The position numbers were made by a program, and so were the translations under genes. Shown here one piece after another: positions 1 to 64,000 of a DNA stretch of 64,000 nucleotides. Origin of the DNA: a virus. How positions within the stretch are numbered: position 1 is the stretch's first letter; every line of letters starts with the position of its first letter. The notes below the pieces were generated by a model. The model was not told where the DNA came from and did not search any database. It saw only the letters and a list, made by a program, of their open reading frames with translations. The DNA lies in the IMG/VR virus record IMGVR_UViG_3300017971_000201, positions 64,001-128,000 of that record; one strand, 5' to 3'.

Positions 1-1959
1 GAGGAACAGCTTGAGCCTGGTGTCTCCGGCGATAGTGATGTCAATTTGGCCGGTGGTCGTTCCCGAGCCGGTGATGTCGATGATCTCGATCTCATCGAAA
101 GGGGCGCTGTAGAAGTTCTGCTCGTCCCACGAGGCAAAGCCGCCGCAAAGGGCTCTGATGGTATGACCCATGCCAGCCGAGAAGCTGTGAGAGTTCAGCG
201 GACCCGGGTTGTAGCCAGAGGACGGGTACCAACCACTCCCAGCCCACGGTGTGATCTGGGTGAAGCCATCGCCAATTGGACCTGTTGGTCCGGGAGCGCC
301 TGTGACACCCGGGTCACCAGTCGGCCCAGTCTGGCCGATCTCGCCGACCGTCACCTCGCCATCGCCGGTCTCGACGACCTGTCCGCCGCCGTCGCGGAAG
401 TTGACCGTGTGGAACGGGCCGCCGGCGAGAGGAGAGCCGGCATTCTGGATGTTGATCGCTCCCAGCTTCGCGCCCGCCTGAGACAAGAGGACGCGGCCCG
501 GCTGCGTGGTAGAGGCGTCCGGCAGCGGCGGCTTGCCGCCTGGCATGTGGTGGATGAGGCGCTGATCGGCCATGCCGGTCTCAAGCGGAACGAAGGCCGG
601 GAAAATGAACCGGATGGTTGTCGCCGCATCGGCCTCCGCATCGACCTCAACGCCGAGGATCTTCTTCAGCTCCAGTGTCCAGCGACGCGATGTCAGGCCG
701 CCCGACGAGGCGTTCGGCCCCTGGTACTCGTCGGCCAGCTCGATCAGCTCGTCCGAGAAGATCGTCGCGATCTCGTAGTAGAGCCCATCGGCTCCGAGTA
801 TCGTGTCGCCCTCCTCCAGCTCGCCCTGCGCCTGACCGCCGGCGATCGTGACGGTCTTCTGTGCGTTCGAGAAGGTGTAAACACCGGTGAGCGTTGCCTC
901 TACAGGACCGGTCACACGACCGAAGATGACACGCCTGGTGTCGATTCCATCGAGTAGCCGATAGCCGGTCGTGGCGTCCAGCACGATCGAGATGTTGCGC
1001 ACGTCGTCGTTGGGCGACGAGATGGCCCCGCGCGCGCCCTCGGCTCCCTGCCCGTCGAGGGTGATCTCGGGCTTGTGATCCCGGTTGACCTCCGAGAACG
1101 AGCCGGAGACGTTGACCGACGTGTCGCCGGCCTCGATCAGGTAGTCGTTGCTTCGCAGCACCACCAGGACGAAGCCGAGCCTGCCGCCCATCGATGGAGC
1201 GCTCTGGTCGGCCTCGAGCCGCTCGGAGAGCGTGTCGTAGACGGTGGAGTCCAGCCCGATCCGAGCTGCGGCCATCTCGTTGACGATCTCGACAGCGGTC
1301 TCAAGATCTTCGACTGAGCCGGCGGGCATGAAGCCGAATTCGACGCCGTCGTAGGCCAGCGGCGCGTCCCGCAGCATGTCCAAAGGGTGCGTGTGGCCGG
1401 ACGCCGTCTGTACGACGCCGGCCACGACCGTGTGGAAGTGGCCATCATCGGTAGAGGAGGTACCGTTGAGACTGGCGTCCAACTCGACCGTGTGGGTGTG
1501 GCCGAAGCGCAACACGAGCCTGTAGGAGATCGTCATCGCCCCGGCGTTTCCGGTCACGACACAGATCAGCGTCTCGTCGAAGGCCACCGGTCCAGCTGAC
1601 CTGGTGATGATCTCGGCCGATGTCTGCGCTGACCCGTCGGCTGTGTACGAAGCTCGGGCGATCACGTGGATCGGGAAGTCACCGGGGGGCTGTCCGGTGA
1701 AGTCCAGGGAGACGTTCGAGTCCAGCGCGACGGTCAAGTTGCCAGGGTCGTCTTGTGAGGCCGTCTTGAGGAGTGAGAACCCCTCGGCAGGGTCGGTCAC
1801 CAGGTTGAGCACCGGCGAGGCCACGGTCGGCGTGAAGCCGACGTAGACGCCCTTCGGCATCCCGCCGAACTTCTGGACCAGAGGGGCCGACTGCCACTGG
1901 TCGGAGTAACCGAGCAGTGCGTTGCCCAGGGTGAAGTACTCGACGGGGTAGATGGCCAT
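1..1959 (-). CDS. Tail fibre/baseplate-associated virion protein, runs off the left edge; paralogue of the neighbouring gene
   Basis: Not in the ORF track (no stop in window). ATG at 1959 overlaps the upstream TGA. Reads MAIYPVEYFTLGNALLGYSDQW..GMPKGVYVGFTP, matching GIPRGVYYGFIP of the neighbour; has HTH/HFH/HTH His motifs and a collagen-like G-x-y run near 270-340. Confidence 0.75.
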   Translation of the reverse strand, partial: MAIYPVEYFTLGNALLGYSDQWQSAPLVQKFGGMPKGVYVGFTPTVASPVLNLVTDPAEGFSLLKTASQDDPGNLTVALDSNVSLDFTGQPPGDFPIHVIARASYTADGSAQTSAEIITRSAGPVAFDETLICVVTGNAGAMTISYRLVLRFGHTHTVELDASLNGTSSTDDGHFHTVVAGVVQTASGHTHPLDMLRDAPLAYDGVEFGFMPAGSVEDLETAVEIVNEMAAARIGLDSTVYDTLSERLEADQSAPSMGGRLGFVLVVLRSNDYLIEAGDTSVNVSGSFSEVNRDHKPEITLDGQGAEGARGAISSPNDDVRNISIVLDATTGYRLLDGIDTRRVIFGRVTGPVEATLTGVYTFSNAQKTVTIAGGQAQGELEEGDTILGADGLYYEIATIFSDELIELADEYQGPNASSGGLTSRRWTLELKKILGVEVDAEADAATTIRFIFPAFVPLETGMADQRLIHHMPGGKPPLPDASTTQPGRVLLSQAGAKLGAINIQNAGSPLAGGPFHTVNFRDGGGQVVETGDGEVTVGEIGQTGPTGDPGVTGAPGPTGPIGDGFTQITPWAGSGWYPSSGYNPGPLNSHSFSAGMGHTIRALCGGFASWDEQNFYSAPFDEIEIIDITGSGTTTGQIDITIAGDTRLKLFL

Positions 1960-4151
1960 CAGTCAAGTCCTCCAGCGTTGAAGAGGAATCTGATGCCGGC
2001 GACGTTTGGCGAACCAAGGGGTACATAGCCGGTCACACGGAGCGTCGTGCTCGAGATCTTCTCGAGTAGCACGATCTCGAATCGGTCATCCCCGCTGTTG
2101 TGGTTCGGGTTCCACTTGGAGATGCCAGTGGTAGCGAACAAGATGTCCGACATGCTGTGAGTAGCACCGAAGTCCCACGTCTTGGTCCAGGTGGTACCTG
2201 GCAGGTATGGAGAGGTTCCTTGCGGAATGTTCGGCGTCTCCGGGAGCGCGTAGGTGCCATCGCCGGACGACTTCTCGAATCCCGGCCCCTGGGGTCCCTT
2301 CGATCCTGTCGGTCCTGTCGGACCGCCGGACGCGTCTGGTCCGGTTGGCCCCGTCGGTCCTCTCTGCGTGATGTTGGCGACGCCGCCTCCGGTGGTGTAA
2401 GCGCCGAGGAAATTGAGCGTGTGGTAGTAGCCATCCGGCAGCGGGTTGCCGGTGTCCTCGATCGAGTTGATCGCCCCGGCCTTTCCGTCCACGGCGTTCG
2501 GGGCCACAAGCGCCCGGCCCGACAGCGATGTGGTCGCATCGATGACAGGCTCGGCGTCGGCATTCTTGAAGAGGTAGGGCAGATAGTCGAACTGGGACAC
2601 CTGCATCGTATCCCAAACCGGAAAGAAGAAACGAAGAGTAGGCCCTCCCTCCAGCGCCAATGCGGTTTCAGTAGCGATGCCGGCGCGAACGTAGAAGGAC
2701 AGCGTGAACCGCCGCCGCAGCAATCCGGCCGAAGCGCCGGAGGTAGCGGCAGATGTCGAGAGCTGGATCTCGGTGGGCACCGTGTCATAGGCGGCGACCA
2801 CCGTAGAGCCCGCCCCGAGATTGACCGTAACTCCGGTCATTGCCCCGGTCGCGTAGCTGATCGTCCCGGGAGCTGTCAACGCGGTGCTCGTGAGGTTCCC
2901 GGCTCCGTCATCGATGATCGTATCTGCGCCAACACCGTCCACGACGACGTCGATCACGACGGTTCCCGGAGTAATCGCTGTTGGGTTCGAGAGCGGGGTC
3001 GTCGAAAGATCGTGAGGAGCCGGCGCACCGCCGATCGTCGCGAGCAGCTCGCCGGTCACAGACTGAGGAATCGCGGCGACCTCGTAGTAGTCATCGACCG
3101 TGTCCTGCACGATGTCGCCGACTTCAACCTGGTTCGGGAAGTCTGTGCCAGCTCCGCTGACACGATCGCTCGTGGCCACGAAGGTGAGCGTGCCGGTCAG
3201 CGCCACCTCGGAGAGCGTCAGCCGCCCATAGGCCGCCACTCTGGAGGCGTTCTGGATCCTCCGCTCGGTTGTGGTGTCGATGACCATACAGACGTTGCGC
3301 TCGGAGTCCGACAGCGCACCGGCGGGGACCACAGCTGGGAGCGTCCCACCGGTGATCGCGCCATCTCGCTCCTCGGAAGCGAACCCCTGGATGTTCTCGA
3401 CCGGCGTATTCGACCGGTAGAGGGCGGAGAAGGACCGGCTTACGTTGATGCTGCCTGTGGGGGCCGACGGCAGCGTAATGTCCTCGCTGACGATCGTCCG
3501 CAGTTCCTTCCCGAGCCGATCGGCAATGGCCGGCCCGGCGGCGTCGGCGTCGAGGCGCTCGCGCAGACTCGGGTGCGTGAATCCGGTCAGGTCGGTCCGG
3601 GCGTTCTCGACCTCCTGCACCAGCGAGACGGCCGCGATGAGATCCTCGACCGACCCAGACTGCATGAAGCCATATCCCAACGGCGCGCTGGCGTAGGCGA
3701 AGGGACTGCTCCGATCGCTCGGCTGGTCGATGGAGATCGTGTTGGCGGCCGTCACGACACCGAGTCGAATCACCGTCCGCTCGTTGATCGCTCCGACAGG
3801 CTGCGTAACGATCTGAGCCGAGAACGCGCTGCCGATTGCACCGGCCGCTGTGAGAACCACGTCAGCCGGATAGGACGAGTGACCGGTGAAGTCGAGCGTG
3901 ATCACCTCGGTTGTCACGACATCGAGCGCGACCATGGGATCATCGGACGACGTGAGCCGGGCCTGGGAGACGCCATAGACCGGGTCTGGGGCGAGGGTCA
4001 GGATGTTGTTCTCGAAGGTGGGGATGAAGCCGTAGTAGACGCCGCGCGGGATCCCGAGGAAGCTCCGGTTCGCGGCCTCGGAGACATAGCGCTCCCCATG
4101 TCGGAACTTCACGTTCTGCTTGTCGACCGTGATCGTCGGGAAGACAGCCAC
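1959..4151 (-). CDS. Tail fibre-like virion protein with collagen-like segment (about 730 aa)
   Basis: ORF 1959..4334, more likely GTG start at 4151 overlapping the upstream TAG; GPTGPTGPD..GPTGPTGSKGPQGPG; lies downstream of baseplate genes. Confidence 0.7.
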   Translation of the reverse strand: MAVFPTITVDKQNVKFRHGERYVSEAANRSFLGIPRGVYYGFIPTFENNILTLAPDPVYGVSQARLTSSDDPMVALDVVTTEVITLDFTGHSSYPADVVLTAAGAIGSAFSAQIVTQPVGAINERTVIRLGVVTAANTISIDQPSDRSSPFAYASAPLGYGFMQSGSVEDLIAAVSLVQEVENARTDLTGFTHPSLRERLDADAAGPAIADRLGKELRTIVSEDITLPSAPTGSINVSRSFSALYRSNTPVENIQGFASEERDGAITGGTLPAVVPAGALSDSERNVCMVIDTTTERRIQNASRVAAYGRLTLSEVALTGTLTFVATSDRVSGAGTDFPNQVEVGDIVQDTVDDYYEVAAIPQSVTGELLATIGGAPAPHDLSTTPLSNPTAITPGTVVIDVVVDGVGADTIIDDGAGNLTSTALTAPGTISYATGAMTGVTVNLGAGSTVVAAYDTVPTEIQLSTSAATSGASAGLLRRRFTLSFYVRAGIATETALALEGGPTLRFFFPVWDTMQVSQFDYLPYLFKNADAEPVIDATTSLSGRALVAPNAVDGKAGAINSIEDTGNPLPDGYYHTLNFLGAYTTGGGVANITQRGPTGPTGPDASGGPTGPTGSKGPQGPGFEKSSGDGTYALPETPNIPQGTSPYLPGTTWTKTWDFGATHSMSDILFATTGISKWNPNHNSGDDRFEIVLLEKISSTTLRVTGYVPLGSPNVAGIRFLFNAGGLD

Positions 4152-4423
4152 TACGGCACCACCTCGCCCACCCTCGCGTCGCTCCCCTCCACGCCCCTGG
4201 TACCGGCGCTGAGGGTCGATCCGGTGCCGACGGCGAAGTACTCGGTCAACAGACCGGGGATCTTCTGCTCGCGAGACACGGCCGTCGGATCCTCCGGCTC
4301 GACAGGCGTGATCTCGAACGACTGGCCGAACCATCCGCCGGTGAAGATGAACGTAGGCTCGTAATCATCATCAGCCGGCGTAGGACCGTCCCATCCGAAC
4401 GTGTAGACCCGCCTGGTCGTCAC
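4151..4423 (-). CDS. Small hypothetical virion protein (90 aa)
   Basis: Start/stop overlap with both neighbours. Confidence 0.6.
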   Translation of the reverse strand: MTTRRVYTFGWDGPTPADDDYEPTFIFTGGWFGQSFEITPVEPEDPTAVSREQKIPGLLTEYFAVGTGSTLSAGTRGVEGSDARVGEVVP

Positions 4424-4887
4424 AGCGGTGTGCGCTCCGTATCGTTGTCGATGTTGGTGAACAAGGGAGCGCTGTTCGCGTTGTTGCGGTACTCATAGCG
4501 GTTGCCCATTGTCCTGACGACTCGCCCGGAGGCAGCCGCGTTCGCTCGGGCGAGAGCCGCCTGCACGGTGATCGAGCCATCCACGCCGTCGGTCAGAACG
4601 ACGAACAGGGCCGCCACAAACACCTCGGACGTCCGGTTGTACGAGCCGGAGACGATCGTGTGTCCGGCGTCGTCGTACACGGTATAGACGACCGTCACGA
4701 AGTCCTCGGCCGGCATGGCTTCCGTGTCGACCGTGTAGAGGCCCGTGGCACGATGGACGAGATCCACGGTGGTCAGGTGCCCACCAGACGCTCCGTAGAT
4801 GTCCGCCTGTGGGTACTTCGTCGTGACCCCATCCGGGAGCTGCAACGACAACGGAAGCGTGTCGCCTTGCCTGATCAGGGTGCTCAT
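4420..4887 (-). CDS. Hypothetical virion protein (155 aa, beta-rich)
   Basis: SD AGGAGGAG upstream; coupled to the next gene. Confidence 0.7.
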   Translation of the reverse strand: MSTLIRQGDTLPLSLQLPDGVTTKYPQADIYGASGGHLTTVDLVHRATGLYTVDTEAMPAEDFVTVVYTVYDDAGHTIVSGSYNRTSEVFVAALFVVLTDGVDGSITVQAALARANAAASGRVVRTMGNRYEYRNNANSAPLFTNIDNDTERTPL

Positions 4888-4943
4888 TCAGCTCCTCCTG
4901 TGACCGAACTTACCACCATCTGCCGACGGAACGCCCCATCTTC

Positions 4944-6347
4944 CTAGACGCCGGAGATCCGCGAGACGATCCGCATGTTCATGTTGGGATAGGTGCCCGT
5001 TAGGTCCGCCCATGCGTCCCAGAAGAACTGGTAGCTGTTGCCGGCCGGGGTCGTGGCAAGCTGCTCGTTGCCATCGTCGCCGTCCCCTTGTGTCATCGGA
5101 AGCCACTCGTCGCCATCGACCGAGTACTCGCCGAAGATGTCTACCGGTCGCGAGCTAGCATCCCGGACGTCGTAGTCGATCTCGACCCGGCCATCCCACG
5201 GCTGAGCGACGCCAGTGATGGACGTCGTCGGTTGGAGGTTCGTGAACGTCCGCAGCGCCCCGAACCGCTCGTCCGGCGGCATCACCCGGTGGGCAAAGGT
5301 AGCCCGGACGTCGATCTCCGACACGCCATCCCACGTAGCCAGCTGAGTGGAGCTGCTACTGTGGACCAGGATGTTCTGGACCTCGTTGACGCGGCGCCGG
5401 TCATCCTGGAAGAGCGTGAAGCCGCCGTCCGAGATGCTCTGGATCGCCGAGGGGAGCAGACCGGTGGTCACGTCTGTGAAGGTGAAGACCGGGAAGGCTG
5501 CCGAATTGGTCTTGACCAGCTTCGAGCCGAGCGCGGCCGAGTAGAGGATACACAGCTCGTCGATCTTGTTGACGAACAGCAACGCCGGCGGTGCGTCCGG
5601 CACGATCGTGAGCGGCCCCAGGCTGGGGATCCCGGTAGCTGGGAGCTTGTTCCAGGCCGGCGGGGTAACAGGAGCCGTTGGCTGCCACGCGGCGTCGAGC
5701 TGGTAGAGGGACAGCGCTGACCCTGGCTTCAGGAAGTAGAGGCCGTTGTTCCAGAACGCGAACGAGCCGACGGTCGCATCTTGGCCGTCGAGGTTACCGT
5801 CGTCGCCGTCGTCGAAGGCGCCGCCCATCGTGTTGGTGATCGGGTTGTAGTAGATGACCCCGCTCGCCGTGGCGTACCAGATGACCTGCCGCCAAGCGAT
5901 CGAGGTGCAGCCTTCGGAGACAGTCGGCTGGACCGGAGCGCCGATCGGCACCGGAGCGTTCCATGTCGCGCCATCGACCGTCCGTTTCACGAGAAGACCG
6001 TCCACGCTGGCGGAGTTCTGGCGCCACACGCTCATCACGAGGTAGTCCTGAACGACCTCTAGGCTGATCGGAACGACGGTCCCGGACACAGGTGGGAGAG
6101 CGGCCGATGGGATGTCGGACCACGTCCCGCTCTGGTAGACCGCGACACGTGCCTCGCCAGATGTGTGGATGTAGAGCAGGTAGGGATCGCCCTGGTAGAC
6201 AGCGATGTTGTTCCTGGTTCGGTTCGGGTACGCTGTCGACGTGACGGCTCCCGAGATCGCGGCACCGACGTCGGTCACGACGTTGTTGATCGTGTCGACC
6301 GTGACGACCTTGCCGGTGTCCCGCCTGAACGCTAGCGCCTTGGCCAT
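4944..6347 (-). CDS. Virion structural protein (beta-rich, Ig-like C-terminus)
   Basis: ORF 4944..6392, likely ATG 6347 (MAKALAFRR) after GGAGAG; within the tail cluster. Confidence 0.65.
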   Translation of the reverse strand: MAKALAFRRDTGKVVTVDTINNVVTDVGAAISGAVTSTAYPNRTRNNIAVYQGDPYLLYIHTSGEARVAVYQSGTWSDIPSAALPPVSGTVVPISLEVVQDYLVMSVWRQNSASVDGLLVKRTVDGATWNAPVPIGAPVQPTVSEGCTSIAWRQVIWYATASGVIYYNPITNTMGGAFDDGDDGNLDGQDATVGSFAFWNNGLYFLKPGSALSLYQLDAAWQPTAPVTPPAWNKLPATGIPSLGPLTIVPDAPPALLFVNKIDELCILYSAALGSKLVKTNSAAFPVFTFTDVTTGLLPSAIQSISDGGFTLFQDDRRRVNEVQNILVHSSSSTQLATWDGVSEIDVRATFAHRVMPPDERFGALRTFTNLQPTTSITGVAQPWDGRVEIDYDVRDASSRPVDIFGEYSVDGDEWLPMTQGDGDDGNEQLATTPAGNSYQFFWDAWADLTGTYPNMNMRIVSRISGV

Positions 6348-6348
6348 G

Positions 6349-6534
6349 CTAGCTCTCCTTTTCCGAGAGAGCCCCAAGAAGGTCAATCGCACTCGGCTCG
6401 TAGAGCATCGCGTGCCTGACCCTCTGGTACTCTTCCTCGCTGAGACCGACGACGTTCCTCGCGAGCCACTCCGGCGACACGAACTGCCTCATCTTCTCGG
6501 CCCACAGCAGTCTCAGTTCCAGTGTCCTGCTCAT
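6349..6534 (-). CDS. 61-aa protein resembling the portal C-terminal segment, ending in the shared peptide tag
   Basis: ATG 6534 overlaps the upstream TGA; FVSPEWLARNVVGLSEEE versus portal WVSTRWIQENILKFSEEE; ends SAIDLLGALSEKES. Confidence 0.6.
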   Translation of the reverse strand: MSRTLELRLLWAEKMRQFVSPEWLARNVVGLSEEEYQRVRHAMLYEPSAIDLLGALSEKES

Positions 6535-7460
6535 ACCGTGTCCGCCACCACGGTCCCGATCCACGTCTGACTCGCTGCGGTCAACAGCGAAACGATCGGG
6601 CCGTCCATCCACATGCCGGCGGCGTAGTTGCCGGCATCGATGTCCTGCACCCACGTCTGGCTCGAGCCGCGCAGTCCATCGAAGACGATCCTGTCGATCT
6701 CCACGTAGATCGGCTTGAACCGCAGCAGCCGTTCGGCCAGGCGCGAGGCTACATCCGCGTCGAAGTCCTGTGACGGGTTGGCCGTCGGGTAGAAGATCAG
6801 CCGCAGGAAGTGGGACCGCTTCTCGTCCTTGATGCCCAGGTACTTGGGCCACAGCGCAAAGCGGTCGTTGTACTCCGCGTCGAGGGGAACCGAGTCGGTG
6901 ACCTCGCTGTTGAAGTATGGGACGAACACGGTCGGATCGACCGGAGTCAGCGCGGCGCTGGGATCAGCGCTCTCGGCCCAGAGGGGAATGATCTCGACCA
7001 GGAGATCCTCGAAGGCGGCGAGGATCGTGTAGCCCAGATCCGTTCCCTTGTGCAGGAACAGCTGGGCCGCGTTGAGAACCTCCGAGCGCTGAAGCCGCTC
7101 GTTCTTCGCGGGATCGAGCGTGATGCCCACGTTGTAGGCCAGCATCGGGAGCTGGTCGATCGGGCAGGTGACCGCGTCCCACAGGCTCGGGAAGATCACC
7201 CACTTGGCCAGCAGCTCGTTCAGGAGCGGCTTGACGGCCTCGAGAATGCCACGGAGCGGCTCGGGAACATCGCTGCCGAGACCGTCCTCGTCCCGCATGT
7301 CATCGGGGAGGATCCGCCAGGTGACCTCCTCGGCCCAGTCGCCGCGCCCGAAACCGACGTTGAACGGGTACGGGCCGCCGCCTGGGACGCTGAACAGCGC
7401 GCCGCCATGCGGGTGCCCGAAGGGGTTGTGCCCGAAGCCGATTCTCGACGGCTTGCCCAT
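6531..7460 (-). CDS. Baseplate wedge protein, P2 gpI-like
   Basis: LWDAVTCPIDQLPMLAYNVG..LFLHKGT is the gpI-type pattern; follows the gp6/J-like gene. Confidence 0.75.
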   Translation of the reverse strand: MGKPSRIGFGHNPFGHPHGGALFSVPGGGPYPFNVGFGRGDWAEEVTWRILPDDMRDEDGLGSDVPEPLRGILEAVKPLLNELLAKWVIFPSLWDAVTCPIDQLPMLAYNVGITLDPAKNERLQRSEVLNAAQLFLHKGTDLGYTILAAFEDLLVEIIPLWAESADPSAALTPVDPTVFVPYFNSEVTDSVPLDAEYNDRFALWPKYLGIKDEKRSHFLRLIFYPTANPSQDFDADVASRLAERLLRFKPIYVEIDRIVFDGLRGSSQTWVQDIDAGNYAAGMWMDGPIVSLLTAASQTWIGTVVADTV

Positions 7461-8444
7461 TTAGACGTTGATCCTCCTGTGAGCTACAAAGACCTCGCCC
7501 ACCCCGGTCGGGGTCACGAGCGTGACGAAGCCGGTCCCGGTGTCGAGCGTGTAGTCGTCGGGATCGACCAGGATGGCGCCACCACGGAACAGGTCCACGT
7601 CGTCCAGCACCGGGGCGGTCACGAGCATGTCGAGCAGTGCCGTGGCCGGGGCCGGCTTGATCACGAGCGGAGTGAGGTGCGAGTGGCCCAGCACGAGCGA
7701 GATCGGGTCACGGGTCTCACGCAGGATAACGAAGCGCTCACTCCCGTGGACCGTCGCGATGACGAGGTTCACGATCCCGGTCCCCAGGTTGACCGAGTAG
7801 TCGTCGGGCGCGGCGATGAGCTGCCCGTTCCGGTAGACGTCCACCCGGACCAGATCCGGGGCGGTAATGCCGGCGTCGAGCGCAGAGACGCCGGCCGAGG
7901 ACGGCTGGATGACGAGCGCAGGCTCGTGCTGGTGAAGCGGAAGCAGCGACTCGGGGAACAGGCCGCCGCCGAACAGCTCACCCTCCTGGCCGTCCTTGAG
8001 GCTGAGGCCGTTCTGGAAGTAGAGCTTGTCCCCCACCCGGGCGCAGAACAGCCGCAGATCCGGGAGCCGCGTCCCCTCGAGATAGATCCGGTTGCTGCGG
8101 TAGAGCGTCAGCTCCGTCCTCGTGCTAAGCGCGCGCGGAAGGATGAAGAACAGCACCTCCCCGTCTTGCAGCTCCGCCGATGCTCCGCCGGCGATGTAAG
8201 CCTCGAACGTGGTAGAGAACCCGGTGACCTCGATGTCGTGGGTCCAGTAAACCAGCCCGTTCGGCGGCGCTCCGGTGGTGTCCCACCCGACCGTGCCGGC
8301 GGAGAGGAACTGGAGCTGGCTGTTCTCGGCATTGCTGTAGCCGATGGCGTCCACGGCCAGCGACCCGTCACGGGACGTTTCGTAGTAGGGCTCCTCGAAC
8401 TCCGAGGGGACCGGTATCGAAAGACGCGGGGTGAGATCGGCCAT
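7461..8444 (-). CDS. Virion structural protein with two internal C-terminal repeats
   Basis: Repeated HxH.P.LVI.P..TAP.L..VD..R.G...PDDY...GTG.V.LV unit. Confidence 0.65.
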   Translation of the reverse strand: MADLTPRLSIPVPSEFEEPYYETSRDGSLAVDAIGYSNAENSQLQFLSAGTVGWDTTGAPPNGLVYWTHDIEVTGFSTTFEAYIAGGASAELQDGEVLFFILPRALSTRTELTLYRSNRIYLEGTRLPDLRLFCARVGDKLYFQNGLSLKDGQEGELFGGGLFPESLLPLHQHEPALVIQPSSAGVSALDAGITAPDLVRVDVYRNGQLIAAPDDYSVNLGTGIVNLVIATVHGSERFVILRETRDPISLVLGHSHLTPLVIKPAPATALLDMLVTAPVLDDVDLFRGGAILVDPDDYTLDTGTGFVTLVTPTGVGEVFVAHRRINV

Positions 8445-8454
8445 CTCGTCTCTC

Positions 8455-10071
8455 CTACTGCACCGTGACCGCCGGGATCTCGCCCATGGTGATCACCTCG
8501 AAGTCCTCGATCTCCAGGTCGCCGAAGCTGTTGACCCGGCCCAGCGACTCGGTATCGCCGGTGATGGCGGCGTGGCTCCAGTCCACCCCGGTGATGCTGT
8601 TGATCAGCTGGTAGATGTCGCTGATGCGGATCGACGTCCCGTAGGCCCTGCCCAGAAGCTCGCTCTCGAGCTGGGACCGAACCTCGGCCGCCACAGTCTC
8701 CTTCTGCTCCTGGCTGGCATAGTCCTCGGTCGTCGTGATCGACACCGTCAGGTCGACCGAGAGGAGGTTGACGGAGCCGTCGGTGACGTGGACCTTGGCT
8801 GTGCTGACTGCCTTCTCGTCGAGGAACGCTTCCAGCGCCTCGGCCAGGCCGACCGGAGCAGTCACGTATCGTCCGACGTCGTCCTCGGCGAGGATCTGGG
8901 CCAGGATGATCTCCGTCTGGCCGTTCGAGGCCAAGACCCGGTCCCAGTAGTTGTAGAGCCGGTCGATGGTGTCCTGCGGGACGCCGGCGTTCGTCATCTC
9001 CTCGAGAATCGTGAGGGCCTCGGCGTCCTGCTCCACGCCCCTGGGCGTGGTCGCGCGCCCAATCGCCACACTGCCCCAGGTCGGGTCGGAGAAGGAGTTG
9101 ATCCAGCCGTCCAGGTCGTCCTGGGTGACCGCGCGCTGGGCTGACTGGAAGACCAGGCGCGCGTTCACCTTGATCGAGTTGATCGTCTCCCGGTCGGACC
9201 CCGGCGTGGAGGGCTCGTCGTGTGTCAGGGTCGCCTCGACCAGCGTCGTGCCGGCCACGATGGGTTCCATGAAGGCTGTCACCGTGTTTGCCGGAACGGA
9301 ACCGCTGGTACCGCTGGTCACGAAGAACCGCCAGCGCAGCTCGGCGTCCTTCAGGGGGATGTTCCCAGCGATTCCGTCGCCGAGCACCGCGCGCGGCGGC
9401 GAGAACCCGTACTGAAACTCGAACTGGTTGGTCTGCTCGAACTCCAGGAAGCGGCTTTCGTCCCACTCGACGTTGGACACCCAGAGCTGTGGACTATCCT
9501 GGGCGATCGAGAACCCGTCTGGGACGTTGGTGATCGTGAAGGTCTGTGCCGGCTCGCCGGTGGACACGAAGACCGACTCGAGCGACTCTCCCTGCCGAGC
9601 GTCGAACTCCTTGGGACCCGACTCTCCGACGTCGAAGATGGTCTCGTCTACGACCTCGAAGATCAGACCGCTCGGCCCCTGGAGCTTGCGGCCCTTCTCG
9701 ATCGTGAACCGGCTCGGGGCCGGGGCGGCTAACGTCATCGTGATACGCACGGCTGGAGGAACAGCCGCCGCCGGCTTGTAGCCCAGCTGGCGGGCGATCG
9801 TGACAGCCGCAGCTCGCAGGCGCACATCGCGCAGGTTGGTGTCGTCCGCCTGCCGATCCCCGTACCAGTTCATTGTGGAGAGGCCGAAGGCGAACATCTC
9901 GATCAGGACGATGCCCTGCTCGGAGGCCACGATGTTGCTCGCCACCTCGTCCCCGAAGCGGAGCTGGAGGAACGAGATGATCTCGTCGCGGTTGGTCTCG
10001 AAGTCCTTGCCGAAGAGGCCGGACCGAACCAAGTCCCGCGCGGTCGCGCTCAGCGAAATGCCGTTGCTCAT
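8455..10071 (-). CDS. gp6: Baseplate wedge subunit (T4 gp6 / P2 gpJ-like)
   Basis: KDFE, IARQLGYKP, LGDGIAGNIP, G.DRET, QRAVT..D motifs; follows the gp25-like gene. Confidence 0.85.
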   Translation of the reverse strand: MSNGISLSATARDLVRSGLFGKDFETNRDEIISFLQLRFGDEVASNIVASEQGIVLIEMFAFGLSTMNWYGDRQADDTNLRDVRLRAAAVTIARQLGYKPAAAVPPAVRITMTLAAPAPSRFTIEKGRKLQGPSGLIFEVVDETIFDVGESGPKEFDARQGESLESVFVSTGEPAQTFTITNVPDGFSIAQDSPQLWVSNVEWDESRFLEFEQTNQFEFQYGFSPPRAVLGDGIAGNIPLKDAELRWRFFVTSGTSGSVPANTVTAFMEPIVAGTTLVEATLTHDEPSTPGSDRETINSIKVNARLVFQSAQRAVTQDDLDGWINSFSDPTWGSVAIGRATTPRGVEQDAEALTILEEMTNAGVPQDTIDRLYNYWDRVLASNGQTEIILAQILAEDDVGRYVTAPVGLAEALEAFLDEKAVSTAKVHVTDGSVNLLSVDLTVSITTTEDYASQEQKETVAAEVRSQLESELLGRAYGTSIRISDIYQLINSITGVDWSHAAITGDTESLGRVNSFGDLEIEDFEVITMGEIPAVTVQ

Positions 10072-10448
10072 CGTGCCCCCGCCGCGTCGAACGGAATCTG
10101 GGTCCGCCTGGCGTCACCGATCGACCCTCGCTGGCGCCAGACGACTTCGAGCACGATTCTACTGTCTTGGCTCGATACGAGAATCTCGTCCACCACGACT
10201 CGGGGCTCCCACTGCTCGATCGCCCGCCTGGCCTCCACCTTCGCTCGCAACACTGTAGACCGGGACAGGTTGGAGAACAGGAGCCTCTTGAGCCCGGATC
10301 CGAACAGCGGCCGGCGCACGCGCTCCCCGATTCCCGTCTTGAGGATCGTCTTGATCGAGATCTCCAGAAGGGCGAGATCGGTGGCCGCCTCCGGGTAGCC
10401 CCTGGACGTGAATCGGATCGGTCCGTAGAGCCCCTTGATCGTGGCCAT
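10068..10448 (-). CDS. gp25: Baseplate sheath initiator (gp25/GPW)
   Basis: IL.T..GERV.RP.FGS.L..LLF and I..WEPRV signature. Confidence 0.92.
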   Translation of the reverse strand: MATIKGLYGPIRFTSRGYPEAATDLALLEISIKTILKTGIGERVRRPLFGSGLKRLLFSNLSRSTVLRAKVEARRAIEQWEPRVVVDEILVSSQDSRIVLEVVWRQRGSIGDARRTQIPFDAAGAR

Positions 10449-11740
10449 CAGTTGCCCCTCAGCGCGGCGGTGGACATGGCGGCCGGCACGACCGGCTGAA
10501 TCGGCTTACCGGTAGGTCCGCCAGCGTTGCCGTTCAGATGAGTGTGGTTCTCCAGGTAATCGAAGAAGCGCTCATCGACGAGACGGTACTTGACCCCGAG
10601 CGTCCCCACCAAGCAGGTCCCAGGCCCGAGCGACGAGTTGAGCTGGATTCCCGCACCGGTAACGATCCACGGACCGATGGACGTGTGAAGCACTCCAGCG
10701 TCCTGCGATGTTCTGACACCGGCGAACGTCTCGTTCGCGGCGCCACCGCCGGTGATCTGGGTCGGCGCCCCGCCAGAACTCACCATTGTCAGACCTGAGC
10801 CGGTGAGCGACAGCAGACCTGCGGCCGTCACGGTCGCGGCGCCGCCGGCCGTCACGTTAGCCGCACCCCCGGCCTGCACGTTGACCAGCGCCGGCGCCGT
10901 CACACTCACGCCGGCTGGCGACAGGTTGACGATGTTGCCGTTCGCGTCCTGCACGTTGATCGAGGCCGGCGAATCGATGAACTCGGCCTTCTGCTGGCCG
11001 ACTGTCTGGACGGTGATCTTGCTGGGATTCGTGTCGATCCTGATCGTGCTGCCGTTCACGAGTTGGATGACGATGTTGTCCTGAGCGTCGCTGATCTTGA
11101 TGAAGTGGCCCTTCGCCGACTTGTGCTCGATCGCCTCCTGGCCGGTGATGTCGATCCAGCTGGAGGTGTGGCCCTTGAACGAGGAGACGACGATCTGCTC
11201 CTCGTTGGTCTTGTCGGAGAGGAGCACCTGGTGGTGCCGGGTCGCCGCAGTACCGGCTCCGCCCTGCGCCCCGGTCCACAGTTCGACCTTCTGTTCGTTG
11301 TCCTTGTCCTCGAACAAGAGCCCGTGGCCGGCCTTCGTCTTGATCCCGCGCTTCGTGGGCTCGCCGCCCTGGGTCGCGAACTCCTGCGGCACCTGGGAGC
11401 CGGCCGCGCTCCTATCCTGGTTCCGGTTCCCCCACCAGGACCCAGAGAACATGGGCACACGAAGGTCGCCGCGATCGAACCAGACCCAGACCTTGTCGTC
11501 CTTGTTGGGAGGGAAGAAGCTCCCCTTGTCTGGGCCGGCGAAGTCGGAGCTGGGATACGCCCAGAGACTCAGCTCGCCCTTGCGGCCGGTTACCTGCTCG
11601 CAGCTGACCTTGACACGTCCCTGCCCCTGCGGATCCTCCGTGTTCACCACAGTCGCCTGATACTTCGAGTAGTGCCGGCCTGTGGCGTACTCCATGCCGT
11701 GCGAGCGAATATTCTTGATGAAACGGAAGAACGGTCCCAT
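10448..11740 (-). CDS. Baseplate central spike (gp5/VgrG OB-fold plus beta-helix)
   Basis: Start ATG 11740; VV..EDP...GRVKV, FFPP..D.VWV.F..GD...P, GH.L.FED; C-terminal HTH iron-binding tip motif. Confidence 0.88.
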   Translation of the reverse strand: MGPFFRFIKNIRSHGMEYATGRHYSKYQATVVNTEDPQGQGRVKVSCEQVTGRKGELSLWAYPSSDFAGPDKGSFFPPNKDDKVWVWFDRGDLRVPMFSGSWWGNRNQDRSAAGSQVPQEFATQGGEPTKRGIKTKAGHGLLFEDKDNEQKVELWTGAQGGAGTAATRHHQVLLSDKTNEEQIVVSSFKGHTSSWIDITGQEAIEHKSAKGHFIKISDAQDNIVIQLVNGSTIRIDTNPSKITVQTVGQQKAEFIDSPASINVQDANGNIVNLSPAGVSVTAPALVNVQAGGAANVTAGGAATVTAAGLLSLTGSGLTMVSSGGAPTQITGGGAANETFAGVRTSQDAGVLHTSIGPWIVTGAGIQLNSSLGPGTCLVGTLGVKYRLVDERFFDYLENHTHLNGNAGGPTGKPIQPVVPAAMSTAALRGN

Positions 11741-13254
11741 CACACCGCCGCCTCTGTATCTGGTTCGACTCCCTCGCCGGAACCAGATCTGGTTGGAGGG
11801 GACTTGCCTCCAGTAAGCGGGACCTTCCCCCGCCCCACGTTCTTGTCGCCGCTGGCCGATTCCCTGACGAGTTCCAGGTCGGTCTCGTAGCCGTCCATCC
11901 CGATCCGGTGAACAGCTTTGATGATTCGATAGGCCCCGCTGAAAATAGAACTTCCGCACTCCACGTTTACGATCATCATCGGAACCAGGTGCGGGTGGCC
12001 GAGAACCGTAGCAGTAGCCTTCGTATTCATCCAGGTATTGGCATCCCGAACCAGACGCTTGGCGTTCTCATCCCGATTTGGCGCACCGTGGGGAGATCCG
12101 ACCACCTTCCCGGTGTCGTTAGGGCCGAAAGCCGGTTGCGAAACCACCTGGGTAGATTCGTCTACCTGGTAGGTGAGACCATCCGCGTTCGCCGCACCAG
12201 CCTGGTTCAACGAGCCGGTGTGCACCTCGTCAGCCATCAACAACGGGTCGTGCTTCTCCGAGCTTGTCTCTCCCGTATCCGGGTCGGCATGGAGATGAAT
12301 TATGCCCCTACCAGCTGGTGTAGAGAACATCGTCTCCTCTGCCCTCGTGGAGAACGCTGTCATGGGAAGATGTCGATCGCTGACCGGCTGCTGCATGAAC
12401 ACCAGCGTGTAGGACGCCTCCTCCCCTTTGATCTTGTTCATGTCGCCGACGATCACTTTGTCGCCGAGCACGTAAAACGAACACCTGTTCTCGTCGCAGA
12501 TTCGCCTGAAGAGCAGCCAGTCGCATTCATTTTGCTCAAGAAGCTCTGGCTCCGACTTGTTGAGCGGTCGTTGCGCTCTCAGCGGTGAATCGGCCGAGAC
12601 CATCGCCTCATCCACTGTCTGCTTGGTCTTACTTGCAATATGGCGCAGAATGCTGAGATCGGTCGGGAACGTACCGTCGACCGTCGCTTTCGACGCGGCG
12701 TTCTTGGATCGCGCGTAACTTTCTGTCGGCTGGCGCTCAATCCCACTGTTGGCGAACAGATCAACTCCCCTGATCGTGATCCGAATGTCGGTGCTCGACA
12801 TCTCCAGACCCGGCTTCATAATCGAGAAGATGTGAGTGTCGCTGGTGAGCCTCTTCCCGTAACTATTGCTCGGGAGCCACCCCCACTCGATCACCATGAC
12901 ACCATTCCTCTGGATCACTCGATCGTCGACGATCATGACGGCATCGGCGAATGGTGGTTCTATCGTGACCGATGCCTGAGAAAAAGCACCGCCCTCCATC
13001 GTGATTTCGATTGACGGCGAGAAGCTACGCATCGTGTTGCTGTAGTCGAATACCCCAGTAATGGTCCCACTTTTCGTCGCCCCAGTAGACTCTGGAATAG
13101 GTTGTGACTCATTACCGCCAACCTGCTCACCATCGACGTTGACGTTCCCCTCGAGCTGCTCCACGGTGAGGAACTTCAGCGTAAAGAACGGCGCAAAGAA
13201 GTCGCCCGCTCCCTCTGCGCCGGCAAACGGACTGGAGAGGCCCTTTTTGCCCAC
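11740..13254 (-). CDS. Baseplate hub protein (gp27/P2 gpD-like)
   Basis: QNECDW.LF.RI and G.P.L.P...V.V....FSG.YRI....H.I...GY.T.L motifs; lies between the gpX-like and spike genes. Confidence 0.8.
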   Translation of the reverse strand: MGKKGLSSPFAGAEGAGDFFAPFFTLKFLTVEQLEGNVNVDGEQVGGNESQPIPESTGATKSGTITGVFDYSNTMRSFSPSIEITMEGGAFSQASVTIEPPFADAVMIVDDRVIQRNGVMVIEWGWLPSNSYGKRLTSDTHIFSIMKPGLEMSSTDIRITIRGVDLFANSGIERQPTESYARSKNAASKATVDGTFPTDLSILRHIASKTKQTVDEAMVSADSPLRAQRPLNKSEPELLEQNECDWLLFRRICDENRCSFYVLGDKVIVGDMNKIKGEEASYTLVFMQQPVSDRHLPMTAFSTRAEETMFSTPAGRGIIHLHADPDTGETSSEKHDPLLMADEVHTGSLNQAGAANADGLTYQVDESTQVVSQPAFGPNDTGKVVGSPHGAPNRDENAKRLVRDANTWMNTKATATVLGHPHLVPMMIVNVECGSSIFSGAYRIIKAVHRIGMDGYETDLELVRESASGDKNVGRGKVPLTGGKSPPTRSGSGEGVEPDTEAAV

Positions 13255-13562
13255 TAGAGGAGTCCTCGCTCACCGAGACTGAGCCTAGTTGGGATCTGGA
13301 TGCGCATCCCCGGAACGAAGTCGTTCGGCCAGAGCCGCATGTCGTTGCGGAGCATGATGAGGTGGCCGGTCGCGTCGTCGCCCAGCTCCTCGTAGGCGAG
13401 ACTGTCCGGCCGATCGAGGTAGTGAACGATGTACTCGTGGTCGTCCAGGTGCGCCCCGACAGCTGGTGGCCTGGTCTTGTCCCACCAGATCGCCTCCTCG
13501 TACTTGACGAGGGTAGCGAAGCGAAGCGGACCCCTCTGGTTTCGTCTGATCGGACTCGCCAT
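13254..13562 (-). CDS. Baseplate LysM-like protein (gp53/P2 gpX-like)
   Basis: Y.V...DRPD.LAY..LGD....LI...N.......PG..I.IP. Confidence 0.8.
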   Translation of the reverse strand: MASPIRRNQRGPLRFATLVKYEEAIWWDKTRPPAVGAHLDDHEYIVHYLDRPDSLAYEELGDDATGHLIMLRNDMRLWPNDFVPGMRIQIPTRLSLGERGLL

Positions 13563-16500
13563 TACCCGGTCCCCGCTCCTGCTTCTTCAGCCGATGCTCT
13601 TCTAGCTACCTCTTGCTCGAAGGCGCCGCCCACACCACGGAAGCTGATGTTCAGCTTCACCTTCTGGTCGCCTCCTCCGCGACCCTCGAGCTGGTTGACA
13701 ACCGACCTCCAGACCTCCGCCGGAATGGCCCCAGCGCCAGCCCCGCCGGCCTTGTCGGCCACATCGCCCGCCGCGCTCCTGGCCTCCCGAGCACGCATGG
13801 CCTCTTCCATACCGCGCTGTCGGGCCTCCTCGAGCTTCGTCTGCGCCTCCTCGAAGGAGATCTCGCCTTTCGAGACGCCCCTGGTCAACGTGCGGAGCGA
13901 GGTCTCCATGTGCTTGCGGAGCGCTGACTCTGCCCCACGGAGCTGAGACTCATCGAAGCCACCAGACTCCTTTGCCTGACGTTGCAACTCCACGATGGCG
14001 CTCTCGACAGCGCTCTTGTGTTCGCCGAGGAACCTCTTGGCCTCTTCCTTGCGCTGTTTTGTCACATGAAGCGTCTGCTCAAGTTGGGACTGCTCCGCTT
14101 GGTACCTAGCCTCGGCAAGCTGTGACGCCCTCTCGCGTTCGTCCATGTCGGTTTGAAGTTGTTGAATGCGCCTGTCCACCGCCTCGGTTCGTTCCGCTCG
14201 CTCGGCCGCGCCCGTCTTCTTGATCGTCTTGATCAAGTCCTCGTAGCCTGCGGATTGCTCCTCATGAGACTTTCTCGCTGTAGCGGCCGTAGCAGCCAGC
14301 GCGTTGCCCACTCCGGCAACCGCGTTCTCCGCCTTGGTGATCCCGGATACGATCGAGGCCGCCGTATCGCTTACGCTGGCGAACGGCTCGACGAGCTGCT
14401 TCACCGTAGCCAGGGCGTCGGAGATCATCGGCGTCAGCGCGCCGGTGATGCCGGCCAGGACTTCCAGAATGGTGGCCTTCATCCCGGAGAACGATGTGCT
14501 GATCTCGGACGCGATCATCACGCCGGCGACGCGCGCCTTCTCCTGGAGCCAGCTCCAGGCATTGACTCCGGCCTCCTTCAGCAGCTCCCAACCGATGATG
14601 ATCCGGTCGATGGTGTTGAGAACGCCGACCGCGATCTCCGTGGCGCCGACGACGAATACCTCCTCCACCTCGCTCCAGAGGAGGTGCGCCTGGGCAAACC
14701 AGTTGGCGAACCCGGTGTCGAAGGCATCTCGGAACTCGGGGAAGAACTTGTCGGCGAGCCAACCGGGAATGCCCAGCAGGACGTTGTCGAAGAAGCTGGC
14801 GACAGTGACGACCGCCGCTTCCAAGCCGCCTCGGAACTTCTCGACACCGGTTGCATCAGGATCAGAGAGCGTCTCACTCATCCGATCCATGCCGTCCATG
14901 ACGGCGTAGATACCAGAGACAACGAGACCGATCGGCCCCAACATCCTGAAGAAGAGCGGACCGACCTTGCTCAGTGCTCCGGCGATCCTGGGGAAGCGGC
15001 CGAGCACCTTGCCCAGCGGGCCGAACACCTTACCGAGTATGCGCAGCTTGCCGAAGGTCGCCGCCGCGCCCCCGGCCACGCTCAGCAGCCCACCGAACAC
15101 CGTGCTCAGGAGCAGGACACCCTTGCCGACCGCGCCCAGGACGGGAGTGATCACTTCCCCCCACGCCCTGATCTCATCGCTCTCGATGAGGGCCTGGACC
15201 TGCATGTTGAAGCTGGCGAGCGCGTCCTTCGCGCCGCCGAACGTCTCTTTCAGCACCTCAGTCAGGCCGGTCTGCGTGAGGAACGCGATGCCGAGCTGCT
15301 TGACGTTGAACCACATCTTCTGTAGTTCTTTCGTCGTATCGAGCATCCCGTCCGTTAGTTCCTTGAAGGACTGGGTTCCGGCGGCGGCGCCAAGCGCGCG
15401 TCGTCTCTCAGCCTCCGCGTGCGCATCGACCAGCTTGAGGTAGTCCTTCTCGTACTCGATCGCGCGCATGAGTTCTTCGGGAAGCTCGTCGCGAAGTTGC
15501 TCCATGAACCTGTCGTGAACGTACTGGTCTGGAAGCCGGTCAAGCTCGTAGCGCATCCGTTCCACGAACGCCAGCGGCTCCTTCTGCGCGTCTGCCATGA
15601 TGCGAGCGCCCTCGTCGAGATTGATACCGATCATCATCATCGACTGGGCAAGCGGGTCGAAGTCGTCCTCGAGACCAAGGAACACACGCCTGTGCGTCCG
15701 CGTGGCCTTGGCGAAGCGCTCGAATGTCCGCTGGGCAGCCTGTACAGCCTCAGCCATCGTCTTGCCGAACGCCTTGGCGTAAACGCCAGCCGTCTGGGAG
15801 ACGCTCTTGACGATCCCAGCGCCAGAGCCGACGACCGCCTTACCGAACTGGACCGTGGCGCTCATCGCCTCGTCGATCACCCCAGGGAGCTGCTCCATCA
15901 TCCCCGGCATTCGGAACGCCGTCTGGAACTTGGTGGCGTCGTCGAGGGCTCCGACCATCGATCCGCCGAACGACCTCATGTTGGCATCGGCCTTGGCGAT
16001 CTCCTGGCCGCTCACGCCGTAGAGATCGTTGAGGGCGATGAACGCCTGTTGCTGGCCCTCGGACAGCTCGGTCAGGGAGACGCCGGCCGCCGCCAATCCC
16101 TGGGTCATTCTGGTCACTTCGCCGATGCTGAACTGGGTCGTACCGACCAGCTGGAGCATCTCACTGCGGAGTTGGTAAGCCTCCTCGCGGCCTTGGCCGA
16201 AGCCGGCCGACATCTTCCGGGACGCGTCCTCCAGCTCGACGAACACGTCGCCCTCTCGGCCCATGAACTCGAGGCGCTCGATACTCTCGGCGACCCCGCT
16301 GATGGCCTCGCCGCTCTCCTTCAGCTCGCGGCCGAGCGCGGAGAACACAGGTGACCCGGCCGAGGCGGCCTTGAGCAGCTCCCTGAACGAGCTGACCGTC
16401 TTGGTAGCCCCGAGCGCAACACGCTCGAGCCCGTTCATGTTCTCCCACGTCATCGTGGTGAACCGTCCCTGCTCATCGCGGATCTGGCTCATCCACTTGG

Positions 16501-16807
16501 GGAGCTTCTTGAGATCGGTGCCGACGAGACCGAGCGATTGGCTGAGCAGCCTGGCGGACGCTTCGAACTTGGTGAAGGCGATGTCCGTGTCGGTGACCCT
16601 GATGGTCAGATCCTCGCTGCTCTCGGCCGCCTCCTCGAGCGAGGGGACGACGGAGCCGCCGACTAACGCATGGTCAAGCCCGTCGGCGGCCTTCGTCGCC
16701 CCCTCGGTCGACTCGGCTAACGAGACCAGCGCGGCGTCGACCGACTGCACAGCCTTCGTCGCGTGGTCAACGACCGTGAGGCCGATTCCCAGGTTGTATA
16801 TCTCCAC
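13562..16807 (-). CDS. Tape measure protein (1081 aa)
   Basis: Long Ala/Gly-rich helical protein with a hydrophobic mid-region, between chaperone and baseplate genes. Confidence 0.88.
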   Translation of the reverse strand: MEIYNLGIGLTVVDHATKAVQSVDAALVSLAESTEGATKAADGLDHALVGGSVVPSLEEAAESSEDLTIRVTDTDIAFTKFEASARLLSQSLGLVGTDLKKLPKWMSQIRDEQGRFTTMTWENMNGLERVALGATKTVSSFRELLKAASAGSPVFSALGRELKESGEAISGVAESIERLEFMGREGDVFVELEDASRKMSAGFGQGREEAYQLRSEMLQLVGTTQFSIGEVTRMTQGLAAAGVSLTELSEGQQQAFIALNDLYGVSGQEIAKADANMRSFGGSMVGALDDATKFQTAFRMPGMMEQLPGVIDEAMSATVQFGKAVVGSGAGIVKSVSQTAGVYAKAFGKTMAEAVQAAQRTFERFAKATRTHRRVFLGLEDDFDPLAQSMMMIGINLDEGARIMADAQKEPLAFVERMRYELDRLPDQYVHDRFMEQLRDELPEELMRAIEYEKDYLKLVDAHAEAERRRALGAAAGTQSFKELTDGMLDTTKELQKMWFNVKQLGIAFLTQTGLTEVLKETFGGAKDALASFNMQVQALIESDEIRAWGEVITPVLGAVGKGVLLLSTVFGGLLSVAGGAAATFGKLRILGKVFGPLGKVLGRFPRIAGALSKVGPLFFRMLGPIGLVVSGIYAVMDGMDRMSETLSDPDATGVEKFRGGLEAAVVTVASFFDNVLLGIPGWLADKFFPEFRDAFDTGFANWFAQAHLLWSEVEEVFVVGATEIAVGVLNTIDRIIIGWELLKEAGVNAWSWLQEKARVAGVMIASEISTSFSGMKATILEVLAGITGALTPMISDALATVKQLVEPFASVSDTAASIVSGITKAENAVAGVGNALAATAATARKSHEEQSAGYEDLIKTIKKTGAAERAERTEAVDRRIQQLQTDMDERERASQLAEARYQAEQSQLEQTLHVTKQRKEEAKRFLGEHKSAVESAIVELQRQAKESGGFDESQLRGAESALRKHMETSLRTLTRGVSKGEISFEEAQTKLEEARQRGMEEAMRAREARSAAGDVADKAGGAGAGAIPAEVWRSVVNQLEGRGGGDQKVKLNISFRGVGGAFEQEVARRASAEEAGAGTG

Positions 16808-16810
16808 GCC

Positions 16811-17032
16811 TTAGACCCCCAGGGCAGCTCCACTAGATGGCCGCTCGGCAATCGGCCGACCGACGTGTGGGCTCAGGCCAGTAGAGTAGGTTACCTGGCG
16901 TTGAGTCCCGCCGCCGCCCGACTTACGCGCTCGGACTATCTCCTCTCGTATTTTCACCAACCGATGCCTTCGTGACGAGGGCATTTGCATGATGTCCTCG
17001 TAGGGCTGATTGTAGGCTTCCATGAGGAACAC
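16811..17032 (-). CDS. Tail assembly chaperone C-terminal part (gpT-like), probably made as a frameshift fusion
   Basis: Y.DIM.MP...R..L motif; frame is open upstream to the slippery site at 17143-17149. Confidence 0.75.
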   Translation of the reverse strand: MFLMEAYNQPYEDIMQMPSSRRHRLVKIREEIVRARKSGGGGTQRQVTYSTGLSPHVGRPIAERPSSGAALGV

Positions 17033-17091
17033 GATGTCGTGCTCCAGGTTGGATCGGGAACCGAGAGGCAGGAACGCATGGAAGCGCGGTC

Positions 17092-17991
17092 CTACAACCA
17101 GTTCAGCGCCTCGGCCGTAACAGGCTCGGCTCCCGTGTTCGAGAAAAAAGCCTGCCCCAGGTCGAGCGGGAACTCGAACTCGCAGGTGCAGAGACGGCCA
17201 GAACAGCTGACCTGAACGCTCGTGTCCACGTCGGCCTCCATCGCGTTGTAGACCTCGCGGAGGTGGTTCCGGTCGTCCTTGGGTAGCGCCTTCACCAGCT
17301 CCAGGTCTCGCTGCGGATCGCCGAGCGTGATCATCTGCTTCTGCTTCTGCGGAGGCTGGCCGTCAGCCCCGGGAACTTCGGTTTCGATCTCGAGCTGCTC
17401 GAGCCTGGCCAGGATCGCGTAGGACCGCAGATCTTTCTGGTTCAGGCTGAGGCCCGTGAGCTTCTCCTCGTGACCGGCCGTCAGCACGCGCACGATCGCC
17501 TTCCGGCCGGATCGACGGAGCGTGACCTCGACCCGCCGCTTCCCGACCCTGTCCTCGGGAACATCGGTCATCTTGATCGTCCGCAGGTCGAGCTGCTTGT
17601 TCTTGTTCATGTGGCCGCAGCGCGGGCACGGGCGCTCGAACTTGTAGATGTCGCCTACCGAGCACCGGCGGAGGAAGATCCGCATGGCGAGCCGATCGGA
17701 CGACGTGATCGGCAGACCGACCGGCAGTGTGTCTCCGATGATCGCCTTGATCTTCTCCGGGTCGGTGACGTCGCCGATCTTCTCGCAGCAGGCCGAGAGG
17801 AACATGGTCGTCCTCTCGTGAACGAGAAGCTCGTCATCGTCCATGACGTCTTCCTCGTAGCCCTTCATCTCCCGGAGAATGACGGTCTTGTGGACCTTGC
17901 CCTGCTCGTCCACGTAGCCGCAGGGGAGCCGGTACTGCCCCCTGCCCTTGCCGAACACTTCCACCCCTGGAACATCAACGATCCCTGGCAC
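17092..17991 (-). CDS. Tail assembly chaperone (gpG/T4 gp26-like) with CxxC zinc motifs
   Basis: LP.GY.D..G, LREM.G.EED, DR......LRR.S.GD, CPRC; directly upstream of the tape measure gene. Confidence 0.8.
   Translation of the reverse strand: MPGIVDVPGVEVFGKGRGQYRLPCGYVDEQGKVHKTVILREMKGYEEDVMDDDELLVHERTTMFLSACCEKIGDVTDPEKIKAIIGDTLPVGLPITSSDRLAMRIFLRRCSVGDIYKFERPCPRCGHMNKNKQLDLRTIKMTDVPEDRVGKRRVEVTLRRSGRKAIVRVLTAGHEEKLTGLSLNQKDLRSYAILARLEQLEIETEVPGADGQPPQKQKQMITLGDPQRDLELVKALPKDDRNHLREVYNAMEADVDTSVQVSCSGRLCTCEFEFPLDLGQAFFSNTGAEPVTAEALNWL
17143..17149 (-). other. Programmed -1 ribosomal frameshift site T TTT TTC
   Basis: GCT TTT TTC in the chaperone frame; a -1 slip enters the stop-free frame of ORF 16811..17032. 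Confidence 0.8.
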
Positions 17992-18477
17992 CTATGCCTC
18001 CTTCTCGAGCGCGTACCTCGCCAAGCGCTCGACGATCTCTGGATCCTCGGCCAGCACCTTGAGACCGTCGGCGACGGTCCATCCCCAACGCTGGCAGAAG
18101 GTGAACAGCCTGTCGTGGGCCTCGCTCGAGATCGCCACCCGAACGACGTCCGTGCCCTCCCCTCCGTTGCCCCTGTGGGCCACGTAGGAGCGCAGGAGAG
18201 CCTCGATCACGGCAGAGATGGTCCCGTGCCCCTCCTCCTTGATTTTGGCCTCCAGAGCGCCCCGGAGGACGTGTGAGAGCTGCATGTTGGTCCGCCGGCC
18301 GGCCGGGTGCTCTCGCGCGGGCGCTGGCAGGCGTCGGTCCCCATCGAGCCACTCCAGCACGACCTGGCGGATGACCTCGGTCTGTGAGCGGCCCGTCTCC
18401 TCGCAGTAGGCCGCGAGGGTGTCGTCTAAGTCTTCTGGTATGACGAAGTTAAGACGCGGCTTCAGGATGGCTTCCAT
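17992..18477 (-). CDS. Ribbon-helix-helix (CopG-like) regulator with 2-3 tandem RHH units
   Basis: LNFVIPEDL..L...C.ETGRSQTEVIRQ; TNMQLS...L.........TISAVIEALL; SD GAGGAG before ATG 18477. Confidence 0.7.
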   Translation of the reverse strand: MEAILKPRLNFVIPEDLDDTLAAYCEETGRSQTEVIRQVVLEWLDGDRRLPAPAREHPAGRRTNMQLSHVLRGALEAKIKEEGHGTISAVIEALLRSYVAHRGNGGEGTDVVRVAISSEAHDRLFTFCQRWGWTVADGLKVLAEDPEIVERLARYALEKEA

Positions 18478-18538
18478 GAGGGGATTCTCCTCACTTGAGG
18501 AGGCATTCTGCCTCATGGAACCTGAAGGCGCAACCCCT

Positions 18539-19066
18539 CTACACCTGGGGCACGGGCAGCGGCAGGATCTCGACCCGCTCGACCGAGAGGGTCAGCTCCT
18601 CCATCACGACCTCGGAGCCGGAGGCGTCCAGGTCGGTCGCCGGCCGCCATGTGGACGGGATGCAGTCACGCAGCCAGAGCATCCGCTGTGGAATCCGCTT
18701 CTGGTTCCGGGTCTGGACGACGATGAGACTCCGCCGGGGCGCGACGCGGCCCCAGACGACCTGCTGGAACCAGAGCCACATGTCGAGGTTCGTGTTGAAG
18801 ACCGCGAAGCGGATCGTGCACTCGCCGCCAGCGACGTAGCCCTGCGGCACGTGGTGCGTGAACGGCCAGTTCCCCTCGCGGATGTCCTTCATGTCCACTG
18901 TCATCTCGGGGATCGAGATCGACTGGAAGCCGACGTAGCTCCCGTTGTTGATCGCGCTCTGGACGGCCTTGACCGGAAACGCGGTGGGGAAGACGCCGGC
19001 AACGGGAACATCCAGCAACGCGAAGTTGTGGCTCAGGAGCGGATCACTGTTCACCGATCTAGCCAT
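18539..19066 (-). CDS. Tail tube paralogue / tube initiator (gp19 family)
   Basis: DP....F, GF.SIS.PE......REGN, W.L..C.P, LDA.GSEV.MEELTL.VE. Confidence 0.85.
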   Translation of the reverse strand: MARSVNSDPLLSHNFALLDVPVAGVFPTAFPVKAVQSAINNGSYVGFQSISIPEMTVDMKDIREGNWPFTHHVPQGYVAGGECTIRFAVFNTNLDMWLWFQQVVWGRVAPRRSLIVVQTRNQKRIPQRMLWLRDCIPSTWRPATDLDASGSEVVMEELTLSVERVEILPLPVPQV

Positions 19067-19075
19067 GGCGCCATC

Positions 19076-20935
19076 CTACCGCGTCTTGAGCTTGCGCCGC
19101 TTCCCCTTCTTCGGCCGGATGCCCAGACCGCCGAGCACCTTCTTCTTGAGGTGCTCGGGCGCTCCAGCCAGCTGAGCCTCGAGCCACGCCTTGCCCTTTG
19201 GGTTCTCGAGCGGCTTCGCCAGGATCCGCGTGGCGAACCGGTGCATCCTCGGCTCGATCTCGGTGCGGAACTCGACGCTGCTCGTGTCGTACGTCCCCTT
19301 GTTCTCGATCTCGTAGTAGCGGTGACCGAACTTCTGCTTGTAGACCTGGGCGGCCTTCGCCACCGCCTTGTGCGAGGCGACCACATCTGCGTCAGGAACC
19401 GTCCGTCCCCGTGCTTGGTTGCGGGCGCGGGCAACGTCGAGAGGGGTGACCACCATCACCATGGAGCAGTCGTAGCCGAGGTCTTCGAGCGCCCTCTTGC
19501 CTTTCAGGATGTAGGTGGGGTTCTTGGCGGTGCCATCGACGACCATGCCGAGCCGCCCGCGCGCGAATTGCTCGCGCTGATTCATCATCGTGTACCACGA
19601 GCGGTCGTGCAGCTCCTTCCCGATCGATGGGAACTTGGGGTTGTCAGTCGGTAACTGGAAGGCCGTCTTGAGATCGATGCCCTTCTGCCGTACGCGCCAG
19701 GCGAAGATCTCGTCCATGCTCAGCGCCTTGAGCCCGAAGGCTGCGCCGAGCTGGCTGCCGAGCTTCCCGAACATCGTGCCGGCGGTGAAGCTCTTGCCCG
19801 AGTTGTGGTGGACGGCTCCCTCGGCCACGTAGTTCGCCCAGCGCGGCACGGTCAGGTCGTAGTAGACCCCCTCACCCGCTGGCTTGATCGTCCGCACTCG
19901 TTTCCACATGCTATGATAACGGCATGACGCCACAGCAGCTTGATGAGATGGAGCGCCTCTACCAAGAGGGCTGGAACTCGGTCCAGCTCGGTCTTCGCTA
20001 CGACCGAACGCCGCCGACGATCCGCTACCACCTACGGAAGCGCGGTGCGACGGTGCGCTCCCGTGGAGAGGCGAACCGGCTCCGCGCCCCGAGCGCGCGC
20101 TGTCAGGTAGACGAAGCGAAACTGCGCGAGCTTCACGGTCGGGGTCTGAGAACGAGGGAGATCGGGTCTGCTCTTGGTGTAAGCGCGGAGACTGTTCGCC
20201 GCCGCCTGCGAGACCTGGGCATCGCTCGCCACCAGCGCGGAGCGCCTGGGGAGCGGAATCGTCACTGGCAGGGGGGCCGCATCGTGGACGACGATGGCTA
20301 CGTGCTCGTCCACCGACCGGATCACCCGTTTGCGACGAAGGCCGGCTACATGCGCGAGCACCGGCTGGTGATGGAGGCGCACCTGGGTCGCTACCTTGAT
20401 CCGTCTGAGGTTGTCCACCACGCAGACAAGAACCCGCAGAACAATGCGCCGTCGAACCTGAAGCTCTACGCGACGAACGCAGAGCATCTTCGGGACGAAC
20501 AGACCGGAGTTCCGAAGAACGTGTCACCGGAAGGTCGCCGCAGGCTGCAAGCCGCTGGTCGCAAGAGTGGCGCAACTCGGAGAGCGAAAGCCAGCCGGAA
20601 GGCGTCAGGAAGCGGTGCTCGTCAGTCACGGTGACGCGCGACCCGTCCTCCAGCTCGATCTCGTGCAGCTCCGCCACACCCTTCACAAACGGCGCGTTGC
20701 ACTCGACCGGCTCGAACCCATCCGGTGTCAGTGCAAGTACGGTGATCGGCCCTCCGCGCTCGGCCAGCGCGTCTACGCGCTCCTCCAGTCCCGTACGCGG
20801 ATCGAGGATCTTCGTGTGCGGCGCGATGCAGCCCATACCGCCGCCGAGGAAGATCACCTTGAGGATGTGCGGATCGAAGACGCCTTCGTGCAGGCTCCGG
20901 GCAGCTGCCGGAACGATCCGCTCGAACAGGCACAC
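19076..20935 (-). CDS. Zeta-toxin-like P-loop kinase (probable head protein) with an intein in Walker A
   Basis: GTG 20935; LHEGVFDPHILKVIFLGGGMG-[intein]-SGKS; VVDGT; A..RN..R.R.VP. Confidence 0.8.
   Translation of the reverse strand: MCLFERIVPAAARSLHEGVFDPHILKVIFLGGGMGCIAPHTKILDPRTGLEERVDALAERGGPITVLALTPDGFEPVECNAPFVKGVAELHEIELEDGSRVTVTDEHRFLTPSGWLSLSELRHSCDQRLAACGDLPVTRSSELRSVRPEDALRSSRRASGSTAHCSAGSCLRGGQPQTDQGSDPGAPPSPAGARACSRPSSQTGDPVGGRARSHRRPRCGPPASDDSAPQALRAGGERCPGLAGGGEQSPRLHQEQTRSPSFSDPDREARAVSLRLPDSARSGRGAGSPLHGSAPSHRASVGGSGSSAAFGRSEDRAGPSSSPLGRGAPSHQAAVASCRYHSMWKRVRTIKPAGEGVYYDLTVPRWANYVAEGAVHHNSGKSFTAGTMFGKLGSQLGAAFGLKALSMDEIFAWRVRQKGIDLKTAFQLPTDNPKFPSIGKELHDRSWYTMMNQREQFARGRLGMVVDGTAKNPTYILKGKRALEDLGYDCSMVMVVTPLDVARARNQARGRTVPDADVVASHKAVAKAAQVYKQKFGHRYYEIENKGTYDTSSVEFRTEIEPRMHRFATRILAKPLENPKGKAWLEAQLAGAPEHLKKKVLGGLGIRPKKGKRRKLKTR
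19802..20830 (-). mobile_element. Intein (343 aa) in the kinase Walker A motif
   Basis: Begins CIAPHTKI, block B TDEHRF, ends YDLTVP..NYVAEGAVHHN/S; removal restores GGMGSGKS. Confidence 0.92.
19924..20634 (+). CDS. HTH-HNH endonuclease nested antisense inside the intein
   Basis: Two HTH repeats, GERNRHWQGG, EHRLVME.HLGR.L...EVVHH.D.N..NN.PSNL; TATGAT at 19912-19917, 6 nt before ATG. Confidence 0.88.
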   Translation: MTPQQLDEMERLYQEGWNSVQLGLRYDRTPPTIRYHLRKRGATVRSRGEANRLRAPSARCQVDEAKLRELHGRGLRTREIGSALGVSAETVRRRLRDLGIARHQRGAPGERNRHWQGGRIVDDDGYVLVHRPDHPFATKAGYMREHRLVMEAHLGRYLDPSEVVHHADKNPQNNAPSNLKLYATNAEHLRDEQTGVPKNVSPEGRRRLQAAGRKSGATRRAKASRKASGSGARQSR

Positions 20936-20936
20936 G

Positions 20937-21470
20937 CTAGTACAGGTTCTTGCCGCGCTGCTTGTCCGCCGCGTCGGCACAGGACTCCGCAGCCTTGGCC
21001 GCCGCACGGAGCGACGAGACCAGAGCCTTGTGCTTGGGCTCCATCTTGGAGAGTCCGGGGTCCTTCCAGCGCTTCTTCTCGGCCCACATCCGCTCGCATG
21101 TCGTGGCCGCATCCTCGAGCGCGTACTGGAGATCGCGCTTGTTGATGTAGCGACGGGGCATCATGCCCATCATCTCGTGGAGAGGGTTGCGGCCGTCGTC
21201 CTGATCCTGTTCCTGCTCGGTCAGGCCGGCCAGCTTGTCGAACTGTCCCATCGTGTCCTCCTGGGCGCCCTTACCCTTCATGCGAACGATGGCAAAGCCC
21301 GCCCTCTTGAGGGCACTTCGGATCGCGAGCACCTTGTCGTACGGCTTGGTGAACTTCTCACCATGCTGCAAAGCCTTCAGGAGAGCGGCGTCCACCTCCT
21401 TGCGCTTGGCGATCTTCTCGCCCGCGTTCTTGGCCTCAACCAGTCCCGCCCTCTCGTCGAAGTGCCCCAC
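20937..21470 (-). CDS. Hypothetical protein, probable internal head protein
   Basis: Repeated MGxFD..AGL.E units and an LHE site. Confidence 0.6.
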   Translation of the reverse strand: MGHFDERAGLVEAKNAGEKIAKRKEVDAALLKALQHGEKFTKPYDKVLAIRSALKRAGFAIVRMKGKGAQEDTMGQFDKLAGLTEQEQDQDDGRNPLHEMMGMMPRRYINKRDLQYALEDAATTCERMWAEKKRWKDPGLSKMEPKHKALVSSLRAAAKAAESCADAADKQRGKNLY

Positions 21471-21485
21471 CGCCGCTCCTCTACG

Positions 21486-21746
21486 TCATCCCTGGATGGC
21501 CTGGTCAAGGTGATCAATGGCCGTACTCACCGCACCTCTGGCTCGCATCGCTTTGTGCACGCGACGATCGAGCGATTGGCGTGCGCCAGGCTTGGCGACC
21601 TTGAGCTGCTTGCGGACCAGGGCCTCGATCGTCTTCAGCCTGTCGCCAATTCCCTCCAGCGAGGACTTGGCCGACATGAGCGAGGACACCGCCGCCTCGG
21701 CTTCCACAAGCGACTCATCCTCGATCACGCGATCGAACAGGCTCAT
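21486..21746 (-). CDS. Small coiled-coil protein, probable internal head protein
   Basis: N-terminus MSLFDRVIEDESLVEA. Confidence 0.6.
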   Translation of the reverse strand: MSLFDRVIEDESLVEAEAAVSSLMSAKSSLEGIGDRLKTIEALVRKQLKVAKPGARQSLDRRVHKAMRARGAVSTAIDHLDQAIQG

Positions 21747-21786
21747 AATCTTTCTCTCGGTTGATTGGTCTGCGCTGACCCCGCGC

Positions 21787-22272
21787 TTACGCGGAGATGA
21801 TCTCGACCTCCAGCTCCTCGAGAGTGAGCGTCAGCTCTTGGAGCGCGACCTCGGAACCGGTAGCGTCCTTGTCGGCCATCGGCTTGACCGTGGACGGCCA
21901 GCACTCGCGCAGGCGCATGATCCGGGAGGGCGACCCGTCGATCCCGAACTCGTCGGTGATGTGGAACTCCATGATCATCAGGTCGGAGCGGTAGGTCTCC
22001 GCTGAACCGTTGATCACGTCGATGATCCACTTGTAGAAGTCGGACTCCCGCTGGACCGTGCCCTTCATCAGCTGGCACTCGCCGACGGTCTGGATGCCGG
22101 GGAACTTCCGGGTCCAGCGGTACACGCCCTCGCGGTACTCCGCCGGATCGATGCTGACCTCGGGGGTCGAGACCGTGGAGAACCCGGCGACGGGGTCGAG
22201 ATGCCCGCCGGCCGGGTCCACGACGTGGAACCTGTAGTTCAAATACGGATCTGTACTTGCAGCGCGGGCCAT
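21787..22272 (-). CDS. gp19: Tail tube protein
   Basis: DPY.NYRF.V, AGFS.VS.PE.....EYREG, K.PG, L.KG, SEVA..ELTL..E; downstream of the sheath. Confidence 0.92.
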   Translation of the reverse strand: MARAASTDPYLNYRFHVVDPAGGHLDPVAGFSTVSTPEVSIDPAEYREGVYRWTRKFPGIQTVGECQLMKGTVQRESDFYKWIIDVINGSAETYRSDLMIMEFHITDEFGIDGSPSRIMRLRECWPSTVKPMADKDATGSEVALQELTLTLEELEVEIISA

Positions 22273-23171
22273 TAGCTCACCCTCCGTGCGTTGGTCTTGT
22301 CGAGGATACCTTGTCGATCGCGAAGCTCACGGTAGGTAAAGCCAAGCGAATTGAGCTTCCGTTCGTCCCAGATGGAGAACGGCAGGCTTGGATGGTCCTG
22401 CGTGAAGGCTTCGATCAGGCGATCCTGAGTCTTAGTCCGCCGACCCTTCACATCGATGAGGTTGACCAGCGCGCCGTCATCGTCATAGACCCAGAAATCA
22501 GGCGTGTACCTGCGAGGCTTGCCGGACCGGGTTCGCAAACTGTCGAGGTCGTAGCTGGTCACCTCGTAGATCCAGGTCAGCGCTTGCTGATCGAGCCACC
22601 AGGCCGCGAGCACCTCCCACGAGGATCGCATCAGGAACTCGCGGCCGAGCCTGTCGGTGAACGACCACTTCTTCCCGCGATGGTTGAACCCCTGCGGCCG
22701 GAGCCTGGCTCCAACCCGATGCAGCAAGAGATTGATGCCGGTAAGCGACATCCTGTAGTACTTGGCAAGCTCGGTGGTCGTGCGTCCTGCCGCATAAGCG
22801 GCGGCGATCTCGCGCTCCTTCGCGTCCGACCACCGCTTGTTCCGGTGGCCGGTCGCATCGCGCTCAACGCCAGCAGCGCGCAGCGTGTCGTAGACGCAGT
22901 CCTGCCCAACACCCAGTGCTGCCGCGATCTTAGGACCGCTCTCGCCCGATTGGTAGCGGCGTACGACCTCCGACCGCCGCTTCTTATCGAACTTGACGTG
23001 CCCCATGTTCTTCCGCAGCCGCTTGAGGCCCAGCTTCGAGGCCCGCGTCCGAACAGCCATAGGAGATCGACCTGGCAGCCGGTCAGCGCACCACGACGGA
23101 CCGTGGTCGGGGTACGAGGCGCGAAGCACCTCGTCCTCCTCCCTCGTCCATCTGGACGCTGCACGAGCCAT
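22272..23171 (-). mobile_element. Free-standing homing-endonuclease-like gene (Myb/HTH repeats plus PD-(D/E)xK nuclease)
   Basis: RWT.EED..L, HTH repeats, RSSWE...A..LD.....YE, YTPDF....IDVKG; sits between sheath and tube. Confidence 0.8.
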
Positions 23172-23199
23172 GTCTGTCTCCTATCCTTGCCCGACCCGC

Positions 23200-25962
23200 C
23201 TACGAGATCTGCGTGCCGACCGGCTGCTGGAGGGTGAAGATGATGAACTCCGCCGGCGTGCCGGGGTTGAACCCGATGTCGATGATCGCCTTGCCATCGG
23301 CCACGGTCGCGGCGTTGTTGTTCGTGGCGTTGCACGTCACGAAGAACGCCTCGGCCTCGGTCTCGCCGGCGAAGTAGCCGAGACGGAACAGCGAGCCGTA
23401 GTAGCCCTTGAGGGCGGTCTCGATCTTCGCCCACAACGGCGGCCCGTTGTTCTCGAACACAGCCCACTGGAGGTTGAGGCTGGTCGCGTACATCAGGAAC
23501 ATGTGCAGCGTGCGCGCGTTGATGTATCGCCAGCGCCTCTCTCGCGAGAGACTGCGAACCCCCCAGACGGCGATCCCGGTCGCGTCGCTCGAGATGATCG
23601 GGTTGATCCTCGACTGGTAGAGGTTGTCCCGGTCGGTCTTCTCCAGCACGAACTCGGCGGCGACGACGCCGACCGCGTTGAGCGCGCCGTCCTCGACACC
23701 ACCGGGGGCCTTCCCGACGTTCTTGACGTTCGCCGTGCGAGCGTAGACGCCGGCCACGAGCGGCGACACCGGCACCAGCTCGACCCGATCGGTGAGCGGG
23801 TTGACGAAGTAGATGTTGGGGTAGTACATCGCCCCGATCTTCTCGTCCCACGCCTGGTCGACCTGGATGTACTTGATCGCCTCGCTCACGGTCGTGCCGT
23901 TGGCGTAGCACATGATCAGGTAGCGCAGGTCCGGCCGGTTCTTGGCGAACTGGACCATGTCGAACTGCACGAATTCCGAGCCCTCGAAGTCCGGCACCAC
24001 GACGTTGAGGGGCTCCTCGACCAGGTCGAGGGCGTAGATCCCCTGCTTGCTGGACTCCAAGGCGGCGGCCGAGATGTCCGCGCGGGTGACGGCCGTGCCG
24101 TTGACACCGCCGGACATCTGCCACTCCGCCGAGTCGGCGAGCCCGGTGTAGTTGCCCAGGATGGCGGTGCCGGCCGTCGGCGCGCTGTCCCAGGTCAGGT
24201 CCCAGGCGCCGGTGTCGTAGTCGATCGTGTTGGCACCGGCCGCGTCCACGTCTCCGACCAGGTTGCCGAGCCCATCGTCGGTCGCGACCTGGCCCGACTG
24301 GTAGTCGGCGTCGATCGTGGTCGTGTTCCTCGGGGCCACGAGCGTGGTGAGGGCGATGATCCCGGTGACGTAGTCGACCGAGCCAGCTGCACCAGCGACA
24401 CCGCCCAGCTCGGTCAGGTCTCCGGCCACGTCGCCGTTCACGATCCCGAGCGGAACGTAGTCCACCAGGATGTCCGTGCTGCCGATCGGAGCCACCGAGG
24501 CTTCGAAGTCGATCAGGCCGCTCTGGGTCGGGTTGGACACGTCGTCCACCAGGTCGATCGTGTTCGTGCCCACGCCGAGCGCGCCCGCGAGAGCGACTCC
24601 CTGCTCCAGGTTGTCCGTGCCGGCCGCCTTGGTGATGATCGCCGACGCGTTGTAGGTCGCGATGACCGTGCTGGTGAGCACCAGCCCGCCGCCCAGCGAT
24701 CCGGTCACGAGCCCGGTCATGGCACCGGTGACGTAGTTGATGGTCCCGCCGCCCGGCATGGCCAGGGGGTTCACCAGGTTGCCGAGCCCGTCGTCGAGGA
24801 TGACCTGCGCGCCGTCGTCCACGGTCGTCACCGCGATGGCGACAGTGCCGGGGTGAACCGGCGTGCCGGTCAGCGGTGCCGTGCTGAGGTCGTAGTTGCC
24901 ACCCGGCGACGACGCGACCAGCGTCTCCGGCGAAGGACCGGCCACGATCGCGTAGCGGAGCTGGAAGACCGTGTTCTCCCGGTAGACGGGAGCGGTCAGC
25001 GCGCCAGCCGCGATCTGGAAGGACGTGTCGGCTCCGTTGACCGTGCCGAGCGCGAACGGGCCGCTGCCGAGGTTGTCGAACTGGTTGCTGACCTTGGCGT
25101 AGAACAGCCGCAGGCTGCCGTCGAGCACCGGCGTCGTCGGGAGCGTCATCGCGAACGATGTCTCGATCCCGTCGACCGCCGGTGTTGGCGTCTGGCCCTC
25201 GTCGTCCTGCTGGGCATCGGCCGCGACGATCCGCAGCGTGTTGTCCAGGCAGGCGCCGGCCGAGAGCGTCCCCGAGAACTGCGTGTCGATGCCGTTGACC
25301 GATCCGCCGGCCACCAGCACCTCGTCCTCCTCGTATGAGGGGAGCAACCCGCTCGGCGTGCCGCCCGCGCCTTCGGTGATCTCCACCAGCTGGGAGGGCC
25401 GCCGGGGATCGGTGAGGACGGTGGTGACGTAGTCGGCCGCGTCCGGGTCGGTGAACTGGACCGCCTCGTAGGTCTCCTCGGAGACGAGGATCGAGGCGTC
25501 GAACTCCGAAGGACGGAGGACGAGCAGGTCGAACTTCCCCCACTGCTCGGCGCCGGCCGTCCGGTCGAGGAAGTTGCGGTTCCCTCGGATGTGGATCCGG
25601 GTCGTGTTCCCCCAGGTCCCCTCACCCTTCATGGTGAAGGTCCACTTGGTGGGGCCAGGCGACGCGTCGATGTTCGCCCACGCCGAGATGGCATCGGACG
25701 GAACCACACGGACGATGTAGGCCCGCTGTCCACCGTTCCCGAAGAAGCCCTGGATCCCGATCGGGACCAGACCTAATGACGAGATCTGGCCGAAGACCCG
25801 CTCGAACTCGACGGTCGAGCGGACCTCGACCGGCGTGTTGCTCGGTCCCTCGTCGGTCCATCCGACGAACGCCGCCTTCGCGGGAGAGATGCCCTCGGGG
25901 GCACGAGACGGCTCCTTCTCGAAGCCGTAGACACCTGGGCTGAGGATTTCGAGTTGGGCCAC
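23200..25962 (-). CDS. gp18: Tail sheath protein (920 aa, with large inserted repeat domains)
   Basis: SPGVY..E, AFVG....GP, KAPGG, RINPI, VWG.RSL, RYINAR, FE.N...LW, PAEFI. Confidence 0.95.
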   Translation of the reverse strand: MAQLEILSPGVYGFEKEPSRAPEGISPAKAAFVGWTDEGPSNTPVEVRSTVEFERVFGQISSLGLVPIGIQGFFGNGGQRAYIVRVVPSDAISAWANIDASPGPTKWTFTMKGEGTWGNTTRIHIRGNRNFLDRTAGAEQWGKFDLLVLRPSEFDASILVSEETYEAVQFTDPDAADYVTTVLTDPRRPSQLVEITEGAGGTPSGLLPSYEEDEVLVAGGSVNGIDTQFSGTLSAGACLDNTLRIVAADAQQDDEGQTPTPAVDGIETSFAMTLPTTPVLDGSLRLFYAKVSNQFDNLGSGPFALGTVNGADTSFQIAAGALTAPVYRENTVFQLRYAIVAGPSPETLVASSPGGNYDLSTAPLTGTPVHPGTVAIAVTTVDDGAQVILDDGLGNLVNPLAMPGGGTINYVTGAMTGLVTGSLGGGLVLTSTVIATYNASAIITKAAGTDNLEQGVALAGALGVGTNTIDLVDDVSNPTQSGLIDFEASVAPIGSTDILVDYVPLGIVNGDVAGDLTELGGVAGAAGSVDYVTGIIALTTLVAPRNTTTIDADYQSGQVATDDGLGNLVGDVDAAGANTIDYDTGAWDLTWDSAPTAGTAILGNYTGLADSAEWQMSGGVNGTAVTRADISAAALESSKQGIYALDLVEEPLNVVVPDFEGSEFVQFDMVQFAKNRPDLRYLIMCYANGTTVSEAIKYIQVDQAWDEKIGAMYYPNIYFVNPLTDRVELVPVSPLVAGVYARTANVKNVGKAPGGVEDGALNAVGVVAAEFVLEKTDRDNLYQSRINPIISSDATGIAVWGVRSLSRERRWRYINARTLHMFLMYATSLNLQWAVFENNGPPLWAKIETALKGYYGSLFRLGYFAGETEAEAFFVTCNATNNNAATVADGKAIIDIGFNPGTPAEFIIFTLQQPVGTQIS

Positions 25963-26004
25963 GGCGCTCTCCTAAGCTCTCTCTTGGCTGGTTGCGGACC
26001 GAGC

Positions 26005-26319
26005 CTACTTGGGCTCGTCGTCGAGGATCGCGATGGGAGTGTCATCCGCCCGCGCCGGCTTCGGCTTGGGCGACGGGGTCTTCTTGGGGGCCGGGAGTGG
26101 CCTCGGCTTGACGGCGGTCGCCACCTTCGTCGCCCGCAGGGCATTGGCCTCGCGATCCGACAGCTGACGGAGCCGCTTCGCTCGCAGCCCGCGCACGACG
26201 CCCTTGTTCGAGGGACTGGCCTCGAAGATCTGGCCGGGCCGATGTGCCTTCGTCACGCCTCCGGGAAAGTCCACCATCCACGGACCGCGCCCGGTGACCT
26301 GGTAGTACTGAGTCCTCAT
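26005..26319 (-). CDS. Hypothetical protein (104 aa)
   Basis: Coupled to the upstream gene; basic Pro-rich tail. Confidence 0.65.
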   Translation of the reverse strand: MRTQYYQVTGRGPWMVDFPGGVTKAHRPGQIFEASPSNKGVVRGLRAKRLRQLSDREANALRATKVATAVKPRPLPAPKKTPSPKPKPARADDTPIAILDDEPK

Positions 26320-27110
26320 TCGTCACTCCCTATGGCGGTAACCCGCTTCATCGGCTGTCCGTCGCCGTAGAGGCCGCCGCCTCCCGGATCGGGACCAGGG
26401 TTGTTCGGATCAACCGGCTCGATTGGATCAGGCTGCGTTCCTCCGACGAATCCCGGGACGACCGTGGGCACCTTGTCGAGCGTCAGTTCCCCTTCGACGC
26501 GAAGTGACAGGCTGAGCCCACACACCCGATCGACGAGCGAGTTGATCTCCGTGAGATCCGCTGTCCCCTCCTGAAACGTATGGTAGACGCGCTCGACTCC
26601 GAGGCCGTCGACCACCGTGACTTCACCATAGAGAGGATACCGAACCATCACCATCTGGAGAAGCACCTGGGCGACAGTCCGGTGCCGGCTCCAGCACTCG
26701 ACCGTGTACGTGAAGTCGTAGGGCCACTCCCGCTCCTTGATCTCGTAGTGAGACCAGCCGAGATCTTGGCCAACCGAGATCCGTACGGCACCTTCGGCCG
26801 GCAGGCGGTAAGAGAGCGTCGGCGACCAGACGCGCTGCTGGGATGGTGTCACGTCGTCGCGAATGACGAGAACGCAGGGAAGCTCCCACTCCTGGTCGGT
26901 GGGCTCCGACTGCTTGAACCCGACTAACGCGCGCTCGATCTTGATCGGCGCGTCGTTGCTGTTCGCGGGCTCAACGAAGACGCCGTCGAGCGGTAGGTAG
27001 TACTGATTCTTCTCCGCGTCGAGCTGCGCGCCGAGACCCTCAACGATCCCCTGATCGTAATCGATCAGGTCGATGTGGCCGGTCCGGTGTCCGAACTCGA
27101 GCGACGGCAT
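26316..27110 (-). CDS. Tail terminator/completion protein (gp15-like)
   Basis: LP...V.RD and PYDF.Y.V..W pattern; upstream of sheath; ATG 27110 lies 6 nt after TAGAAT. Confidence 0.6.
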   Translation of the reverse strand: MPSLEFGHRTGHIDLIDYDQGIVEGLGAQLDAEKNQYYLPLDGVFVEPANSNDAPIKIERALVGFKQSEPTDQEWELPCVLVIRDDVTPSQQRVWSPTLSYRLPAEGAVRISVGQDLGWSHYEIKEREWPYDFTYTVECWSRHRTVAQVLLQMVMVRYPLYGEVTVVDGLGVERVYHTFQEGTADLTEINSLVDRVCGLSLSLRVEGELTLDKVPTVVPGFVGGTQPDPIEPVDPNNPGPDPGGGGLYGDGQPMKRVTAIGSDE

Positions 27111-27149
27111 GGGCACATTCTACGGTGGAGGGCCGCTGGCCGCCATAAA

Positions 27150-27908
27150 CTACAGCCAGCTCTCGTCCCGTCGTTTCTCCAGCCGCTTTCGCAGGCTATC
27201 GGCCAGTTTGTCCACCTCATCCAGCCGACCGCCGGCCAGCGCTTCCCTGATCTCTCGGCCAGCATTGGCAACCCACGCCGGGGCCTGGTTCTTCGCCGAT
27301 CTGGCCGTCTTCAGCCAGTGCGGAACTCGCGGGAACCCGCCCAGACCGTGCTCCAGACGCATCTGGAGGAACACGAGATCGATGAAGACCTTGCCGTTGA
27401 TCGAGGGCTTCACACCGTCGGTCACCGTCGCGCCGAGCTGCGTGATCTTGTTCACGACGTCAGCGTAGACCTCGCGTAGACGTCGGCGATGACCGTCCAT
27501 CTCGGTTACGGAAGCCGGCCGAACCTCGGCCTCAGCTGGGATACCACCCGAGACTGGCGGAAGCATGTCCACGGTCCACGGATTGTGCTTCGCCAGCTCG
27601 GCCGCGATCGGGCTCGATCCACCGATCTTGATCTGAGTGCTCTCGGCCGGGACCGTGGTGAGTGTCGTCCTCGAAAGTCCGGCGATGGCCCACTCGTCCT
27701 TGCTGTCGATCTCGAGGTACTGGATCGCATCACGGTAGAGATCGAGCCACTTCTCGCCTCTCGGGATCCGCTTTCTCACATCCTCCTGAATGCCCTGGGC
27801 GATGGCGCGACCCGCGACCGTGCCCGCAGCTCGGACGCGCTTCATCACGTCTCGCTGGAGGTTCTTGGGTAGCTTCCCTGTCGTCGTAACCTTAATGAAC
27901 TTAGCCAT
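27150..27908 (-). CDS. Virion morphogenesis protein (HK97 gp10-like neck/tail component)
   Basis: LEHG.....P.W C-terminal pattern; neck-region position. Confidence 0.5.
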   Translation of the reverse strand: MAKFIKVTTTGKLPKNLQRDVMKRVRAAGTVAGRAIAQGIQEDVRKRIPRGEKWLDLYRDAIQYLEIDSKDEWAIAGLSRTTLTTVPAESTQIKIGGSSPIAAELAKHNPWTVDMLPPVSGGIPAEAEVRPASVTEMDGHRRRLREVYADVVNKITQLGATVTDGVKPSINGKVFIDLVFLQMRLEHGLGGFPRVPHWLKTARSAKNQAPAWVANAGREIREALAGGRLDEVDKLADSLRKRLEKRRDESWL

Positions 27909-28697
27909 TTACGCTCTCGGCGGCGGCGAGTCCGGCGAGAGGTCACCAGGCGTTGTATCGCCAGTCGACCCGTCCGGCGGCGACTCTGAGAGCTTCCGCT
28001 CGGCGATCTTGCGCTGCGGCTCGTACTTGGAGGACTTCACGAGGATCATCTTGTAGGCGGTGAAGAAGCCGTCGCCGCCGAACCGGCCTCCCTCGCTGTC
28101 TCGGTCGACGTCCTCCACGTCCATGTACATGTCGAGCCCTTTGGTGAAGCGGACGACGTCGCCAGGACGCGGCTGGAGGTTCCATTCCCGGTCGCACAGC
28201 ACTCGCGCGAGGTAGAAGTCGCACCGGCGGACGTAGATCACGCCGCGCTCGTCTGGCTCCTGCTCGTGCTCGACGTTGTCCACTCGCCCGCGAACGAGGA
28301 TCGGCTGCATGTAGGGCCAGTCAGGCTGGATCTCCCGCTTGGCGGAGTCGATCCGGCTCTTGATGATCACGCGCTCGCCGTAGAGCGCGAGACCGGCGTG
28401 CTTCTTCCTGGCGAACGGATCGTCGGGCTGTGTCTCCGGCGTCGCGAGCTTGCTCCGGTGGCCCGCGTTCGACAGCGGGTGATCGCCATCGATCCGCCTG
28501 TTCTGATCCTCGAGCACGTAGTAGTAGGCGTTCACCCCGCGCAGGCGAGTGAGCTGGCGCGAGATGAAGTCGGCGTACGCCTTGTTGCGCGTGCCGTAGA
28601 ACGTGTCGGGAACACCAGCCACGCCGCTGGTGCCGGGGAGGGCCTTGAACTGGCCGTACTCGTAATCCGGTGGGGTGGGCGGTCGCACATCAGCCAC
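27909..28697 (-). CDS. Neck protein (gp14-like)
   Basis: LYGE, PRPGDVV, Y.DV.DV; follows the gp13-like gene. Confidence 0.6.
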   Translation of the reverse strand: MADVRPPTPPDYEYGQFKALPGTSGVAGVPDTFYGTRNKAYADFISRQLTRLRGVNAYYYVLEDQNRRIDGDHPLSNAGHRSKLATPETQPDDPFARKKHAGLALYGERVIIKSRIDSAKREIQPDWPYMQPILVRGRVDNVEHEQEPDERGVIYVRRCDFYLARVLCDREWNLQPRPGDVVRFTKGLDMYMDVEDVDRDSEGGRFGGDGFFTAYKMILVKSSKYEPQRKIAERKLSESPPDGSTGDTTPGDLSPDSPPPRA

Positions 28698-29148
28698 GGT
28701 TCACCTCCCGCCAGCTCTGCGAGTACTTCTCGGGCGCGTCCTCGTAGAGCCCCCTGGCCCAACCGCGCAGCTTCCTGGCCTTGACCGTGAACTTGACGAT
28801 CGGAGGAGGCCGCTTGCCGCCCCGCCGCTTCCTGTGCCGGAGCGGCTGCCGCTCACGCATGAACATCTCGCGCTCTCGCTGCTTCCCCCTGTGGGTCAGC
28901 TGAACGCGGCTCTCGTCCCGACCATGCGGCTTGATCCGGGCCTCGGAGCCGTCCCGCTTGGGTCCGGCCGTGAGCAGGCCCCACGTGACGACGTTGAACG
29001 CCTTGATGAAGTCGTCCTCGGTCGGATCGTTGCCAGACGCCTCACGCATGATGTGCGAGTACATCCCCGAGATCACCAGCGGCGGGAGGCTGTCAGGGTC
29101 TCGGATCGCGACGTAGGGGTCGAACTTCTTCTGCGGTTCGTGGGCCAT
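28690..29148 (-). CDS. Hypothetical basic protein
   Basis: 152-aa ORF coupled within the operon. Confidence 0.6.
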   Translation of the reverse strand: MAHEPQKKFDPYVAIRDPDSLPPLVISGMYSHIMREASGNDPTEDDFIKAFNVVTWGLLTAGPKRDGSEARIKPHGRDESRVQLTHRGKQREREMFMRERQPLRHRKRRGGKRPPPIVKFTVKARKLRGWARGLYEDAPEKYSQSWREVNRG

Positions 29149-29151
29149 CGG

Positions 29152-29988
29152 CTACCCGGTGATGATCGGAACGGCGCGCTTCCAGTTGAGGATGTCCTGG
29201 TTGAGCTTCTCGATGAGCGTCTCGGCGTTGGACATGAGGTCGGTGCCGTTCATGGTCCGGTCACCGGCGATCGACGGCCACGAGTCGACGGTCATGCGGA
29301 TGTTCCCCAGCGTGCCCATCGCCTCGGCCAGGAGTTTCCGGCGGAAGAAGCCGGACTCTTGCGGGTCGAGCTGGCGAGCATCGACGGTCCACGTGTGCAC
29401 GGTCACCAGCGCGGTGGTCAGCCCGGAGCTGACGGATGATGGTGGCGGCATGATCTCGAGAGTGCGCGTTTCCTTCGTCCACTCCCAGTCCCGGTCGGTC
29501 GAGAAGATCCGGCCAATCTCCTCGAGATACTGGAGACGCTGCACGAGGTCCGAGTAGGGCAGCGGCGCGACGTTCGGGTTCGTCCACTGGCCGAACAGGA
29601 GGCTGAAGTAGGTGTAGCTGAACTGGTCGGCGTCGAGCGTCGGCAGCTGGTAGTTCGGGTAGTCGACCCGGATCACCTCGATGACGTCGGGCGGCATGAG
29701 GTAAGAGGTCTGCCCGTTGGCCAAGGGAATCTGGAGCACCTTCTTGACACCGACTCGTTCAGCGTACCAGCGCCGGGTCTCGTCCATGCAGTCGTCGTAG
29801 TGCGTCTCGCCTGGCGGGAACGGCTGGTCGGTGAGCGGGTCGATGTCGCCGGGCGAGGTCAGCTCGATGTCGATGATGCCTCCGCCGAGCTTGCGAAGCA
29901 CCCATCGCCAGTGCTCCTCCTCGCTCTTCCCCTGGCCGGAGATCGCCGGGAGGTCATCTGGTGCAGGAGGCTCGGGCGCTACGGTCAT
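29152..29988 (-). CDS. Neck protein (gp13-like head-tail adaptor)
   Basis: LGG..IDIELT, LA.....LG.IR, T.NG..L...A..E.L; SD AGGAG before ATG 29988. Confidence 0.8.
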   Translation of the reverse strand: MTVAPEPPAPDDLPAISGQGKSEEEHWRWVLRKLGGGIIDIELTSPGDIDPLTDQPFPPGETHYDDCMDETRRWYAERVGVKKVLQIPLANGQTSYLMPPDVIEVIRVDYPNYQLPTLDADQFSYTYFSLLFGQWTNPNVAPLPYSDLVQRLQYLEEIGRIFSTDRDWEWTKETRTLEIMPPPSSVSSGLTTALVTVHTWTVDARQLDPQESGFFRRKLLAEAMGTLGNIRMTVDSWPSIAGDRTMNGTDLMSNAETLIEKLNQDILNWKRAVPIITG

Positions 29989-30052
29989 GGCTGCTCCTGG
30001 GTCCACCACCATCCTAACGTGCGGCGCAGAGCTAGACCACAGAGCTACTTAG

Positions 30053-30101
30053 GGAAAACCTGTGAGAACGGGCAGTGGGGTTGTTGAGAGGGTAGAAGGA
30101 G
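30053..30101 (+). promoter_or_regulatory. Bipartite motif GTGAGAAC-N10-GTTGTTGAGAGGGT plus SD (copy 1)
   Basis: Near-identical copy with the same spacing at 48291-48339; each heads a plus-strand island. Confidence 0.7.
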
Positions 30102-30106
30102 AGAAC

Positions 30107-30394
30107 ATGACCCTCACAGACCCCAACCTGATCGAGATCCGCGACCTGTGCGCGGACCTCGCAGACGACCGCACTGGGGCTGACTGCCACGGTCTCGTCT
30201 TTCACATCAACAGGTGGCTGTTCGTGGACAACCGGTGCGTTGGCAGGCTCTTTCTCCGCACCATCGGCCGCGCCGCCGCCAAGCACCGCTCGCGCACCTT
30301 CAAGCTGACCGGTCGCGTACCGGTCGCGGAGAGGATCGCCAAGGCTGCCCACAAGATCACCGAGGAGACCAAGGGGACGATCAGTGAAGGGTAA
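30107..30394 (+). CDS. Hypothetical protein
   Basis: SD AAGGAG, ATG 30107. Confidence 0.65.
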   Translation: MTLTDPNLIEIRDLCADLADDRTGADCHGLVFHINRWLFVDNRCVGRLFLRTIGRAAAKHRSRTFKLTGRVPVAERIAKAAHKITEETKGTISEG

Positions 30395-30587
30395 GAGGGC
30401 AAGCTACCACGAGGCAGTCGCCTGGATCAGCCACAACGACGAGGCTGGCAGCGACGACGCCCTCAACATGGAGTGGGTCTCATGCTACGTGACGGTCTGC
30501 TTGATCGCCGACATCTTCGGTAAGACGTCAGAGGAGGTCGCGAAGGCCGTGATCCGTCACCGCAAGAAGTGGAAGGCGAATGACTGA
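30384..30587 (+). CDS. Hypothetical protein (67 aa)
   Basis: Overlaps both neighbours; GC3-rich codons. Confidence 0.65.
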   Translation: MKGKRASYHEAVAWISHNDEAGSDDALNMEWVSCYVTVCLIADIFGKTSEEVAKAVIRHRKKWKAND

Positions 30588-31233
30588 CCGAGACATCCTG
30601 AAGACGATCCGCTCGGCAAGGAAGTGGATCGCCCACTACAAGCCGTTCCACAAGGAGCCGAGCTGCGCGAAGAAGCTGCGCTCGTGGCGGCGTAGGCTGA
30701 GGATCACGCTGGCCGAGGCCGATGCCCGCCAGCTCGACGTACCTCCCGACCCCTACGCTCCACCACCGCCTCCGCCACCTCCGCCGCCGCCCCCCACGGA
30801 GGAAGAGATCAAGGCGAAGCACCTGGCCGAGCTGCGCGGCACCCGCTTCCTGGCCGACTGGTCGGTCTGCAAGGGGACGACCGCCTGGGCCGCCTGGGGC
30901 AGCTCCGGCTGGTCGGCCGTCACGATCATCACCCCGGCCCGCGTCTGGGCCACGGCGAAGCGCGTAGACGCCCGATCTGGCGAGCCCGTGACCAAGAAGA
31001 CGGCCCACGTGCGAATGGACCGCCTGGTGCGCCGAGACGCGTCCCTGGGCGGCAAGGACAAGCCGGCCCTGCTCCCGAGCGAGGTCTTCCCGGAGGAGGA
31101 AGACGAGGAGACCGAGCCGGCCGAACCCGAGCCCATCGATGAGCGGGACCCGGAGGTTACCGAGGCCGTGCAGAAGCGTCTGCCGGCACTGCTCGACATG
31201 ATCGACGACGACGCGACGGTCGACGACTGGTAG
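30580..31233 (+). CDS. Hypothetical protein with poly-Pro linker
   Basis: 217-aa ORF. Confidence 0.7.
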   Translation: MTDRDILKTIRSARKWIAHYKPFHKEPSCAKKLRSWRRRLRITLAEADARQLDVPPDPYAPPPPPPPPPPPPTEEEIKAKHLAELRGTRFLADWSVCKGTTAWAAWGSSGWSAVTIITPARVWATAKRVDARSGEPVTKKTAHVRMDRLVRRDASLGGKDKPALLPSEVFPEEEDEETEPAEPEPIDERDPEVTEAVQKRLPALLDMIDDDATVDDW

Positions 31234-31596
31234 TTAGCAGTCCGCGAGTCGACCGAGCCCGGTCACCGGGTCAGTGATCTCTAGTTCATAAAACGGCACG
31301 ATCGGGTCGCCGCCGCCGCGAACCCAACGGAGACGAGCGCAGATCATCTCGTCATCTTCGTTGAAGAAGATGTCCTCCACCTGTCCAAGACGGCCTGATC
31401 GGTCGGTCACCAGGTCGCCGGGATAGATGTGCTCGTGCTCGTGGGCACCGGTACCGCCGGTGGCCGCAGTCATGCGGTGCTGGCCGTCCATCAGCAGTCC
31501 ACCGGGAGTCATATGCGAGGAAGTCGACCAATTCCCCAGCTTGAGACGCTCCTTGTAGATGGCTACGACCAGTGGATGAGGCTCCCTGCTAGACAT
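31234..31596 (-). CDS. Small protein: DGQHR fragment, KOW/SH3-like part and peptide tag
   Basis: LMDGQHR; IYPGDLV.DRSG..GQV; ends DPVTGLGRLADC; SD GAGGAG. Confidence 0.65.
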   Translation of the reverse strand: MSSREPHPLVVAIYKERLKLGNWSTSSHMTPGGLLMDGQHRMTAATGGTGAHEHEHIYPGDLVTDRSGRLGQVEDIFFNEDDEMICARLRWVRGGGDPIVPFYELEITDPVTGLGRLADC

Positions 31597-31614
31597 TTGA
31601 TTCTCCTCGGGTCA

Positions 31615-31661
31615 GTTCTACCCGGGTCTTCCGACAGTCGGAGCTGAACCCTGGGTAGAAC
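31615..31661. promoter_or_regulatory. Back-to-back divergent GGGTAGAAC promoter pair
   Basis: GTTCTACCC 31615-31623 and GGGTAGAAC 31653-31661, each 6 nt from an SD or ATG. Confidence 0.7.
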
Positions 31662-31667
31662 GTCACC

Positions 31668-32597
31668 ATGAGCGAGCTGGAAATCGGTACCGAGGTCTAC
31701 TGGCACGACAAGAACGGCGTCCGCCAGCGCGGCCGGGTCTGCGCTGACGGCGCCTCTCAGGTGGTCCGGCCCTACGACGCGATCGGCCGGCTCCAGCTCG
31801 AGAAGCACGTGCCCGTCAGCCCGCTCATGAAACTCGCGTCAGGTGTCGATCAGCTGGCGGAACTGGCTCCGATCGTCATGCACCTGTCCCACCTGATCGA
31901 GCAGTACGAGGGTGGCCGTGGCGCCCCCAAGTCGACCTACTGCGGCGACTGGAAGATCGACATCAGCACCAGGCCGTGGACGCTCCACAGTCCGAAGACC
32001 ACCGTGGACCCGGTTCGCGTGCACCAGCGCGGGCTCTGCTCCGACGAGCTGTGGAAGAATCTGATCGAGGACACCGCGCTGGCCCTGGACCGCAGCGACC
32101 GCAGCGAGCCGCTCGCGGACCGCGAGCTGCCGGACGAAGCCTACGAGAAGGCCGCCGAGCTGAAGCTGTGCCGTCGCTGCTTCCGCGCGGCGGTGATGGA
32201 GCGCACGTGGCCGCTCGAGCCGGCGCGGCTGTCCGAGGAGGCGCTACGCGAGTTCGTGCTCGGCTTCCTCGACGGCAGCGTCTACTCGGATCGGCACATT
32301 CCGTCCTGGGAGATGGTGGCTCGGGCTGAATCCCCAGAAGAGATCCAGCGCGCGCAGGAGCGGTGGGGACGGGACACCTCGATGGTCTTCATGTGCCTGA
32401 TGCTCGGTCCGCCGCCGCCGAAGGACTACGCGGAGAAGGTCGCGGTCGTGTGGGAGTGGTTCAGCAAGGCCGGCCCGCGCTCGATCAACGGAATGCCGGG
32501 GTTCTTCTCGCACCACTTCATGCACATCGACGACTGGAAGCGCGCGGCTCCCGCGATCGACCGGGAGCTGGAGCGCCGGCGGGAGTTCGAGATCTAG
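31668..32597 (+). CDS. Hypothetical protein (309 aa) immediately upstream of cas12
   Basis: ATG 6 nt after TAGAAC; SH3-like N-terminus, CRRC, C-terminal KAGPRSINGMP.F domain. Confidence 0.75.
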   Translation: MSELEIGTEVYWHDKNGVRQRGRVCADGASQVVRPYDAIGRLQLEKHVPVSPLMKLASGVDQLAELAPIVMHLSHLIEQYEGGRGAPKSTYCGDWKIDISTRPWTLHSPKTTVDPVRVHQRGLCSDELWKNLIEDTALALDRSDRSEPLADRELPDEAYEKAAELKLCRRCFRAAVMERTWPLEPARLSEEALREFVLGFLDGSVYSDRHIPSWEMVARAESPEEIQRAQERWGRDTSMVFMCLMLGPPPPKDYAEKVAVVWEWFSKAGPRSINGMPGFFSHHFMHIDDWKRAAPAIDRELERRREFEI

Positions 32598-32604
32598 GAG
32601 AGCC

Positions 32605-32613
32605 GGGTAGAAC
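32605..32613 (+). promoter_or_regulatory. GGGTAGAAC putative -10 element for cas12m and the array
   Basis: Same motif as about 9 other gene starts; followed by SD AGGAGG and GTG 32638. Confidence 0.6.
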
Positions 32614-32637
32614 GTCGATGCGACCAGGAGGCGAAGC

Positions 32638-34602
32638 GTGGGAGCAGCGCGAAGACGAAACCCCAAGGTAGCCGCAGCCAGGAAAGGGAAGCCGCCGCCC
32701 AAGGCCACCGGCAACTGCCGGAACTACAGGTACGGCGCGCACGAGCCGATCGCCAATCTGGACAAGGTGCTCGATGAGATGCGCGGTGCTCACGACCTGC
32801 GCAACGTGCTGACGTGCATCAACCGAGCCCGAAGCGAGATGATCACGGCCGCGCTCGGCGAGCACCAGTCGTACAAGAAAGCCACTGCTGATCTGGCGGC
32901 TCTGCACCAGCGGCGCGACAAACTGGAGGCGCAGATCCGGCAACAGAACAGCGCCAGCCGCAAACGGCTGGGGCGACACTCCCCGCTGTCTTCGGAACTC
33001 GACACCGTTCGCAAGAGGATCGACGAGGGCAGGACCGCTCTCAAGAAACTCCGCAGGAAGCTCCTCAAGAAAGACCCCGCGCTGAAAGCGGTTGTCGAGG
33101 CCGCTGACGACATGGCGAAGAGGGAGACGACTCGCGCGGAAGATGCCTGCGGGCTCTACTGGTGCACCCGAAACGAGCAGACCGGCAAACGCGCCAAGCT
33201 GCGCCGCTTCAAGAAGTGGCGCGACAGCGAAGCGACCATCAGCGTTCAGATCCCAGGGGGGTTGACCGTTGAGCAGCTGCTTGGCGGCGAGAACAACCAA
33301 GCGCGCCTGGAGCTGCGCCCGGAAGGCGTATGGGTCCAGGGGGCGAGGAAGCGCAAGGTCGAGCCGGCCGAGGCCGCGAGGAACAAACTCAGACTCGACG
33401 AAGACGGCTACCCCATGCGCAAGCTGGGGACCGCCATCCTGCATCTCCGGTGCATGTCAGACGAGGACGGCAAGCCGATTTGGGCCGAGGTGCCGATCAC
33501 CTACCATCGCGAGATCCCCGCCGATGCCAAGATCAAGCGGTGCTACTTGCACCGATTCCGGGTCGGCAACCGCTACCACTGGTCTGTACGCTTCTCGCTG
33601 GAGCGGGGGAAGAAAGGCGACGACTCCTGGCTGCACCCGCGCGTCGCCACGACCGGCACGGCCGCGATCGACATCGGCTGGCGATGGTTCCCCGATCGCC
33701 TACGCGTCGCCGTGTGGGCCGGATCGGACGGAGCCGAGGGCGAGCTGTGCTTGCCCAAGTGGTGGCTGGACGAGATGTACTCCGTCCGGCTCGACCAGCG
33801 GGAGCGCGACGTGCTGTTCAACGAGATCGTATCCCTGGTCCTGCCGTGGTTCCGATCGCGGCGCGGGGAGCTGTCCGACTACGTCGTACAGGCGATCAAG
33901 ACGATGCACTCGTGGCGCGACAAGGGAAGGCTGGCCGCGCTCTCCATGCGCTGGCGCGATGATCTGGCCGCCGATCCGGGCGCCAACCCGGCTCACGTCG
34001 CCATGTCCATCCGCCTGGAGGAGTGGCGTAAGCGCGACAAGCACATCTGGTGCGAGGAGGTGAACCTCCGCAGCCAGCTCCAGGGCTCGCGCAAGGATCT
34101 CTACCGGCGATTTGCCGCGATGCTCACCAGCCGCTACGGCCGAATCGTGGTCGAGGAGTTTGACCTGAGTGCGGTCCAGAAGCTCCCGCCGGCCTCGATC
34201 GATGACGGCACCTACTCCAGGGTCAAGAGGCACAAGGGAGACGCGGCGTGCTCGCACCTGGTCGGCGCGCTCAAGGATGCGGCGCGGCAGCTGGACAAGA
34301 AGAACCCGAAGTGGACGACCAAGCGGTGCCACGTCTGCGGGAAGACCGAGAGGAAGTGGGAGAACCCCGGTGAGCTGGAGCACACGTGCAAGCACTGCGG
34401 AGTGCTCTGGGATCGGGACGTGAACGCGGCCCGGAACATTCTCGCCGCGAGCGGCGTGGCGGTTGACTGGACCCGGCCACCGCTCGCGCCAGCCGCCCGA
34501 ATGACTTATCCACAGGTAGAGAACCGCGAGATGCGTCGATCGCGGCGCAGGAAGGAGGCGCTCGAAACGACGCGTGCAAGCGGTGATCGACAGACGGCTT
34601 AG
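32638..34602 (+). CDS. cas12m: Type V CRISPR effector, Cas12m (V-U1/V-M)-like, 654 aa
   Basis: RuvC-I AIDIGWR (D345), RuvC-II IVVEE (E506), CxxC..CxxC, RuvC-III DRDVNAARNI (D594); long N-terminal coiled coil, GLYW, ISVQ, HR.IP.DA.I and LYR.FAA as recalled for Cas12m; array starts 10 nt after the stop. Confidence 0.85.
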   Translation: MGAARRRNPKVAAARKGKPPPKATGNCRNYRYGAHEPIANLDKVLDEMRGAHDLRNVLTCINRARSEMITAALGEHQSYKKATADLAALHQRRDKLEAQIRQQNSASRKRLGRHSPLSSELDTVRKRIDEGRTALKKLRRKLLKKDPALKAVVEAADDMAKRETTRAEDACGLYWCTRNEQTGKRAKLRRFKKWRDSEATISVQIPGGLTVEQLLGGENNQARLELRPEGVWVQGARKRKVEPAEAARNKLRLDEDGYPMRKLGTAILHLRCMSDEDGKPIWAEVPITYHREIPADAKIKRCYLHRFRVGNRYHWSVRFSLERGKKGDDSWLHPRVATTGTAAIDIGWRWFPDRLRVAVWAGSDGAEGELCLPKWWLDEMYSVRLDQRERDVLFNEIVSLVLPWFRSRRGELSDYVVQAIKTMHSWRDKGRLAALSMRWRDDLAADPGANPAHVAMSIRLEEWRKRDKHIWCEEVNLRSQLQGSRKDLYRRFAAMLTSRYGRIVVEEFDLSAVQKLPPASIDDGTYSRVKRHKGDAACSHLVGALKDAARQLDKKNPKWTTKRCHVCGKTERKWENPGELEHTCKHCGVLWDRDVNAARNILAASGVAVDWTRPPLAPAARMTYPQVENREMRRSRRRKEALETTRASGDRQTA

Positions 34603-34612
34603 GAGAGATGCT

Positions 34613-34999
34613 CTCGCGGTCCCATCGGAACGGGTTGTGGTTCCGACAACGTGGACTGGGAACGCTTCTACAGAGCCTTCGCTCTCGCGGTCCCATCGGA
34701 ACGGGTTGTGGTTCCGACACGCACCAGAGTCCCTTCCCGGCCCGCCGCGCTCCACTCGCGGTCCCATCGGAACGGGTTTGTGGTTCCGACACAGGTAAAT
34801 GCAGGTCCCCAGGTGCTTGTGGCTCGCGGTCCCATCGGAACGGGTTGTGGTTCCGACACAGGTAAATGCAGGTCCCCAGGTGCTTGTGGCTCGCGGTCCC
34901 ATCGGAACGGGTTGTGGTTCCGACGTAGCAGAAGTAGTCGCCGATCTCGACCTCCACCACGTCCTCGCGGTCCCATCGGAACGGGTTTGTGGTTCCGAC
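34613..34999 (+). CRISPR. CRISPR mini-array: 6 repeats CTCGCGGTCCCATCGGAACGGGTT(T)GTGGTTCCGAC, 5 spacers (36, 36, 32, 32, 39 nt)
   Basis: Repeats at 34613, 34684, 34755, 34823, 34890, 34964; 7-bp stem TCGGAAC/GTTCCGA; spacers 3 and 4 identical. Confidence 0.97.
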
Positions 35000-35011
35000 A
35001 GATTCATGTAG

Positions 35012-35052
35012 GCGGGCGGTAAGGCGGCTACCTCCGCATCGCCGCCGCCCGC
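35012..35052 (+). terminator. GC-rich hairpin after the last repeat (possible end of the array transcript)
   Basis: GCGGGCGG ... CCGCCCGC inverted repeat; no clear U-tract. Confidence 0.4.
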
Positions 35053-35075
35053 TTCGGAACCCGCGCCCTGATGCA

Positions 35076-35106
35076 GAAAGGGCGACGACCGAAGTCGCCG
35101 CCCCCT
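35076..35106 (-). terminator. Intrinsic terminator of the major capsid gene
   Basis: GGGCGGCGAC-TTCG-GTCGTCGCCC-TTTCT, about 30 nt after the stop. Confidence 0.85.
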
Positions 35107-35133
35107 CCGCTGACAGCTGGTCTAGCCCGAGGG

Positions 35134-36567
35134 CTAGAGCAAATTGTCCACTTCCACGCGCGCGAAGAACTCCGCCCGGGTGAGCGTGATCTTGTGGCGC
35201 GTACGGACCGCGCGACGGAGGCTCAGGTCATTCGGGTCGATGAAGTTCGGGGTGATCTCCATCGGGATGTACGGGCTGTAGATGAGCCCGGTGTCGAGGA
35301 TGCTCGGCCCCTGGTATCCCATGAGGATCTGGTTGGCCGGGAAGAGCGGATCGACGAAGATCAGCCACTTCCTCTTGAGCACGCCCTGCTTGAGGATCCC
35401 GCCCTGGTAGACGTGACCCTCCTCGACGGCCGAGAAGCCATCGATGTTGTCGAGGAGGCTGGCGACCTCCGACGACGTGATCGCCCAGTTGCAGGGCGCC
35501 CGCTGCGTGCGACGGTGCACGATGTGGGAGGCGCGGGACATGCGGATCACGAGCGACTTGAGGTGCTCGGGATCGCTGACGCCCGAGGGCGTCGCCCGGT
35601 CCCACTTGACGACGGCGATCGGCTCGACGGCGTTGAGCGCGGTACCCGCGATCTCGCGGTCGATCTCCGCCACCATCTCGTCGGACATCTGCGCGACCAG
35701 GTCGGCGTCGATGTCGCGACCCCACAGCGCGCGGAGGTCGTCCGCCGCCTCGACGCTGGCGAGGCTCTTGAGCTTGCGGCTCTCGGCCTCGATGCTCTTG
35801 ATCTGGATGTCCAGCTGGACCTCCGGGATCCGAGCGTTCAGCTCGTTGTCGTAGCGGTACTCGACCGTGATGACGTCACCGGACGCCGGCGCGGTGCCGA
35901 ACGTGAGCGACATCTGGCCCGACGCGTAGTTGACCGTGCCAGCGCCGCCGGCCATCAGCGTGCCGGCGACGACGGTGAACGCGCCCGCGCCGTTGTCGGT
36001 CGCGTTGACGGTACCGTTCACCTTCACGACGACGGTGGCCTGCCGGGGGCGGGGCCACGCGAGGTTGCGGGAGAAGACGACCGTGCCGCCGTCGCCGGTC
36101 CCGAACGGCTCGCCGTCCACGAAGTTGGAGCTGTACCACTTGTTCAGCACCTTGTTCATCTCGGTCATGGCGGCGACGGAACCCTTGTCCGACGCGTACC
36201 GTGGCCGGTAGAACGCGATGCCGCCGATCGGGCCGGTCATCGGCTGGACCGACGCGATCTGCGTCGCGACCAGGCGGATGGCGGTCCTGCGGATGACGGG
36301 CAGGACGTACTTCATGAACGGCCCGACCGAGAGAGCGCGAGTCTCCTCGTTGAGCCGCTTGAGGTGACGAACCTCCTGCTCGATCATCAGGGCCGTCAGA
36401 CCCCGCACGTAGTTGACGTGGGCCGGCGCGTAGCCCGGACCCATCTCCTCGTTGAGACCCCGGAGCATCTTGTGCCACTTGCGCACGTACCGGCTGACGG
36501 CCGGCTCGTCCGCGATGGCAGTCGACTCTCCGAGGTTCTCGGCTAACAGTCCTCGAGCCGTGAACAT
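35134..36567 (-). CDS. gp23: Major capsid protein (T4 gp23-like)
   Basis: P.IRR, SVQPMTGP.G, RKLK....EAA.DL.A.G.D, EIDREI, Y.PY.P; strong SD GAGGAGG. Confidence 0.96.
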   Translation of the reverse strand: MFTARGLLAENLGESTAIADEPAVSRYVRKWHKMLRGLNEEMGPGYAPAHVNYVRGLTALMIEQEVRHLKRLNEETRALSVGPFMKYVLPVIRRTAIRLVATQIASVQPMTGPIGGIAFYRPRYASDKGSVAAMTEMNKVLNKWYSSNFVDGEPFGTGDGGTVVFSRNLAWPRPRQATVVVKVNGTVNATDNGAGAFTVVAGTLMAGGAGTVNYASGQMSLTFGTAPASGDVITVEYRYDNELNARIPEVQLDIQIKSIEAESRKLKSLASVEAADDLRALWGRDIDADLVAQMSDEMVAEIDREIAGTALNAVEPIAVVKWDRATPSGVSDPEHLKSLVIRMSRASHIVHRRTQRAPCNWAITSSEVASLLDNIDGFSAVEEGHVYQGGILKQGVLKRKWLIFVDPLFPANQILMGYQGPSILDTGLIYSPYIPMEITPNFIDPNDLSLRRAVRTRHKITLTRAEFFARVEVDNLL

Positions 36568-36579
36568 CGGCTACCTCCT

Positions 36580-39399
36580 CTAGTGCCGGTGCATCCGCCC
36601 GGCCAGTCGCTCTTGCTCGACCAGCGACGTCCCCAGGAACGCCAAGTCCTGGGATGCTGCGTCGCCGGCGAGAAGTTCTGCTTGTTCGCTCTCCTCGAAC
36701 GCTCGCCGCTCGTCCTCGGTGATGTGCTCGCGGCCGGCGCTCATGGACCTGCGCACGCGCTCCATGGGACCGCCGGGCTCCTGCGCCCGGATCTCCGACC
36801 GAGACGCGGCGGCGTCGATCTCCCTGGTGGAGGTCAGCTCGTCGTTGCGAACGTCCTCCATGATCGACTCACGGTTCGGGTGACCGATCGTCCGGTCGCT
36901 CGCGTATGCCAGGAGCTTGGCCCTGGTGCCGGCCGTGACAGCCCGCTCGAGCATGTCGGCCTGCTCCTCGATCCGCGCCCGCGCGTCCCGGACCTCCTCG
37001 TCCTTGCTCTCGAGAGCGGACGTCAGACGCTCCTCCAGGGCCTCGAACCTCTTGGTGACCTCGGACCGGTAGCGCTTCTCACGCGCCTCTGCCTGGGCGA
37101 GCGCGTACTCGGCCTCGGACGCCCTCTCCTCCGCGAGGCGGATCGCGGTCCCGGCCTCCTCGTTCGCGGCGGTCTTCGCCGACATCTGTGCTTCCTCGAT
37201 CGAGGTCAGCGCTGACTCGACTCTTGTCTTCAGCTCCTCGGCGGTGTTGCACGCAGCGATGTCGCCGATCAGGTCGCGGACGCTCTCTCGATCCTCGCGT
37301 CCGCCGATCATCTGCTCCACGTAGAGCTGGAACGCCAGCTGGCGTGTCTTCTCCTCGACGTGCACGACGCGAGACTCCGCGTCCTTGGCCTTCTGCTCCT
37401 GCTCGTCCGCTGCCCGGGACAGCTCCTCGATCTTGGCATCCTTCTCGTCCAAGACCTTCTTCTCGTCGGGCGACGGGGCGTAGGGGTTGACCATCTCGGC
37501 GATCTTCTTGAGCGCCAGCTTCGCGCCGGCCGTCTCGGGATCGCTCGCGAAGTCGCTGCGGACCTCCTCCTCGACCTTCGTGCGCATCTCGGCCAGCGCG
37601 CGGACGAGCTTGGCCGCGAAGTCCTCGCGCAGCTCGTCGATCGCCTTCTTGTAGATCTCCTCCTTTTGGGACTCGACCTCACCGTTGATCCGGTCGTCGG
37701 TGTCCTCGGCCGCAGTCTCCGAGGCCACCCGCATCGCGTGCTGCTCGATCACGCGAACCGCGTCCGGGAAGTGCTGGCGCAGCATCGTCTCGGTGACCTC
37801 CTTCGGGTCCACCACGAGCTTGCCGGTGGGCTTGCCCTCGCCGTCCGTGTCCTCGGAGATCACGGACGGATAGGCGTCGTGGCAGGCCGGATCGGCCACG
37901 AAGTCCCACGTGTTGAGCTTGAAGTCCTCGCCGACCATGTCCCAGCCCCGGGGGCCGGTGGACGTGGAGCCCATGCCCCGGCTGGACATGCCGATGGCCG
38001 CACCCCGCCGCAGGAACGCGGCGAGGTTGCGACCCGCGTCGGCCTCCTCGACGACCTCGAACTTGCCGTTGATCGTCCCGTCGTCCTCGATCCAGAGACC
38101 GCGAACGATGCAGCCGCCCTCCCGGATCCGGCTGTTGTGGTTGACGGTGAAGTCGCCCAGCAGGAACCGGCCGTCGCCGTCCAGCTCGAATCCGGCGTAG
38201 TCGCCAGTTCCGATGGACGTGACGATGAACCCGGTCCTGAGCGCATCCTTTCGCTGCTCGCGCGGCTCGGCCTTCTTGCGCTCCAGACGGGTCGGGATCT
38301 GCTCCACGTCGCCCCAGATGGTGAGCGTGTGGTAGTCGTCGCTGTAGCCCTGCACCTTGCGCGTGGAGAGCACGGCCTGGAGGCCGAGCGACTTGGCGAT
38401 CCGGTGCGCGGCCTGCGCATAGTCGGCGCGCTTCTGGGTGATGTAGAAGCAGTTGTGCTGGAGATGACCGTCGGTGTCGATCAGCCCAGCAAGGAACTGG
38501 AGACGGGTCTCGCGGCTCCCGCGCACAATCGCGGTCGGGATCTCCACGTTGGTACCCACCATGTCGCGCATCGCGCGCAGCAGCCGGTTGTCTTGGCCGC
38601 GACCGGCGGTCAGGTGGATCGTGACGGCCTCGGTCCCGGTGGTCTTGCGCCACTCGTTCGTGGACAGCTCCCACCGTGCGGCGGTGTCCTCGCAGAGCTG
38701 CTTGATCTCGTCATCGATGGTCGTGATCGAGATGTCACCAATCCTGGGCGCACCGGCCTTGTTCTCGCGCAGGGTCTTGCCACCGTCACCGAACCAGACG
38801 CCGAGGAAGTAGGGATCGACCTTCGGTTCGGGCAGCTCGTCCTCGAACCGCTCGACGCCGGTGCTGAACAGCTTGTAGCGGCTCTTGTAGTAGATGCTCT
38901 TGTCGAGATAGTCCTCGACCGGGATGTCCACGATCTCGCCGCTGGACGTGTGAACCAGCGTCAGTACGTGCTTGTCGTTGCAGACCCACGGATCGCCCTT
39001 CGCCGGGTCGATCCGGTAGAGCTGGCCGGTGCCGGAGGTTGTCGCCAGCACCGTGCGCGCCTTGCCGTCCGGCCCCATGAGTCGGTCGCCAGCGACGATC
39101 TGCTCGACCGGGAGCACGCGACCGTCGGCCATGAGGACCGGAGTCCCCAGGCCGAGGCACTTGCCGTCCCCGGGATGGTCGACCGCGCCGATGACGCTCC
39201 CCTGCTCGATCCGGGGCTGGAGTCTTCCGATCTCCCTCTCCATGACCGAGCGGGGGTAGACGCGGTTGTTGGCCGTCGGCTTGTCCACGTGGCCGATCTT
39301 GCCTTCGACCACGAGCTTGCCACCGTCCCTCCCTTCGAGGATCTGCATCCTCATGGGCGGACCGTAGTGGTCGACCAGCACGCGCCTGTTCGTCGTCAT
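36580..39399 (-). CDS. gp21: Prohead protease (gp21-like) with intein, fused to a coiled-coil scaffold (gp22-like)
   Basis: NNRVYP, G.VDHP, GMSSRG.GS, WDFVADP; about 400-aa acidic coiled-coil C-terminus. Confidence 0.9.
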   Translation of the reverse strand: MTTNRRVLVDHYGPPMRMQILEGRDGGKLVVEGKIGHVDKPTANNRVYPRSVMEREIGRLQPRIEQGSVIGAVDHPGDGKCLGLGTPVLMADGRVLPVEQIVAGDRLMGPDGKARTVLATTSGTGQLYRIDPAKGDPWVCNDKHVLTLVHTSSGEIVDIPVEDYLDKSIYYKSRYKLFSTGVERFEDELPEPKVDPYFLGVWFGDGGKTLRENKAGAPRIGDISITTIDDEIKQLCEDTAARWELSTNEWRKTTGTEAVTIHLTAGRGQDNRLLRAMRDMVGTNVEIPTAIVRGSRETRLQFLAGLIDTDGHLQHNCFYITQKRADYAQAAHRIAKSLGLQAVLSTRKVQGYSDDYHTLTIWGDVEQIPTRLERKKAEPREQRKDALRTGFIVTSIGTGDYAGFELDGDGRFLLGDFTVNHNSRIREGGCIVRGLWIEDDGTINGKFEVVEEADAGRNLAAFLRRGAAIGMSSRGMGSTSTGPRGWDMVGEDFKLNTWDFVADPACHDAYPSVISEDTDGEGKPTGKLVVDPKEVTETMLRQHFPDAVRVIEQHAMRVASETAAEDTDDRINGEVESQKEEIYKKAIDELREDFAAKLVRALAEMRTKVEEEVRSDFASDPETAGAKLALKKIAEMVNPYAPSPDEKKVLDEKDAKIEELSRAADEQEQKAKDAESRVVHVEEKTRQLAFQLYVEQMIGGREDRESVRDLIGDIAACNTAEELKTRVESALTSIEEAQMSAKTAANEEAGTAIRLAEERASEAEYALAQAEAREKRYRSEVTKRFEALEERLTSALESKDEEVRDARARIEEQADMLERAVTAGTRAKLLAYASDRTIGHPNRESIMEDVRNDELTSTREIDAAASRSEIRAQEPGGPMERVRRSMSAGREHITEDERRAFEESEQAELLAGDAASQDLAFLGTSLVEQERLAGRMHRH
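38134..39159 (-). mobile_element. LAGLIDADG intein (342 aa) in the prohead protease
   Basis: CLGLGTPVLMADG, PYFLGVWFGDG, FLAGLIDTDG, ends GDFTVNHN/S. Confidence 0.95.
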
Positions 39400-39466
39400 C
39401 GGTGTCTCCGTAAGGCTGGATGGTTGGGTGAGTAATCTACCGGTTCAGCTGAGTGGGCCGGGTAGC

Positions 39467-40720
39467 CTACTCGATCCCCTTCATCGCCTCCATCGCGTCG
39501 TCCAGGTCTGCCGCGAGCGCCCGCAGGTCGTCGGCCGCGTCGTTGATGTCCGCCTCGCCCTCGGCGATCCGCTGGGCGACGGCCGCCGAGTCCTCGGCGA
39601 TCGACTCGAGGTGCCGGCCCATCGCCACGCGGGGGTCGTCCTCCTTGTCCTCCTCGTCGAGCGTCTCGTCCTCGTTGACCTCCTCAGCGATCCGCTCGTA
39701 GAAGGTCGTGGACGTCTCGTAGATGCTCCTGAGACCGTCGATCAGCTCCTCGGCGGCCGAGTCGTCGCTCTGGACGGCCTCGCGCAGGTCGTTGAGGTTC
39801 TGGACCAGCTCGGAGATCGGGTTGCCCTGGGTCTCCACGTCGGCGGCCATCTTCTTGCCCTTGATCCTGGCCTTGACGTCCATCGCCGTCACGCCCTGCT
39901 GCGCCTTGAGCCGCTTCTTGAGCGCCTTGCGCATCCTGGGGCTCGCCGACCGCATCTTCTTGCGGAACTCGGCCCTGGCCTGGGCGCCGGCCTTGAACTC
40001 GTGGCCGCCGATCATCATCCGACCACGCTTGGCTGCCTTGAAGGTCGACTTCTTCATCTTGCCGCGCTTGAGCAGCCGGCCCTTCTTGCGCCGGGCCTTC
40101 CTGAGCGCTCTCAGCGCACCGGCCCGCTTGGACGCCTCGTCGAGGACCCCGTCGGTGATGCACTCGTACGCCTCGATCACGCCGACCAGGTCGTCGTAGG
40201 ACGGCGCGTCGTCGTCCTCGGTCATCGCCTGGAGGCCGTCGTAGAAGAACCCGAGCACCTCGGCGGCGGCCTCCATCTTGGGGTCGTCGATCTCCTCGTC
40301 CTCGTCCTTCTCCTCCTCGTCCTCGTCCTCGTCCTCGTCCTCTTCCTCGTCCACGCTCGACTCGAGCGCCTCGATGAAGACGTCCACGAACTCGTCGCTC
40401 TCGAGCGCCTCGTCGACCTGGTCCTCGTCCAGCTCGAGCGTCTCCATGAACTCGCCGACCGCCTCGAAGAACTCGTCCTCGTCGATCTCGATCTCCTCGT
40501 CCTCGTCCTCGGCGCGGACGTCGACCTCGGTCCTGGGAGTCTCATCGTCGTACTCCCGACCCTCGGTCTGCTCCTCCTGGCCCTCGTCCTCGTCCTCGTC
40601 CTCGTCGTCACCGCCCTTGGACGACGGGCAAGCATCGGCCTCGGCGAGAAGGTGGCCCATTCCGAGAGCCTGGAGATCCTCCTCGATCGTGGTCTGGGGT
40701 CCGTGGTCTCCCAGCATCAT
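39467..40720 (-). CDS. Highly acidic prohead core protein with a basic central block
   Basis: D/E tracts plus a K/R block; between portal and protease. Confidence 0.65.
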   Translation of the reverse strand: MMLGDHGPQTTIEEDLQALGMGHLLAEADACPSSKGGDDEDEDEDEGQEEQTEGREYDDETPRTEVDVRAEDEDEEIEIDEDEFFEAVGEFMETLELDEDQVDEALESDEFVDVFIEALESSVDEEEDEDEDEDEEEKDEDEEIDDPKMEAAAEVLGFFYDGLQAMTEDDDAPSYDDLVGVIEAYECITDGVLDEASKRAGALRALRKARRKKGRLLKRGKMKKSTFKAAKRGRMMIGGHEFKAGAQARAEFRKKMRSASPRMRKALKKRLKAQQGVTAMDVKARIKGKKMAADVETQGNPISELVQNLNDLREAVQSDDSAAEELIDGLRSIYETSTTFYERIAEEVNEDETLDEEDKEDDPRVAMGRHLESIAEDSAAVAQRIAEGEADINDAADDLRALAADLDDAMEAMKGIE

Positions 40721-40724
40721 GGTC

Positions 40725-41561
40725 CTACTCCTTCGTTTCGTTCGCGTTGTCTTGCTCGGCCAGGCTCGAGAGGAACTTGGCTCCCATCAGAAGGTGGCTC
40801 GCCATACTGGACACGCCCTCGTAGACGCCGGCCAGCTCGGCCTCGTCATCGCGGCTCGCAGCATCGAGCGCCTGGATGGCGTACTTCATGTCCGCCGCGA
40901 TGTCCCGAGCGGCCTCCTCGATCTCCTTCGAGGTACCCTCGGCCTTGGAGAGCAGCTGGATCGACTCGGCCGTGCTCTTGGCGGCCGTGGTCAGCGCTGC
41001 CCGGAGATCATCGACGCTCCCCGGCAGGTCGTGAGCGCGAGGGGCGGGGATCTCGATCTGTGCGTCCTCGCCGACTCCCTCGCGCACGACCTTGTGCCAC
41101 CAGGCGTCCCGCTGGATGGAACGCTTGGACACCTCGGTCGCGACCTGCTCGCCGAGATCGCCTTTGTAGTTGAGCGCATTGGCGATGCCCGCAACCAGCG
41201 GTATCGCCGCGTCGTAGTCGTCCGCCAGGATCATGGAGACAGCCGCCTTGGCCGTTTCCATGACCTCGGCTCCGACGTCCCCCACCTTGTCGGGGATGTC
41301 GAAGACCTCCACCTCGCCCAACTCGATCTTGCCGTCCTCTTCCTCGATCCGCACGCGCATCAGGATGCCGTTCTTCTCGGCGAGCGCGTGGTGAGGATAC
41401 GTCGCGAGGAGCTGAGCCGGTCCGGCTGCCCACTCGGAGCTGGCTAACGCCTCCGCAATACGATCACGTCGGAACTCGAGCGACCCCTCTCGCAGATGGG
41501 AGAGAACATCCTCGGCCTGCCTCACGTTCCGCAGGAGACTGATGATGGCTGCATCCTTCAC
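40725..41561 (-). CDS. Probable prohead core protein
   Basis: 278 aa, acidic and helical; position after the portal. Confidence 0.55.
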   Translation of the reverse strand: MKDAAIISLLRNVRQAEDVLSHLREGSLEFRRDRIAEALASSEWAAGPAQLLATYPHHALAEKNGILMRVRIEEEDGKIELGEVEVFDIPDKVGDVGAEVMETAKAAVSMILADDYDAAIPLVAGIANALNYKGDLGEQVATEVSKRSIQRDAWWHKVVREGVGEDAQIEIPAPRAHDLPGSVDDLRAALTTAAKSTAESIQLLSKAEGTSKEIEEAARDIAADMKYAIQALDAASRDDEAELAGVYEGVSSMASHLLMGAKFLSSLAEQDNANETKE

Positions 41562-41623
41562 GGCGGGATCTCCCTCCCTAACTTTCTACGGTCTACATCT
41601 ATCCTGCGCAACTAGGTTTGCGC

Positions 41624-44600
41624 CTACTGACCGTGGAATCTTCGGGTCATCGCGAGCAGCTCCTTCCGGGAGAACTTCCCGGATGGCGGAGCGGACATGC
41701 TGCCGCCGTTGGTTCGGCGCAGCAGGCCACGGACCTCCTCGAAGAACGCGCGCCGCTCGTGCTCGCGCCTGGCGAAGCCTTTGTCGCCCTCCAACAGACG
41801 ATTGAGCTTGTCCGAGATCTCGGAGTGCCGGCGGCTCGACTCCCTGTACTTCCATTCCTCGAGACGTCGCTCGTAGTCGTAGCGCTTCCACTCCTCTGGC
41901 GTCGGTTTCTTCCCCTTGCCGACCGCCGGGGCCTTGGGCTTGGGCGACGGCTTGGGCGCCGGCTTAGGGGTTCCCTCCTCCTCCTCCGGCGGCGCTTTCT
42001 CTGGCGCCTCCTCCGGCGGAGCCTCCTCCGGCTCTTCCTCCCCGCCCGGCGGCGGGGCCTCTGGCGGCCCGCCCTGGCCGCCGCCCATCGCGTAGCTGGG
42101 CAGATCGCCGGCCTGCTCCTCCTCGGAGTCCTTCTTCTGTTGCTTCTCGATCTCCTTGATCTCCTCCTCGGAGAACTTGAGGATGTTCTCCTGGATCCAG
42201 CGGGTGCTCACCCACGGCTGAATCCGGCTCGCGTAGTCAGCTGCCGCGTTCATGGTCTCGTAGGCCGCCAGCTCCCAGATCCCCGAGGGCACGGTCATCT
42301 CGATCGTGAACTCGGGCTTCCAGGGATCGCGCACGCCGCGAGCGGCCAGGTGCGTGCGAATGACCCTCTCCCAGCCGATCTTCAGCTCGCGCTGGAGATT
42401 CAGGGTCACCCGGGCCGCGCGAACGTCGTCGTTCGACAGAATCGACTTCGACGGCGGGGCCTCGTCCTTGCCCAGGTAGGCGCGCGGGACCTTCAGTGTC
42501 GCGTGGAGCATCTGCTTGAAGTACTCGACATCATCGACGGCCTGGTAGTCCGGGCCGGAGAGGACGTCCACCCTGGCCAGCTCGCGGCCCTCGCGAACGG
42601 CGATGAAGAAGTCCTCGTCACGGGCGAGAGGGTTGTAGCGGAGATCCAGCCGGCCGGATCGGGGGTTGACCATCCGCTTCTTCTTGAGGTCCCGCTTCGC
42701 CTTCTGAAGGAATGCGCCGACCTGGTCGGACGGGATGTCGGTCGTGTCGATGTAGTAGGCGTAACGAGCTGGCGCGCGCGTGTTGTGCACCACGCACCCG
42801 TCCGCGACGAAGTTGTGCTCGTCGGCCTCGACACCGATGTCATAGATGTCATCTGTCTCGATTTCCTCGACGCCGCGAATCACCTCTGTCTTCGCCTGGG
42901 GCTTGAAGGAGACGTCCAAGCAATAGGACGTGCTGGTCGGAAGCGGCTTGCTGGAGCCTTTGATCGTTCGACCGCCCGCTCGCGTACGAGACCAAACGAA
43001 GGTGGCGACCAGCCCGAGTTGCATGGCCAGCTCGCGCACATCCTCCAACAGCTGCTTGTTGCACATCTCGAAGCGAGCGCGCTCGTAGCGCGTCTTCCTT
43101 CCCTCCTTGCGGGGCTTGATGTGTGCGTCCGCGTCGGCAAGCCCTCGGATCATGGCCAGCTTGAGCTTGGGATGCGCTCGGAAGATCCACTCCGGCAGAC
43201 GCTTGTGGTGGGCGCCGGGGACGAACCCGTTGAGCGTCATGAACTCAGCGAACTTGCCGGAAACGATCGTGTAGGCGCCTAGCCGGTGGCCGGTATCGCC
43301 GACCAGCTTGACTGGCGCATATTTCTCGAAGAGAGCCTTGTACTGCTCGTTGATGTCCTGGTGCGCCCCAAGCGCGAACCCGGTCTCGTTCTGAGCAACG
43401 TGAGCCTCAGAGTGACCTGGGCGCAGCTTATGAGTGCGGGTGGCGACGAACCCGTCCCCGAGCATGAACCCCCACCACCGCGCGAAATCCGCGTCGGCGG
43501 TTTCCGGGACCGTGATCCCTGTAACAGGAGTGCCGCGCTCACCGCCCCAGTGCTCCTCGATCTCCAGATGCTCTGGGCCGTGACCGTTGGCTTCCAGCAA
43601 CGCTACGGCAGTATCGGTCTTGAGGTCATAGTCGCCGGCGAAGAAGTCGCGTGCCCGGCAGTGATGCACACCGACCTGCTTCGCAATCTTGGGGTAGGGC
43701 ATGGTCCGCTCGACAGCCCCGACGAGTCGCGCCTTGCTGTGGAGCTGCGGCCTTTCGAGGTAGATCTCCTCCCAGTCGTCTTCGTTCTTGGAAGGGGTGA
43801 CGAACCTGTGCACGCCAGGCTCAAGGTTCTGGACCTCCACGTAGTCCAGCCGGCGGATCTGGGGAATACCCTTGCCCCGGCCGACAACCGTCTCGACCAG
43901 AACAGGGTGCGTCCTGTTGGCGAAGATCTCCCTGTGGTCGCTGAAGACGCGGAAGATCTTGTCCTGGCCGTTGTGCTTCTTGTAGACGACCTTCGTCTTC
44001 TTCAGCCGGTGATCGTTGCCCGGATCGGTGTAGGAGTAGACCTCATCTCCCTCCTGTAGATCCTTGATTGCCTTACGGCCGTCTGGCGTCCAGATCTGAG
44101 AGTCTCCGCGCAAGCAGAGCTTGTAGATCAAGACCGAGTCCTCGAGCATCACCAGCCGCTTCCAGATCCAGCGAGCGCCCTCAGCGACCGAGACGCCGTA
44201 AGGCGACCGCCGCCGCGTCGCGCGCAGGCGGAAGTGGGCAACCTGCCAGTCCTCGAACAGGGCGAGACTCCTGGGGATCTCGACGTTGCCGGCGAGCATC
44301 CGCCGCAGCTCTTGGCTGTTCGCGGTGAACTGGCCGGTGACGTCCTGCACGAAGCCGATCAGACCGCCGTCCAGACGCTCGACCCGGCGCATCGTGGGAA
44401 CCGGGAGCGTATTGGTCCCGACGATCCCGTTCTCGGTAATGAGCAGCTCGAGGTAGTCGTTGCCCATCATCCCGAGGCCGTAAGCCTGTGGCCAGATCTC
44501 GTCCTCGACCCGCAGGATCCGGTGCATCAGGTCATTGCCCAGGCCCTTGAGAGCGTCGTCCTCCGACATGACCCAGATGCAGCGGCCGTCCTTGACCGAA

Positions 44601-44866
44601 GGCTGGGTCGCGTCGTTGGCAAAGTAGTGGAAGGCGCTGTTGATGTCCGGGTACTCCTCCATCGCCTCGTAGTCGGCAAACCGATCCATGAGCGACTGGG
44701 AGACGGTGAGCAGACCGCCGATGTCCTCGCGCCCCCAGACCGTGAACATGCTCGGCACGTGGTGACGCATCGCCGCGACAGACGGAGAGTCGGCCTTGGC
44801 CCGCTCCTCCTGTGGAGCGCCGAATACGTTTCGGAGCGCCTTGACCGCCCTATCACGGAGGGCCAT
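41624..44866 (-). CDS. gp20: Portal protein (gp20-like) with intein
   Basis: YE.M..YP.I, HFRL, PYG.S..E.AR..WK.L..LED..LIY, RAP.R...YID, EDFFI, DV.YF...L...LKVP. Confidence 0.95.
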   Translation of the reverse strand: MALRDRAVKALRNVFGAPQEERAKADSPSVAAMRHHVPSMFTVWGREDIGGLLTVSQSLMDRFADYEAMEEYPDINSAFHYFANDATQPSVKDGRCIWVMSEDDALKGLGNDLMHRILRVEDEIWPQAYGLGMMGNDYLELLITENGIVGTNTLPVPTMRRVERLDGGLIGFVQDVTGQFTANSQELRRMLAGNVEIPRSLALFEDWQVAHFRLRATRRRSPYGVSVAEGARWIWKRLVMLEDSVLIYKLCLRGDSQIWTPDGRKAIKDLQEGDEVYSYTDPGNDHRLKKTKVVYKKHNGQDKIFRVFSDHREIFANRTHPVLVETVVGRGKGIPQIRRLDYVEVQNLEPGVHRFVTPSKNEDDWEEIYLERPQLHSKARLVGAVERTMPYPKIAKQVGVHHCRARDFFAGDYDLKTDTAVALLEANGHGPEHLEIEEHWGGERGTPVTGITVPETADADFARWWGFMLGDGFVATRTHKLRPGHSEAHVAQNETGFALGAHQDINEQYKALFEKYAPVKLVGDTGHRLGAYTIVSGKFAEFMTLNGFVPGAHHKRLPEWIFRAHPKLKLAMIRGLADADAHIKPRKEGRKTRYERARFEMCNKQLLEDVRELAMQLGLVATFVWSRTRAGGRTIKGSSKPLPTSTSYCLDVSFKPQAKTEVIRGVEEIETDDIYDIGVEADEHNFVADGCVVHNTRAPARYAYYIDTTDIPSDQVGAFLQKAKRDLKKKRMVNPRSGRLDLRYNPLARDEDFFIAVREGRELARVDVLSGPDYQAVDDVEYFKQMLHATLKVPRAYLGKDEAPPSKSILSNDDVRAARVTLNLQRELKIGWERVIRTHLAARGVRDPWKPEFTIEMTVPSGIWELAAYETMNAAADYASRIQPWVSTRWIQENILKFSEEEIKEIEKQQKKDSEEEQAGDLPSYAMGGGQGGPPEAPPPGGEEEPEEAPPEEAPEKAPPEEEEGTPKPAPKPSPKPKAPAVGKGKKPTPEEWKRYDYERRLEEWKYRESSRRHSEISDKLNRLLEGDKGFARREHERRAFFEEVRGLLRRTNGGSMSAPPSGKFSRKELLAMTRRFHGQ
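42782..44116 (-). mobile_element. LAGLIDADG-type intein (445 aa) in the portal
   Basis: CLRGDSQIWT.DG, THPVL, GFMLGDG, RGLADADA, YDIGVE..HNFVADGCVVHN/T; removal restores LIYKL-TRAP. Confidence 0.95.
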
Positions 44867-45587
44867 CTAGTTCTCCAGTCTCGTCGCCGACGTCCAGGAA
44901 GATCTCGGTCGCCGAAACGCTCGAGCAGTCTTGCGGCAGGACGTCATATACATCTTCCTCTTCGATCCATGGCTCGCAACCGGCAACCTTGTGATTGCCA
45001 GGCATGATCTGTCGCTGGAGATCGAGAAGTCGATGCAGTTTGCTCCGGTTCCCCTTCCGTGGGGTACCGTCGATGTAGAGGTTGTCCGGGTGGCAGTTGT
45101 CAGGGTTGCCGTCCTTATGCTTCACCCGAAGCCCAGGAACGAGGGCATCGCCGGAGGCCCATTCATACACCATTCTGGCGACGCTCCGCCATCTTTTCCG
45201 GTCGCTCGCGCAAGCCGCGTGCTTCCAGTGATCGGTCACCTGCCTGAAGGTCGGGTAGCCGCCCTGCTTGATACGACCGAGGTAGAGCGGAACCAGGCTC
45301 GTGCACGGCTTGAGATCGGCCGCCCGAACGGTCTCGACTCTCCTCGGCTCCCAGTTGGTGAACACCAGGAAGCGCTGGTCGGCGCTGACCCGCAAGCTGC
45401 GGCCGTTGTCGAGAACGACGCGGTATGTCTGTGCGCGGGTGGGCGTGTGCGGAATGTAGACCCGGCCAGCGGCGATCTTCGCACCGTTCCAGGAGAAGAC
45501 GTAGACGGGCTCGTCGGCGTTAGCGATGCGGACGGCGGTCTGGGGACCGCTCATGGTGTGGATGATCGTGTCGCCGGCGATACTCAC
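44853..45587 (-). CDS. Free-standing Hint domain with degenerate HNH insert, no exteins
   Basis: SIAGDTII.T.SG, YRVVLDNGRSLRVSADQRF, DLKP.TSL.P, H.DGN..N....NL, NHKV, DVYDV; no terminal HN. Confidence 0.75.
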   Translation of the reverse strand: MSIAGDTIIHTMSGPQTAVRIANADEPVYVFSWNGAKIAAGRVYIPHTPTRAQTYRVVLDNGRSLRVSADQRFLVFTNWEPRRVETVRAADLKPCTSLVPLYLGRIKQGGYPTFRQVTDHWKHAACASDRKRWRSVARMVYEWASGDALVPGLRVKHKDGNPDNCHPDNLYIDGTPRKGNRSKLHRLLDLQRQIMPGNHKVAGCEPWIEEEDVYDVLPQDCSSVSATEIFLDVGDETGELDGPP

Positions 45588-46069
45588 TGCGCCTCCTCGT
45601 CTGCCGAGACGACAACTCCCTCGCAAACGAGGTTATGCGCATCGGTGGCGACGTGAAAGACTCGCGCTCTGCCAGCTGGAATGGGGTCGCCCGCAACCAT
45701 CACGTGACCGGTCGAGAAGGCTGTGAGCATGAACTGGTCGGAAACGCCAGTACCGGCGGAGGGGCTGACGATCTTGTCACCTTCCTTCAGGTCACGGGCC
45801 TCGGCGTAGCCGACCGTCGTGAGCACCTTGTACTCCGGCGTGCAGCGGATCTTGCGGAGGTTGGAGAGCAGCACCTCGACGACCTCGACCTCACCGGTCA
45901 GGCGGGGGTGCTGAGCCGCGACCTTGACGATCCGCCTCTTCTTCGTGTCGTAGGCGAGGATCTGCGGCTGCTCTCCCGTTTGCGCGAGCCTCTCGATCGG
46001 GGTCCGCGAGATGATCGAACCGTCGGCCGTGTAGATGAGAACGCCTTCAGCCAGACCCCGCTGATTCAC
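45584..46069 (-). CDS. Free-standing mini-intein-like Hint protein lacking catalytic residues
   Basis: GLAEGVLIYTADG, IRCTPEYKVLT..GY.EARDLKEGD.I, VFHV....HNLV.EGVVVSA. Confidence 0.8.
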   Translation of the reverse strand: MNQRGLAEGVLIYTADGSIISRTPIERLAQTGEQPQILAYDTKKRRIVKVAAQHPRLTGEVEVVEVLLSNLRKIRCTPEYKVLTTVGYAEARDLKEGDKIVSPSAGTGVSDQFMLTAFSTGHVMVAGDPIPAGRARVFHVATDAHNLVCEGVVVSADEEAQ

Positions 46070-46623
46070 TACTTTCCCTTCGCGTGCCTGTACGCTCGCG
46101 CCTCGTCCTTCGTCGGCAGCTTGAAGGACGGCAGCGCAGCCAACTTGACAACGTCGGGGATCGACATCTTGACGATGACATTCGGCTCGCCGCTGTAGCC
46201 TCTGGTACTCTCCACGCTCGCCGACTTGATGCCTGCCGCCTTGAGCTTCTTCTCCAGCAGCCGCTTGTAGCCGCCAGCCTTGATGGTCGTCGCCGACTGC
46301 GTGGTCACACGTGTGTGAACGAGACTCTTGCCGGCCTTCTCCGACCAGGTCTCCCCAGTGTGCCGGCCAAGCAGACCCCTCTTCTCCAGGCGCGCCAGCG
46401 TCTTTTCGACCTGCTTCTTGCCGGCCTCCGCCTTCACGGTCAGCCCTTGCCGGCGCATGGTCTTGATGATCGCAGCCACGGTCTTGCCATAGAACCCGCG
46501 CGGTCCATAGCCGGACGCGCCTTTCGTCGCCCGCGCAGCGTCAAGCACCTGTCGCTCGAACTCGGTGAGGTCTGGCGGATCGTCGTACCCGCCGCCTTCC
46601 ATGATCCGGTCGTAGAGACTCAC
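46069..46623 (-). CDS. Basic protein with a winged-helix-like part, probable internal head protein
   Basis: GTG 46623 overlaps the upstream TGA; starts SLYDRIMEG; LTEFERQVL..TLARLEKRGLL. Confidence 0.55.
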   Translation of the reverse strand: MSLYDRIMEGGGYDDPPDLTEFERQVLDAARATKGASGYGPRGFYGKTVAAIIKTMRRQGLTVKAEAGKKQVEKTLARLEKRGLLGRHTGETWSEKAGKSLVHTRVTTQSATTIKAGGYKRLLEKKLKAAGIKSASVESTRGYSGEPNVIVKMSIPDVVKLAALPSFKLPTKDEARAYRHAKGK

Positions 46624-46985
46624 GTTGACTGTCCTCCTATCGCCGCCTTGAGACGATCGCGAAAGATGTTCAGCGATCGGTAGAGGTAAGGCCACAGCCG
46701 ATTCAACCTGGCTTCGAGATCGGACTCCGAAACATCCGGGTCATCGCTGACCCGCTTCCTGAGATCCTTCACGAAGTCGTCGGCCACGCGCTGGGCGAGC
46801 AGCTTATCTCCCGCGAGCACCGGTGAGAGATCGAAGTCGATCGCAGACTCGCGGATCATCTCGTCGACCAGCTCGGCCTCTGTCGTCTCCGGCGCCGGCG
46901 GACCCATCGCCTTTCGGCGAATGTAGACCAGACGCTTTCTGATCTCCGGCCGCCGGGCCATCGTCTCGTCGAGCGGCTCCCCCAT
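46620..46985 (-). CDS. Hypothetical protein
   Basis: ATG 46985 overlaps the upstream TGA. Confidence 0.6.
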   Translation of the reverse strand: MGEPLDETMARRPEIRKRLVYIRRKAMGPPAPETTEAELVDEMIRESAIDFDLSPVLAGDKLLAQRVADDFVKDLRKRVSDDPDVSESDLEARLNRLWPYLYRSLNIFRDRLKAAIGGQST

Positions 46986-47308
46986 CACTTCACCTTCCCG
47001 GCCGGAGGTACCGTGCGGACGATCTTCCAGGTCTTCTTGCTGTAGCGGGTCTTCTTCCAGGCGGCGCGCTCTGCCATTCGCTCCGCGCTCGCCTTCACCT
47101 TGATCGGCTTCTTCACGATGCCGTTGGTGAAGATCACGGTCCACTCGCCCGTGCGAGCCATGCGCTGGAGTCGAGAGCGCATCCCCAGCTCGGAGTACGA
47201 GAACTTGTCGCGCTCTCCAGGGAGCAGCGGGAAGCGGGGAGACGGCATCGGCTCCATGCGCGTTTCGTCGATCCAGCTGAGCGTCTTCAGCGGTCGGCGC
47301 TTCATCAC
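46985..47308 (-). CDS. Hypothetical basic protein
   Basis: 107-aa ORF, coupled to the next gene. Confidence 0.6.
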   Translation of the reverse strand: MMKRRPLKTLSWIDETRMEPMPSPRFPLLPGERDKFSYSELGMRSRLQRMARTGEWTVIFTNGIVKKPIKVKASAERMAERAAWKKTRYSKKTWKIVRTVPPAGKVK

Positions 47309-47351
47309 CAGGTCATCTCCAGGCAGCGAGGATAGCAGATCAGCTCGACCG

Positions 47352-47798
47352 CTACTCCTCTCCGGCCTCCGTCTGGTTGTGGTACTCCTCCCAGTTGTCC
47401 GGCTTCTTCTCCCCGTAGGGGATCGCCAGCCGCTCTTCGATGAGCACCTCGTTGATCGTCCTCGGCGGCGAGCTGGCCGGTAGGAAGATGTCAGCGATCC
47501 ATCGGCCGAAGTTGCCGGTCTTGTAGGTGCGGATCATGCACTCGCGGCCCTCGACCAGCTCGATCACGCGTTCCTTGGCCTCGTTCGCCAGGGCACGTTC
47601 GGCCTCCTTCTGCTCGGGCGACCCACGGCGCGGCCGGATCTCGGGCGCGTCTACCCGCGCGAGCCGGAGTCGCTCGGTCCGATAGTTCCCAAAGCCCGCG
47701 TCCGCCATCACTTCGACAGTGTCGCCATCGATCACACGTGTCACTATCGCCCGGTAGTGCCACAGGCGCGAATCCGACAGAGAGAACTTAGGCCGCAT
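47352..47798 (-). CDS. Thermonuclease (staphylococcal nuclease-like)
   Basis: RVIDGDTV, RL..VDAPE, FGRWIA, IN..LI...LA..Y. Confidence 0.9.
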   Translation of the reverse strand: MRPKFSLSDSRLWHYRAIVTRVIDGDTVEVMADAGFGNYRTERLRLARVDAPEIRPRRGSPEQKEAERALANEAKERVIELVEGRECMIRTYKTGNFGRWIADIFLPASSPPRTINEVLIEERLAIPYGEKKPDNWEEYHNQTEAGEE

Positions 47799-48167
47799 CT
47801 TGGTCCCTTTCCCACGAAACGACGTCCTTACGCCTGCCACAGTGCAGTACATCATGGCACGGCTCGCACAACGTGACCCCATTGGCCACATCGTTGATCG
47901 CCGCGTGCGCTCGCAGAAAAGCTACGGCCCGCGTCCGATCGTCCTCTGTTTCAAGCGCCCGCCTGGTCAGCAACTCATCCACAATCGCGCCGAGCCTCCT
48001 GATGTGGTGAGCGCGAAGATTCCCTCCGCACGGGCAACCTCTCTTAGCGACAGGCCGTCGACCACGTACCGCTGGCGGAACCACGACCGATTGGCGATCG
48101 GGCCTCCCTTCCACGCCGGATTCAACTCACCGGCCGGATTCCACGTGTGCCCGCCGTGTCCGGTCAC
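47788..48167 (-). pseudogene. Frameshifted or internally deleted HNH endonuclease
   Basis: N-part (GELNPAWKGG, Y..DGLSLREVA) in one frame; C-part (AHHI...NGVTLCEPCH..LH) in another. Confidence 0.7.
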
Positions 48168-48290
48168 CTAGTCGCCTAAGTCCAGCATCGTCGTAACCCC
48201 CATAGTCACGTAGGACCATGACATCCTACGGCTAGAGGCCATTCATGGCGAGCACAAGTCCAGTCGGTGGAGCTGGGTAGAACATCCAGA

Positions 48291-48339
48291 GAAAAGTCGT
48301 GAGAACCAGGGCCGAGGTTGTTGAGAGGGTTGGAAGGAG
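48291..48339 (+). promoter_or_regulatory. Bipartite motif GTGAGAAC-N10-GTTGTTGAGAGGGT plus SD (copy 2), preceded by GGGTAGAAC at 48275-48283
   Basis: Matches 30053-30101. Confidence 0.7.
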
Positions 48340-48345
48340 TCAACC

Positions 48346-49392
48346 GTGGCACTCAGCAAGAAGACGATCAACAAGCACAACTTGAAGAGGGCCGAGGTGT
48401 TCGCAGCCAACGGCCTCGGCGACCACGACGTCGCGTTCGCTCACCCCCGGTTCCTCGGCTACGACGAGGCCGAGAACGAGTGCGCGCTCTGCGAGCACAA
48501 GCACATCAAGTGGCTGTTCGCCATTCACTTCGACAAGCCCGACACGACCACCATGCTCGGAAAGGTCGCGACCGGCTTCGTGCGCACCGAGGAGGTCACC
48601 CTCTCCCCGGTCGGCAGCAAGTGCATCACCGACTGGCTCGACGCGGTGCCCGAGTCGGCCGAGAAGCTCGAGGCGCTCAAGCGCTGGGCCAAGGAGATGG
48701 ACAAGTGCAAGGCAGCCATGAAGCTGAAGGTCTGCGAGGATCTCTGCCTCGAGCTGCTCGAGACGCGCGGTGTCCCGGTCACGGAGAACCAGACGGCCCG
48801 CGAGACCGTCTACAGCCTCTACGCCAAGACCGGCTACAAGGCCCGCTCGGTGCTCTCCTGGTACGATCGCAAGGCGCTCGCGAAGAACGCATACAACGTG
48901 GTCCAGGGAACCTGCGTGCGGAAGACCGCGCAGGACTGGATCAAGCGGCTGGAGCCGGTGCTCGACAGGCAGGCCGAGCTGGACGCGCAGAAGGCGAACG
49001 AGCCGGAGCCGGCTTCGGTGATCCAGATGGTCGAGAAGGCCGCGCCGACCCCCGCGCCGACCCCCGCGCCGACCACCGCGCCGGTCCTCGACGACGACCT
49101 GGCCGAGCTGGCGGCCGACGACGCCGAGCTGATCAACCGCTCCCGGAAGGCGTGGGACGCGGGCGCCGGCAAGCTCGACGACTACGAGCGCAACGCGATC
49201 AAGGACATCGCGCAGAAGGTCGTCAAGTTCGGCTCGTTCGCGACCGACAAGCAGCGCGGATTCTTCGAAAAGCTCGTCAAGAAGCTCGAGGCGGCGGCCA
49301 ACGGGACCGCCGAGACGGAGCCGGTCGCGGCCGTGCTCCCCGGCGAGCCCGGCTACGTGAGCGCGAGCGGAGTCGACGGGGCGCGCTACTAA
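48346..49392 (+). CDS. Hypothetical protein (348 aa) with Cys/His cluster and PTPA linker
   Basis: SD AAGGAG; CALCEHKHI..VGSKCI; strongly GC3-biased codons. Confidence 0.8.
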   Translation: MALSKKTINKHNLKRAEVFAANGLGDHDVAFAHPRFLGYDEAENECALCEHKHIKWLFAIHFDKPDTTTMLGKVATGFVRTEEVTLSPVGSKCITDWLDAVPESAEKLEALKRWAKEMDKCKAAMKLKVCEDLCLELLETRGVPVTENQTARETVYSLYAKTGYKARSVLSWYDRKALAKNAYNVVQGTCVRKTAQDWIKRLEPVLDRQAELDAQKANEPEPASVIQMVEKAAPTPAPTPAPTTAPVLDDDLAELAADDAELINRSRKAWDAGAGKLDDYERNAIKDIAQKVVKFGSFATDKQRGFFEKLVKKLEAAANGTAETEPVAAVLPGEPGYVSASGVDGARY

Positions 49393-49412
49393 GCGCGCTC
49401 CGAGGAGCAAGA

Positions 49413-50270
49413 GTGAGCTACAGGCGACAACGATACGTGAAGATCCCCGAAGGGTCAGACACTCCCCTGACGAAGGCGGAGTTTCTGGCCCACGTATCGC
49501 GCCTGGGCACTGATCTGGCGCTCGCGCGCTACCGCTACGAGCACACCATCTGCAAGGATCTGCCGAACCGGCAGTGCCTCGACGAGGAAGAGCACCAGCT
49601 CTGGCAGCTCGCGCACGAGTCCGCGAAGCGGCTGTGCGACCGCCACGACATGAGCGCGATCGAGAAGCTGGCCGAGATCGCGAAGCGGGAAGAGGCCGAG
49701 GCGATGGCGGAAGCCAAGCGCGAGGTCGTCTACTCCTCGGCCGTGGACAAGCTGCTCGAGGATCACAATGCGCCGGTCCGCAAGTTCGCCCTCGAGCAGC
49801 CGTCGCACGAGGTAGTTCGCCTCGCCATGGCGCTGCTGGACTACGCGGGATGCGAGGAGCGTGTTCCGGCCATCCTGAGAGAGCTGGACGACGCCCGCGA
49901 TTCGCAGCGCTACTACAACAATCGGCTGAAGACCTGGGCCAGCTGCGCCCACGCTCCACCAGTCTGGAAGTGCCCCCGGTGCGAAGGCGAGGGGCACATG
50001 GGCGGCACCAAGTATGCGAAAGACCCATGCAAGCTCTGCGACGGACGCGGCTTCGTGCTCGCCGACGCAGACAGCAAGTACGACCAGTCGCACGACTACG
50101 ACGAGTTGGACCTGACATACGAGGGTCGCCAGGCGATCAACAGAGGAGACGCCTGGACGCCGGAAGACGAAGCCAACGCCGCTGGCTACGAGTCGATCGA
50201 GGACGCCGAAGAGGACGGTTGGCAGTTACCCGACTGGTTCAATCCGACGGCTGAAGAGAAGGCAGCGTGA
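49413..50270 (+). CDS. Hypothetical protein with DnaJ-type zinc finger
   Basis: SD GAGGAG, GTG 49413; CPRCEGEG..CKLCDGRG. Confidence 0.7.
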   Translation: MSYRRQRYVKIPEGSDTPLTKAEFLAHVSRLGTDLALARYRYEHTICKDLPNRQCLDEEEHQLWQLAHESAKRLCDRHDMSAIEKLAEIAKREEAEAMAEAKREVVYSSAVDKLLEDHNAPVRKFALEQPSHEVVRLAMALLDYAGCEERVPAILRELDDARDSQRYYNNRLKTWASCAHAPPVWKCPRCEGEGHMGGTKYAKDPCKLCDGRGFVLADADSKYDQSHDYDELDLTYEGRQAINRGDAWTPEDEANAAGYESIEDAEEDGWQLPDWFNPTAEEKAA

Positions 50271-51070
50271 CCGAAGAGAACGACAAGCCAGCGATCACCG
50301 CAGCTACCCGCACCCAGGGCCGGCTCACGTTCCAGTACTACGGCCTCCGCCGGCACTGGACATGGACGCTCTCTCACAAGACCCGGGATCTCGTCTCCGC
50401 GATGCGCGGCGCATGGGGCAGTGACGTGGACATCGTGACGATGCTCGGCGCCGGCCCGCGCGCGCCCTATCAGGACTGGCAGCGATTCGACTCCACGTAC
50501 GAGGTCGTGGATCTCGGCCGGAACAGGAAGAAGGCCGAGGAGATCATCGCCGAGCTGAAGCGGGAGGCGAGCGCAGAGAAAGATCTCCGTGCTCACGTGG
50601 CCCGAGACCTCGCGCATGAGACCAGAGAGTCTGTGGAGGGTTTCGTGCAGCGTTGCAAGGATCTCCAGGAGTCAGTCGGTCAATCGATCTCGCGGCGCGG
50701 TCTCCTGTGGACGGCGTACGAGAAGGATCTCAACAGCGTGGCCACCACCGACTTCCAGAGAGAGTGGGCCGAGAAGCTACTCAAGGAGAAACCAGAGGGT
50801 CCGCTGATCAGCGCCCTCCGCATGGCGCTGGCCGAAGCGAAGAAGGAGCTGCTCGCTGGTGATACCGTGGGACGCAAGACCTGGAACGCGAAGGACGTCG
50901 AGCACGCCATCGCGGCCACCAAGGGTTGCGCGCTCGTCGCTTGGGTCGGGAAGCTCTCCGACTGGATCAGGGAGTGGATGAGCTGGGAAGAGGCCAAGCA
51001 GAGGGTGTCCGACCGCAAACTCGGCGTCTTAGCCAACAGGATCATCGAGAAGACCGGCGAGATCAGCTGA
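50267..51070 (+). CDS. Hypothetical protein (267 aa)
   Basis: GTGA overlap with the upstream gene. Confidence 0.7.
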   Translation: MTEENDKPAITAATRTQGRLTFQYYGLRRHWTWTLSHKTRDLVSAMRGAWGSDVDIVTMLGAGPRAPYQDWQRFDSTYEVVDLGRNRKKAEEIIAELKREASAEKDLRAHVARDLAHETRESVEGFVQRCKDLQESVGQSISRRGLLWTAYEKDLNSVATTDFQREWAEKLLKEKPEGPLISALRMALAEAKKELLAGDTVGRKTWNAKDVEHAIAATKGCALVAWVGKLSDWIREWMSWEEAKQRVSDRKLGVLANRIIEKTGEIS

Positions 51071-51100
51071 GGCCGGTGGTAGAACTCGGTAGGAGAGCAG

Positions 51101-51493
51101 ATGGGTAGGGACAAGAACTGGAGCGAGGCCAACGAGTTTGAGGCTGCCCCGTGCCCGATGCCGGCATGCGATGGCCATCTGGCCGCGCTCTACAGCGTCA
51201 CCATGTCGGCGCCCTACCCATGGGAGCAGGTCGGCTTCACGAAGTCGTCGATCAAGACCTCTCGCGTGCAGATCGTGGCCGCCGCCTGGGAGCTGGCCCA
51301 GCCCTTCTGCCCGAGCTGCGGCTGGCGCGAGCGCGAGCGGCGGGAGAGCGCCAAGAGCGAGGCGATCTTGCGGTTGATGCGGGCGCTCATCCTGCGTGGC
51401 GTGAGCGCGGCCGAGATCCAGGCGATCGTCGGCGATTCGACCAGCACGATCGACGTGATGGCCGCGACTCACCCCGATCCGAGCGACGACTAG
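51101..51493 (+). CDS. Zinc-ribbon hypothetical protein
   Basis: CPMPAC..CPSC; TGGTAGAAC (51077-51085) and SD upstream. Confidence 0.7.
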   Translation: MGRDKNWSEANEFEAAPCPMPACDGHLAALYSVTMSAPYPWEQVGFTKSSIKTSRVQIVAAAWELAQPFCPSCGWRERERRESAKSEAILRLMRALILRGVSAAEIQAIVGDSTSTIDVMAATHPDPSDD

Positions 51494-52965
51494 CTGCCTC
51501 CGTAGAGCTTCCAGATCGGGTAGCTCTTGTAGCTGGTCTGCTTCTTCTGCGGCGGCCACTGCTTCAGCGGCTCGTGCTTCGTCGGCTTCTTGGGGACCGG
51601 CGAGATGACGATCCGGCTCGGGCCGACTGACGCGCCTGACTTCCCGATGGGCACCGTCTTCGGCTTGACCGGCGTCCGCAGCGCCGAGATCGGAAGCGGC
51701 TTCTTCACATCGCCGACCGGCTTCCACATCCGCTTGATGACTGGGAGCAGCTTCTCGACAACCTCTTCCATCCGGTAGCTCCGCTTGATCGCGGCACGCA
51801 GTGGGATCCACTCGGAGCGCGCCATCTCATGGTCGGTCCCCGCGCCGGGTTTCCCGCCAGTGCGCCTCATCACGAAGTAGTGCGTCGTGTTCTCCCAGCG
51901 GAAGGCCATCGTCCTGATCTCATCGGCCTGGGAGTCGATGAACTTGGCCTCCTTCGGATACTGCTCCTTCAGCAGCTTCAGGACGAGTGGCAGGTCGTAC
52001 TTGCCGAGATCACCGAACTTGCTCTTGGTGACGTGCGCCTTGCTGTTCGCGACCTTCGCGTGAACACCGCTCTCCTCCTTGACCTCGCGGGACGCGCCTT
52101 TGGTCAGACCCTCGCCGATGTCGAGGCCCCCCTTCGGAAACACCCAGTAGGTGCCGTACTTGGGAGCGACCTGGCAGGCCAGGACTGGCAGCTCCCAGAG
52201 ATCTGGACCCTCGAGCGTCCTGAAGACGATCCCACCGGCCGCGACGCGTGGGATGTACGACACCTTCTTCTTGAAGCCGTCCACCAGATCGCGGAGCTTC
52301 TGCTGCTCGGGCGAGAGCTTCGTCTTCTTCGGTGGCAGATTCCTCGACGACTTCTTGCCGCCGCCCACGCCCCACCAGCCGGTCTGCTGAATGTCCTCGT
52401 CGCCCCAGCTGACTCCGGCGAACGGGTCGTCTGCGATGGCCTTCTTCCACGCCTTCGATGACAGCTTGCTGCCACCGCCCCGGCCCTTCTGCTTCTCCTT
52501 CGACTTCTGGCCCTTCCTCCGGTAGTGGGCCACGCCCAGCTTGACCAGGAGCTTCATCCGCTCCTCGTCGTTGCCCACCCAGGCGGCTGTGTGCGGCAGG
52601 TCTCCCTTGCGGCCGGCGCGCTCGAGGTGGCGCTTGAGGTTGCCGTCGGTGATGTAGATCCGATCGAGCGCCCAGCGGCCGACCTCGGTCTCGACGAAGC
52701 TCGGCACACGGAGCTTCTTCGGCCTCGCCTTCTTGCCGGCACCTCCACCGAACTTGCCTCCGGCCTCGAGCCACGCCTTCCAGGTGACGCCGGGCGGCTT
52801 GACGCCCTTCTTGAGCGCCTCCTTGGTGATCTCACCCGACTTGCCGGCCGGCGTCTTGTGACGTGGCACCGGCTTGAGCGGCTTGAGAGGGCGGCGGCGG
52901 CCGGAGCGACCAGTCTTTCCCCGGTAAGCCTCGAGCAGCGTGGTCAGCGTGGTCAGCGTGGTCAT
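51490..52965 (-). CDS. Lys-rich protein with a NUDIX hydrolase domain, probably head-packaged
   Basis: FPKGGLDIGEGLTKGASREVKEESG Nudix box; N-terminus MTTLTTLTTLLEA. Confidence 0.85.
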   Translation of the reverse strand: MTTLTTLTTLLEAYRGKTGRSGRRRPLKPLKPVPRHKTPAGKSGEITKEALKKGVKPPGVTWKAWLEAGGKFGGGAGKKARPKKLRVPSFVETEVGRWALDRIYITDGNLKRHLERAGRKGDLPHTAAWVGNDEERMKLLVKLGVAHYRRKGQKSKEKQKGRGGGSKLSSKAWKKAIADDPFAGVSWGDEDIQQTGWWGVGGGKKSSRNLPPKKTKLSPEQQKLRDLVDGFKKKVSYIPRVAAGGIVFRTLEGPDLWELPVLACQVAPKYGTYWVFPKGGLDIGEGLTKGASREVKEESGVHAKVANSKAHVTKSKFGDLGKYDLPLVLKLLKEQYPKEAKFIDSQADEIRTMAFRWENTTHYFVMRRTGGKPGAGTDHEMARSEWIPLRAAIKRSYRMEEVVEKLLPVIKRMWKPVGDVKKPLPISALRTPVKPKTVPIGKSGASVGPSRIVISPVPKKPTKHEPLKQWPPQKKQTSYKSYPIWKLYGGS

Positions 52966-53005
52966 GCTCGCGATTCTAACGATCGGCGGGCTCGCGTGCG
53001 ATCGT

Positions 53006-53521
53006 CTAGCCCCACCGCTTCTTCAGCTTGGCGTTCATCGGGTGCTCGATCGAGGTCTTCAGGAGACGGCTCACGCCGCTCCCGTCCCACTTGGAGCCCC
53101 GGCGCGTGCGGAGGAGCCGACCGTTCAGGTCGGCAGCGATCTGCTCGTGGGTCCATCCCTTCTTCTTCCCCTTGAGGATCCACCGCATGACGTCCTGCTC
53201 TTCCTTGGCGACCACGACACGCTCGCCGTGACGTCGCCAACCGAAGGGCGGTGTCCCGAAGGGAACGTAGCCCTCCGGCCAAGGACGATCGTCATTCTTC
53301 TTTTCCTTCTCCTTCGGGCCGGCCTCCGGTGCGCTACCGGCGTCCTCACTCGCCAGCGCCTCGTGCTCGTCCGGGGCAGCGATCACGAAGTTCTCGGGCA
53401 GGTGCGGCACCATCGGCAGGACGGTGCTGAGACGAATGCGAAGATCGTGGCAGCAGTCATCGTCGGGCAGATGCAGAAGGATCAGCTCCATCTCGTCTGC
53501 GTCGAGCTTCAGGAAAGGCAT
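53006..53521 (-). CDS. Stand-alone recombinase DNA-binding domain protein (no catalytic serine domain)
   Basis: GTPPFGW...EEQ.V...I.....G....IA..LN....T.RG.KW....V.RLL; SD AGGAGG. Confidence 0.7.
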   Translation of the reverse strand: MPFLKLDADEMELILLHLPDDDCCHDLRIRLSTVLPMVPHLPENFVIAAPDEHEALASEDAGSAPEAGPKEKEKKNDDRPWPEGYVPFGTPPFGWRRHGERVVVAKEEQDVMRWILKGKKKGWTHEQIAADLNGRLLRTRRGSKWDGSGVSRLLKTSIEHPMNAKLKKRWG

Positions 53522-53544
53522 GGGTCGAACCTCCTGGTGTGGTT

Positions 53545-53748
53545 CTACCCGGCGTTTCCACACTCCCGGACGTCGATCAGCTTCCTCAGCGCGCGGAAGG
53601 ACTCGCGGCGAGGGTTGATGCCGAGGCGCAGAACCGATCGCGCGACGGCCATCATCTTGGTGCTCCCGTGAGCGAAGACCTCGTCCCGGAAGAACTGGGG
53701 CGTCTTCTCGTCGAGGTGCGTCAGGGCGATCAGGTAGTCCGGCTGCAT
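53545..53748 (-). CDS. Hypothetical protein (67 aa)
   Basis: SD AGGAG before ATG. Confidence 0.55.
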   Translation of the reverse strand: MQPDYLIALTHLDEKTPQFFRDEVFAHGSTKMMAVARSVLRLGINPRRESFRALRKLIDVRECGNAG

Positions 53749-53837
53749 GGTTCTCCTGCTCTTACCCTAGACACCCGACACCAGACGTGCCCGTCACCCG
53801 ATCGCAAGTTGCCTACAAGTCGGCTTGTGACAAGGAC

Positions 53838-54236
53838 TTACGTCTCAGATTCGCCGGACAGCCCACGGCGCGGCCACGGCCGGCGGAGCGCGTCGAGTAT
53901 CTGCTGCCGGCCGGTCAGCGGCCCCTCGTGTTCCGGCTCGTGCTCGGGCTCCGGCTCGGGCTCCGGCTCGGGCTCTGGGACCGGCCGCCTCCGACGACGT
54001 CTACAAGCCGGAGGACTCAGCTTGGGCAGCTCCCTGGGATGTTCCTTGTGGATCGGAAGCACCGCCGACTCGTACTCCTCCCACGTGTGACCGCCCGTGT
54101 GGATTACCCGCAGGAAGTCGGTGTAGATCGAACGCTCTTTGCGTCGGTACTTCTCCCAGATCCGCGTACAGTGCTCGTTAACGGCGTACTCGCCGTAGGC
54201 CCGGCGGGCAACCAGCTCCTTCTCGTGGTCGGTCAT
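53838..54236 (-). CDS. Hypothetical protein with PE repeat
   Basis: ATG 54236 coupled to the upstream stop; (PE)n tandem repeat near 53930-53975. Confidence 0.55.
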   Translation of the reverse strand: MTDHEKELVARRAYGEYAVNEHCTRIWEKYRRKERSIYTDFLRVIHTGGHTWEEYESAVLPIHKEHPRELPKLSPPACRRRRRRPVPEPEPEPEPEPEHEPEHEGPLTGRQQILDALRRPWPRRGLSGESET

Positions 54237-54604
54237 CGGTAAGGATCGATCCCGACCTCGCCGTAGCGCGTGCTGACGAACCCGTCGCGCCCGCACGTGA
54301 GCGACTCTCGCTCCGCGCGTCTGAGGAGATCGCCGAGCCGGTCGACGACGCTCGCGTTCGGATCAGGGATGATGGTGAGGCCGAGCTGGAGGAAGATCTC
54401 GCCGCCCTCGCGCTCGTCAACCGAACCGCACTGCAAGTAGACCTCGCCCTCCGGCTTGACCACCGAGCCAAACAGCGTTCGCACCAGGTCGCGGATCGTG
54501 CGATCCGGCGAGAACGACTTCGGCTTAGGCTCCGGCTGCGTCAGAGGAGTCTGCTGCCTCACCCCCTTCTTCCGCCTCGCCTTCTTCCGCTTCTTCCGCG
54601 CCAT
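54233..54604 (-). CDS. Hypothetical protein with peptide tag
   Basis: Contains SVVDRLGDLL. Confidence 0.6.
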   Translation of the reverse strand: MARKKRKKARRKKGVRQQTPLTQPEPKPKSFSPDRTIRDLVRTLFGSVVKPEGEVYLQCGSVDEREGGEIFLQLGLTIIPDPNASVVDRLGDLLRRAERESLTCGRDGFVSTRYGEVGIDPYR

Positions 54605-55043
54605 CGAGGTAGACCGCCTTTCGAGCCCTCGCCACCGCCGCCTCGGCCACGCGGAGAGCCTGTTCCATGTTCAGCACGGCCGCTTCGGCCTGCTTCACAC
54701 GTCGGTCGATATAGAGAACCGTCGCCATCTCCTTGGCCGACATGATCTCAGCTGAGAACAAGCCGGCCGCAGCTATCCGATCTGGGTTCATGCCCTTCCA
54801 TCGCCGGAGACGGTCGATCTCTTCCAGCATGATCAGCCATCCGTGGACCGTCAACGAGCGCGTTTTCCCCTTCTGCTGTCCGACTGCGGCCATCGAATCG
54901 AACATGACCTTCTTCTGGATCGCGTAGTCGTCGCCGCTCCAGCCGCGAGGTGGAGCGTAGTGCTGGTAGGCCGCGTGAAACAGGTCGTCGAGCAGCAGTC
55001 GCCAGGTCTTGATGCCGAGTGTGATCGCAACGGTCACGGTCAC
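54525..55043 (-). CDS. Hypothetical protein (172 aa)
   Basis: GTGA coupling with the upstream gene. Confidence 0.6.
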   Translation of the reverse strand: MTVTVAITLGIKTWRLLLDDLFHAAYQHYAPPRGWSGDDYAIQKKVMFDSMAAVGQQKGKTRSLTVHGWLIMLEEIDRLRRWKGMNPDRIAAAGLFSAEIMSAKEMATVLYIDRRVKQAEAAVLNMEQALRVAEAAVARARKAVYLDGAEEAEEGEAEEGGEAADSSDAAGA

Positions 55044-55627
55044 GCGTCATCGCCCTCGGTCTCGGTCTCGGTCTCGCCGAGCTGCTCGCGGATGGCCTTC
55101 ATGTACCAGATGTTCTTGATCTCGTCGTCGGTGATCTCACGCACATCGTCAGGCGACTTGATCGGTCCCCAGAAGGAGCCACATCCGAAGAAGATCTTGC
55201 CGAGCGACGGTACGAAGATCGCCGGGTTGCCGTGTCCCAGGCTGATCTGAAGGAGTCCGGTGACGTCGTCGTGCCGGAGGCTCATGCCGATCGGCAGATC
55301 GCCCAGGAGGATGCCGAAGAAGGTCTTGCCCTCGTACTCCTTTCGACACGACCGGACACTGACGAAAGTCCCCGGCTTGCGGAGGCCGCGCCCATGCTCG
55401 TCCAGCCACTCCATCAGCAAGTTCTCGGCCATGATCCCGGTAACCTCGATGGGGAACCGGAACTCCTGGGACGGGCGGCTGCCGACCTCGGCCATCTCGC
55501 CTTCGATGGTCTCGGGATCGACCTCGCCGAGGAGGCTCTCGCAGAGCACGCGGTGCGCCTCCTCAGCCTGCTGGATTCGGTAGAGGCTGGCCATGATCCG
55601 CTCGCGGGGAGAGAGTTCGTCCGACAT
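55040..55627 (-). CDS. Hypothetical phage protein
   Basis: SD AGGAGG, ATG 55627; KTFFGILLGDLP..NPAIFVP.L.KIFFGC.SFWG. Confidence 0.7.
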   Translation of the reverse strand: MSDELSPRERIMASLYRIQQAEEAHRVLCESLLGEVDPETIEGEMAEVGSRPSQEFRFPIEVTGIMAENLLMEWLDEHGRGLRKPGTFVSVRSCRKEYEGKTFFGILLGDLPIGMSLRHDDVTGLLQISLGHGNPAIFVPSLGKIFFGCGSFWGPIKSPDDVREITDDEIKNIWYMKAIREQLGETETETEGDDA

Positions 55628-55676
55628 CGATCCTCCTAGAGCGCCTCGCTCACGGTGGCGTTCTACCCTCGTTCGC

Positions 55677-56033
55677 CTATCGGTTGTCACCCTCGCCGTG
55701 TAGCACGCCACGGTCTTTTCGATCGGACAGCTTGGCGACATTGGCCTCCAGCACCTCGTTGACGCTGAAGCCAAGCTCGGTGCAGACCTGGGAGAAGTAC
55801 CAGGCGATGTCGCCTAGCTCGCCCTTGATCGCCGGGTCTTCGCAGAGCGTCATCAGGTTCTCGCCGCCCCGGAGCCGCTTCTTGAGCTTCTCGGCGAACT
55901 CGCCGAGTTCGCCCATCAGGCCGAGGACCGTGTAGACGATCCGAACGTCGTCCTTGTCCATCGGCGGTACCGAGTCCACGTAGATCGCGGTGCCCCGCGC
56001 CCTCGCCTGGTAGATGTCTCCGTCCATGCTCAA
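55677..56033 (-). CDS. mazG: MazG-like nucleotide pyrophosphohydrolase
   Basis: LGL.GE.GE..EK.KK, ELGD..WY, N..KL.DR..RG...G.GDNR. Confidence 0.92.
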   Translation of the reverse strand: MSMDGDIYQARARGTAIYVDSVPPMDKDDVRIVYTVLGLMGELGEFAEKLKKRLRGGENLMTLCEDPAIKGELGDIAWYFSQVCTELGFSVNEVLEANVAKLSDRKDRGVLHGEGDNR

Positions 56034-56494
56034 TCTCCTGGTGGTGTCAGAGCGCCCAGCGCGTCGATCGCATCCAGGTGCTCGGTGAGTCCGAGCTGGA
56101 GAACGCGTTCCAGCTCGTCGGCGAACTCGCCACGATACCGCATGGAAAAGAATCGGAACGCGTCGAGCGTCGCCGTCATACAGATACTCAGCTGGGCCAC
56201 CGATCGCCGTTGGATCTCCTCGGTACTAAGGTCCAAGGAGGCGAACCTGGGCCGAGTCGGGTGGTAGCCACCGCGCACTCGTACAGTCTTCGGCTCCGCA
56301 GCCGTCCGCATCGAGTGTAGAGCGGTGCTCACCTGAGCTGCACTCCGCCGAACATCGTCGTATCCAGGCTCTCGGCCGCGCGCGTTCAGGTAGCCGCCGA
56401 CGCCATCGAAGACGGCTGCGAGCTTCTTCCAGCTCACGCCTCGCGCGATGCACTTGTCGAAGAGGCCCTGTAGGCCGACGATGCGGTCTTCCAC
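56030..56494 (-). CDS. Hypothetical protein with peptide tag
   Basis: GTG 6 nt after TAGAAC; ends DAIDALGALTPPGD. Confidence 0.65.
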   Translation of the reverse strand: MEDRIVGLQGLFDKCIARGVSWKKLAAVFDGVGGYLNARGREPGYDDVRRSAAQVSTALHSMRTAAEPKTVRVRGGYHPTRPRFASLDLSTEEIQRRSVAQLSICMTATLDAFRFFSMRYRGEFADELERVLQLGLTEHLDAIDALGALTPPGD

Positions 56495-56570
56495 AATGAG
56501 GTTCTACCCAGCGCAGCGGACACCGGAACCGAGCTGAGCATCTCGACACGGTTGCCGAGATCTAAACGAC

Positions 56571-59500
56571 TTACGATCGCGTCGTCTTCAGCTTCCGCCG
56601 CCTCGCGGGCGGCGTCAGCGCAGACCTCGGATCCTCCACGGGAGCGGTTCCCACGCCCGTGCGCGACGAGCCCTGGACCGGTGAGCTGTAGCGGCTCGGG
56701 AAGTCCACCGACTCCTGCTTCGCGACGTGGGCGTAGATGACCTCCTCGGCGTCATGCGGATCCAGCCCGAGCTTCTCGGCGTAGGCGTGGAACTTGTCAT
56801 CGTCGAGACCAGGGTTCGCCTTCACGAAGGCGACCAGCTTCGCCTTCTGCTTCGCCGTCGGATCGTCCTCCTCCTCGACGCCGGCCTCCTTCTCCATCCT
56901 CTTCAGTCTGGTGTAGTAGTCCGGGATCTCCGCGAGGTGGTCCATCGCGATCTCTTGGGCCTTGGCCCGCATCTCCGCCTTGGAGTAGCCGCCACCGACC
57001 AGGTGCTCCTTCTCGACCTCGATCCCCATCGCCAGCTCTTTGGCGTCGAAGTCGCTCGGCTTCTTTCCCTTGGCCTTGCCGCCAGGAATCTCCTCGGCCT
57101 CGCAGAGCGCGCAGCGAACACCGAGCGTCACCAGCTCGCGGCGCTCGAGCACGGACGACAGGCTGTCACCGAACAGATCCTCGTCCTCACGCAGGTCCAC
57201 CCGCTTGTCAGGCGCCATGAACGTGCGGAAGCGGTCCATGATGTCCTTCGTGAGCTTGTAGCGGCTCTGGATCTGGTGCCCCTTGCCGATGTAGGCCGCG
57301 AAGATCTCGGCGAAGTCCTCGTAGCGCTTCGACGCGCCGTAGACGCTGGGGAAGTCGCCGGTCTCCTTCCCCTTCTCGGTCGGCTGCTTCGCCAGACCGA
57401 AGTACCAGGCGTAGGTCTTCCGGCGCGCGCGCGGGATCTCTCGGTAGTAGTAGTGGTGGCCCAGCTCGTGGACCATCGTGGTCATGATCTTGGCCGGCTC
57501 CTTCTTCGCGCCGATCGAGTTGACGAAGATCTCGACAATCTTCGTCTTCATGTCGTAGTTGCCGAGCACCCCGGGATGGCCGGCCCGCAGGTGCATCGTC
57601 ACGTTCGGCAGCATGAAGCCGAAACCGCGCTTCTTGAGCAGGCCCACAGCATCCTTGCAGGCCACCGCGTATCGGTCCCAGGTCTCCTGGTCGACCCCGA
57701 GATCGTTGAACAGCATGATGCCATTCACCTTCGCCTGCTTGGGACCTGGCTCGCCGGTCGCCCACGGCAGTTTCGCTGGCTTCTTCGCGGCCTTCGCGAT
57801 CTGCACGAGCGGAGATGGCGGCTTCTTCCCCTTCTTCTTCTCCGACTTCATCGAGGCCAGCGCGCCCTTGAGCGTCGCGCCGTCGCCCCGGTAACGGTAG
57901 TGCGGCTTCGGCTGGCCCTGGAGCTTGACCGTGAACGAACCATCCGAGCGCGGACGGACCTTGAACTTGCCACCACCCTTGAACGAGAAGTCGAAGCCCT
58001 TGGGTGATGCCGAGTACTTGTCGACCTTGAGCGACTTGCCGGCCAGCTTGCTCGAGACCGACTCCACATCCTTGACCAGCGCCTTGGCATCCTTGGGACC
58101 GGCCTTGCTCTTGGTAGCCGTCGCCTCGGTCAGCCCATCGGACACGGTTGCACCGAGCGGAACCTGGTACTTCTCGTGGCCCCACAACTCCAGGTCAGTC
58201 ACCTTCCAGCTCCCTTCGGGCCGGTAGCCGGTGTAAGCCGGCTCGCCCGGGTTGATGTAGGCCAGCGTCGCGTGTGCCTTGAACTGCTCGGCATAGCCCT
58301 TCTTCGGGTCCTCGTCCGGCCCGTAAGTGTGCGCGATCGGAATACCCGCCTGCTCGGCCGCCTTACGAAGAGCCTCGTGCAGGCTGTTGAGACTCGACTG
58401 CTCCGGCCAGGCGGAGCCGATCATGTGTGGGATCGTCTGGCCGTCGTTGTTCGTGAACTCTCCGTAACCGCCCATCCGCATCAGGAACGGCTCATGGGAG
58501 CGCGCGACCCTGCCGACCGCGTCGACCAGTTTCCCGTAGTCAGCTGGGGAGAGGTCGCCGGCGTAGAGCACCGTGAAGTGAGGAACCGAGTCGTCCTCCT
58601 CGCTCTTGTCCGGGAAGTAGCGGGCCAAGTTCGACGGAACCGGAAGGAAGACGCCGCAGGACATCGTCCCGTCCCTGTTGACCTCACGCTCCTCGGTCCG
58701 CACGCCGTCTGGGTGCCCGTGAATCCGCCTACGGACCTCCTGCCACATCTCGTCGTCGACCGGCCGCTCGTGCGCGGCGACGATCTCGTCAGCGAGCCTC
58801 TGGTCCTCGGCGCTGAGATCTTCTGTCAGAGACCCGACAACCCGCTCGAACAGCGTTGCCCCGTCCGGGTCGATCGACTCGCCCCAGTCGGCCATCGTGG
58901 ACGTGTCGGGGATCATGGCCATCAGCTTGGCGATGTCGGCCTTCGTGACGCCCTTCTTCTTGGCCGCCTTCTTCTTGGCCGCCTTCTTCTTGGTGGTCTT
59001 CTTCTTGGTGGTCTTCTTCTTGGTGGTCTTCTTCTTGGTGGTCTTCTTCGCCTTCGGCTTCTCCGGCTCGGGGGCCGGCGGCGGCACAGGCTTGGGTTCT
59101 GGGGGAGGCTTGGGCAGCGGGGCCGGCGGACCTTCCTCTTCGCCCTCCTTCGGCGGCGGCAGGACCCACGTCAACGCCTTCTTCGCGCGCGTGATCGCCA
59201 CGTACTTCAGGTTCTCTTCCTGCTGGATCTGAACCGGGTCCTCCGACTTCAGCGCCATCGGCAGCGGCAGCAGGTCGGGCCGCTGGATGAAGACGTTGTC
59301 CGCCTCGAGCCCCTTCGCCTTGTGCACCGAGGAGAAGTTGATGGCCGGTGTCGGGTCCGACACGAACAACTGCTGGACCACCTTGACCAGATCGCCGGCG
59401 ACCTTCACATCGCCCTTCGACATAAGCGCCTGGAGGCAGTCGCGCTTGTCGTCGAGACCCTGGAGCAGGTGCTCCTTCTTCTCGGCCGTGAGCCGCTTCG

Positions 59501-61583
59501 TCTCCTTCATGTGCCAGTCCTGCACCTTCGCAGCGAACTGGTCAATTGGCATGGTCTTGTGGCCCTTCTTGCCGCCGATCCTCTCGACCAGCCGGCTCAG
59601 GGACTTGCCGATGTCGCGGCCGACGACGTTCGCCTTCTTGCCCTGGGCGATCAGGCCCAGCGCAGCGGCCACGTTCGGAGCGTTGGTGCGGCAGAGCACG
59701 AAGTCGCCCGGCTTGAGCGTCTCGTAGAACTCTCCGTGCTTGATGGTCTTGACCGAGCCCTCGGGAGCGCCCGGAGCTGCCTCGATCGTGGGAACAATGG
59801 CCTGGGCCTCGGTGATGACCTTCTGCGGGCAGCGGTAGCAGATAGAGAGTGGCTTCTCCTCGGCGCCCAGCTCTTTCTGCATCTTCTCCATCGAGTCTGG
59901 GTCCGACCCCTTGAAGGCGTAGATCGACTGGTTGGGGTCTCCCACCAGCATGTGGCGCGGGGCGAGCCGCTTGGCGAACTCGCGCTCGAGCGGGCAGAGA
60001 TCCTGGACCTCGTCGACCATCGCCCAGTCGAGGCTCGCCTTCTTCCCGGTCGCGCGGCTGATGATCGGCAGGTCGTGCATCACCGGCCAGAGCACCTGGT
60101 CGGCGTACTCCATCGTCGTCTTGTCATCGACGCTCTGCTGGAACGCGGCGTCCAGCACCTCGGTGACCTGCTGCGGCGTGATGTACTCGTCTGTTGGAAC
60201 CGAGGAAGTCGGCAGGTCGATCTCGAACTTGTCCAAGACCTCCTTCCAGGGCGGGAACTTCATCTCGCCCTTCTCGTCCAGCTGGCCCATCATCTTCCGC
60301 TTGGTGATGACCTCGCCCATGTCGTAGCCGTAGTTCGACTCGTACTTGTCGGCCACCTTCTCGTTGGGAGCGAGCTTCTTCACCAGCTCGTCGCAGATGA
60401 GCCGGTTCTTGTTCTTCACCAGCTCGGGCGGCTTGCCGCCCTTCTTGAACGCCTTGACCACCGACGCGCGCCCGTAGGCGTTGATCGTCGCGGCCTCGAC
60501 GTTCTTCAGATCCTTGACGCGCTCGGCCAGCGCGTTGGCGATGTCGGTGTTGAACGCGAGGAACACGGCCTTCTGCCCTGGAGGCACGAACTCGAGCGCC
60601 TGCTCCATCGTCGTGGACTTCCCGGCGCCAGCCTTCGCGTCCACGACCAGCGCGGCCTTGTCCTTCTTCGACGCCTCGGCGACCCAGTCGAAGATCGCCT
60701 GCTGGTAGTGGCTGGGCTTGAACTTCTTCTTCTTCTTCGGAGGAGGAGGCGGAGCGCCACCGGCCTTTGCTGCCTTCTCGAGTTCCTCCAGGCCCGTCTT
60801 GTACCACTTCGCCTGGCCCTTGCTGGCTAGCCATCCCTTGGCCTTCTTCGGGATGTTGTCGTCCATGAACTTGCGGAGCCAGTCGCCGAGCGTGTGACCG
60901 TGGTCCTTGAACAGCTTCTCGTCTTGCGAGACTGGTCCTCCCGGCCACTGCTCGCTGAACTTGTCCTTCCACGATCCCTCGGCGAGCCGGCCGTCAGTGC
61001 GCTCGTCATCGAGTACCTCAGCCTGCTCGGCCACTTCCGCAGCGCCTTTGGCCGTGCCCCCTGGACCGTGCGCGTCCAGTCCGGCGCGCTCGTTGTAGCG
61101 GCTGGCGTAGCCGTACACCCACTTGAGATAGTCCTCGTCGGCCTCGCGGTTCAGCAGCGCGAGAGCCTTGTAAGCCGAGAGCTTCTCCTCTTCCCGGCGG
61201 CGCTTCGCCTCATCCAGGAAACTCAGCGTCTCGTCGAGGTCGCGCGCGGGCTGATCGGACTCGGTCTTCACCATGCTGCTTGCCTTTTCGATCAGGCCCA
61301 TGATCGGAACTGAGTAGGAGGGGTCGGCCATGTAGCGCGTCCGGTGCTTGCGGATCTCGGCCGCGAGCTTCGGGAAGTCCTTGCAGCACTCGTCGGCCGC
61401 TTCGCCCATATGGCCAATCGCCAGCCACCTGTGCTCCGGGTAACCCTGGACCGCCTCGCCCATTAGCACCTCGGCCTGACTGAGATGTTTGCGAACGCAG
61501 TTCAGGCAAGAGTCCCTAAGCTCGGTCAGGTTCATGGCGCCCCCGGGATCCCCTATGATCCCGTCCGAGGAGGCCGGAGGCAA
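56571..61583 (-). CDS. 1670-aa polyvalent protein: UvrD/Rep SF1 helicase, 2H phosphoesterase, zincin-like peptidase, DUF5661-like domain (start 61583 or 61535)
   Basis: AGAGKST, VDEVQD, VGDPNQSIYAF, SVHKAKGLE, YVAITRAK; PHFTV and AHATL; HELGH..EDFAE; ELAMGIEVEKEH..IAMDHL.E.PDYYTRL. Confidence 0.9.
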   Translation of the reverse strand: MPPASSDGIIGDPGGAMNLTELRDSCLNCVRKHLSQAEVLMGEAVQGYPEHRWLAIGHMGEAADECCKDFPKLAAEIRKHRTRYMADPSYSVPIMGLIEKASSMVKTESDQPARDLDETLSFLDEAKRRREEEKLSAYKALALLNREADEDYLKWVYGYASRYNERAGLDAHGPGGTAKGAAEVAEQAEVLDDERTDGRLAEGSWKDKFSEQWPGGPVSQDEKLFKDHGHTLGDWLRKFMDDNIPKKAKGWLASKGQAKWYKTGLEELEKAAKAGGAPPPPPKKKKKFKPSHYQQAIFDWVAEASKKDKAALVVDAKAGAGKSTTMEQALEFVPPGQKAVFLAFNTDIANALAERVKDLKNVEAATINAYGRASVVKAFKKGGKPPELVKNKNRLICDELVKKLAPNEKVADKYESNYGYDMGEVITKRKMMGQLDEKGEMKFPPWKEVLDKFEIDLPTSSVPTDEYITPQQVTEVLDAAFQQSVDDKTTMEYADQVLWPVMHDLPIISRATGKKASLDWAMVDEVQDLCPLEREFAKRLAPRHMLVGDPNQSIYAFKGSDPDSMEKMQKELGAEEKPLSICYRCPQKVITEAQAIVPTIEAAPGAPEGSVKTIKHGEFYETLKPGDFVLCRTNAPNVAAALGLIAQGKKANVVGRDIGKSLSRLVERIGGKKGHKTMPIDQFAAKVQDWHMKETKRLTAEKKEHLLQGLDDKRDCLQALMSKGDVKVAGDLVKVVQQLFVSDPTPAINFSSVHKAKGLEADNVFIQRPDLLPLPMALKSEDPVQIQQEENLKYVAITRAKKALTWVLPPPKEGEEEGPPAPLPKPPPEPKPVPPPAPEPEKPKAKKTTKKKTTKKKTTKKKTTKKKAAKKKAAKKKGVTKADIAKLMAMIPDTSTMADWGESIDPDGATLFERVVGSLTEDLSAEDQRLADEIVAAHERPVDDEMWQEVRRRIHGHPDGVRTEEREVNRDGTMSCGVFLPVPSNLARYFPDKSEEDDSVPHFTVLYAGDLSPADYGKLVDAVGRVARSHEPFLMRMGGYGEFTNNDGQTIPHMIGSAWPEQSSLNSLHEALRKAAEQAGIPIAHTYGPDEDPKKGYAEQFKAHATLAYINPGEPAYTGYRPEGSWKVTDLELWGHEKYQVPLGATVSDGLTEATATKSKAGPKDAKALVKDVESVSSKLAGKSLKVDKYSASPKGFDFSFKGGGKFKVRPRSDGSFTVKLQGQPKPHYRYRGDGATLKGALASMKSEKKKGKKPPSPLVQIAKAAKKPAKLPWATGEPGPKQAKVNGIMLFNDLGVDQETWDRYAVACKDAVGLLKKRGFGFMLPNVTMHLRAGHPGVLGNYDMKTKIVEIFVNSIGAKKEPAKIMTTMVHELGHHYYYREIPRARRKTYAWYFGLAKQPTEKGKETGDFPSVYGASKRYEDFAEIFAAYIGKGHQIQSRYKLTKDIMDRFRTFMAPDKRVDLREDEDLFGDSLSSVLERRELVTLGVRCALCEAEEIPGGKAKGKKPSDFDAKELAMGIEVEKEHLVGGGYSKAEMRAKAQEIAMDHLAEIPDYYTRLKRMEKEAGVEEEDDPTAKQKAKLVAFVKANPGLDDDKFHAYAEKLGLDPHDAEEVIYAHVAKQESVDFPSRYSSPVQGSSRTGVGTAPVEDPRSALTPPARRRKLKTTRS
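58984..59049 (-). repeat. 15-bp tandem repeat encoding KKTTK (histone H1-like linker)
   Basis: ttcttcttggtggtc x4, followed in the protein by KKKAA repeats. Confidence 0.85.
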
Positions 61584-61592
61584 GGAGAGGTT

Positions 61593-61925
61593 CTACTCCC
61601 GGAGATCGATCAGGAGCGGCATCAGCTCCACGACGCTCATCTGCTGAAGCTCGAGAAGCCGGTCCGCGATCTCGTCGCGCGCTAGCCGCGCGGCCCTGCC
61701 CATGTGTTGCGCCTTGAGCGTCGTCGGTGTGCAGGCGTCGATCAGAAAGATGAGATGCTCCGCGTTCCTCTGGTCCTTGGGGGCAGTCCGCCAGGCGACC
61801 CACCGATCCCTGTGCCGCCTGATCACTCGCCGCACTCGTCGTGCGAACGGCCGCATCTTGAACTTGGGGTGACTACTTGACCGACCGGCCGGCCACCGGC
61901 CGGACCGGGTGCCGCTCAGGCTCAC
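61593..61925 (-). CDS. Hypothetical protein with tag-like C-terminus
   Basis: GTGA coupling at 61925; ends SVVELMPLLIDLRE. Confidence 0.55.
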   Translation of the reverse strand: MSLSGTRSGRWPAGRSSSHPKFKMRPFARRVRRVIRRHRDRWVAWRTAPKDQRNAEHLIFLIDACTPTTLKAQHMGRAARLARDEIADRLLELQQMSVVELMPLLIDLRE

Positions 61926-62302
61926 GAAGCTACCCTCAGCTGGACGATGTTGCCGAGCCGCTCGACGGCCGAGACCTCGGCGTAGTCCTCGATCGCCGCG
62001 ATCCGCTTGAGGATCGCCCGGCGAACCTGCATCTGGGTGCACTCCTCCATCAGCGCGAAGAGCAACTCGCGGAGAACGAGGAGCGCCTGCTTGTTCCAGA
62101 GAGGCATGTTGATCATGACGCCGCCGCGAACGGTCTCGCGATCGAGGGTCTCGGCGACCTTCCTGTAGTGCGTGTAAGCTGCCGCTCGCTCGCGCTCGCT
62201 GGTCTGGTACACGAGCAGCGCATCAGTCTTCCGCCGGAGCACAATCCGAAGATCGCTACAGATGCGGCGGGTGAGGCGAATGCTCTTGCCGGACTTGCTC
62301 AT
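61922..62302 (-). CDS. Hypothetical protein with peptide tag
   Basis: ATG 6 nt after TATGAT; ends SAVERLGNIVQLRVAS. Confidence 0.65.
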   Translation of the reverse strand: MSKSGKSIRLTRRICSDLRIVLRRKTDALLVYQTSERERAAAYTHYRKVAETLDRETVRGGVMINMPLWNKQALLVLRELLFALMEECTQMQVRRAILKRIAAIEDYAEVSAVERLGNIVQLRVAS

Positions 62303-62309
62303 GCCGGCA

Positions 62310-62852
62310 TCATACCGGCGGCAGCGGCGGAGCAACGGCCGGCGGACCCCCGAAGATCCGACCGAGCAGATTGTCGTCGTCGTCGTCGTCGTCATCGGCG
62401 TCGTCTTCGTCGTGCTCGACGTCGATCAGCTCCCCGATCCAGCGACAGGTCCACTCCCGGCCCTCGGGAACTCCCAGCTCGCGCTTGCGCGCGGTGATCC
62501 GGCGCTGACGGGCCTCGATCTCGTCCTTGTCGGCGAGGTTCGACAAGAGCGTGATCGGATCCACGCGATCGAGAGGCGCCCAGTCATCGTCCTCGCGCCT
62601 CCGCGCGTGGGCAAGCGAGATCGGCTGCCCCTGAGACGTGTAGACCCTGGTCTCGTAGATCGGATCCCCGGTACGCTCATCGAACTTGACCAGGTTCTTC
62701 GTGGCAACGAAAGGCAGCTCCCAGACCCGGACCTTTCGAGCTTCCTCTGACAGCCGCCTTCGCCAGCCGAAGGAGTCCATCACCAGCTTGACGAGGCTCT
62801 GCCGAACCGCGACGCGGATGCCGCTAGACCTGATCGCCGAATCCAAGTTCAT
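62310..62852 (-). CDS. Hypothetical protein with peptide tag and Asp tract
   Basis: Contains DPITLLSNLAD; SD GGGAGGAG. Confidence 0.65.
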   Translation of the reverse strand: MNLDSAIRSSGIRVAVRQSLVKLVMDSFGWRRRLSEEARKVRVWELPFVATKNLVKFDERTGDPIYETRVYTSQGQPISLAHARRREDDDWAPLDRVDPITLLSNLADKDEIEARQRRITARKRELGVPEGREWTCRWIGELIDVEHDEDDADDDDDDDDNLLGRIFGGPPAVAPPLPPV

Positions 62853-63057
62853 GGATCTCCTCCCACCTCGCGATGTCTGCTAGTCGATCCACAGCCGAGC
62901 GACCTACCCCTAATGCGTCTGCCATGTCGTCACCGGTCCGACGCATCGTGATCCCGAATCGGAGCATGGCTGCGTAAGCATGGGCAGCGGATACACCGAA
63001 CTTGGCAACGGCGTCTGCAATGGCGCTCACGTCCAGATCTATGCGACCGCCAGCCAC
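62824..63057 (-). CDS. Small protein with peptide tag
   Basis: Contains SAVDRLADIA; SD AGGAGGAG. Confidence 0.6.
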   Translation of the reverse strand: MAGGRIDLDVSAIADAVAKFGVSAAHAYAAMLRFGITMRRTGDDMADALGVGRSAVDRLADIARWEEIHELGFGDQV

Positions 63058-63317
63058 GCTCGCTCCTCCTTCTCCCGGACCAGGTCACCGAGCATCGTGA
63101 CGATGTCCTTCGGCCGCCACGGAATCCAGTCGTTCTGGAGGCCGGCGTAACGGTAGTCCACCAGCCGTGCGGCCTGTGGACACACAGCGCGCGCGGGCTC
63201 CTTGAGGGCCGGCGTCTTCTGGACGTCCGGGTCCCAGGTCCAGTAGACAGCGACGTCACCGCTGCACCGAACAGCGATCCCGACCTCGCTGAGCTTGCAC
63301 GCCTGCTGGTAGGTCAC
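63039..63317 (-). CDS. Small protein with peptide tag
   Basis: GTGA coupling; contains DIVTMLGDLV. Confidence 0.6.
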   Translation of the reverse strand: MTYQQACKLSEVGIAVRCSGDVAVYWTWDPDVQKTPALKEPARAVCPQAARLVDYRYAGLQNDWIPWRPKDIVTMLGDLVREKEERAWLAVA

Positions 63318-63532
63318 GGGGAGGGCTCCACCAGACCGCCGAGGGCCTCGACCGCACACTCGTGCTCGATCTGGTCGACTGTCACCCAGGTGCGCCAGCT
63401 GCCGCCGTCGATCCGCACCGAGAACGGGGTCAGCTCCTTCTCATCGATCTCGATGATCCTGGCGGACATACCCTGGTTGACCTGGGCATCAGTCGCCTTG
63501 ACCACGATCTTCTGGCCCACGCGGAAGTTCAC
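63314..63532 (-). CDS. Small KOW/SH3-like protein with peptide tag
   Basis: FRVGQKIVV..ARII.ID; ends CAVEALGGLVEPSP; GTG 6 nt after TAGAAC. Confidence 0.65.
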   Translation of the reverse strand: MNFRVGQKIVVKATDAQVNQGMSARIIEIDEKELTPFSVRIDGGSWRTWVTVDQIEHECAVEALGGLVEPSP

Positions 63533-63821
63533 ACCCCGGTTCTACCCCGGACGCCAGACGCCCCAGCTCGGAAATCGCATCACGCGCTTCCGGGAACGGC
63601 TCCCACTCGTCGCTGTTCTTGATCAACTCCGGCACCATGTCGGCCGCGTAGTGGTTGGCGTTGCAGATGGTAGGCCGGCCGAACGCGTCGAGGGTGACGT
63701 TCAACCGGCTGGAGAGGCAGAACTTGTCCTCTTCGTCCATGTCCTCGCGGTAGCCGGGCTCCTTCACCACGTAGGAGGCGACTCGCCTGATGCTCCAGTA
63801 GAGCGCATCGCGGAACCTCAC
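63489..63821 (-). CDS. Small protein with peptide tag
   Basis: Contains DAISELGRLA. Confidence 0.6.
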   Translation of the reverse strand: MRFRDALYWSIRRVASYVVKEPGYREDMDEEDKFCLSSRLNVTLDAFGRPTICNANHYAADMVPELIKNSDEWEPFPEARDAISELGRLASGVEPGCELPRGPEDRGQGD

Positions 63822-63892
63822 AGGTTCCGTTCTAGCTCATCGGCCTCATCAGGGGCCAGGTCGCCGAGGTCGCCCTCGTCGAAGGCCGTCAC
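63818..63892 (-). CDS. 24-aa acidic micro-ORF
   Basis: GTGA overlaps at both ends; MTAFDEGDLGDLAPDEADELERNL. Confidence 0.45.
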   Translation of the reverse strand: MTAFDEGDLGDLAPDEADELERNL

Positions 63893-64000
63893 GGATCGAT
63901 CGCCCCAAGGCGCTCGATACTGCTCATCGCCTCGAGCCTCTCGATCCGGCTCTCGATCGCGCCGCTGATCCCTGGCGCCTGGTGCGGGTTCGCAGCAGCG
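63889..64000 (-). CDS. 3' end of a gene starting beyond the right edge, with peptide tag
   Basis: Reads ..IESRIERLEAMSSIERLGAIDP-stop. Confidence 0.55.
   Translation of the reverse strand, partial: AAANPHQAPGISGAIESRIERLEAMSSIERLGAIDP

Follow-up and report, generated by a model that had tools for sequence, protein, structure and literature searches.

How can an intein that splits the Walker A loop of a phage protein be translated without a single stop across a complete homing-endonuclease gene that lies on the opposite strand, and what kind of element does this arrangement represent? We explored this question for a locus in a stretch of 64,000 nt (positions 64,001 to 128,000 of IMG/VR record IMGVR_UViG_3300017971_000201), referred to as a whole as the window, the source of which is an uncultured large myovirus. 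We propose, with a probability of about 0.82, that the locus is a composite selfish element, in which a class-1 intein occupies the Walker A loop and an HTH-HTH-HNH homing-endonuclease gene is placed on the opposite strand between the two HINT lobes. The coordinates of all features are collected in Table 1.

Table 1 Features of the locus, with positions counted from the first nucleotide of the window
Feature	Position	Strand	Remarks
Host gene, AAA_33 / zeta-toxin-like P-loop protein precursor	19076..20935	-	619 aa with intein, 276 aa spliced; likely GTG start
N-extein, 35 aa	20831..20935	-	ends ...IFLGGGMG, first half of Walker A
Class-1 intein, 343 aa (C1 ... HHN, then Ser+1)	19802..20830	-	between GGMG and SGKS; boundaries exact against intein-less alleles
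Intein N-terminal HINT lobe, residues 1-100, blocks A and B	20531..20830	-	T69xxH72 at 20615-20626; AF2 pLDDT 91-98; GC3 0.81
Read-through loop of the intein frame, residues ~101-300	19931..20530	-	open, not protein-like; predicted disordered
Intein C-terminal HINT lobe, residues 301-343, blocks F and G	19802..19930	-	AF2 pLDDT 80-98; C-lobe HMM matches across the family
C-extein, 241 aa plus stop	19076..19801	-	begins SGKS (rest of Walker A); GC3 0.89; 86% identical to L004 in amino acids
TGcTATGAT, extended -10-like element	19909..19917	+	candidate promoter for leaderless transcription, 6 nt upstream of the HNH start codon
HTH-HTH-HNH homing-endonuclease gene, 236 aa	19924..20634	+	Pfam HNH_3, PHROG HNH
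282-nt segment (94 codons) with the HNH catalytic core	20204..20485		deleted in L010, in frame on both strands

Host gene and insertion site

The ORF list of the window gives the host ORF a span of 19076-21112 on the minus strand. Based on the alignment with intein-less alleles and on the stop of the upstream ORF at 20937-20939, however, the true start is likely the GTG at 20935, 1 nt past that stop, from where a single minus-strand ORF runs to 19076 without interruption, as it does in relatives. The intein-less allele L004:2947-3723 matches Pfam AAA_33 with 34 bits (cut-off 27) and Zeta_toxin with 31.1 bits (cut-off 22.3). A nucleotide search of the phage collection returned no close relative, and the corresponding protein search yielded only distant kinase homologues (Melnitz, HTVC008M, Atu_ph07). 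The Melnitz protein match appears to run on into the intein C-lobe.

The site of insertion is defined by the uninterrupted alleles L004/L005/L006, L007 and L125, which read ...GGGMG/SGKS... with no insert. Removal of the intein leaves the Walker A motif intact, since the spliced junction would read GGMGSGKS.

Intein anatomy and the read-through loop

The intein displays C1, T69-D-E-H72 (the TxxH of block B), H341-H342-N343 and Ser+1, of which C1, H72 and N343 are invariant across 50 related inteins. Foldseek relates the predicted HINT fold to the Mtu RecA mini-intein (E 3e-7) and to the NpuDnaB mini-intein (target-normalised TM 0.86). As the curated intein models score just under their cut-offs (Pfam Intein_splicing 35.3 vs 35.8; TIGR01445 24.3 vs 24.5), we base membership on motifs, fold and intein-less alleles. 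From the intact motifs, together with purifying selection on the exteins (GC3 0.89, 86% identity to L004), we infer that the intein is capable of protein splicing.

Between the lobes, the character of the intein frame changes. Translation of about residues 100-300 is rich in R/S/G/P/A, with a GC content of 0.74/0.75/0.47 at codon positions 1/2/3, so that GC3 in this frame amounts to 0.47 in the loop vs 0.78-0.89 in exteins and splicing lobes. For residues 101-300 the AF2 model gives a pLDDT of 39-56 and no secondary structure, and the intein-frame alignment A3 contains no conserved columns in the loop. Composition, absent conservation and predicted disorder thus rule out that the R/S/G/P-rich in-frame stretch is a functional domain.

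The antisense HNH gene and its expression signals

The gene on the other strand had already been predicted by the gene caller in the source record (P0003) and is the sole plus-strand gene within a minus-strand block of tail genes. Its product matches Pfam HNH_3 with 37.8 bits (cut-off 24.8; 1.5e-9) and PHROG HNH families with values down to 4e-26, and has more than 200 homologues at 40-51% identity. All invariant core residues are present, with H146, N174, N185 and H188 invariant in 30 HNH homologues including that of the window. The AF2 model of the protein (mean pLDDT 85) places strands at 119-144 and 163-182 and helices at 145-154 and 185-194, with a pLDDT of 94-98. It shows a weak Foldseek match to I-HmuI (1u3e, E 0.07, prob 0.99), and for the N-terminal HTH repeats the similarity is to a CRISPR-repeat-binding HTH protein (2lvs). 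Searched as a whole against the PDB, the model finds nothing at E <= 0.001, probably because flexible linkers among the three modules spoil global superposition. The genome also carries free-standing HNH and other endonuclease-like genes.

At its 3' end, the stop codon (20632-20634) and the last ~6 codons of the HNH gene overlap the intein codons T67-H72 and hence block B, and the C-terminal tail of the protein is conserved at this overlap in the family alignment. The initial annotation of this DNA had described a complete intein (C1, TxxH, HN/S) splitting Walker A, a stop-free low-complexity R/S/G/P stretch in its frame and an opposite-strand HTH-HNH gene with TATGAT 6 nt before its ATG and a 3' end running into block B; the exact boundaries against intein-less alleles, the composition and predicted disorder of the loop, the Pfam and PHROG matches and the overlapping codons bear this description out.

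Upstream of the HNH gene, the hexamer TATGAT occupies 19912-19917. In 11 of 65 family members, the window included, the ATG is preceded by TANNNT at a distance of exactly 6 nt, against 0-2 at neighbouring offsets, and many other members carry Shine-Dalgarno cores 4-11 nt upstream of the HNH start. A promoter and terminator scan of 19500-21200 returned nothing, with no full sigma-70 consensus, and the argument for a promoter is therefore built only on the position-specific enrichment of TANNNT. The exact 6-nt spacing of TGcTATGAT in the window suggests that its HNH gene may yield a leaderless mRNA. The uncoupled expression of the endonuclease that had been put forward for this locus is supported indirectly by these start signals, which the HNH genes have of their own.

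Both strands are held open

The open intein frame across the HNH gene is not due to chance. Upon synonymous resampling and codon shuffling of the HNH ORF, the intein frame remained stop-free in 0.4-0.9% of resamplings and 0.1% of shuffles, corresponding to a P of about 0.001-0.01 for this gene, and for other window genes about 9 stops are expected in the same relative frame per 236 codons. The family provides a larger sample, comprising 105 distinct related HNH segments, 88 of which adjoin intein domains while 17 are free-standing. Stops in the read-through frame of homologues, which the initial annotation had named as evidence against its own proposal, occur in none of the 88 distinct intein-associated segments, whereas 13 of the 17 free-standing relatives contain them. 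In the 66 segments with both lobes, 0 stops stand against 337 expected, with 315 and 538 stops counted in the remaining two antisense frames. Codon contexts that create stops (xTC/A, xTT/A, xCT/A) are used at 0 of 3642 opportunities in embedded genes compared to 68 of 566 in free-standing ones, and Phe followed by I/M/T/N/K occurs in 0 of 229 cases compared to 4 of 27. Stops in the intein frame are avoided through the codons used and, beyond that, through the amino acids themselves.

The comparison with L010, the only other copy of the element in this host gene, reveals which strand is read as protein. Substitutions in the lobes favour position 3 of the intein frame (30 vs 10 and 9), while in the middle they favour intein position 2, which is HNH position 3 (38 vs 13 and 10); per position 1/2/3 of the HNH frame, the differences amount to 0.13/0.14/0.32. 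The middle of the intein is protein-coding on the plus strand only. Composition, statistics and comparison thus agree with the composite element, both strands held open, that had been proposed for this locus.

Recurrence of the element as a unit

Related HNH loci in IMG/VR number 513, and the best 80 of them include 76 with adjoining intein domains. One codon register is common to all 73 loci in which a single antisense ORF contains the two intein lobes, a count taken before removal of duplicates. Intein lobes on the HNH sense strand were found in 0 of 113 loci; with the HNH gene of the window on the other strand as well, a frameshifted in-frame HNH domain is ruled out. The insertion junctions that were printed read, by eye, as P-loop (Walker A-like) motifs in several host proteins. 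About 90 related loci, distributed over several P-loop-like host proteins, are built in this way with the register unchanged. Splicing lobes and HNH proteins have diverged together to 20-50% identity, and their distances correlate with a Mantel r of 0.47 (0 of 2000 permutations), a value inflated by shared ancestry and by the ~20-80 nt common to both. In related records, gene callers split the host gene at the intein.

The distribution within this particular host gene is sparse. Here the element was found only twice, in the window and in L010, and a metagenome scan for further copies in the host gene returned only an intein-less 275-kb phage. Judged by its sequence, L010 is a decayed copy, which has lost the HNH core and in which the -10 hexamer is mutated to TGTGAT. 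Presence is patchy, which, like the decay of L010, is in keeping with a homing cycle: the element-bearing window is nearest to L004, which lacks the element, and the element-bearing L010 is nearest to L007, which lacks it as well. At the nucleotide level, window and L010 are 83.5% identical in the intein compared to 72.7% in the exteins, but recent horizontal transfer between the two was dropped as an explanation, since synonymous divergence is similar, with 0.18-0.30 in the element close to 0.32-0.33 in the exteins. Vertical descent with precise losses therefore fits equally well.

Model and alternative explanations

In the model we favour, the host mRNA would be translated straight through the antisense HNH gene, and the two HINT lobes of the precursor would fold around the resulting loop, splice and restore GGMGSGKS. 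The -10 element in front of the HNH gene would give rise to a separate, leaderless transcript, and the HNH product, steered by the two HTH modules, would nick or cut P-loop-coding DNA that lacks the insert when an intein-less phage infects the same cell, so that repair could copy intein and HNH gene into the cut site. Because P-loop-coding DNA is alike in many ATPases, the element might also be able to move between host genes. A more far-reaching version can only be offered tentatively and is, in our estimate, rather doubtful: an old, co-adapted and obligately dual-coding mobile element specialised on the P-loop-coding DNA of many ATPases, with a promoter of its own, in part leaderless, concealed on the strand opposite block F and with an adaptive opposite-strand nuclease, the expression of which would be separated in time from that of the late, highly expressed host gene, or which would tune both by convergent transcription.

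Unlikely, though the best surviving alternative to the composite element, is a decaying relic, in which the intein is retained for its continued splicing, while the HNH protein is inactive and the two frames have simply escaped decay so far. L010 would fit such a state, as would the rarity of the element in this host gene and the lack of any sign of recent transfer. The copy in the window, however, retains every invariant HNH-core residue and a full-length ORF with the start signal of the family, and its HNH frame differs from L010 mostly at third positions (0.32 vs 0.13 and 0.14). We regard it as slightly less probable still that antisense HNH transcription regulates the host gene by transcriptional interference or by formation of an RNA duplex. 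This conjecture draws on geometry alone, the HNH gene being the only one on the plus strand amid minus-strand tail genes, and the arrangement is explained without it.

The composite element could also be so young that a free-standing HNH gene has only recently landed by chance in a mini-intein, giving a transitional state without co-adaptation. Such an origin has been proposed for antisense endonucleases in inteins (bioRxiv 10.1101/2025.01.02.630785), and this genome also contains the free-standing HNH and other endonuclease-like genes mentioned above. Against it stand the single register in 73 of 73 loci, the conserved overlap of the HNH ends with the intein lobes, the joint divergence of lobes and HNH to 20-50% identity and the stop-free frame in every embedded copy, which together argue for one old capture followed by long co-descent instead of repeated recent accidents and render this reading very improbable. 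Hardly credible is a fractured host gene with separately made halves, trans-spliced by a split intein around the endonuclease gene: such loci with free-standing endonuclease genes between the halves exist (Dassa et al. 2009, PMC2677866), and gene callers do split the host gene here in related records, but the intein frame is devoid of stops by selection and no separate start signal is evident for the C-terminal half.

If the composite element is taken as the preferred reading, such inteins and the intact host proteins are missed in phage and metagenome records, because gene callers divide the host gene and report the HNH gene as a free-standing one. The proteins overlooked in this way are kinase-like here, and elsewhere giant methylase-helicases and probably terminases. 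The family supports the view of intein origins in which the splicing domain came first and the endonuclease was captured later, and it indicates that a captured gene can persist on the wrong strand over long divergence. About 600 nt must satisfy two reading frames, at a cost that is measurable in codon and even amino-acid choice, which makes the family a clean data set on overlapping antisense coding, in which three codon contexts are forbidden and Phe never precedes I/M/T/N/K. As tools, it could offer compact mini-intein scaffolds that target P-loops and accommodate a disordered loop of 200 residues and, potentially, HTH-guided HNH nucleases with predictable targets.

Comparison with known systems

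Antisense endonucleases in inteins have been described before. LAGLIDADG genes in this orientation are known from Synechocystis DnaX and a Chloroflexus SpoVR-like protein (Gorbalenya 1998 and Gogarten 2002, as cited in bioRxiv 10.1101/2025.01.02.630785), and LAGLIDADG or VSR-like endonucleases from actinophage inteins (Gosselin, Arsenault and Gogarten, bioRxiv 10.1101/2025.01.02.630785). In the latter work, HNH appears only as an in-frame domain; our literature search found no paper on an HNH version of an antisense endonuclease in an intein. Those systems share with the present one the opposite-strand endonuclease ORF between the splicing lobes, the intein frame that stays open across it, an in-frame translation without recognisable fold and a proposed origin from a captured free-standing endonuclease gene. 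They differ in nuclease type, being LAGLIDADG or VSR-like/EDxHD instead of HNH_3 with two HTH modules, and in occurrence, being described as rare, in contrast to a large family with fixed register and P-loop-like sites.

Other systems resemble parts of the element. In the in-frame HNH inteins described in 1997, intein and HNH nuclease likewise form one mobile unit at a conserved site of an essential-type gene, but there the nuclease belongs to the intein polypeptide and is made only on translation of the host gene, whereas here it is a separate opposite-strand gene with start signals of its own; an in-frame version of this HNH subfamily was found in none of the 113 loci. Insertions of the ShiLan type also hide an HNH gene in another frame while the host frame stays open, although there, according to Arsenault et al. 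2025 (PMC11855218), the HNH gene lies out of frame on the same strand of a phage methylase ORF and lacks a splicing domain, compared to a complete intein with antisense HNH here. The fractured split-intein genes of Dassa et al. 2009 (PMC2677866) have in common with our locus a separately expressed endonuclease gene inside an intein-bearing locus, but consist of two half-intein ORFs in place of a contiguous intein in one uninterrupted ORF. Phage HNH nicking endonucleases of the I-HmuI type combine an HNH_3-type core with added DNA-binding modules for long targets, as does the protein described here, but are intron-encoded or free-standing, and the structural match is weak (1u3e, E 0.07). The antisense-endonuclease architecture as such has precedent in the published LAGLIDADG and VSR-like cases.

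Results

The source IMG/VR virus record comprises 159,664 bp and is ~58% complete, and the minus strand of the window carries myovirus tail genes encoding a sheath, two gp19-like tubes and a tape measure. The host gene encodes a P-loop NTPase, of which the uninterrupted allele from a related 275-kb phage (L004) scores above the Pfam cut-offs for AAA_33 and Zeta_toxin. In relatives the gene starts with a GTG corresponding to window position 20935, with the stop of the upstream ORF one base before it, and coding composition is absent from the first 59 codons of the host ORF as listed. The two tubes, ~30% identical to each other, flank this kinase-like gene in an order kept in L004 and in a second intein-less virus, L007, and in Methylophilales phage Melnitz distant homologues of the kinase-like protein are encoded beside baseplate and tail genes; conserved order and neighbourhood suggest a role of the P-loop protein tied to the tail module. 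A variable spot directly adjoins the intein-bearing gene: L004 lacks an equivalent of the 86-aa ORF and conserves only residues 58–147 (70%) of the 177-aa ORF immediately preceding the host gene.

Features of the intein locus and its surroundings (window positions)
Feature	Position	Strand	Match
Tail tube, T4 gp19-like	18539-19066	-	
Host ORF as listed	19076-21112	-	AAA_33/Zeta_toxin-like
Intein	19802-20830	-	
Antisense HNH gene, 236 aa	19924-20634	+	Pfam HNH_3, PHROG HNH
Two HTH modules (residues 1-100)	19924-20223	+	PDB 2lvs
177-aa ORF	20937-21470	-	
86-aa ORF	21486-21746	-	
Tail tube, T4 gp19-like paralogue	21787-22272	-	
299-aa ORF	22272-23171	-	PHROG 'Holliday junction resolvase'; weak DUF1064
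Tail sheath	23200-25962	-	

The 343-codon insert is preceded by ...IFLGGGMG, followed by SGKSFTAG... and shows Cys1, T69xxH72 and a C-terminal HHN before Ser. Since four related viral loci (L004–L007) and one metagenome locus (L125) read GGGMG/SGKS without insert, its boundaries are fixed to the base. In AF2 modelling based on 50 related inteins, residues 1–100 and 301–343 reach pLDDT values of 91–98 and 80–98, and residues 101–300 show values of 39–56 without secondary structure. Solved mini-inteins match the folded part (Mtu RecA, E 3e-7; NpuDnaB, TM 0.86 by target). The intein scores a fraction of a bit under the cut-offs of curated sequence models; its assignment follows from motifs, fold and empty alleles.

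GC content at positions 1/2/3 of the intein frame is ~0.7/0.47/0.8 in the lobes versus 0.74/0.75/0.47 in the middle, antisense to which the HNH gene is located. The HNH gene starts with an ATG at the border of the C-terminal lobe, and its final six codons and stop share sequence with intein block B. The protein exceeds the Pfam HNH_3 cut-off, matches PHROG HNH families down to 4e-26, has >200 full-length database homologues of 40–51% identity and retains every invariant core residue. In its confident model (mean pLDDT 85), two HTH modules of three helices each precede a beta-beta-alpha core, which is followed by a C-terminal helix. For the HTH modules, a CRISPR-repeat-binding HTH-repeat protein is a closer match (profile E 2e-8, Foldseek E 0.01) than any solved homing endonuclease. 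Motifs, exact boundaries against intein-less alleles and the plus-strand ORF thus bear out the initial annotation of an intein with its HNH gene on the opposite strand.

The open intein frame across the HNH gene is not due to chance. It was stop-free in 0.4–0.9% of trials upon synonymous-codon resampling of the HNH ORF, where 4–5 stops are expected, and in 0.1% upon codon-order shuffling. As HNH position 3 lies opposite intein codon position 2, the contexts xTC/A, xTT/A and xCT/A constitute stop hazards, none of which occurs among the 44 codons of the window's gene preceding an A-starting codon. The constraint reaches the protein sequence, since Phe followed by I/M/T/N/K is found in 0/229 cases in embedded HNH genes versus 4/27 in free-standing ones.

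A second copy at the same site, on a 2.2-kb metagenome contig (L010), has exteins of only 68% identity. Both HTH modules persist in its antisense ORF, from which a deletion between two LRD-coding repeats has removed the HNH core; the loss of 282 nt (94 codons) preserves the frame of either strand, and the -10 of this copy is TGTGAT. Substitutions between the copies concern intein position 3 within the lobes and HNH position 3 within the middle, identifying the selected frame of each region. Because the closest alleles of both copies, L004 for the window and L007 for L010, are intein-less, two or more events, either gains or precise losses, must be assumed. Intein and exteins show comparable synonymous divergence, so we do not claim recent transfer between the two.

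The nearest HNH relatives (L011–L015), called free-standing genes, actually lie antisense within inteins that interrupt a giant methylase-helicase at its P-loop, with the minus frame open across whole contigs. The initial annotation had proposed searching inteins for antisense HNH ORFs. We fetched 106 loci with HNH alignment, 80 from IMG/VR (the best 80 of 513 relatives) and 26 from genomes, and detected inteins with HMMs of the two lobes. Once the window and nine previously fetched loci were added, 73 loci, among them 56 of the 80 viral ones, showed a single antisense ORF, open from stop to stop, that spans the HNH gene and contains both lobes; the codon register was identical in 73/73. Printed junctions appear P-loop-like by eye (G/C...HN/[ST]GK[ST] or GK/C...HN/T). 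All 88 distinct HNH segments with any adjacent lobe, however well detected, are free of intein-frame stops, so that the claim of two strands held open extends to the homologues, while 13 of 17 without adjacent lobe contain up to 13 stops. For the 66 distinct two-lobe segments 337 intein-frame stops are expected, and 315 and 538 stops are present in the two remaining antisense frames. The lobe HMMs found no lobes on the HNH sense strand at any of 113 loci. Distances of splicing lobes and HNH proteins correlate (Mantel r 0.47, 0/2000 permutations), a value inflated by shared ancestry and short shared bases.

The splicing lobes of the window are most closely related (55% identity, tblastn) to mini-inteins of 134–174 aa without HNH gene at P-loop sites of apparent terminase large subunits (L016 1568-1969, L017 1547-2068, L018 2133-2654). 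These mini-inteins could represent the final stage of endonuclease loss within this family. Elements of intein plus antisense HNH gene also occur in bacterial assemblies (L100–L111 and L099/L112) of Polaromonas, Tepidisphaeraceae, Kineosporiaceae, Acidobacteria, Peribacteria and a cyanobacterium, probably in prophages; L099 and L112 are both ends of one 4.5-Mb contig of Polaromonas sp. CG9_12.

No full sigma-70 consensus was found at the HNH gene locus. TANNNT occurs exactly 6 nt before the ATG in 11/65 family members, including TGcTATGAT of the window, and in 0–2 at nearby offsets; a leaderless mRNA with the A of the ATG as its first base would require this spacing. Many other members show a Shine-Dalgarno core 4–11 nt upstream, frequently together with a more distal TATAAT-like box. 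Judged from these sequence signals, the nuclease genes would carry their own expression signals.

Further endonuclease-like genes are present in the record. The 299-aa ORF between tail sheath and tube combines several HTH modules with a C-terminal nuclease-like part; in L004 these two tail genes adjoin each other, and a homologue of the ORF with 30% identity lies elsewhere (5208-5867). These features would fit a free-standing homing-endonuclease-type gene moving between intergenic sites. Two HNH_3-type genes outside the window, G000:C1:39495-39803 (-) and G000:C1:21076-21249 (+), adjoin no intein lobes and are therefore free-standing paralogues.

Discussion

A single register, the universally open frame, its constraint on protein sequence, the absence of sense-strand lobes and correlated distances point to one old capture, followed by long co-descent and moves between different host proteins, which are kinase-like in the window, methylase-helicases in L011–L015 and, judged by junctions, terminase-like elsewhere. 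The interpretation first given, a composite element with both strands held open, is supported; uncoupling of endonuclease expression from the host gene has indirect support, and antisense regulation is conjectural.

A full-text literature search, covering few subscription journals, returned no description of an intein with an HNH gene on its opposite strand. LAGLIDADG antisense endonuclease ORFs in inteins have already been described (Gorbalenya 1998; Gogarten 2002; via bioRxiv 10.1101/2025.01.02.630785), and that bioRxiv survey, which covers antisense LAGLIDADG or VSR-like endonucleases in actinophage inteins, mentions HNH solely as a domain in frame with the intein and describes antisense architectures as rare. 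The layout itself is therefore known, and what is new is the HNH type and the host protein. In the ShiLan element (PMC11855218), the hidden HNH gene lies, in contrast, on the same strand and without splicing domains. Published accounts of antisense-endonuclease inteins would suggest a far smaller and less uniform family than the one described here.

Follow-up and report, generated by a model that had tools for sequence, protein, structure and literature searches.

A T4-like jumbo phage with a subtype V-M CRISPR-Cas12m cassette in a variable slot next to its major capsid gene

What is a CRISPR effector gene with its own small array doing among the structural genes of a large phage, and does an intact RuvC triad mean that the effector cuts DNA? 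These questions are raised by a locus in IMG/VR record IMGVR_UViG_3300017971_000201, an incomplete piece of a T4-like jumbo phage totaling 159,664 bp (~160 kb) and estimated to be ~58% complete, of which positions 64,001 to 128,000 were analyzed as one 64,000-nt stretch (the window, to which all coordinates below refer). The original prediction was of a phage-encoded Cas12m with a mini-array inserted next to the capsid gene, and profile searches, the predicted fold, and genome comparison support this view of a cassette in a variable slot. The reading favored here, which is considered probable, is that a subtype V-M CRISPR-Cas12m cassette is carried as accessory cargo of the phage and would silence its targets by binding them.

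The variable slot 3' of gp23

The limits of the cassette emerge from comparison with related phages. Positions 31651-32601 and 35131-40000 of the window align at 82-88% identity to a related locus (L005), in which the 2.5 kb between these flanks is swapped for 3.0 kb of unrelated DNA, and each breakpoint is only a few bases away from the stop codon of a flanking gene. The segment and its surroundings comprise the following features:

29152-30012, minus strand: gp13-type neck gene (head-tail adaptor PHROG; PF26809 on the same gene in the near-identical locus L004)
31668..32597, plus strand: flank gene of 309 aa, function unknown, 79% identical in L005 and two other related loci (L006, L019)
32602..35130, no strand assigned: variable segment (the cassette), its limits set by where blastn homology to the closest related phage breaks off
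35080..35103, no strand assigned: G+C-rich hairpin that separates the array from the stop of the capsid gene, read from the sequence, with a similar hairpin in the same place in L005
35134-36567, minus strand: gp23-type major capsid gene (Pfam PF07068, E 1e-54)

Four small genes of unknown function separate the neck gene from cas12m. The neck and major capsid genes both lie on the minus strand and cas12m on the plus strand, which bears out the antisense placement between them that had been described. The 309-aa flank gene, which gave zero Pfam or PHROG matches, is kept in relatives without Cas12m. The effector itself is absent from all 15 capsid-related loci, no Cas12m homologue is encoded in five whole related records, and back-translated patterns for related Cas12m proteins matched nothing in the viral contig collection. 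The slot directly 3' of gp23 holds an HNH homing endonuclease in five related phage lineages, and none is found there in the cassette-bearing phage. The cassette is best read as exchangeable accessory cargo in this variable slot. The structural-gene region of T4 likewise houses free-standing homing endonucleases, such as segD beside gene 23.

This setting raises the possibility of RNA-guided homing or site defense, in which the cassette would spread into cassette-less relatives at co-infection or block their HNH genes. Such a role would suit a position that five related lineages give over to an HNH endonuclease, as well as the breakpoints close to the flanking stop codons, and TnpB relatives are known to aid the retention of their elements. 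However, neither the spacers nor the post-array sequence match the flanks, the HNH genes of relatives, or any of the 15 related loci, and the occurrence of the cassette in 0 of those 15 gives no sign of spread, so that this explanation is regarded as very improbable.

The hairpin at 35080..35103 is, judging from its sequence, probably the terminator of the capsid gene, and it may also act as a stop for the convergent cas12m-array transcript. The right edge of the cassette may lie nearer 35075, the capsid-gene terminator hairpin being common to relatives.

At its other end, the cassette opens with two putative expression signals:

32605..32613, plus strand: GGGTAGAAC promoter-like motif, located within the cassette, 24 nt ahead of the cas12m start
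32627..32632, plus strand: Shine-Dalgarno site AGGAGG, ~5-6 nt before the GTG start, read from the sequence

The element that the original prediction assigned to the gene is real, with 29 copies of GGGTAGAAC in the 160-kb record against 1.1 expected. These copies are nearly always found just upstream of gene starts, mostly 5-7 nt before the start codon or before the Shine-Dalgarno site, and the matching position in L005 lacks one. By this distribution, GGGTAGAAC is the phage's own, phage-wide promoter-like motif, present within the cassette; a sigma-70 promoter scan of the locus gave no match.

A full-length Cas12m and its array

The gene and its array occupy most of the variable segment:

32638-34602, plus strand: cas12m, an intact open reading frame of 654 aa with a GTG start, RuvC residues D345/E506/D594, and a C4 zinc ribbon
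34613-34999, plus strand: CRISPR array of six repeats and five spacers, on the same strand as cas12m and beginning 10 nt past its stop
34613-34647, 34684-34718, 34755-34790, 34823-34857, 34890-34924 and 34964-34999, plus strand: direct repeats 1-6

The split RuvC domain, its three acidic residues, and the zinc ribbon of the 654-aa frame were all confirmed in the sequence: D345 lies in AAIDIGW, E506 in IVVEEF, and D594 in WDRDVNAARN, and the ribbon is formed by CHVC (564-567) and CKHC (584-587), in which C564, C567, C584, and C587 are conserved. The PADLOC Cas12u1 profile matches residues 26-604 over positions 2-529 of its 533 (E 6.2e-77, 257.6 bits). Other PADLOC Cas12 models reach at most 39 bits, those for Cas12f over the C-terminal part only. 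The exception is PDLC01692: despite its Cas12f label, it matches the full-length region that Cas12u1 also covers, at 254 bits, and seems to model the same family. Among solved structures, the sequence matches 23vw (titled 'Cas12m') at E 1e-55, 8pm4 at 1e-18, and 8hhl at 5e-12. A confident AF2 model of the 654-aa protein (pLDDT 91.4, pTM 0.86) contains a long REC insertion of four helices (41-170) and, in RuvC, a large helical insertion (374-499), the same kind of insertions as described for GoCas12m (PMC11013384). Foldseek places Cas12m structures at ranks 1-4 (TM 0.52-0.74, with 8pm4 and 8hhl on top at 0.67-0.74), followed by Cas12f and TnpB at TM about 0.3-0.6. Profile, sequence match to solved structures, and predicted fold all identify a full-length Cas12m (subtype V-M, formerly V-U1).

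Its place within the family is similarly clear. The library contained 1016 representatives at E <= 1e-30, and in the tree the protein nests within Cas12m in a clade of 21 metagenomic members with support of 0.99. Because it does so, and with full-length profile coverage, there is no support for the suggestion that it may form a new compact type V clade. MsCas12m, the nearest characterized enzyme with a sequence compared, is only 27% identical to the protein. Compared with the characterized Cas12m enzymes, the protein is extended by ~18 basic residues at the N-terminus and by a basic C-terminal tail of 50 residues. Two other type V identities were rejected: Cas12j (CasPhi), for which 7odf matches residues 554-640 only (E 1e-3) and Foldseek TM is about 0.2-0.3, and Cas12f, whose PADLOC matches are the low-scoring C-terminal ones noted above (PDLC01692 aside) and which ranks below Cas12m in Foldseek.

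The alternative that the protein is a TnpB-type transposon nuclease of the IS200/IS605 or IS607 kind, followed by chance repeats, takes its support from a Pfam TNB domain and NCBIfam TnpB models that match the C-terminal region. These matches span only residues ~473-611 (50-140 residues of the C-terminal part) and score 27-41 bits against cut-offs of 100-425, whereas the Cas12m profile spans the whole protein and the fold is far closer to Cas12m than to TnpB. There is also no TnpA or transposase nearby, and an Rfam scan of the locus gave no match, omega-RNA-like families included. The regular repeat-spacer array after the gene carries a covarying Cas12m scaffold, as it does in homologues. A TnpB identity is refuted by these partial, low-score models, the Cas12m profile and fold, and the CRISPR array, and we give it almost no credence; the grouping with TnpB that the original prediction had named as one half of its own refutation is not what profile and Foldseek return.

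The six hairpin repeats reported after the gene were likewise confirmed. They are 35 nt long, with copies 3 and 6 extended to 36 nt by one extra T, and each contains a 6-bp hairpin followed by AC. The spacers measure 36, 36, 32, 32, and 39 nt, and spacer 3 equals spacer 4, leaving four unique sequences. A covariance model (R1) recovers the six array repeats at E 4e-5 to 2e-4 and nothing below E 0.45 in the rest of the record, and neither this model nor a fuzzy search with up to 6 errors found dispersed solitary repeats in the record. Across six arrays next to homologues, characterized MsCas12m included, the hairpin and pseudoknot pairs are 97.9% paired, and six of the eight scaffold pairs change on both sides, a result matched by 0 of 500 shuffles; slid controls reached at most 55%. 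The geometry, C(-27..-25):G(-16..-14) with (-22..-17):(-8..-3), is that reported for the PmCas12m crRNA. The array repeats thus carry, as judged from this covariation, the Cas12m crRNA scaffold of a pseudoknot and a 3' hairpin followed by AC.

The absence of cas1, cas2, cas4, and a tracrRNA also held: Cas1, Cas2, and Cas4 had no Pfam match in the 159,664-bp record (~58% complete), in searches that gave matches in control genomes, and no anti-repeat longer than 10 nt was found by sequence search within 30001-37000. The locus L004, which is 99.6% identical and comes from another metagenome, contains the same four unique spacers. With no adaptation module in the record and identical spacers in both metagenomes, the array gives the impression of a small guide set that is largely fixed and not actively adapting. 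The idea that it borrows host adaptation machinery has no support, because the spacers are shared by the second metagenome and because exact 21-24-mers of the repeat are absent from the viral, metagenome, and genome collections (185,579 species genomes in the latter), in which no donor or host array was identified.

Cutting, silencing, and the candidate targets

The original prediction treated the canonical triad as a distinguishing mark of this protein, but D-E-D is found in 135 of the 153 nearest family representatives and in all 21 members of its own clade, and the triad is at least 90% conserved across an 80-sequence alignment of homologues. In an alignment with MsCas12m, D345 falls on D274, which was mutated in published work (PMC11013384). 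D-E-D defines Cas12m clades 3 and 4 (PMC10442227), and the present protein shares with them canonical residues at the three RuvC motifs. Intact D-E-D is the rule among Cas12m relatives and so far no predictor of cutting, which corrects an easy misreading of such sequences.

The earlier statement that known Cas12m proteins bind without cutting agrees with the literature. No Cas12m orthologue tested, four with D-E-D among them, cleaved double-stranded DNA, and purified D-E-D MsCas12m binds DNA but shows no cleavage of DNA or RNA and no collateral activity (PMC11013384). Restoring D-E-D by back-mutation in Cas12m2 likewise failed to restore cleavage (PMC10442227). These results weigh against the alternative that the same V-M cassette belongs to a catalytically active D-E-D clade that nicks or cleaves its target, or degrades the displaced strand, destroying rivals or host DNA. 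The canonical D345, E506, and D594, with their conservation in the clade and beyond it, speak for this alternative, as does a slot that is normally home to DNA-cutting homing endonucleases; the model, on the other hand, retains the 'Roof' and the RuvC insertion, features associated with silencing by binding. An active nuclease is accordingly considered unlikely.

The conservation of the triad does argue that the acidic site does something, in a clade known from sequences alone. A broader proposal would make the D-E-D clade an active RNA-guided nuclease branch of Cas12m that phages have recruited into the homing-endonuclease hot spot beside the capsid gene. There it would be directed at closely related phages in co-infection, either as a programmable weapon or through RNA-guided homing. 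This is a speculative and rather doubtful proposition, and the 21-member clade is a sensible place to ask whether any D-E-D Cas12m cuts DNA.

The protein is therefore best viewed, on the whole of this analysis, as probably a non-cutting RNA-guided silencer of rival elements. By analogy with characterized Cas12m enzymes, cas12m and the array would be co-transcribed from the GGGTAGAAC element, and the pre-crRNA would be cut within its repeats by Cas12m without a tracrRNA, yielding crRNAs of roughly 50 nt that combine a repeat handle with a ~17-20-nt guide. Each crRNA would then direct PAM-dependent binding to double-stranded DNA, as it does for MsCas12m, GoCas12m, MmCas12m, and PmCas12m, and tight binding without cleavage would keep the target from being transcribed or replicated. 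The most likely targets would be rival phages or other mobile elements in the same host.

Searches with the array itself were uniformly negative. The four unique spacers gave only chance matches of at most 14 nt by blastn-short in the 160-kb record and all related loci, the array matched nothing in a phage collection at E <= 1 and only sequences at E >= 0.3 among plasmids, and exact 23-24-mers of spacers 1, 3, and 5 were absent from viral contigs. The exact 24-mer of spacer 5 was also absent from 185,579 species genomes and from metagenome contigs. The best array match to the five related phage records, a complete 275-kb genome among them, was rejected as a target (E 0.006), with 24 of 39 positions matching and the PAM-proximal 13 nt unmatched. 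These searches thus yielded no protospacer from which a target class or a PAM could be named.

The same searches bear on the idea of a domesticated regulator, whose guides would lead Cas12m to host promoters, or to promoters of phage genes encoded in the remaining 42% of the genome. Such a function would fit the natural activity of Cas12m as a block to transcription (PMC11013384), an array that is very small and does not differ between samples, and the use of the phage's own promoter motif by the cassette. However, no spacer match beyond chance occurs in the 160-kb record or in the complete 275-kb relative, dispersed solitary repeats are missing from the record, and spacer 5 finds no exact match among the species genomes; regulation of this kind is considered improbable.

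Relation to known systems

The locus shows a route by which such a system may be carried, as an exchangeable cassette in the gp23 slot, in the place of the HNH gene of relatives, and equipped with the phage's own promoter motif. Its practical value is modest and lies in a compact 654-aa effector that is confidently modeled. The cassette is placed much like the T4 homing endonucleases, of which segD is an example, in a variable intergenic slot directly 3' of the major capsid gene. Those endonucleases, however, belong to a different protein family, and the present cassette is RNA-guided and shows no sign of homing. Other large phages encode compact single-effector type V systems with small arrays that lack an adaptation module and presumably act against competitors, including the Cas12j/CasPhi and Cas12l/CasLambda systems of huge phages and the virus mini-arrays of inter-virus conflict. 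Cas12j/CasPhi and Cas12l/CasLambda, however, have no homology to the protein beyond the RuvC and zinc-ribbon core and are active nucleases.

The characterized Cas12m enzymes (MmCas12m2, 8hhl; GoCas12m, 8pm4; MsCas12m; PmCas12m; and the 'DNA-binding protein Cas12m' of 23vw) resemble the present one in full-length homology, predicted fold, REC 'Roof', and helical RuvC insertion, in the use of a single crRNA with a pseudoknot-hairpin repeat ending in AC from a same-strand downstream array, and in residing on a mobile element without a tracrRNA or adaptation genes; D-E-D is also present in MsCas12m. The Go and Mm proteins are distant sequence matches only (E 1e-12 to 1e-18), and the carrier here is a T4-like jumbo phage rather than a plasmid.

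Two phage-borne relatives are closer in setting. MvCas12m of myxophage MV-1, claimed as the first phage Cas12m (bioRxiv 10.64898/2026.09.14.751636), is likewise a V-M locus on a phage in which a small array lies next to a D-E-D effector gene; cas1/cas2/cas4 and a tracrRNA are lacking, and no protospacer was found for it. It differs in having 610 aa, the residues D305/E463/D555, a different motif spacing, and 8 spacers, and none of the homologue matches corresponded to it when compared by published residue numbers. It is carried by a temperate Polyangiales wastewater phage with an integrase, in contrast to the gp23-type jumbo phage that holds the present cassette beside its capsid gene. Virus Rctr197k (KX853510), a 197-kb uncultured phage, encodes a 622-aa D-E-D Cas12m homologue (28% identity across 91% of the query) in a gene annotated as 'similar to transposase' and followed on the same strand by an annotated CRISPR region with 36-nt pseudoknot-hairpin repeats ending in AC. 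It lies outside the protein's clade (tree distance about 3.2), in a different genomic neighborhood, and has a longer array of ~21 repeats as well as a second array with different repeats. The two were apparently acquired independently.

V-M systems carried by phages and prophages have already been reported (in a 2024 review, the 2026 preprint cited above, and the GenBank entry for Rctr197k). The present cassette is a genuine example of this described kind, not a new type of system, and adds to it a clean, intact V-M module on a T4-like jumbo phage.

The cas12m gene, its protein and its array

The source is a single virus record of 159,664 bp with 65% G+C and linear ends, estimated by CheckV to be about 58% complete, whose positions 64001-128000 make up the window. 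In it the locus consists of two adjoining features:

Features of the cas12m locus (window positions)
32638-34602, + strand: cas12m, an intact 654-codon open reading frame with a GTG start and an AGGAGG site upstream
34613-34999, + strand (as cas12m): CRISPR array of six repeats and five spacers, beginning ten bases past the cas12m stop codon

The GC3 of the gene (0.84) is near that of its neighbours (0.88-0.93). The 654-aa protein holds D345, E506 and D594, one in each of its three RuvC motifs, and a zinc ribbon formed by CHVC and CKHC (residues 564-587); the original prediction had described reading frame, RuvC residues, zinc ribbon and array correctly in every particular. Of the checks it had proposed, profile search, phylogeny and structure prediction were run, and all place the protein in Cas12m and not in TnpB. 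Pfam matches only the C-terminal TNB domain, and the PADLOC model for Cas12u1, the former name of Cas12m, covers residues 26-604 with positions 2-529 of its 533 (E 6e-77). The best match among sequences of solved structures is 23vw, a "CRISPR-associated DNA-binding protein Cas12m" (E 1e-55), followed by GoCas12m (8pm4, E 1e-18) and Cas12m2 (8hhl, E 5e-12), while those of TnpB, Cas12f and CasPhi reach about E 1e-3, over the zinc ribbon only. That the protein is a transposon TnpB is refuted, since the NCBIfam TnpB models extend over no more than its C-terminal 50-140 residues and score 27-41 bits where the cut-offs are 100-425, and its profile and fold are those of Cas12m.

A confident AlphaFold2 model (pLDDT 91.4, pTM 0.86), built from an alignment of 80 homologues, contains a four-helix insertion at residues 41-170 and a large helical insertion within RuvC at 374-499. 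In this predicted structure, they are the counterparts of the "Roof" and RuvC insertions of GoCas12m (PMC11013384). The four top Foldseek matches are Cas12m structures (TM 0.52-0.74; the top three 0.64-0.74), with Cas12f and TnpB well behind. An exhaustive library search returned 1016 representatives (E <= 1e-30), of which the closest share 40-47% identity with the protein, and a FastTree phylogeny of 155 sequences sets it inside a 21-member clade (support 0.99). Profile, tree and fold thus place the protein, though divergent, in a large family already known, and not in the new compact type V clade that had been thought possible.

The array repeats, 35 nt long except for copies 3 and 6 with 36 nt, each have a 6-bp hairpin followed by AC, and spacers 1-5 measure 36, 36, 32, 32 and 39 nt, spacers 3 and 4 being identical. 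Similarly placed and oriented arrays accompany the homologues P0003 (loci L022 and L023), P0015 (L024), P0017 (L026) and MsCas12m (L020), and longer ones, placed alike, accompany P0010 (L002, about 23 repeats) and the homologue in Virus Rctr197k (L001, about 21 repeats). Despite sequence differences, the homologues share a repeat design in which an upstream segment of 3-5 nt pairs with the first loop bases, followed by a 5-6-bp stem and then AC; the pairings here are C(-27 to -25) with G(-16 to -14), and -22 to -17 with -8 to -3. A covariation test on a six-array alignment establishes this crRNA scaffold: 97.9% of scaffold cells are paired, six of the eight scaffold pairs show both-sided changes, none of 500 shuffles matches the score, and slid controls stay at or below 55%. 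These pairing positions agree with the published pseudoknot and stem of the PmCas12m crRNA, and on the evidence of its repeats the array is a Cas12m array. A covariance model of the repeat, searched against the record, matches only the six array repeats; no anti-repeat (tracrRNA) longer than 10 nt was found near the locus, no Rfam family matched there, and no Cas1, Cas2 or Cas4 was found in the 159,664-bp, roughly 58% complete record.

The region 8001-11940 of L002 (GCA_029261855.1, contig JAJDAN010000066) holds P0010, a 747-aa clade member, and its array; on this 190-kb contig it is surrounded by numerous small ORFs and an integrase of phage type. Several of its repeats are degenerate or closely spaced, and a called ORF overlies part of them.

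The slot beside the capsid gene

The carrier is a T4-like phage, with the following structural genes in the window:

Structural genes of the carrier
23200-25962, - strand: tail sheath gene
29152-30012, - strand: gp13-type neck gene
35134-36567, - strand: gp23-type major capsid gene
36580-39399, - strand: prohead protease gene (Peptidase_S77) with intein
41624-44866, - strand: portal gene

IMG/VR holds 15 loci whose capsid protein is 68-95% identical, one of them in a 275-kb genome that is complete and has terminal repeats, and none of the 15 carries a Cas12m homologue. Homology with the closest relative, L005, stops at 32601 and restarts at 35131, both breakpoints lying within a few bases of a stop codon, the first that of a 309-aa gene and the second that of the capsid gene. 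In place of the 2.5-kb segment so delimited as a cassette, L005 has 3.0 kb that code for a CoiA-like nuclease and a double-HNH homing endonuclease. In five related lineages an HNH homing endonuclease, of varying orientation, is the first gene encountered 3' of the capsid gene:

HNH genes 3' of the capsid gene (positions in each locus)
L005: 10517-11668
L009: 10603-11664
L011: 10517-11401
L014 (lineage L014/L015): 10503-11021
L016 (lineage L016/L017): 10509-11369

Judged by this recurring gene order, the Cas12m cassette therefore fills a homing-endonuclease hot spot, and breakpoints and HNH genes together bear out its predicted insertion next to the capsid gene. In T4, segD similarly adjoins gene 23. 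That the cassette is itself an RNA-guided homing or site-defence element is considered highly improbable.

The nonamer GGGTAGAAC occurs 29 times in the whole record against 1.1 expected, and GTAGAAC 55 times against 10. GGGTAGAAC usually precedes ATG or GTG by 5-7 nt, a spacing that points to leaderless starts, or else stands before an AGGAGG (Shine-Dalgarno) site.

Examples of GGGTAGAAC in the window
31655, 32605 and 48277, + strand
31621, 53548 and 55666, - strand

GGGTAGAAC is very probably the phage's own promoter element. The element ascribed to cas12m as its own is indeed present upstream of the gene, but it is a phage-wide motif and not specific to the cassette. The cassette's copy lies within the variable segment and is absent at the same position of L005, so the cassette is tied into the putative transcription signals of the phage itself.

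Two neighbouring features also vary. A 120-aa ORF (31234-31596, - strand), with its own GGGTAGAAC at 31621 and no Pfam match, lies in a segment of about 420 bp (31234-31650) that is absent from L005, where the flanking genes abut, and that looks like a second small indel of the same accessory block. The prohead protease intein (Hint and LAGLIDADG domains, about residues 82-422) is missing from the related loci L007, L008, L009, L011, L012, L016 and L017 and present in L005, L006, L019, L010 and L013-L015, and is on this comparison a presence/absence polymorphism. The portal gene is unusually long (1080 aa); portal profiles span only about residues 696-987, the N-terminal 690 residues give only a weak helicase-like match, and an insertion or fusion may account for its length.

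Spacers, the RuvC site and the proposed function

L004, a contig of 57 kb that comes from a different metagenome and matches the locus at 99.6% identity, has the same four unique spacers, with the spacer 3 and repeat unit present once (5154-5185) and not twice as in the window (34791-34889); the duplication therefore reflects either recent tandem slippage or a difference between the assemblies, and comparison of the two gives no sign of new spacer acquisition. The gene for P0003, the nearest homologue, is identical in two metagenomes whose arrays (L022 and L023, 2580-2800) differ by one missing and one new spacer, so spacer turnover occurs somewhere in the clade, in this sister lineage. The original prediction had the system borrowing host adaptation machinery, which finds no support because the repeat has no exact match in any viral, metagenome or genome collection searched.

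The spacers have no matches beyond chance in the 160-kb record, in related phages (the complete 275-kb genome among them), or in the GenBank phage set and PLSDB plasmids; exact 23-24-mers of spacers 1, 3 and 5 have none in IMG/VR, nor has an exact 24-mer of spacer 5 in a JGI metagenome set and 185,579 species genomes. They read directly as G+C-rich coding sequence and so have their probable source in the genes of an element or host with high G+C. A repressor of host genes or of the phage's own genes is thought quite improbable.

The canonical D-E-D triad had been put forward as a distinguishing point, which it is not: 135 of the 153 nearest representatives share it, it is present throughout the 21-member clade of the protein itself and also in MsCas12m and the Rctr197k protein, and two of the four Cas12m clades in the literature are D-E-D (PMC10442227). 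Such strong conservation argues that the acidic site has some role and speaks for an active nuclease, a version that is nevertheless unlikely. Among eight orthologues tested by Bigelyte et al., four of them D-E-D, none cleaved dsDNA, and purified MsCas12m showed no DNA cleavage, RNA cleavage or collateral activity (PMC11013384). The D274A substitution in MsCas12m, at the residue aligned with D345, leaves pre-crRNA processing unaffected (PMC11013384), and Cas12m2 remained unable to cut after its H-D-D had been changed to D-E-D (PMC10442227).

We favour silencing of a competing element, a mechanism that as a whole we hold to be moderately probable. By analogy with characterised relatives, cas12m and the array would be transcribed together, Cas12m itself would process the pre-crRNA, and an R-loop would form on the target in a PAM-dependent manner; once tightly bound, Cas12m would keep the competing element from being transcribed or replicated.

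Comparison with known phage Cas12m systems

Virus Rctr197k (KX853510, 197 kb) has carried an unrecognised Cas12m and annotated CRISPR since its GenBank deposition. Its two annotated CRISPR regions (637-891 and 7855-9369) have unrelated repeats, one following the Cas12m homologue, whose only annotation is "similar to transposase", and the other adjoining a "transposase-like protein". MvCas12m of a myxophage, described in a September 2026 preprint (bioRxiv 10.64898/2026.09.14.751636), resembles the present cassette in its D-E-D triad, its small array, and its lack of adaptation genes and of a target found, but is a different protein. What this cassette adds is that its carrier is T4-like, that it sits in the HNH slot beside gp23, that it bears a promoter-like motif of the phage type, and that its protein belongs to a clade which is D-E-D throughout.

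Follow-up and report, generated by a model that had tools for sequence, protein, structure and literature searches.

A short peptide tag with the consensus [E/P]-P-S-A-[VI]-[DE]-R-L-[GA]-x-[LIV]-[AV] recurs on the proteins of an uncultured family of 275-kb phages, and we suggest, with a probability of about 0.58, that it is a portable docking helix, an address tag that is read by one shared receptor. The tag has an N-cap residue (Ser, Asp, Asn, or Thr), usually preceded by Pro, followed by what would be an amphipathic helix of about 2.5 turns. Positions 2, 5, 8, and 9 make up its fixed hydrophobic face, position 6 requires a small residue (Gly or Ala), and an acidic residue is found at position 3 or, in a swapped D-x-x-T form, at position 0. 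The tag marks about 25–37% of the family's proteins, chiefly at the C-terminus and less often at the N-terminus, at a domain boundary, or in a surface loop, and its carriers are mainly small accessory proteins, together with a PolA-type DNA polymerase, RNase H, and an HNH endonuclease. A common receptor would bind the helix in a hydrophobic groove, handling the tagged proteins as one class; most plausibly, they would be brought to one place or machine on the replicating phage DNA. That there is a single receptor we infer from the shape of the data. No published description of the tag was found in a full-text literature search, and the preliminary description of this DNA had likewise known of none.

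The window is the whole stretch of DNA that was analysed, 64,000 nucleotides, and the record to which it belongs has 159,664 bp (about 160 kb), for which our own caller gave 202 gene products. These gene calls are home-made, and the public calls concur for the tagged genes wherever they were compared. A blastn search against isolated phages gave zero matches. The phage encodes a capsid protein of the T4 type, with the HK97 fold, at about 30% identity to T4-like and huge-phage capsid proteins. For comparison, we used a complete 275-kb genome with 389 proteins and another related record with 205 proteins.

With a profile threshold of ≥13 bits, the whole record has 53 sites on 51 of its 202 proteins, while shuffled sequences give 0.2; 34 of the 53 sites lie within 20 residues of the C-terminus, and the typical placement is 1–20 residues before the end of proteins of 60–150 aa. 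The regular expression of the preliminary description finds 30 matches in the 202 products, against a mean of 0.12 and a maximum of 2 in 2000 residue shuffles, and 22 of these matches are ≤35 aa from the C-terminus, where 0.02 are expected, so the C-terminal bias that it had claimed is borne out. A six-frame scan places 53 sites in the called frames; the five alternative frames within genes have 4, and sequence outside the called genes has another 4. Thus, the frequency is far above that in both shuffled sequences (53 vs 0.2) and shadow frames (53 vs 4). In the relatives, 99 of 389 proteins of the complete genome and 76 of 205 in the other record are tagged. Profile matches in four genomes number 53, 101, 76, and 12, with 0.1–0.25 in the shuffles, a 100- to 400-fold enrichment. 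The scale given earlier, about 15 proteins, was therefore too low, since the record has about 50 tagged proteins and the complete relative about 100. Tagged genes are situated in the accessory and replication regions, and the structural gene block is nearly free of the tag, as had been noticed for the core virion genes. An extended module, EPSAV[DE]RLAAL-x-DP-x4-RV-x2-[WY]D, defines a clearly paralogous sub-family with about 7 copies per genome, and a profile of this extended form retrieved 146 clusters (≤50% identity; proteins of 48–229 aa) from 1.84 billion proteins. The tag is conserved far outside the genomes compared here. As a separate matter, prohead-protease, ADP-ribosylation, and phosphorylation sites were considered for the tag and dropped, since E3, R4, and S0 are each replaceable.

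All 16 peptides quoted in the preliminary description are present in the window, in the genes to which they had been assigned. Twelve of them score 11–28 bits with a profile derived from the whole genome and can be kept as members of the motif. The other four are unconvincing: DPITLLSNL scores 7.4 bits, DIVTMLGAG 2.2 bits, SVVELMPLL −4.8 bits, and STIDVMAAT −9.2 bits. An operon-like run of eight small co-directional genes on the minus strand occupies 61593..64000, and six of the eight have a good tag. These six copies, all on the minus strand, are given here with the bit score, the gene and the length of its product, and the number of residues between tag and stop: SAVERLGNI at 61946..61972 (26.5 bits; gene 61922-62302, 126 aa; 7 residues); SAVDRLADI at 62872..62898 (26.3 bits; gene 62824-63057, 77 aa; 15 residues); DIVTMLGDL, a D..T capping variant, at 63081..63107 (17.8 bits; gene 63039-63317, 92 aa; 13 residues); CAVEALGGL at 63332..63358 (19.5 bits; gene 63314-63532, 72 aa; 5 residues); DAISELGRL at 63555..63581 (17.7 bits; gene 63489-63821, 110 aa; 21 residues); and SSIERLGAI at 63898..63924 (19.7 bits; gene 63889-64239, 116 aa; 2 residues), the gene of which runs past the window end. 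The promoter-like sequence GGGTAGAAC is located at 63539-63547, 6 nt ahead of the start of gene 63314-63532, and it also occurs 6 nt ahead of the start of the 154-aa gene 56030-56494, which carries DAIDALGAL on the minus strand at 56048..56074 (22.3 bits), 5 aa before its stop.

Three further minus-strand copies are near C-termini. SVVDRLGDL at 54326..54352 (20.4 bits) is followed by 30 further residues in the 109-aa product of a gene at about 54233-54562, which our caller missed and which is in the public gene calls, and SAIDLLGAL at 6367..6393 (27.8 bits) is followed by 5 in the 87-aa product of gene 6349-6612. The weaker DPVTGLGRL at 31246..31272 (11.0 bits) is followed by 3 in the 120-aa product of gene 31234-31596; the DNA polymerase of G001, one of the relatives, has an insertion of the same form, D-P-V-T-R-L-G. 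Two copies on the plus strand are internal. SGVDQLAEL at 31839..31865 (20.2 bits), at residue 58 of the 309-aa product of gene 31668-32597, is retained in the G001 orthologue, and SAIEKLAEI at 49653..49679 (24.3 bits) is at residue 73 of the 277-aa product of gene 49437-50270, which has a weak zinc-finger-like Pfam match, below the Pfam cut-offs.

The 126-aa protein of gene 61922-62302 provides the one model in which the tag is predicted to be helical. In the AF2 model (pLDDT 83), the tag starts the last helix, residues 112–125, after a loop, and the tag helix itself is predicted with fair confidence (pLDDT about 75). Only 3 homologues of this protein were found among 5.8 billion proteins, so a deep alignment is out of reach; the SAVERLGNI tag is unchanged in all 3. 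Foldseek found no PDB structure that matches the model at E ≤ 0.001, and an ESM Atlas feature search returned nothing.

The tag is modular. The G001 PolA-type DNA polymerase has three tag insertions in loops of its exonuclease domain, which the G004 orthologue does not have, and a more distant relative has one of these insertions in the corresponding loop. An AF2 model of the exonuclease domain with its three tags reached a pLDDT of 37, from a 3-row alignment. RNase H carries the tag C-terminally, beyond its domain, and the G004 and G007 orthologues are without it. The tag is N-terminal in the HNH endonuclease and internal in a DnaB_C/AAA_25 protein, and further carriers include a DUF6011 protein, zinc-ribbon-like proteins, and a mini-protein built from a fragment of the major capsid protein. 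Several proteins have two or three tags, and most have one.

Related phages also have the tag, in differing dialects that the preliminary description had overlooked. The type A dialect has 43 matches in G000, 87 in G001, and 63 in G003. Type B, x-[VP]-L-D-R-L-A-x-I-COOH, has 27 in G004, and type C, x-[ILM]-V-[DTE]-x-[IV]-[GA]-x-L-[DEN], has 14 in G007, these two counts being somewhat inflated because the B and C dialects were defined and counted on the same data. G002 has a tag form of its own, and no tags were found within the 135-kb fragment of G005. The dialects do not cross-match, and orthologues change dialect at homologous positions. If the receptor groove varies by phage lineage, as we propose, each lineage would have a private dialect because the groove that reads it differs.

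The position of the tag raises the possibility that it is a degron or stability timer, by which a host or phage protease or adaptor would keep the accessory proteins short-lived and clear them jointly at a fixed point of the infection. ClpX, ClpA, and Tsp recognise C-terminal degrons, ssrA (...LAA-COOH) among them. The tag is mostly near the C-terminus, and in G004, 19 of the 33 strong sites are ≤3 residues from it, most of them exactly terminal with a hydrophobic end (...LDRLAEI-COOH). Furthermore, the phage has its own tmRNA, of the ordinary one-piece type, with the encoded tag ANAPVRLAA, and one relative encodes a ClpS-like protein. However, the likeness to the tmRNA tag is R-L-A-A alone, Gly is as frequent as Ala at position 6, and we judge the likeness to be a coincidence. 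About a third of the A-dialect copies are internal or N-terminal, and the others trail 1–20 variable residues. The internal-loop copy in the DNA polymerase, kept across diverged relatives, would also be odd for a degron. We therefore regard a degron as unlikely, and the strict C-terminal form of it, one of the possibilities raised earlier under the heading of an addressing system, does not fit the internal and N-terminal copies; what stands of that proposal is a modular, selected peptide that is found phage-wide on unrelated proteins.

It is less probable still that the tag loads proteins into the procapsid for injection, or into a phage-built compartment. Encapsulation peptides are short amphipathic helices that follow a linker at a protein terminus, and like the tag, they occur on unrelated proteins at either end or between domains. 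The linker is recognisable here in the Pro-rich positions −2 and −1, the capping box, and the AF2 model, in which a loop precedes the terminal helix. The HK97-fold capsid of T4 type and the tagged capsid-derived mini-protein also agree with loading. However, no BMC shell (PF00936) or encapsulin (PF04454) domain was found in five records, including the complete genome, and the carriers are an order of magnitude more numerous than those of BMC or encapsulin peptides. Some 100 cargoes, among them DNA polymerase and RNase H, are implausible inside a head, and the tagged genes lie outside the virion block. The T4 capsid-targeting sequence is N-terminal, is cut by the prohead protease at L/I-x-E, and is carried by head proteins, whereas the present tag is mainly C-terminal, has no protease-site pattern, and is on polymerase and RNase H, with the virion genes near tag-free.

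The tags might instead bind each other as stickers, with no separate receptor, and co-assemble their proteins into a heteromeric body or condensate in which multi-tag proteins such as the polymerase would be cross-linkers. The two or three tags on several proteins would agree with such a body, the amphipathic face and small residues suit helix–helix packing, and mutual recognition would likewise yield a whole-genome dialect. We nevertheless give this little credence, as a helix of 9–10 residues is short for a stable coiled coil, and the single-tag proteins, the majority, cannot form a network.

Common descent would explain the tag as the last recognisable helix of one fast-evolving superfamily, packed on its own body. 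The paralogous extended-module sub-family, with its copies in each genome and its public clusters, is in line with this, as is the fairly confident tag helix in the one good model. However, RNase H, HNH, DnaB_C/AAA_25, DUF6011, and zinc-ribbon-like proteins, a capsid fragment, and polymerase loops cannot share a fold; for the carriers of known domains, unrelated folds are already indicated. After the motif was masked, all-against-all BLASTP linked just one pair of tagged proteins, and no Pfam or PHROG family is common to them. Orthologues occur both with and without the tag. Common descent is thus very improbable as the general explanation.

At the codon level, pairwise identity at the third positions of the tag is 0.3–0.55, the same as in the flanks, while identity at the first and second positions is up to 0.9–1.0. 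Ser is encoded by both TCN and AGY codons, and synonymous choice mainly follows genome usage, with mild preferences at positions 3, 4, and 8. Because the third codon positions are free, it is the peptide that is the object of selection, in agreement with the earlier claim of conservation at the protein level. The same is indicated by 17 orthologue pairs of G001 and G003, in which identity is 65% for the tag and 36% for the body. A nucleic-acid signal at gene 3′ ends that is translated incidentally (a recombination site, terminator, or translational-coupling element) would account for the location of the motif towards the 3′ ends of small, closely packed genes and for the mild codon preferences, but it is nearly refuted by these codon-position data, by a distance to the stop codon that ranges from 1 to >100 codons, and by the nearly empty other five frames.

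What might read a docking helix? The T4 clamp-binding helix is the closest precedent that we can offer by analogy. The gp45 interaction motif LDFLF is present on gp43, where it is C-terminal, on the T4 DNA ligase, where it occupies a loop insertion, and on gp33 and gp55, and it forms an amphipathic helix when bound (PMC6212786). In both systems, a short peptide is found on several unrelated proteins, at the extreme C-terminus or as a loop insertion in an enzyme domain, and the L-D-x-L core after Ser or Gly resembles the G004 dialect V-L-D-R-L-A. Replication enzymes carry the tag (in polymerase loops and at the RNase H C-terminus), and the A lineage encodes a clamp. However, the clamp here is of the DnaN type, the aromatics are replaced by Arg, Gly, or Ala, the carriers number about 100 rather than about 5, and the B lineage is tagged without a detectable phage clamp. 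The literal T4 reading is rejected, since T4 gp45 and a family-B polymerase are absent; the gp45-type clamp (PF02916) has no match in five records. The comparison with PIP-box and β-clamp motifs (QxxLxxFF; QL[SD]LF) is similar. They too serve one hub with many clients through a short terminal motif, and the PIP-box spacing is similar to V-x-x-L-x-x-L-V of the tag, but the tag has neither Gln nor aromatics. Bacterial β-clamp motifs bind in an extended form with hydrophobics at i, i+2, and i+4, and set against QL[SD]LF and QLxLxL, the profile columns of the tag have no Gln and hydrophobics at i, i+3, and i+6/7.

The phage DnaN-type clamp itself is found in the A lineage only. In G004 (89% complete, about 30 tags) and G005, the helicase-loader, DnaB, and primase neighbours are present and a DnaN-like gene is absent; the 528-aa G004 gene at the syntenic position of the clamp is not a clamp. 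The phage clamp is thus ruled out as a universal receptor, because G004 is tagged without a DnaN-like gene, and as a candidate at all it is doubtful. An equally doubtful candidate is some other phage protein; a host protein is a slightly better one, though still unlikely. Regarding the host, GTDB genomes scanned with the phage clamp yielded nothing, and a DNA pattern for PSAVDRLAALA gave a single match, in Actinoplanes, which is likely due to chance.

The least probable of the candidates that we named is a MoxR-vWA pair of the phage. G001, G004, G005, L163, and L164 all encode a CbbQ/CobS-like AAA+ protein together with a CobT-like vWA protein, the DxSxS MIDAS of which is intact and invariant; in this survey, the records other than the complete genome are fragments, and G005 has the pair without tags in its 135 kb. 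Peptides are bound by vWA MIDAS sites via an acidic residue (PMC7159879), and the last helices of CobN adjoin the CobT MIDAS (10.64898/2026.07.21.739949). The known machines of this kind are CobS/CobT (with CobN), NorQ/NorD, and CbbQ/CbbO, and the tag has a conserved acidic residue. This link is purely circumstantial, and no client of the phage pair was detected. A complex prediction that combined the C-terminal 42 residues of the 126-aa protein with the DnaN-type clamp of G000 and the Mg-bound CobT vWA domain scored 0.00 in a run without controls, and it bears on binding in neither direction. The fuller proposal, that one receptor, possibly the CobS/CobT-like MoxR-vWA pair or the sliding clamp of the phage at its replicating DNA, gathers, remodels, or times about 100 accessory proteins together with the polymerase, and that tag and receptor co-evolve, seems to us possible at somewhat less than even odds. 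To our knowledge, about 100 clients would be far above the number for any known clamp or hub motif in a phage.

The genes of large phages are mostly small and of no assigned function, with nothing connecting them. A tag on a quarter of the proteome places about 100 such genes in one functional class. A 12-residue peptide of the tag could be used as bait for the receptor, the lineage dialects are a natural co-evolution data set for finding it, and the tag could recruit engineered proteins to the same site. If the MoxR-vWA pair is the receptor, a function might become apparent for the cobS/cobT-like genes that are widespread in phages. The sharing of one short address by many accessory proteins with variable bodies is known from pathogen and poxvirus tags (PRANC/F-box on ankyrin proteins, RxLR, PEXEL, and the Legionella E-block), which differ from the present tag in sequence, position, and machinery, so the analogy is in logic alone. 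If the receptor is a clamp, a MoxR-vWA pair, or a host hub, a shared address would be the means by which phages order their accessory proteins, in the way that eukaryotic pathogens order their effectors.

A short helical peptide recurring on unrelated small proteins, the subject of the preliminary description, is enriched in the 159,664-bp IMG/VR record (G000; 65% G+C, CheckV completeness 58%) of which the window forms bases 64,001-128,000. The pattern as first proposed has 30 matches in 202 record proteins, compared with 0.12 in 2000 shuffles, and the C-terminal bias claimed for it holds, with 22/30 matches at most 35 residues from the C-terminus (0.02 expected). All 16 peptides originally listed are present; 12 match an iterated profile at 11–28 bits, but the other four are noise. 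The profile, with the consensus [E/P]-P-S-A-[VI]-[DE]-[RQ]-L-[GA]-x-[LIV]-[AV], finds 53 sites in 51 G000 proteins. Genes were called with a self-trained codon model, and public gene calls concur wherever compared. In a six-frame scan for shadow-frame matches, the called frames hold 53 and the other five frames 4. A perfect tag-like peptide, SSVDRLATL at window 50121-50147(-), antisense to the gene at 49437-50270, is either a chance match or an unrecognized overlapping gene.

The major capsid protein of this phage is of the T4 gp23 type, with about 30% identity at most to any isolated phage, and a blastn search for a related isolated phage found none. A small family of relatives is present in IMG/VR: G001 (275,101 bp, complete with terminal repeats; capsid identity 95%), G002 (131 kb, 81%), G003 (120 kb, 80%), G007 (73 kb, 77%), G004 (203.5 kb, 89% complete; 69%), and G005 and G006 (68%). 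The profile has 101 sites in G001, spread over 99 of 389 proteins, 76 in G003 (205 proteins), and 12 in G002; the shuffle background for the counts in G000–G003 is 0.1–0.25. Carriers are chiefly proteins of 60–150 aa, and 68 of the 101 G001 sites lie at most 20 residues from the protein end. As previously noted for the core virion genes, the virion block of G001 (185–260 kb) is almost empty of sites.

The profile of this form (dialect A, that of G000, G001, and G003) has no matches in G004, G005, G006, or G007. The dialects of G004 and G007 were obtained by a de novo motif search of small-protein C-termini (final 35 residues). That of G004, [NTS]-[VP]-L-D-[RAK]-L-[AGS]-x-I, has 33 sites of at least 14 bits versus 0.3 in shuffles, and that of G007, [DSN]-[ILM]-V-[DTE]-x-[IV]-[GA]-x-L-[DEN], has 14 versus 0.1, both patterns having been defined on the same data in which they were counted. 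In G004, 19/33 sites come within 3 residues of the protein end, and the majority stop exactly there. G002 has its own form, x-V-[VI]-[DE]-R-L-A-E-L-x-COOH. A single register underlies all dialects: an N-cap (position 0), hydrophobic residues at positions 2, 5, and 8, an acidic residue at 3, and a small one at 6. They diverge at positions 1, 2, 5, and 9, and none matches the pattern of another; orthologues change dialect in place. No tag was seen in G005 and G006, both fragments with few small genes.

The tag signal resides in the protein, not in the nucleic acid. Pairwise identity in the tag reaches 0.9–1.0 at first and second codon positions and is 0.3–0.55 at third positions, equal to the flanks. 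Both TCN and AGY codons are used for the tag Ser, and synonymous choice largely tracks genome usage. These data confirm the protein-level conservation first suggested. In G001/G003 orthologue pairs (n = 17), identity is 65% in the tag versus 36% in the remaining protein. S-x-x-[DE] and the swapped D-x-x-T are both helix capping boxes, and the hydrophobic positions of the tag share one helix face. In the AF2 model of a 126-aa window protein (pLDDT 83), Ser111 N-caps the last helix, 112–125, after a loop; the body of this model has no PDB match.

Common descent of the carriers is one rival explanation, but the tag is a portable module rather than one protein family. Motif-masked all-against-all BLASTP linked a single pair of tagged proteins, and they have no Pfam or PHROG family in common. 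The tag lies beyond the catalytic domain of an RNase H, at residue 22 of an HNH endonuclease, and internally in a DnaB_C/AAA_25 protein; other nameable tagged bodies are DUF6011 and zinc-ribbon-like proteins and a capsid-protein fragment. Most revealing is the PolA-type DNA polymerase of G001, with three tag-like insertions in exonuclease-domain loops that are absent from the G004 orthologue; a more distant relative (NCBI metagenome assembly) has the first of them in the same loop. The RNase H orthologues of G004 and G007 are untagged, and tags have therefore been gained and lost. At L002 13998-14372(-), in a stretch of the record (record 13,995-14,372), a 125-aa protein has a capsid-like part (residues 32–74, 58% identical to major capsid protein 83–124) followed by the extended tag module.

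Other features of the genome were also observed. Window 56571-61535(-), immediately upstream of the cluster of tagged genes, encodes a multidomain protein of 1654 aa with UvrD helicase, 2'-5' RNA ligase-like, and DUF5661 domains and Lys/Pro-rich linkers. The sequence GGGTAGAAC has eight window copies versus 0.17 expected, at 31653-31661(+), 32605-32613(+), 48275-48283(+), 31615-31623(-), 53542-53550(-), 55660-55668(-), 56501-56509(-), and 63539-63547(-). It lies within a longer element, GTCG-N8-CyGGGTAGAAC, that precedes dozens of G001 operons and often stops merely 5–6 nt short of the start codon, a spacing suggestive of a leaderless-mRNA promoter. A one-piece phage tmRNA (Rfam RF00023, 126 bits; tag peptide ANAPVRLAA) is encoded at L003 7341-7690 (record 27,341-27,690) within a tRNA gene array of about 36 members.

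By kind, the tag is a variant of known docking motifs; no published parallel to its scale and dialects was found in the literature searched by full text. Most economically, the tag would act as a short amphipathic helix that docks on a single common receptor, a reading to which we assign a probability of slightly below 0.6. The other rivals to docking are a degron, a loading peptide, and self-association. A compartment-import signal had also been proposed, and a search for compartment shell proteins found none. In T4, the LDFLF motif, present at the gp43 C-terminus and in a loop insertion of the ligase, is bound by gp45 as an amphipathic helix (PMC6212786), and it has L-D-x-L in common with the G004 dialect. 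This precedent makes the clamp attractive as the receptor. Neither gp45 nor a family-B polymerase is present in the phage family. The conserved replication module (L002 6301-7410(-) and neighbors; G001 31,955-43,639) encodes an HTH protein, a DnaN-type clamp, an IstB/DnaC-like helicase loader, DnaB, a Toprim primase, a CbbQ/CobS-like AAA+ protein, a CobT-like vWA protein, a 261-aa SSB-like protein with an acidic tail (...DSGAISF), and PolA, with inteins in PolA and in the DnaB of G000. G004 and G005 have the helicase-loader, DnaB, and primase genes, and no DnaN-like gene was found in either; therefore, the phage clamp is ruled out as the general receptor.

The MoxR-vWA pair (the CbbQ/CobS-like and CobT-like proteins) is present in both lineages with its MIDAS intact. 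MIDAS sites of vWA domains bind peptides via an acidic residue (PMC7159879), and in cobaltochelatase the CobT MIDAS is flanked by the last helices of CobN (10.64898/2026.07.21.739949). This pair may be considered a candidate tag receptor on circumstantial grounds only. In a 218-kb contig of a relative (L164, JBINOL010000610.1; NCBI metagenome assembly), a ClpS-like protein is encoded between the CbbQ-like and CobT-like genes, at 8283-8618(+).

An extended form of the tag, EPSAV[DE]RLAAL-x-DP-x4-RV-x2-[WY]D, is found in a sub-family of paralogues. In L163, a 119-kb IMG/VR contig obtained from the sample that yielded G003, 18 small genes form an unbroken array at 1-5300, and 16 of them have an A-type tag, mostly in this form. 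The extended-form profile found 146 clusters (≤50% identity) of proteins of 48–229 aa among 1.84 billion proteins, with Pro-1, Ser0, Arg4, Leu5, and Ala6 kept in >90% of them; the tag is therefore widespread among uncultured relatives. It is genuine and strongly selected, it labels between one-quarter and one-third of the proteome, and its dialects are lineage-specific.
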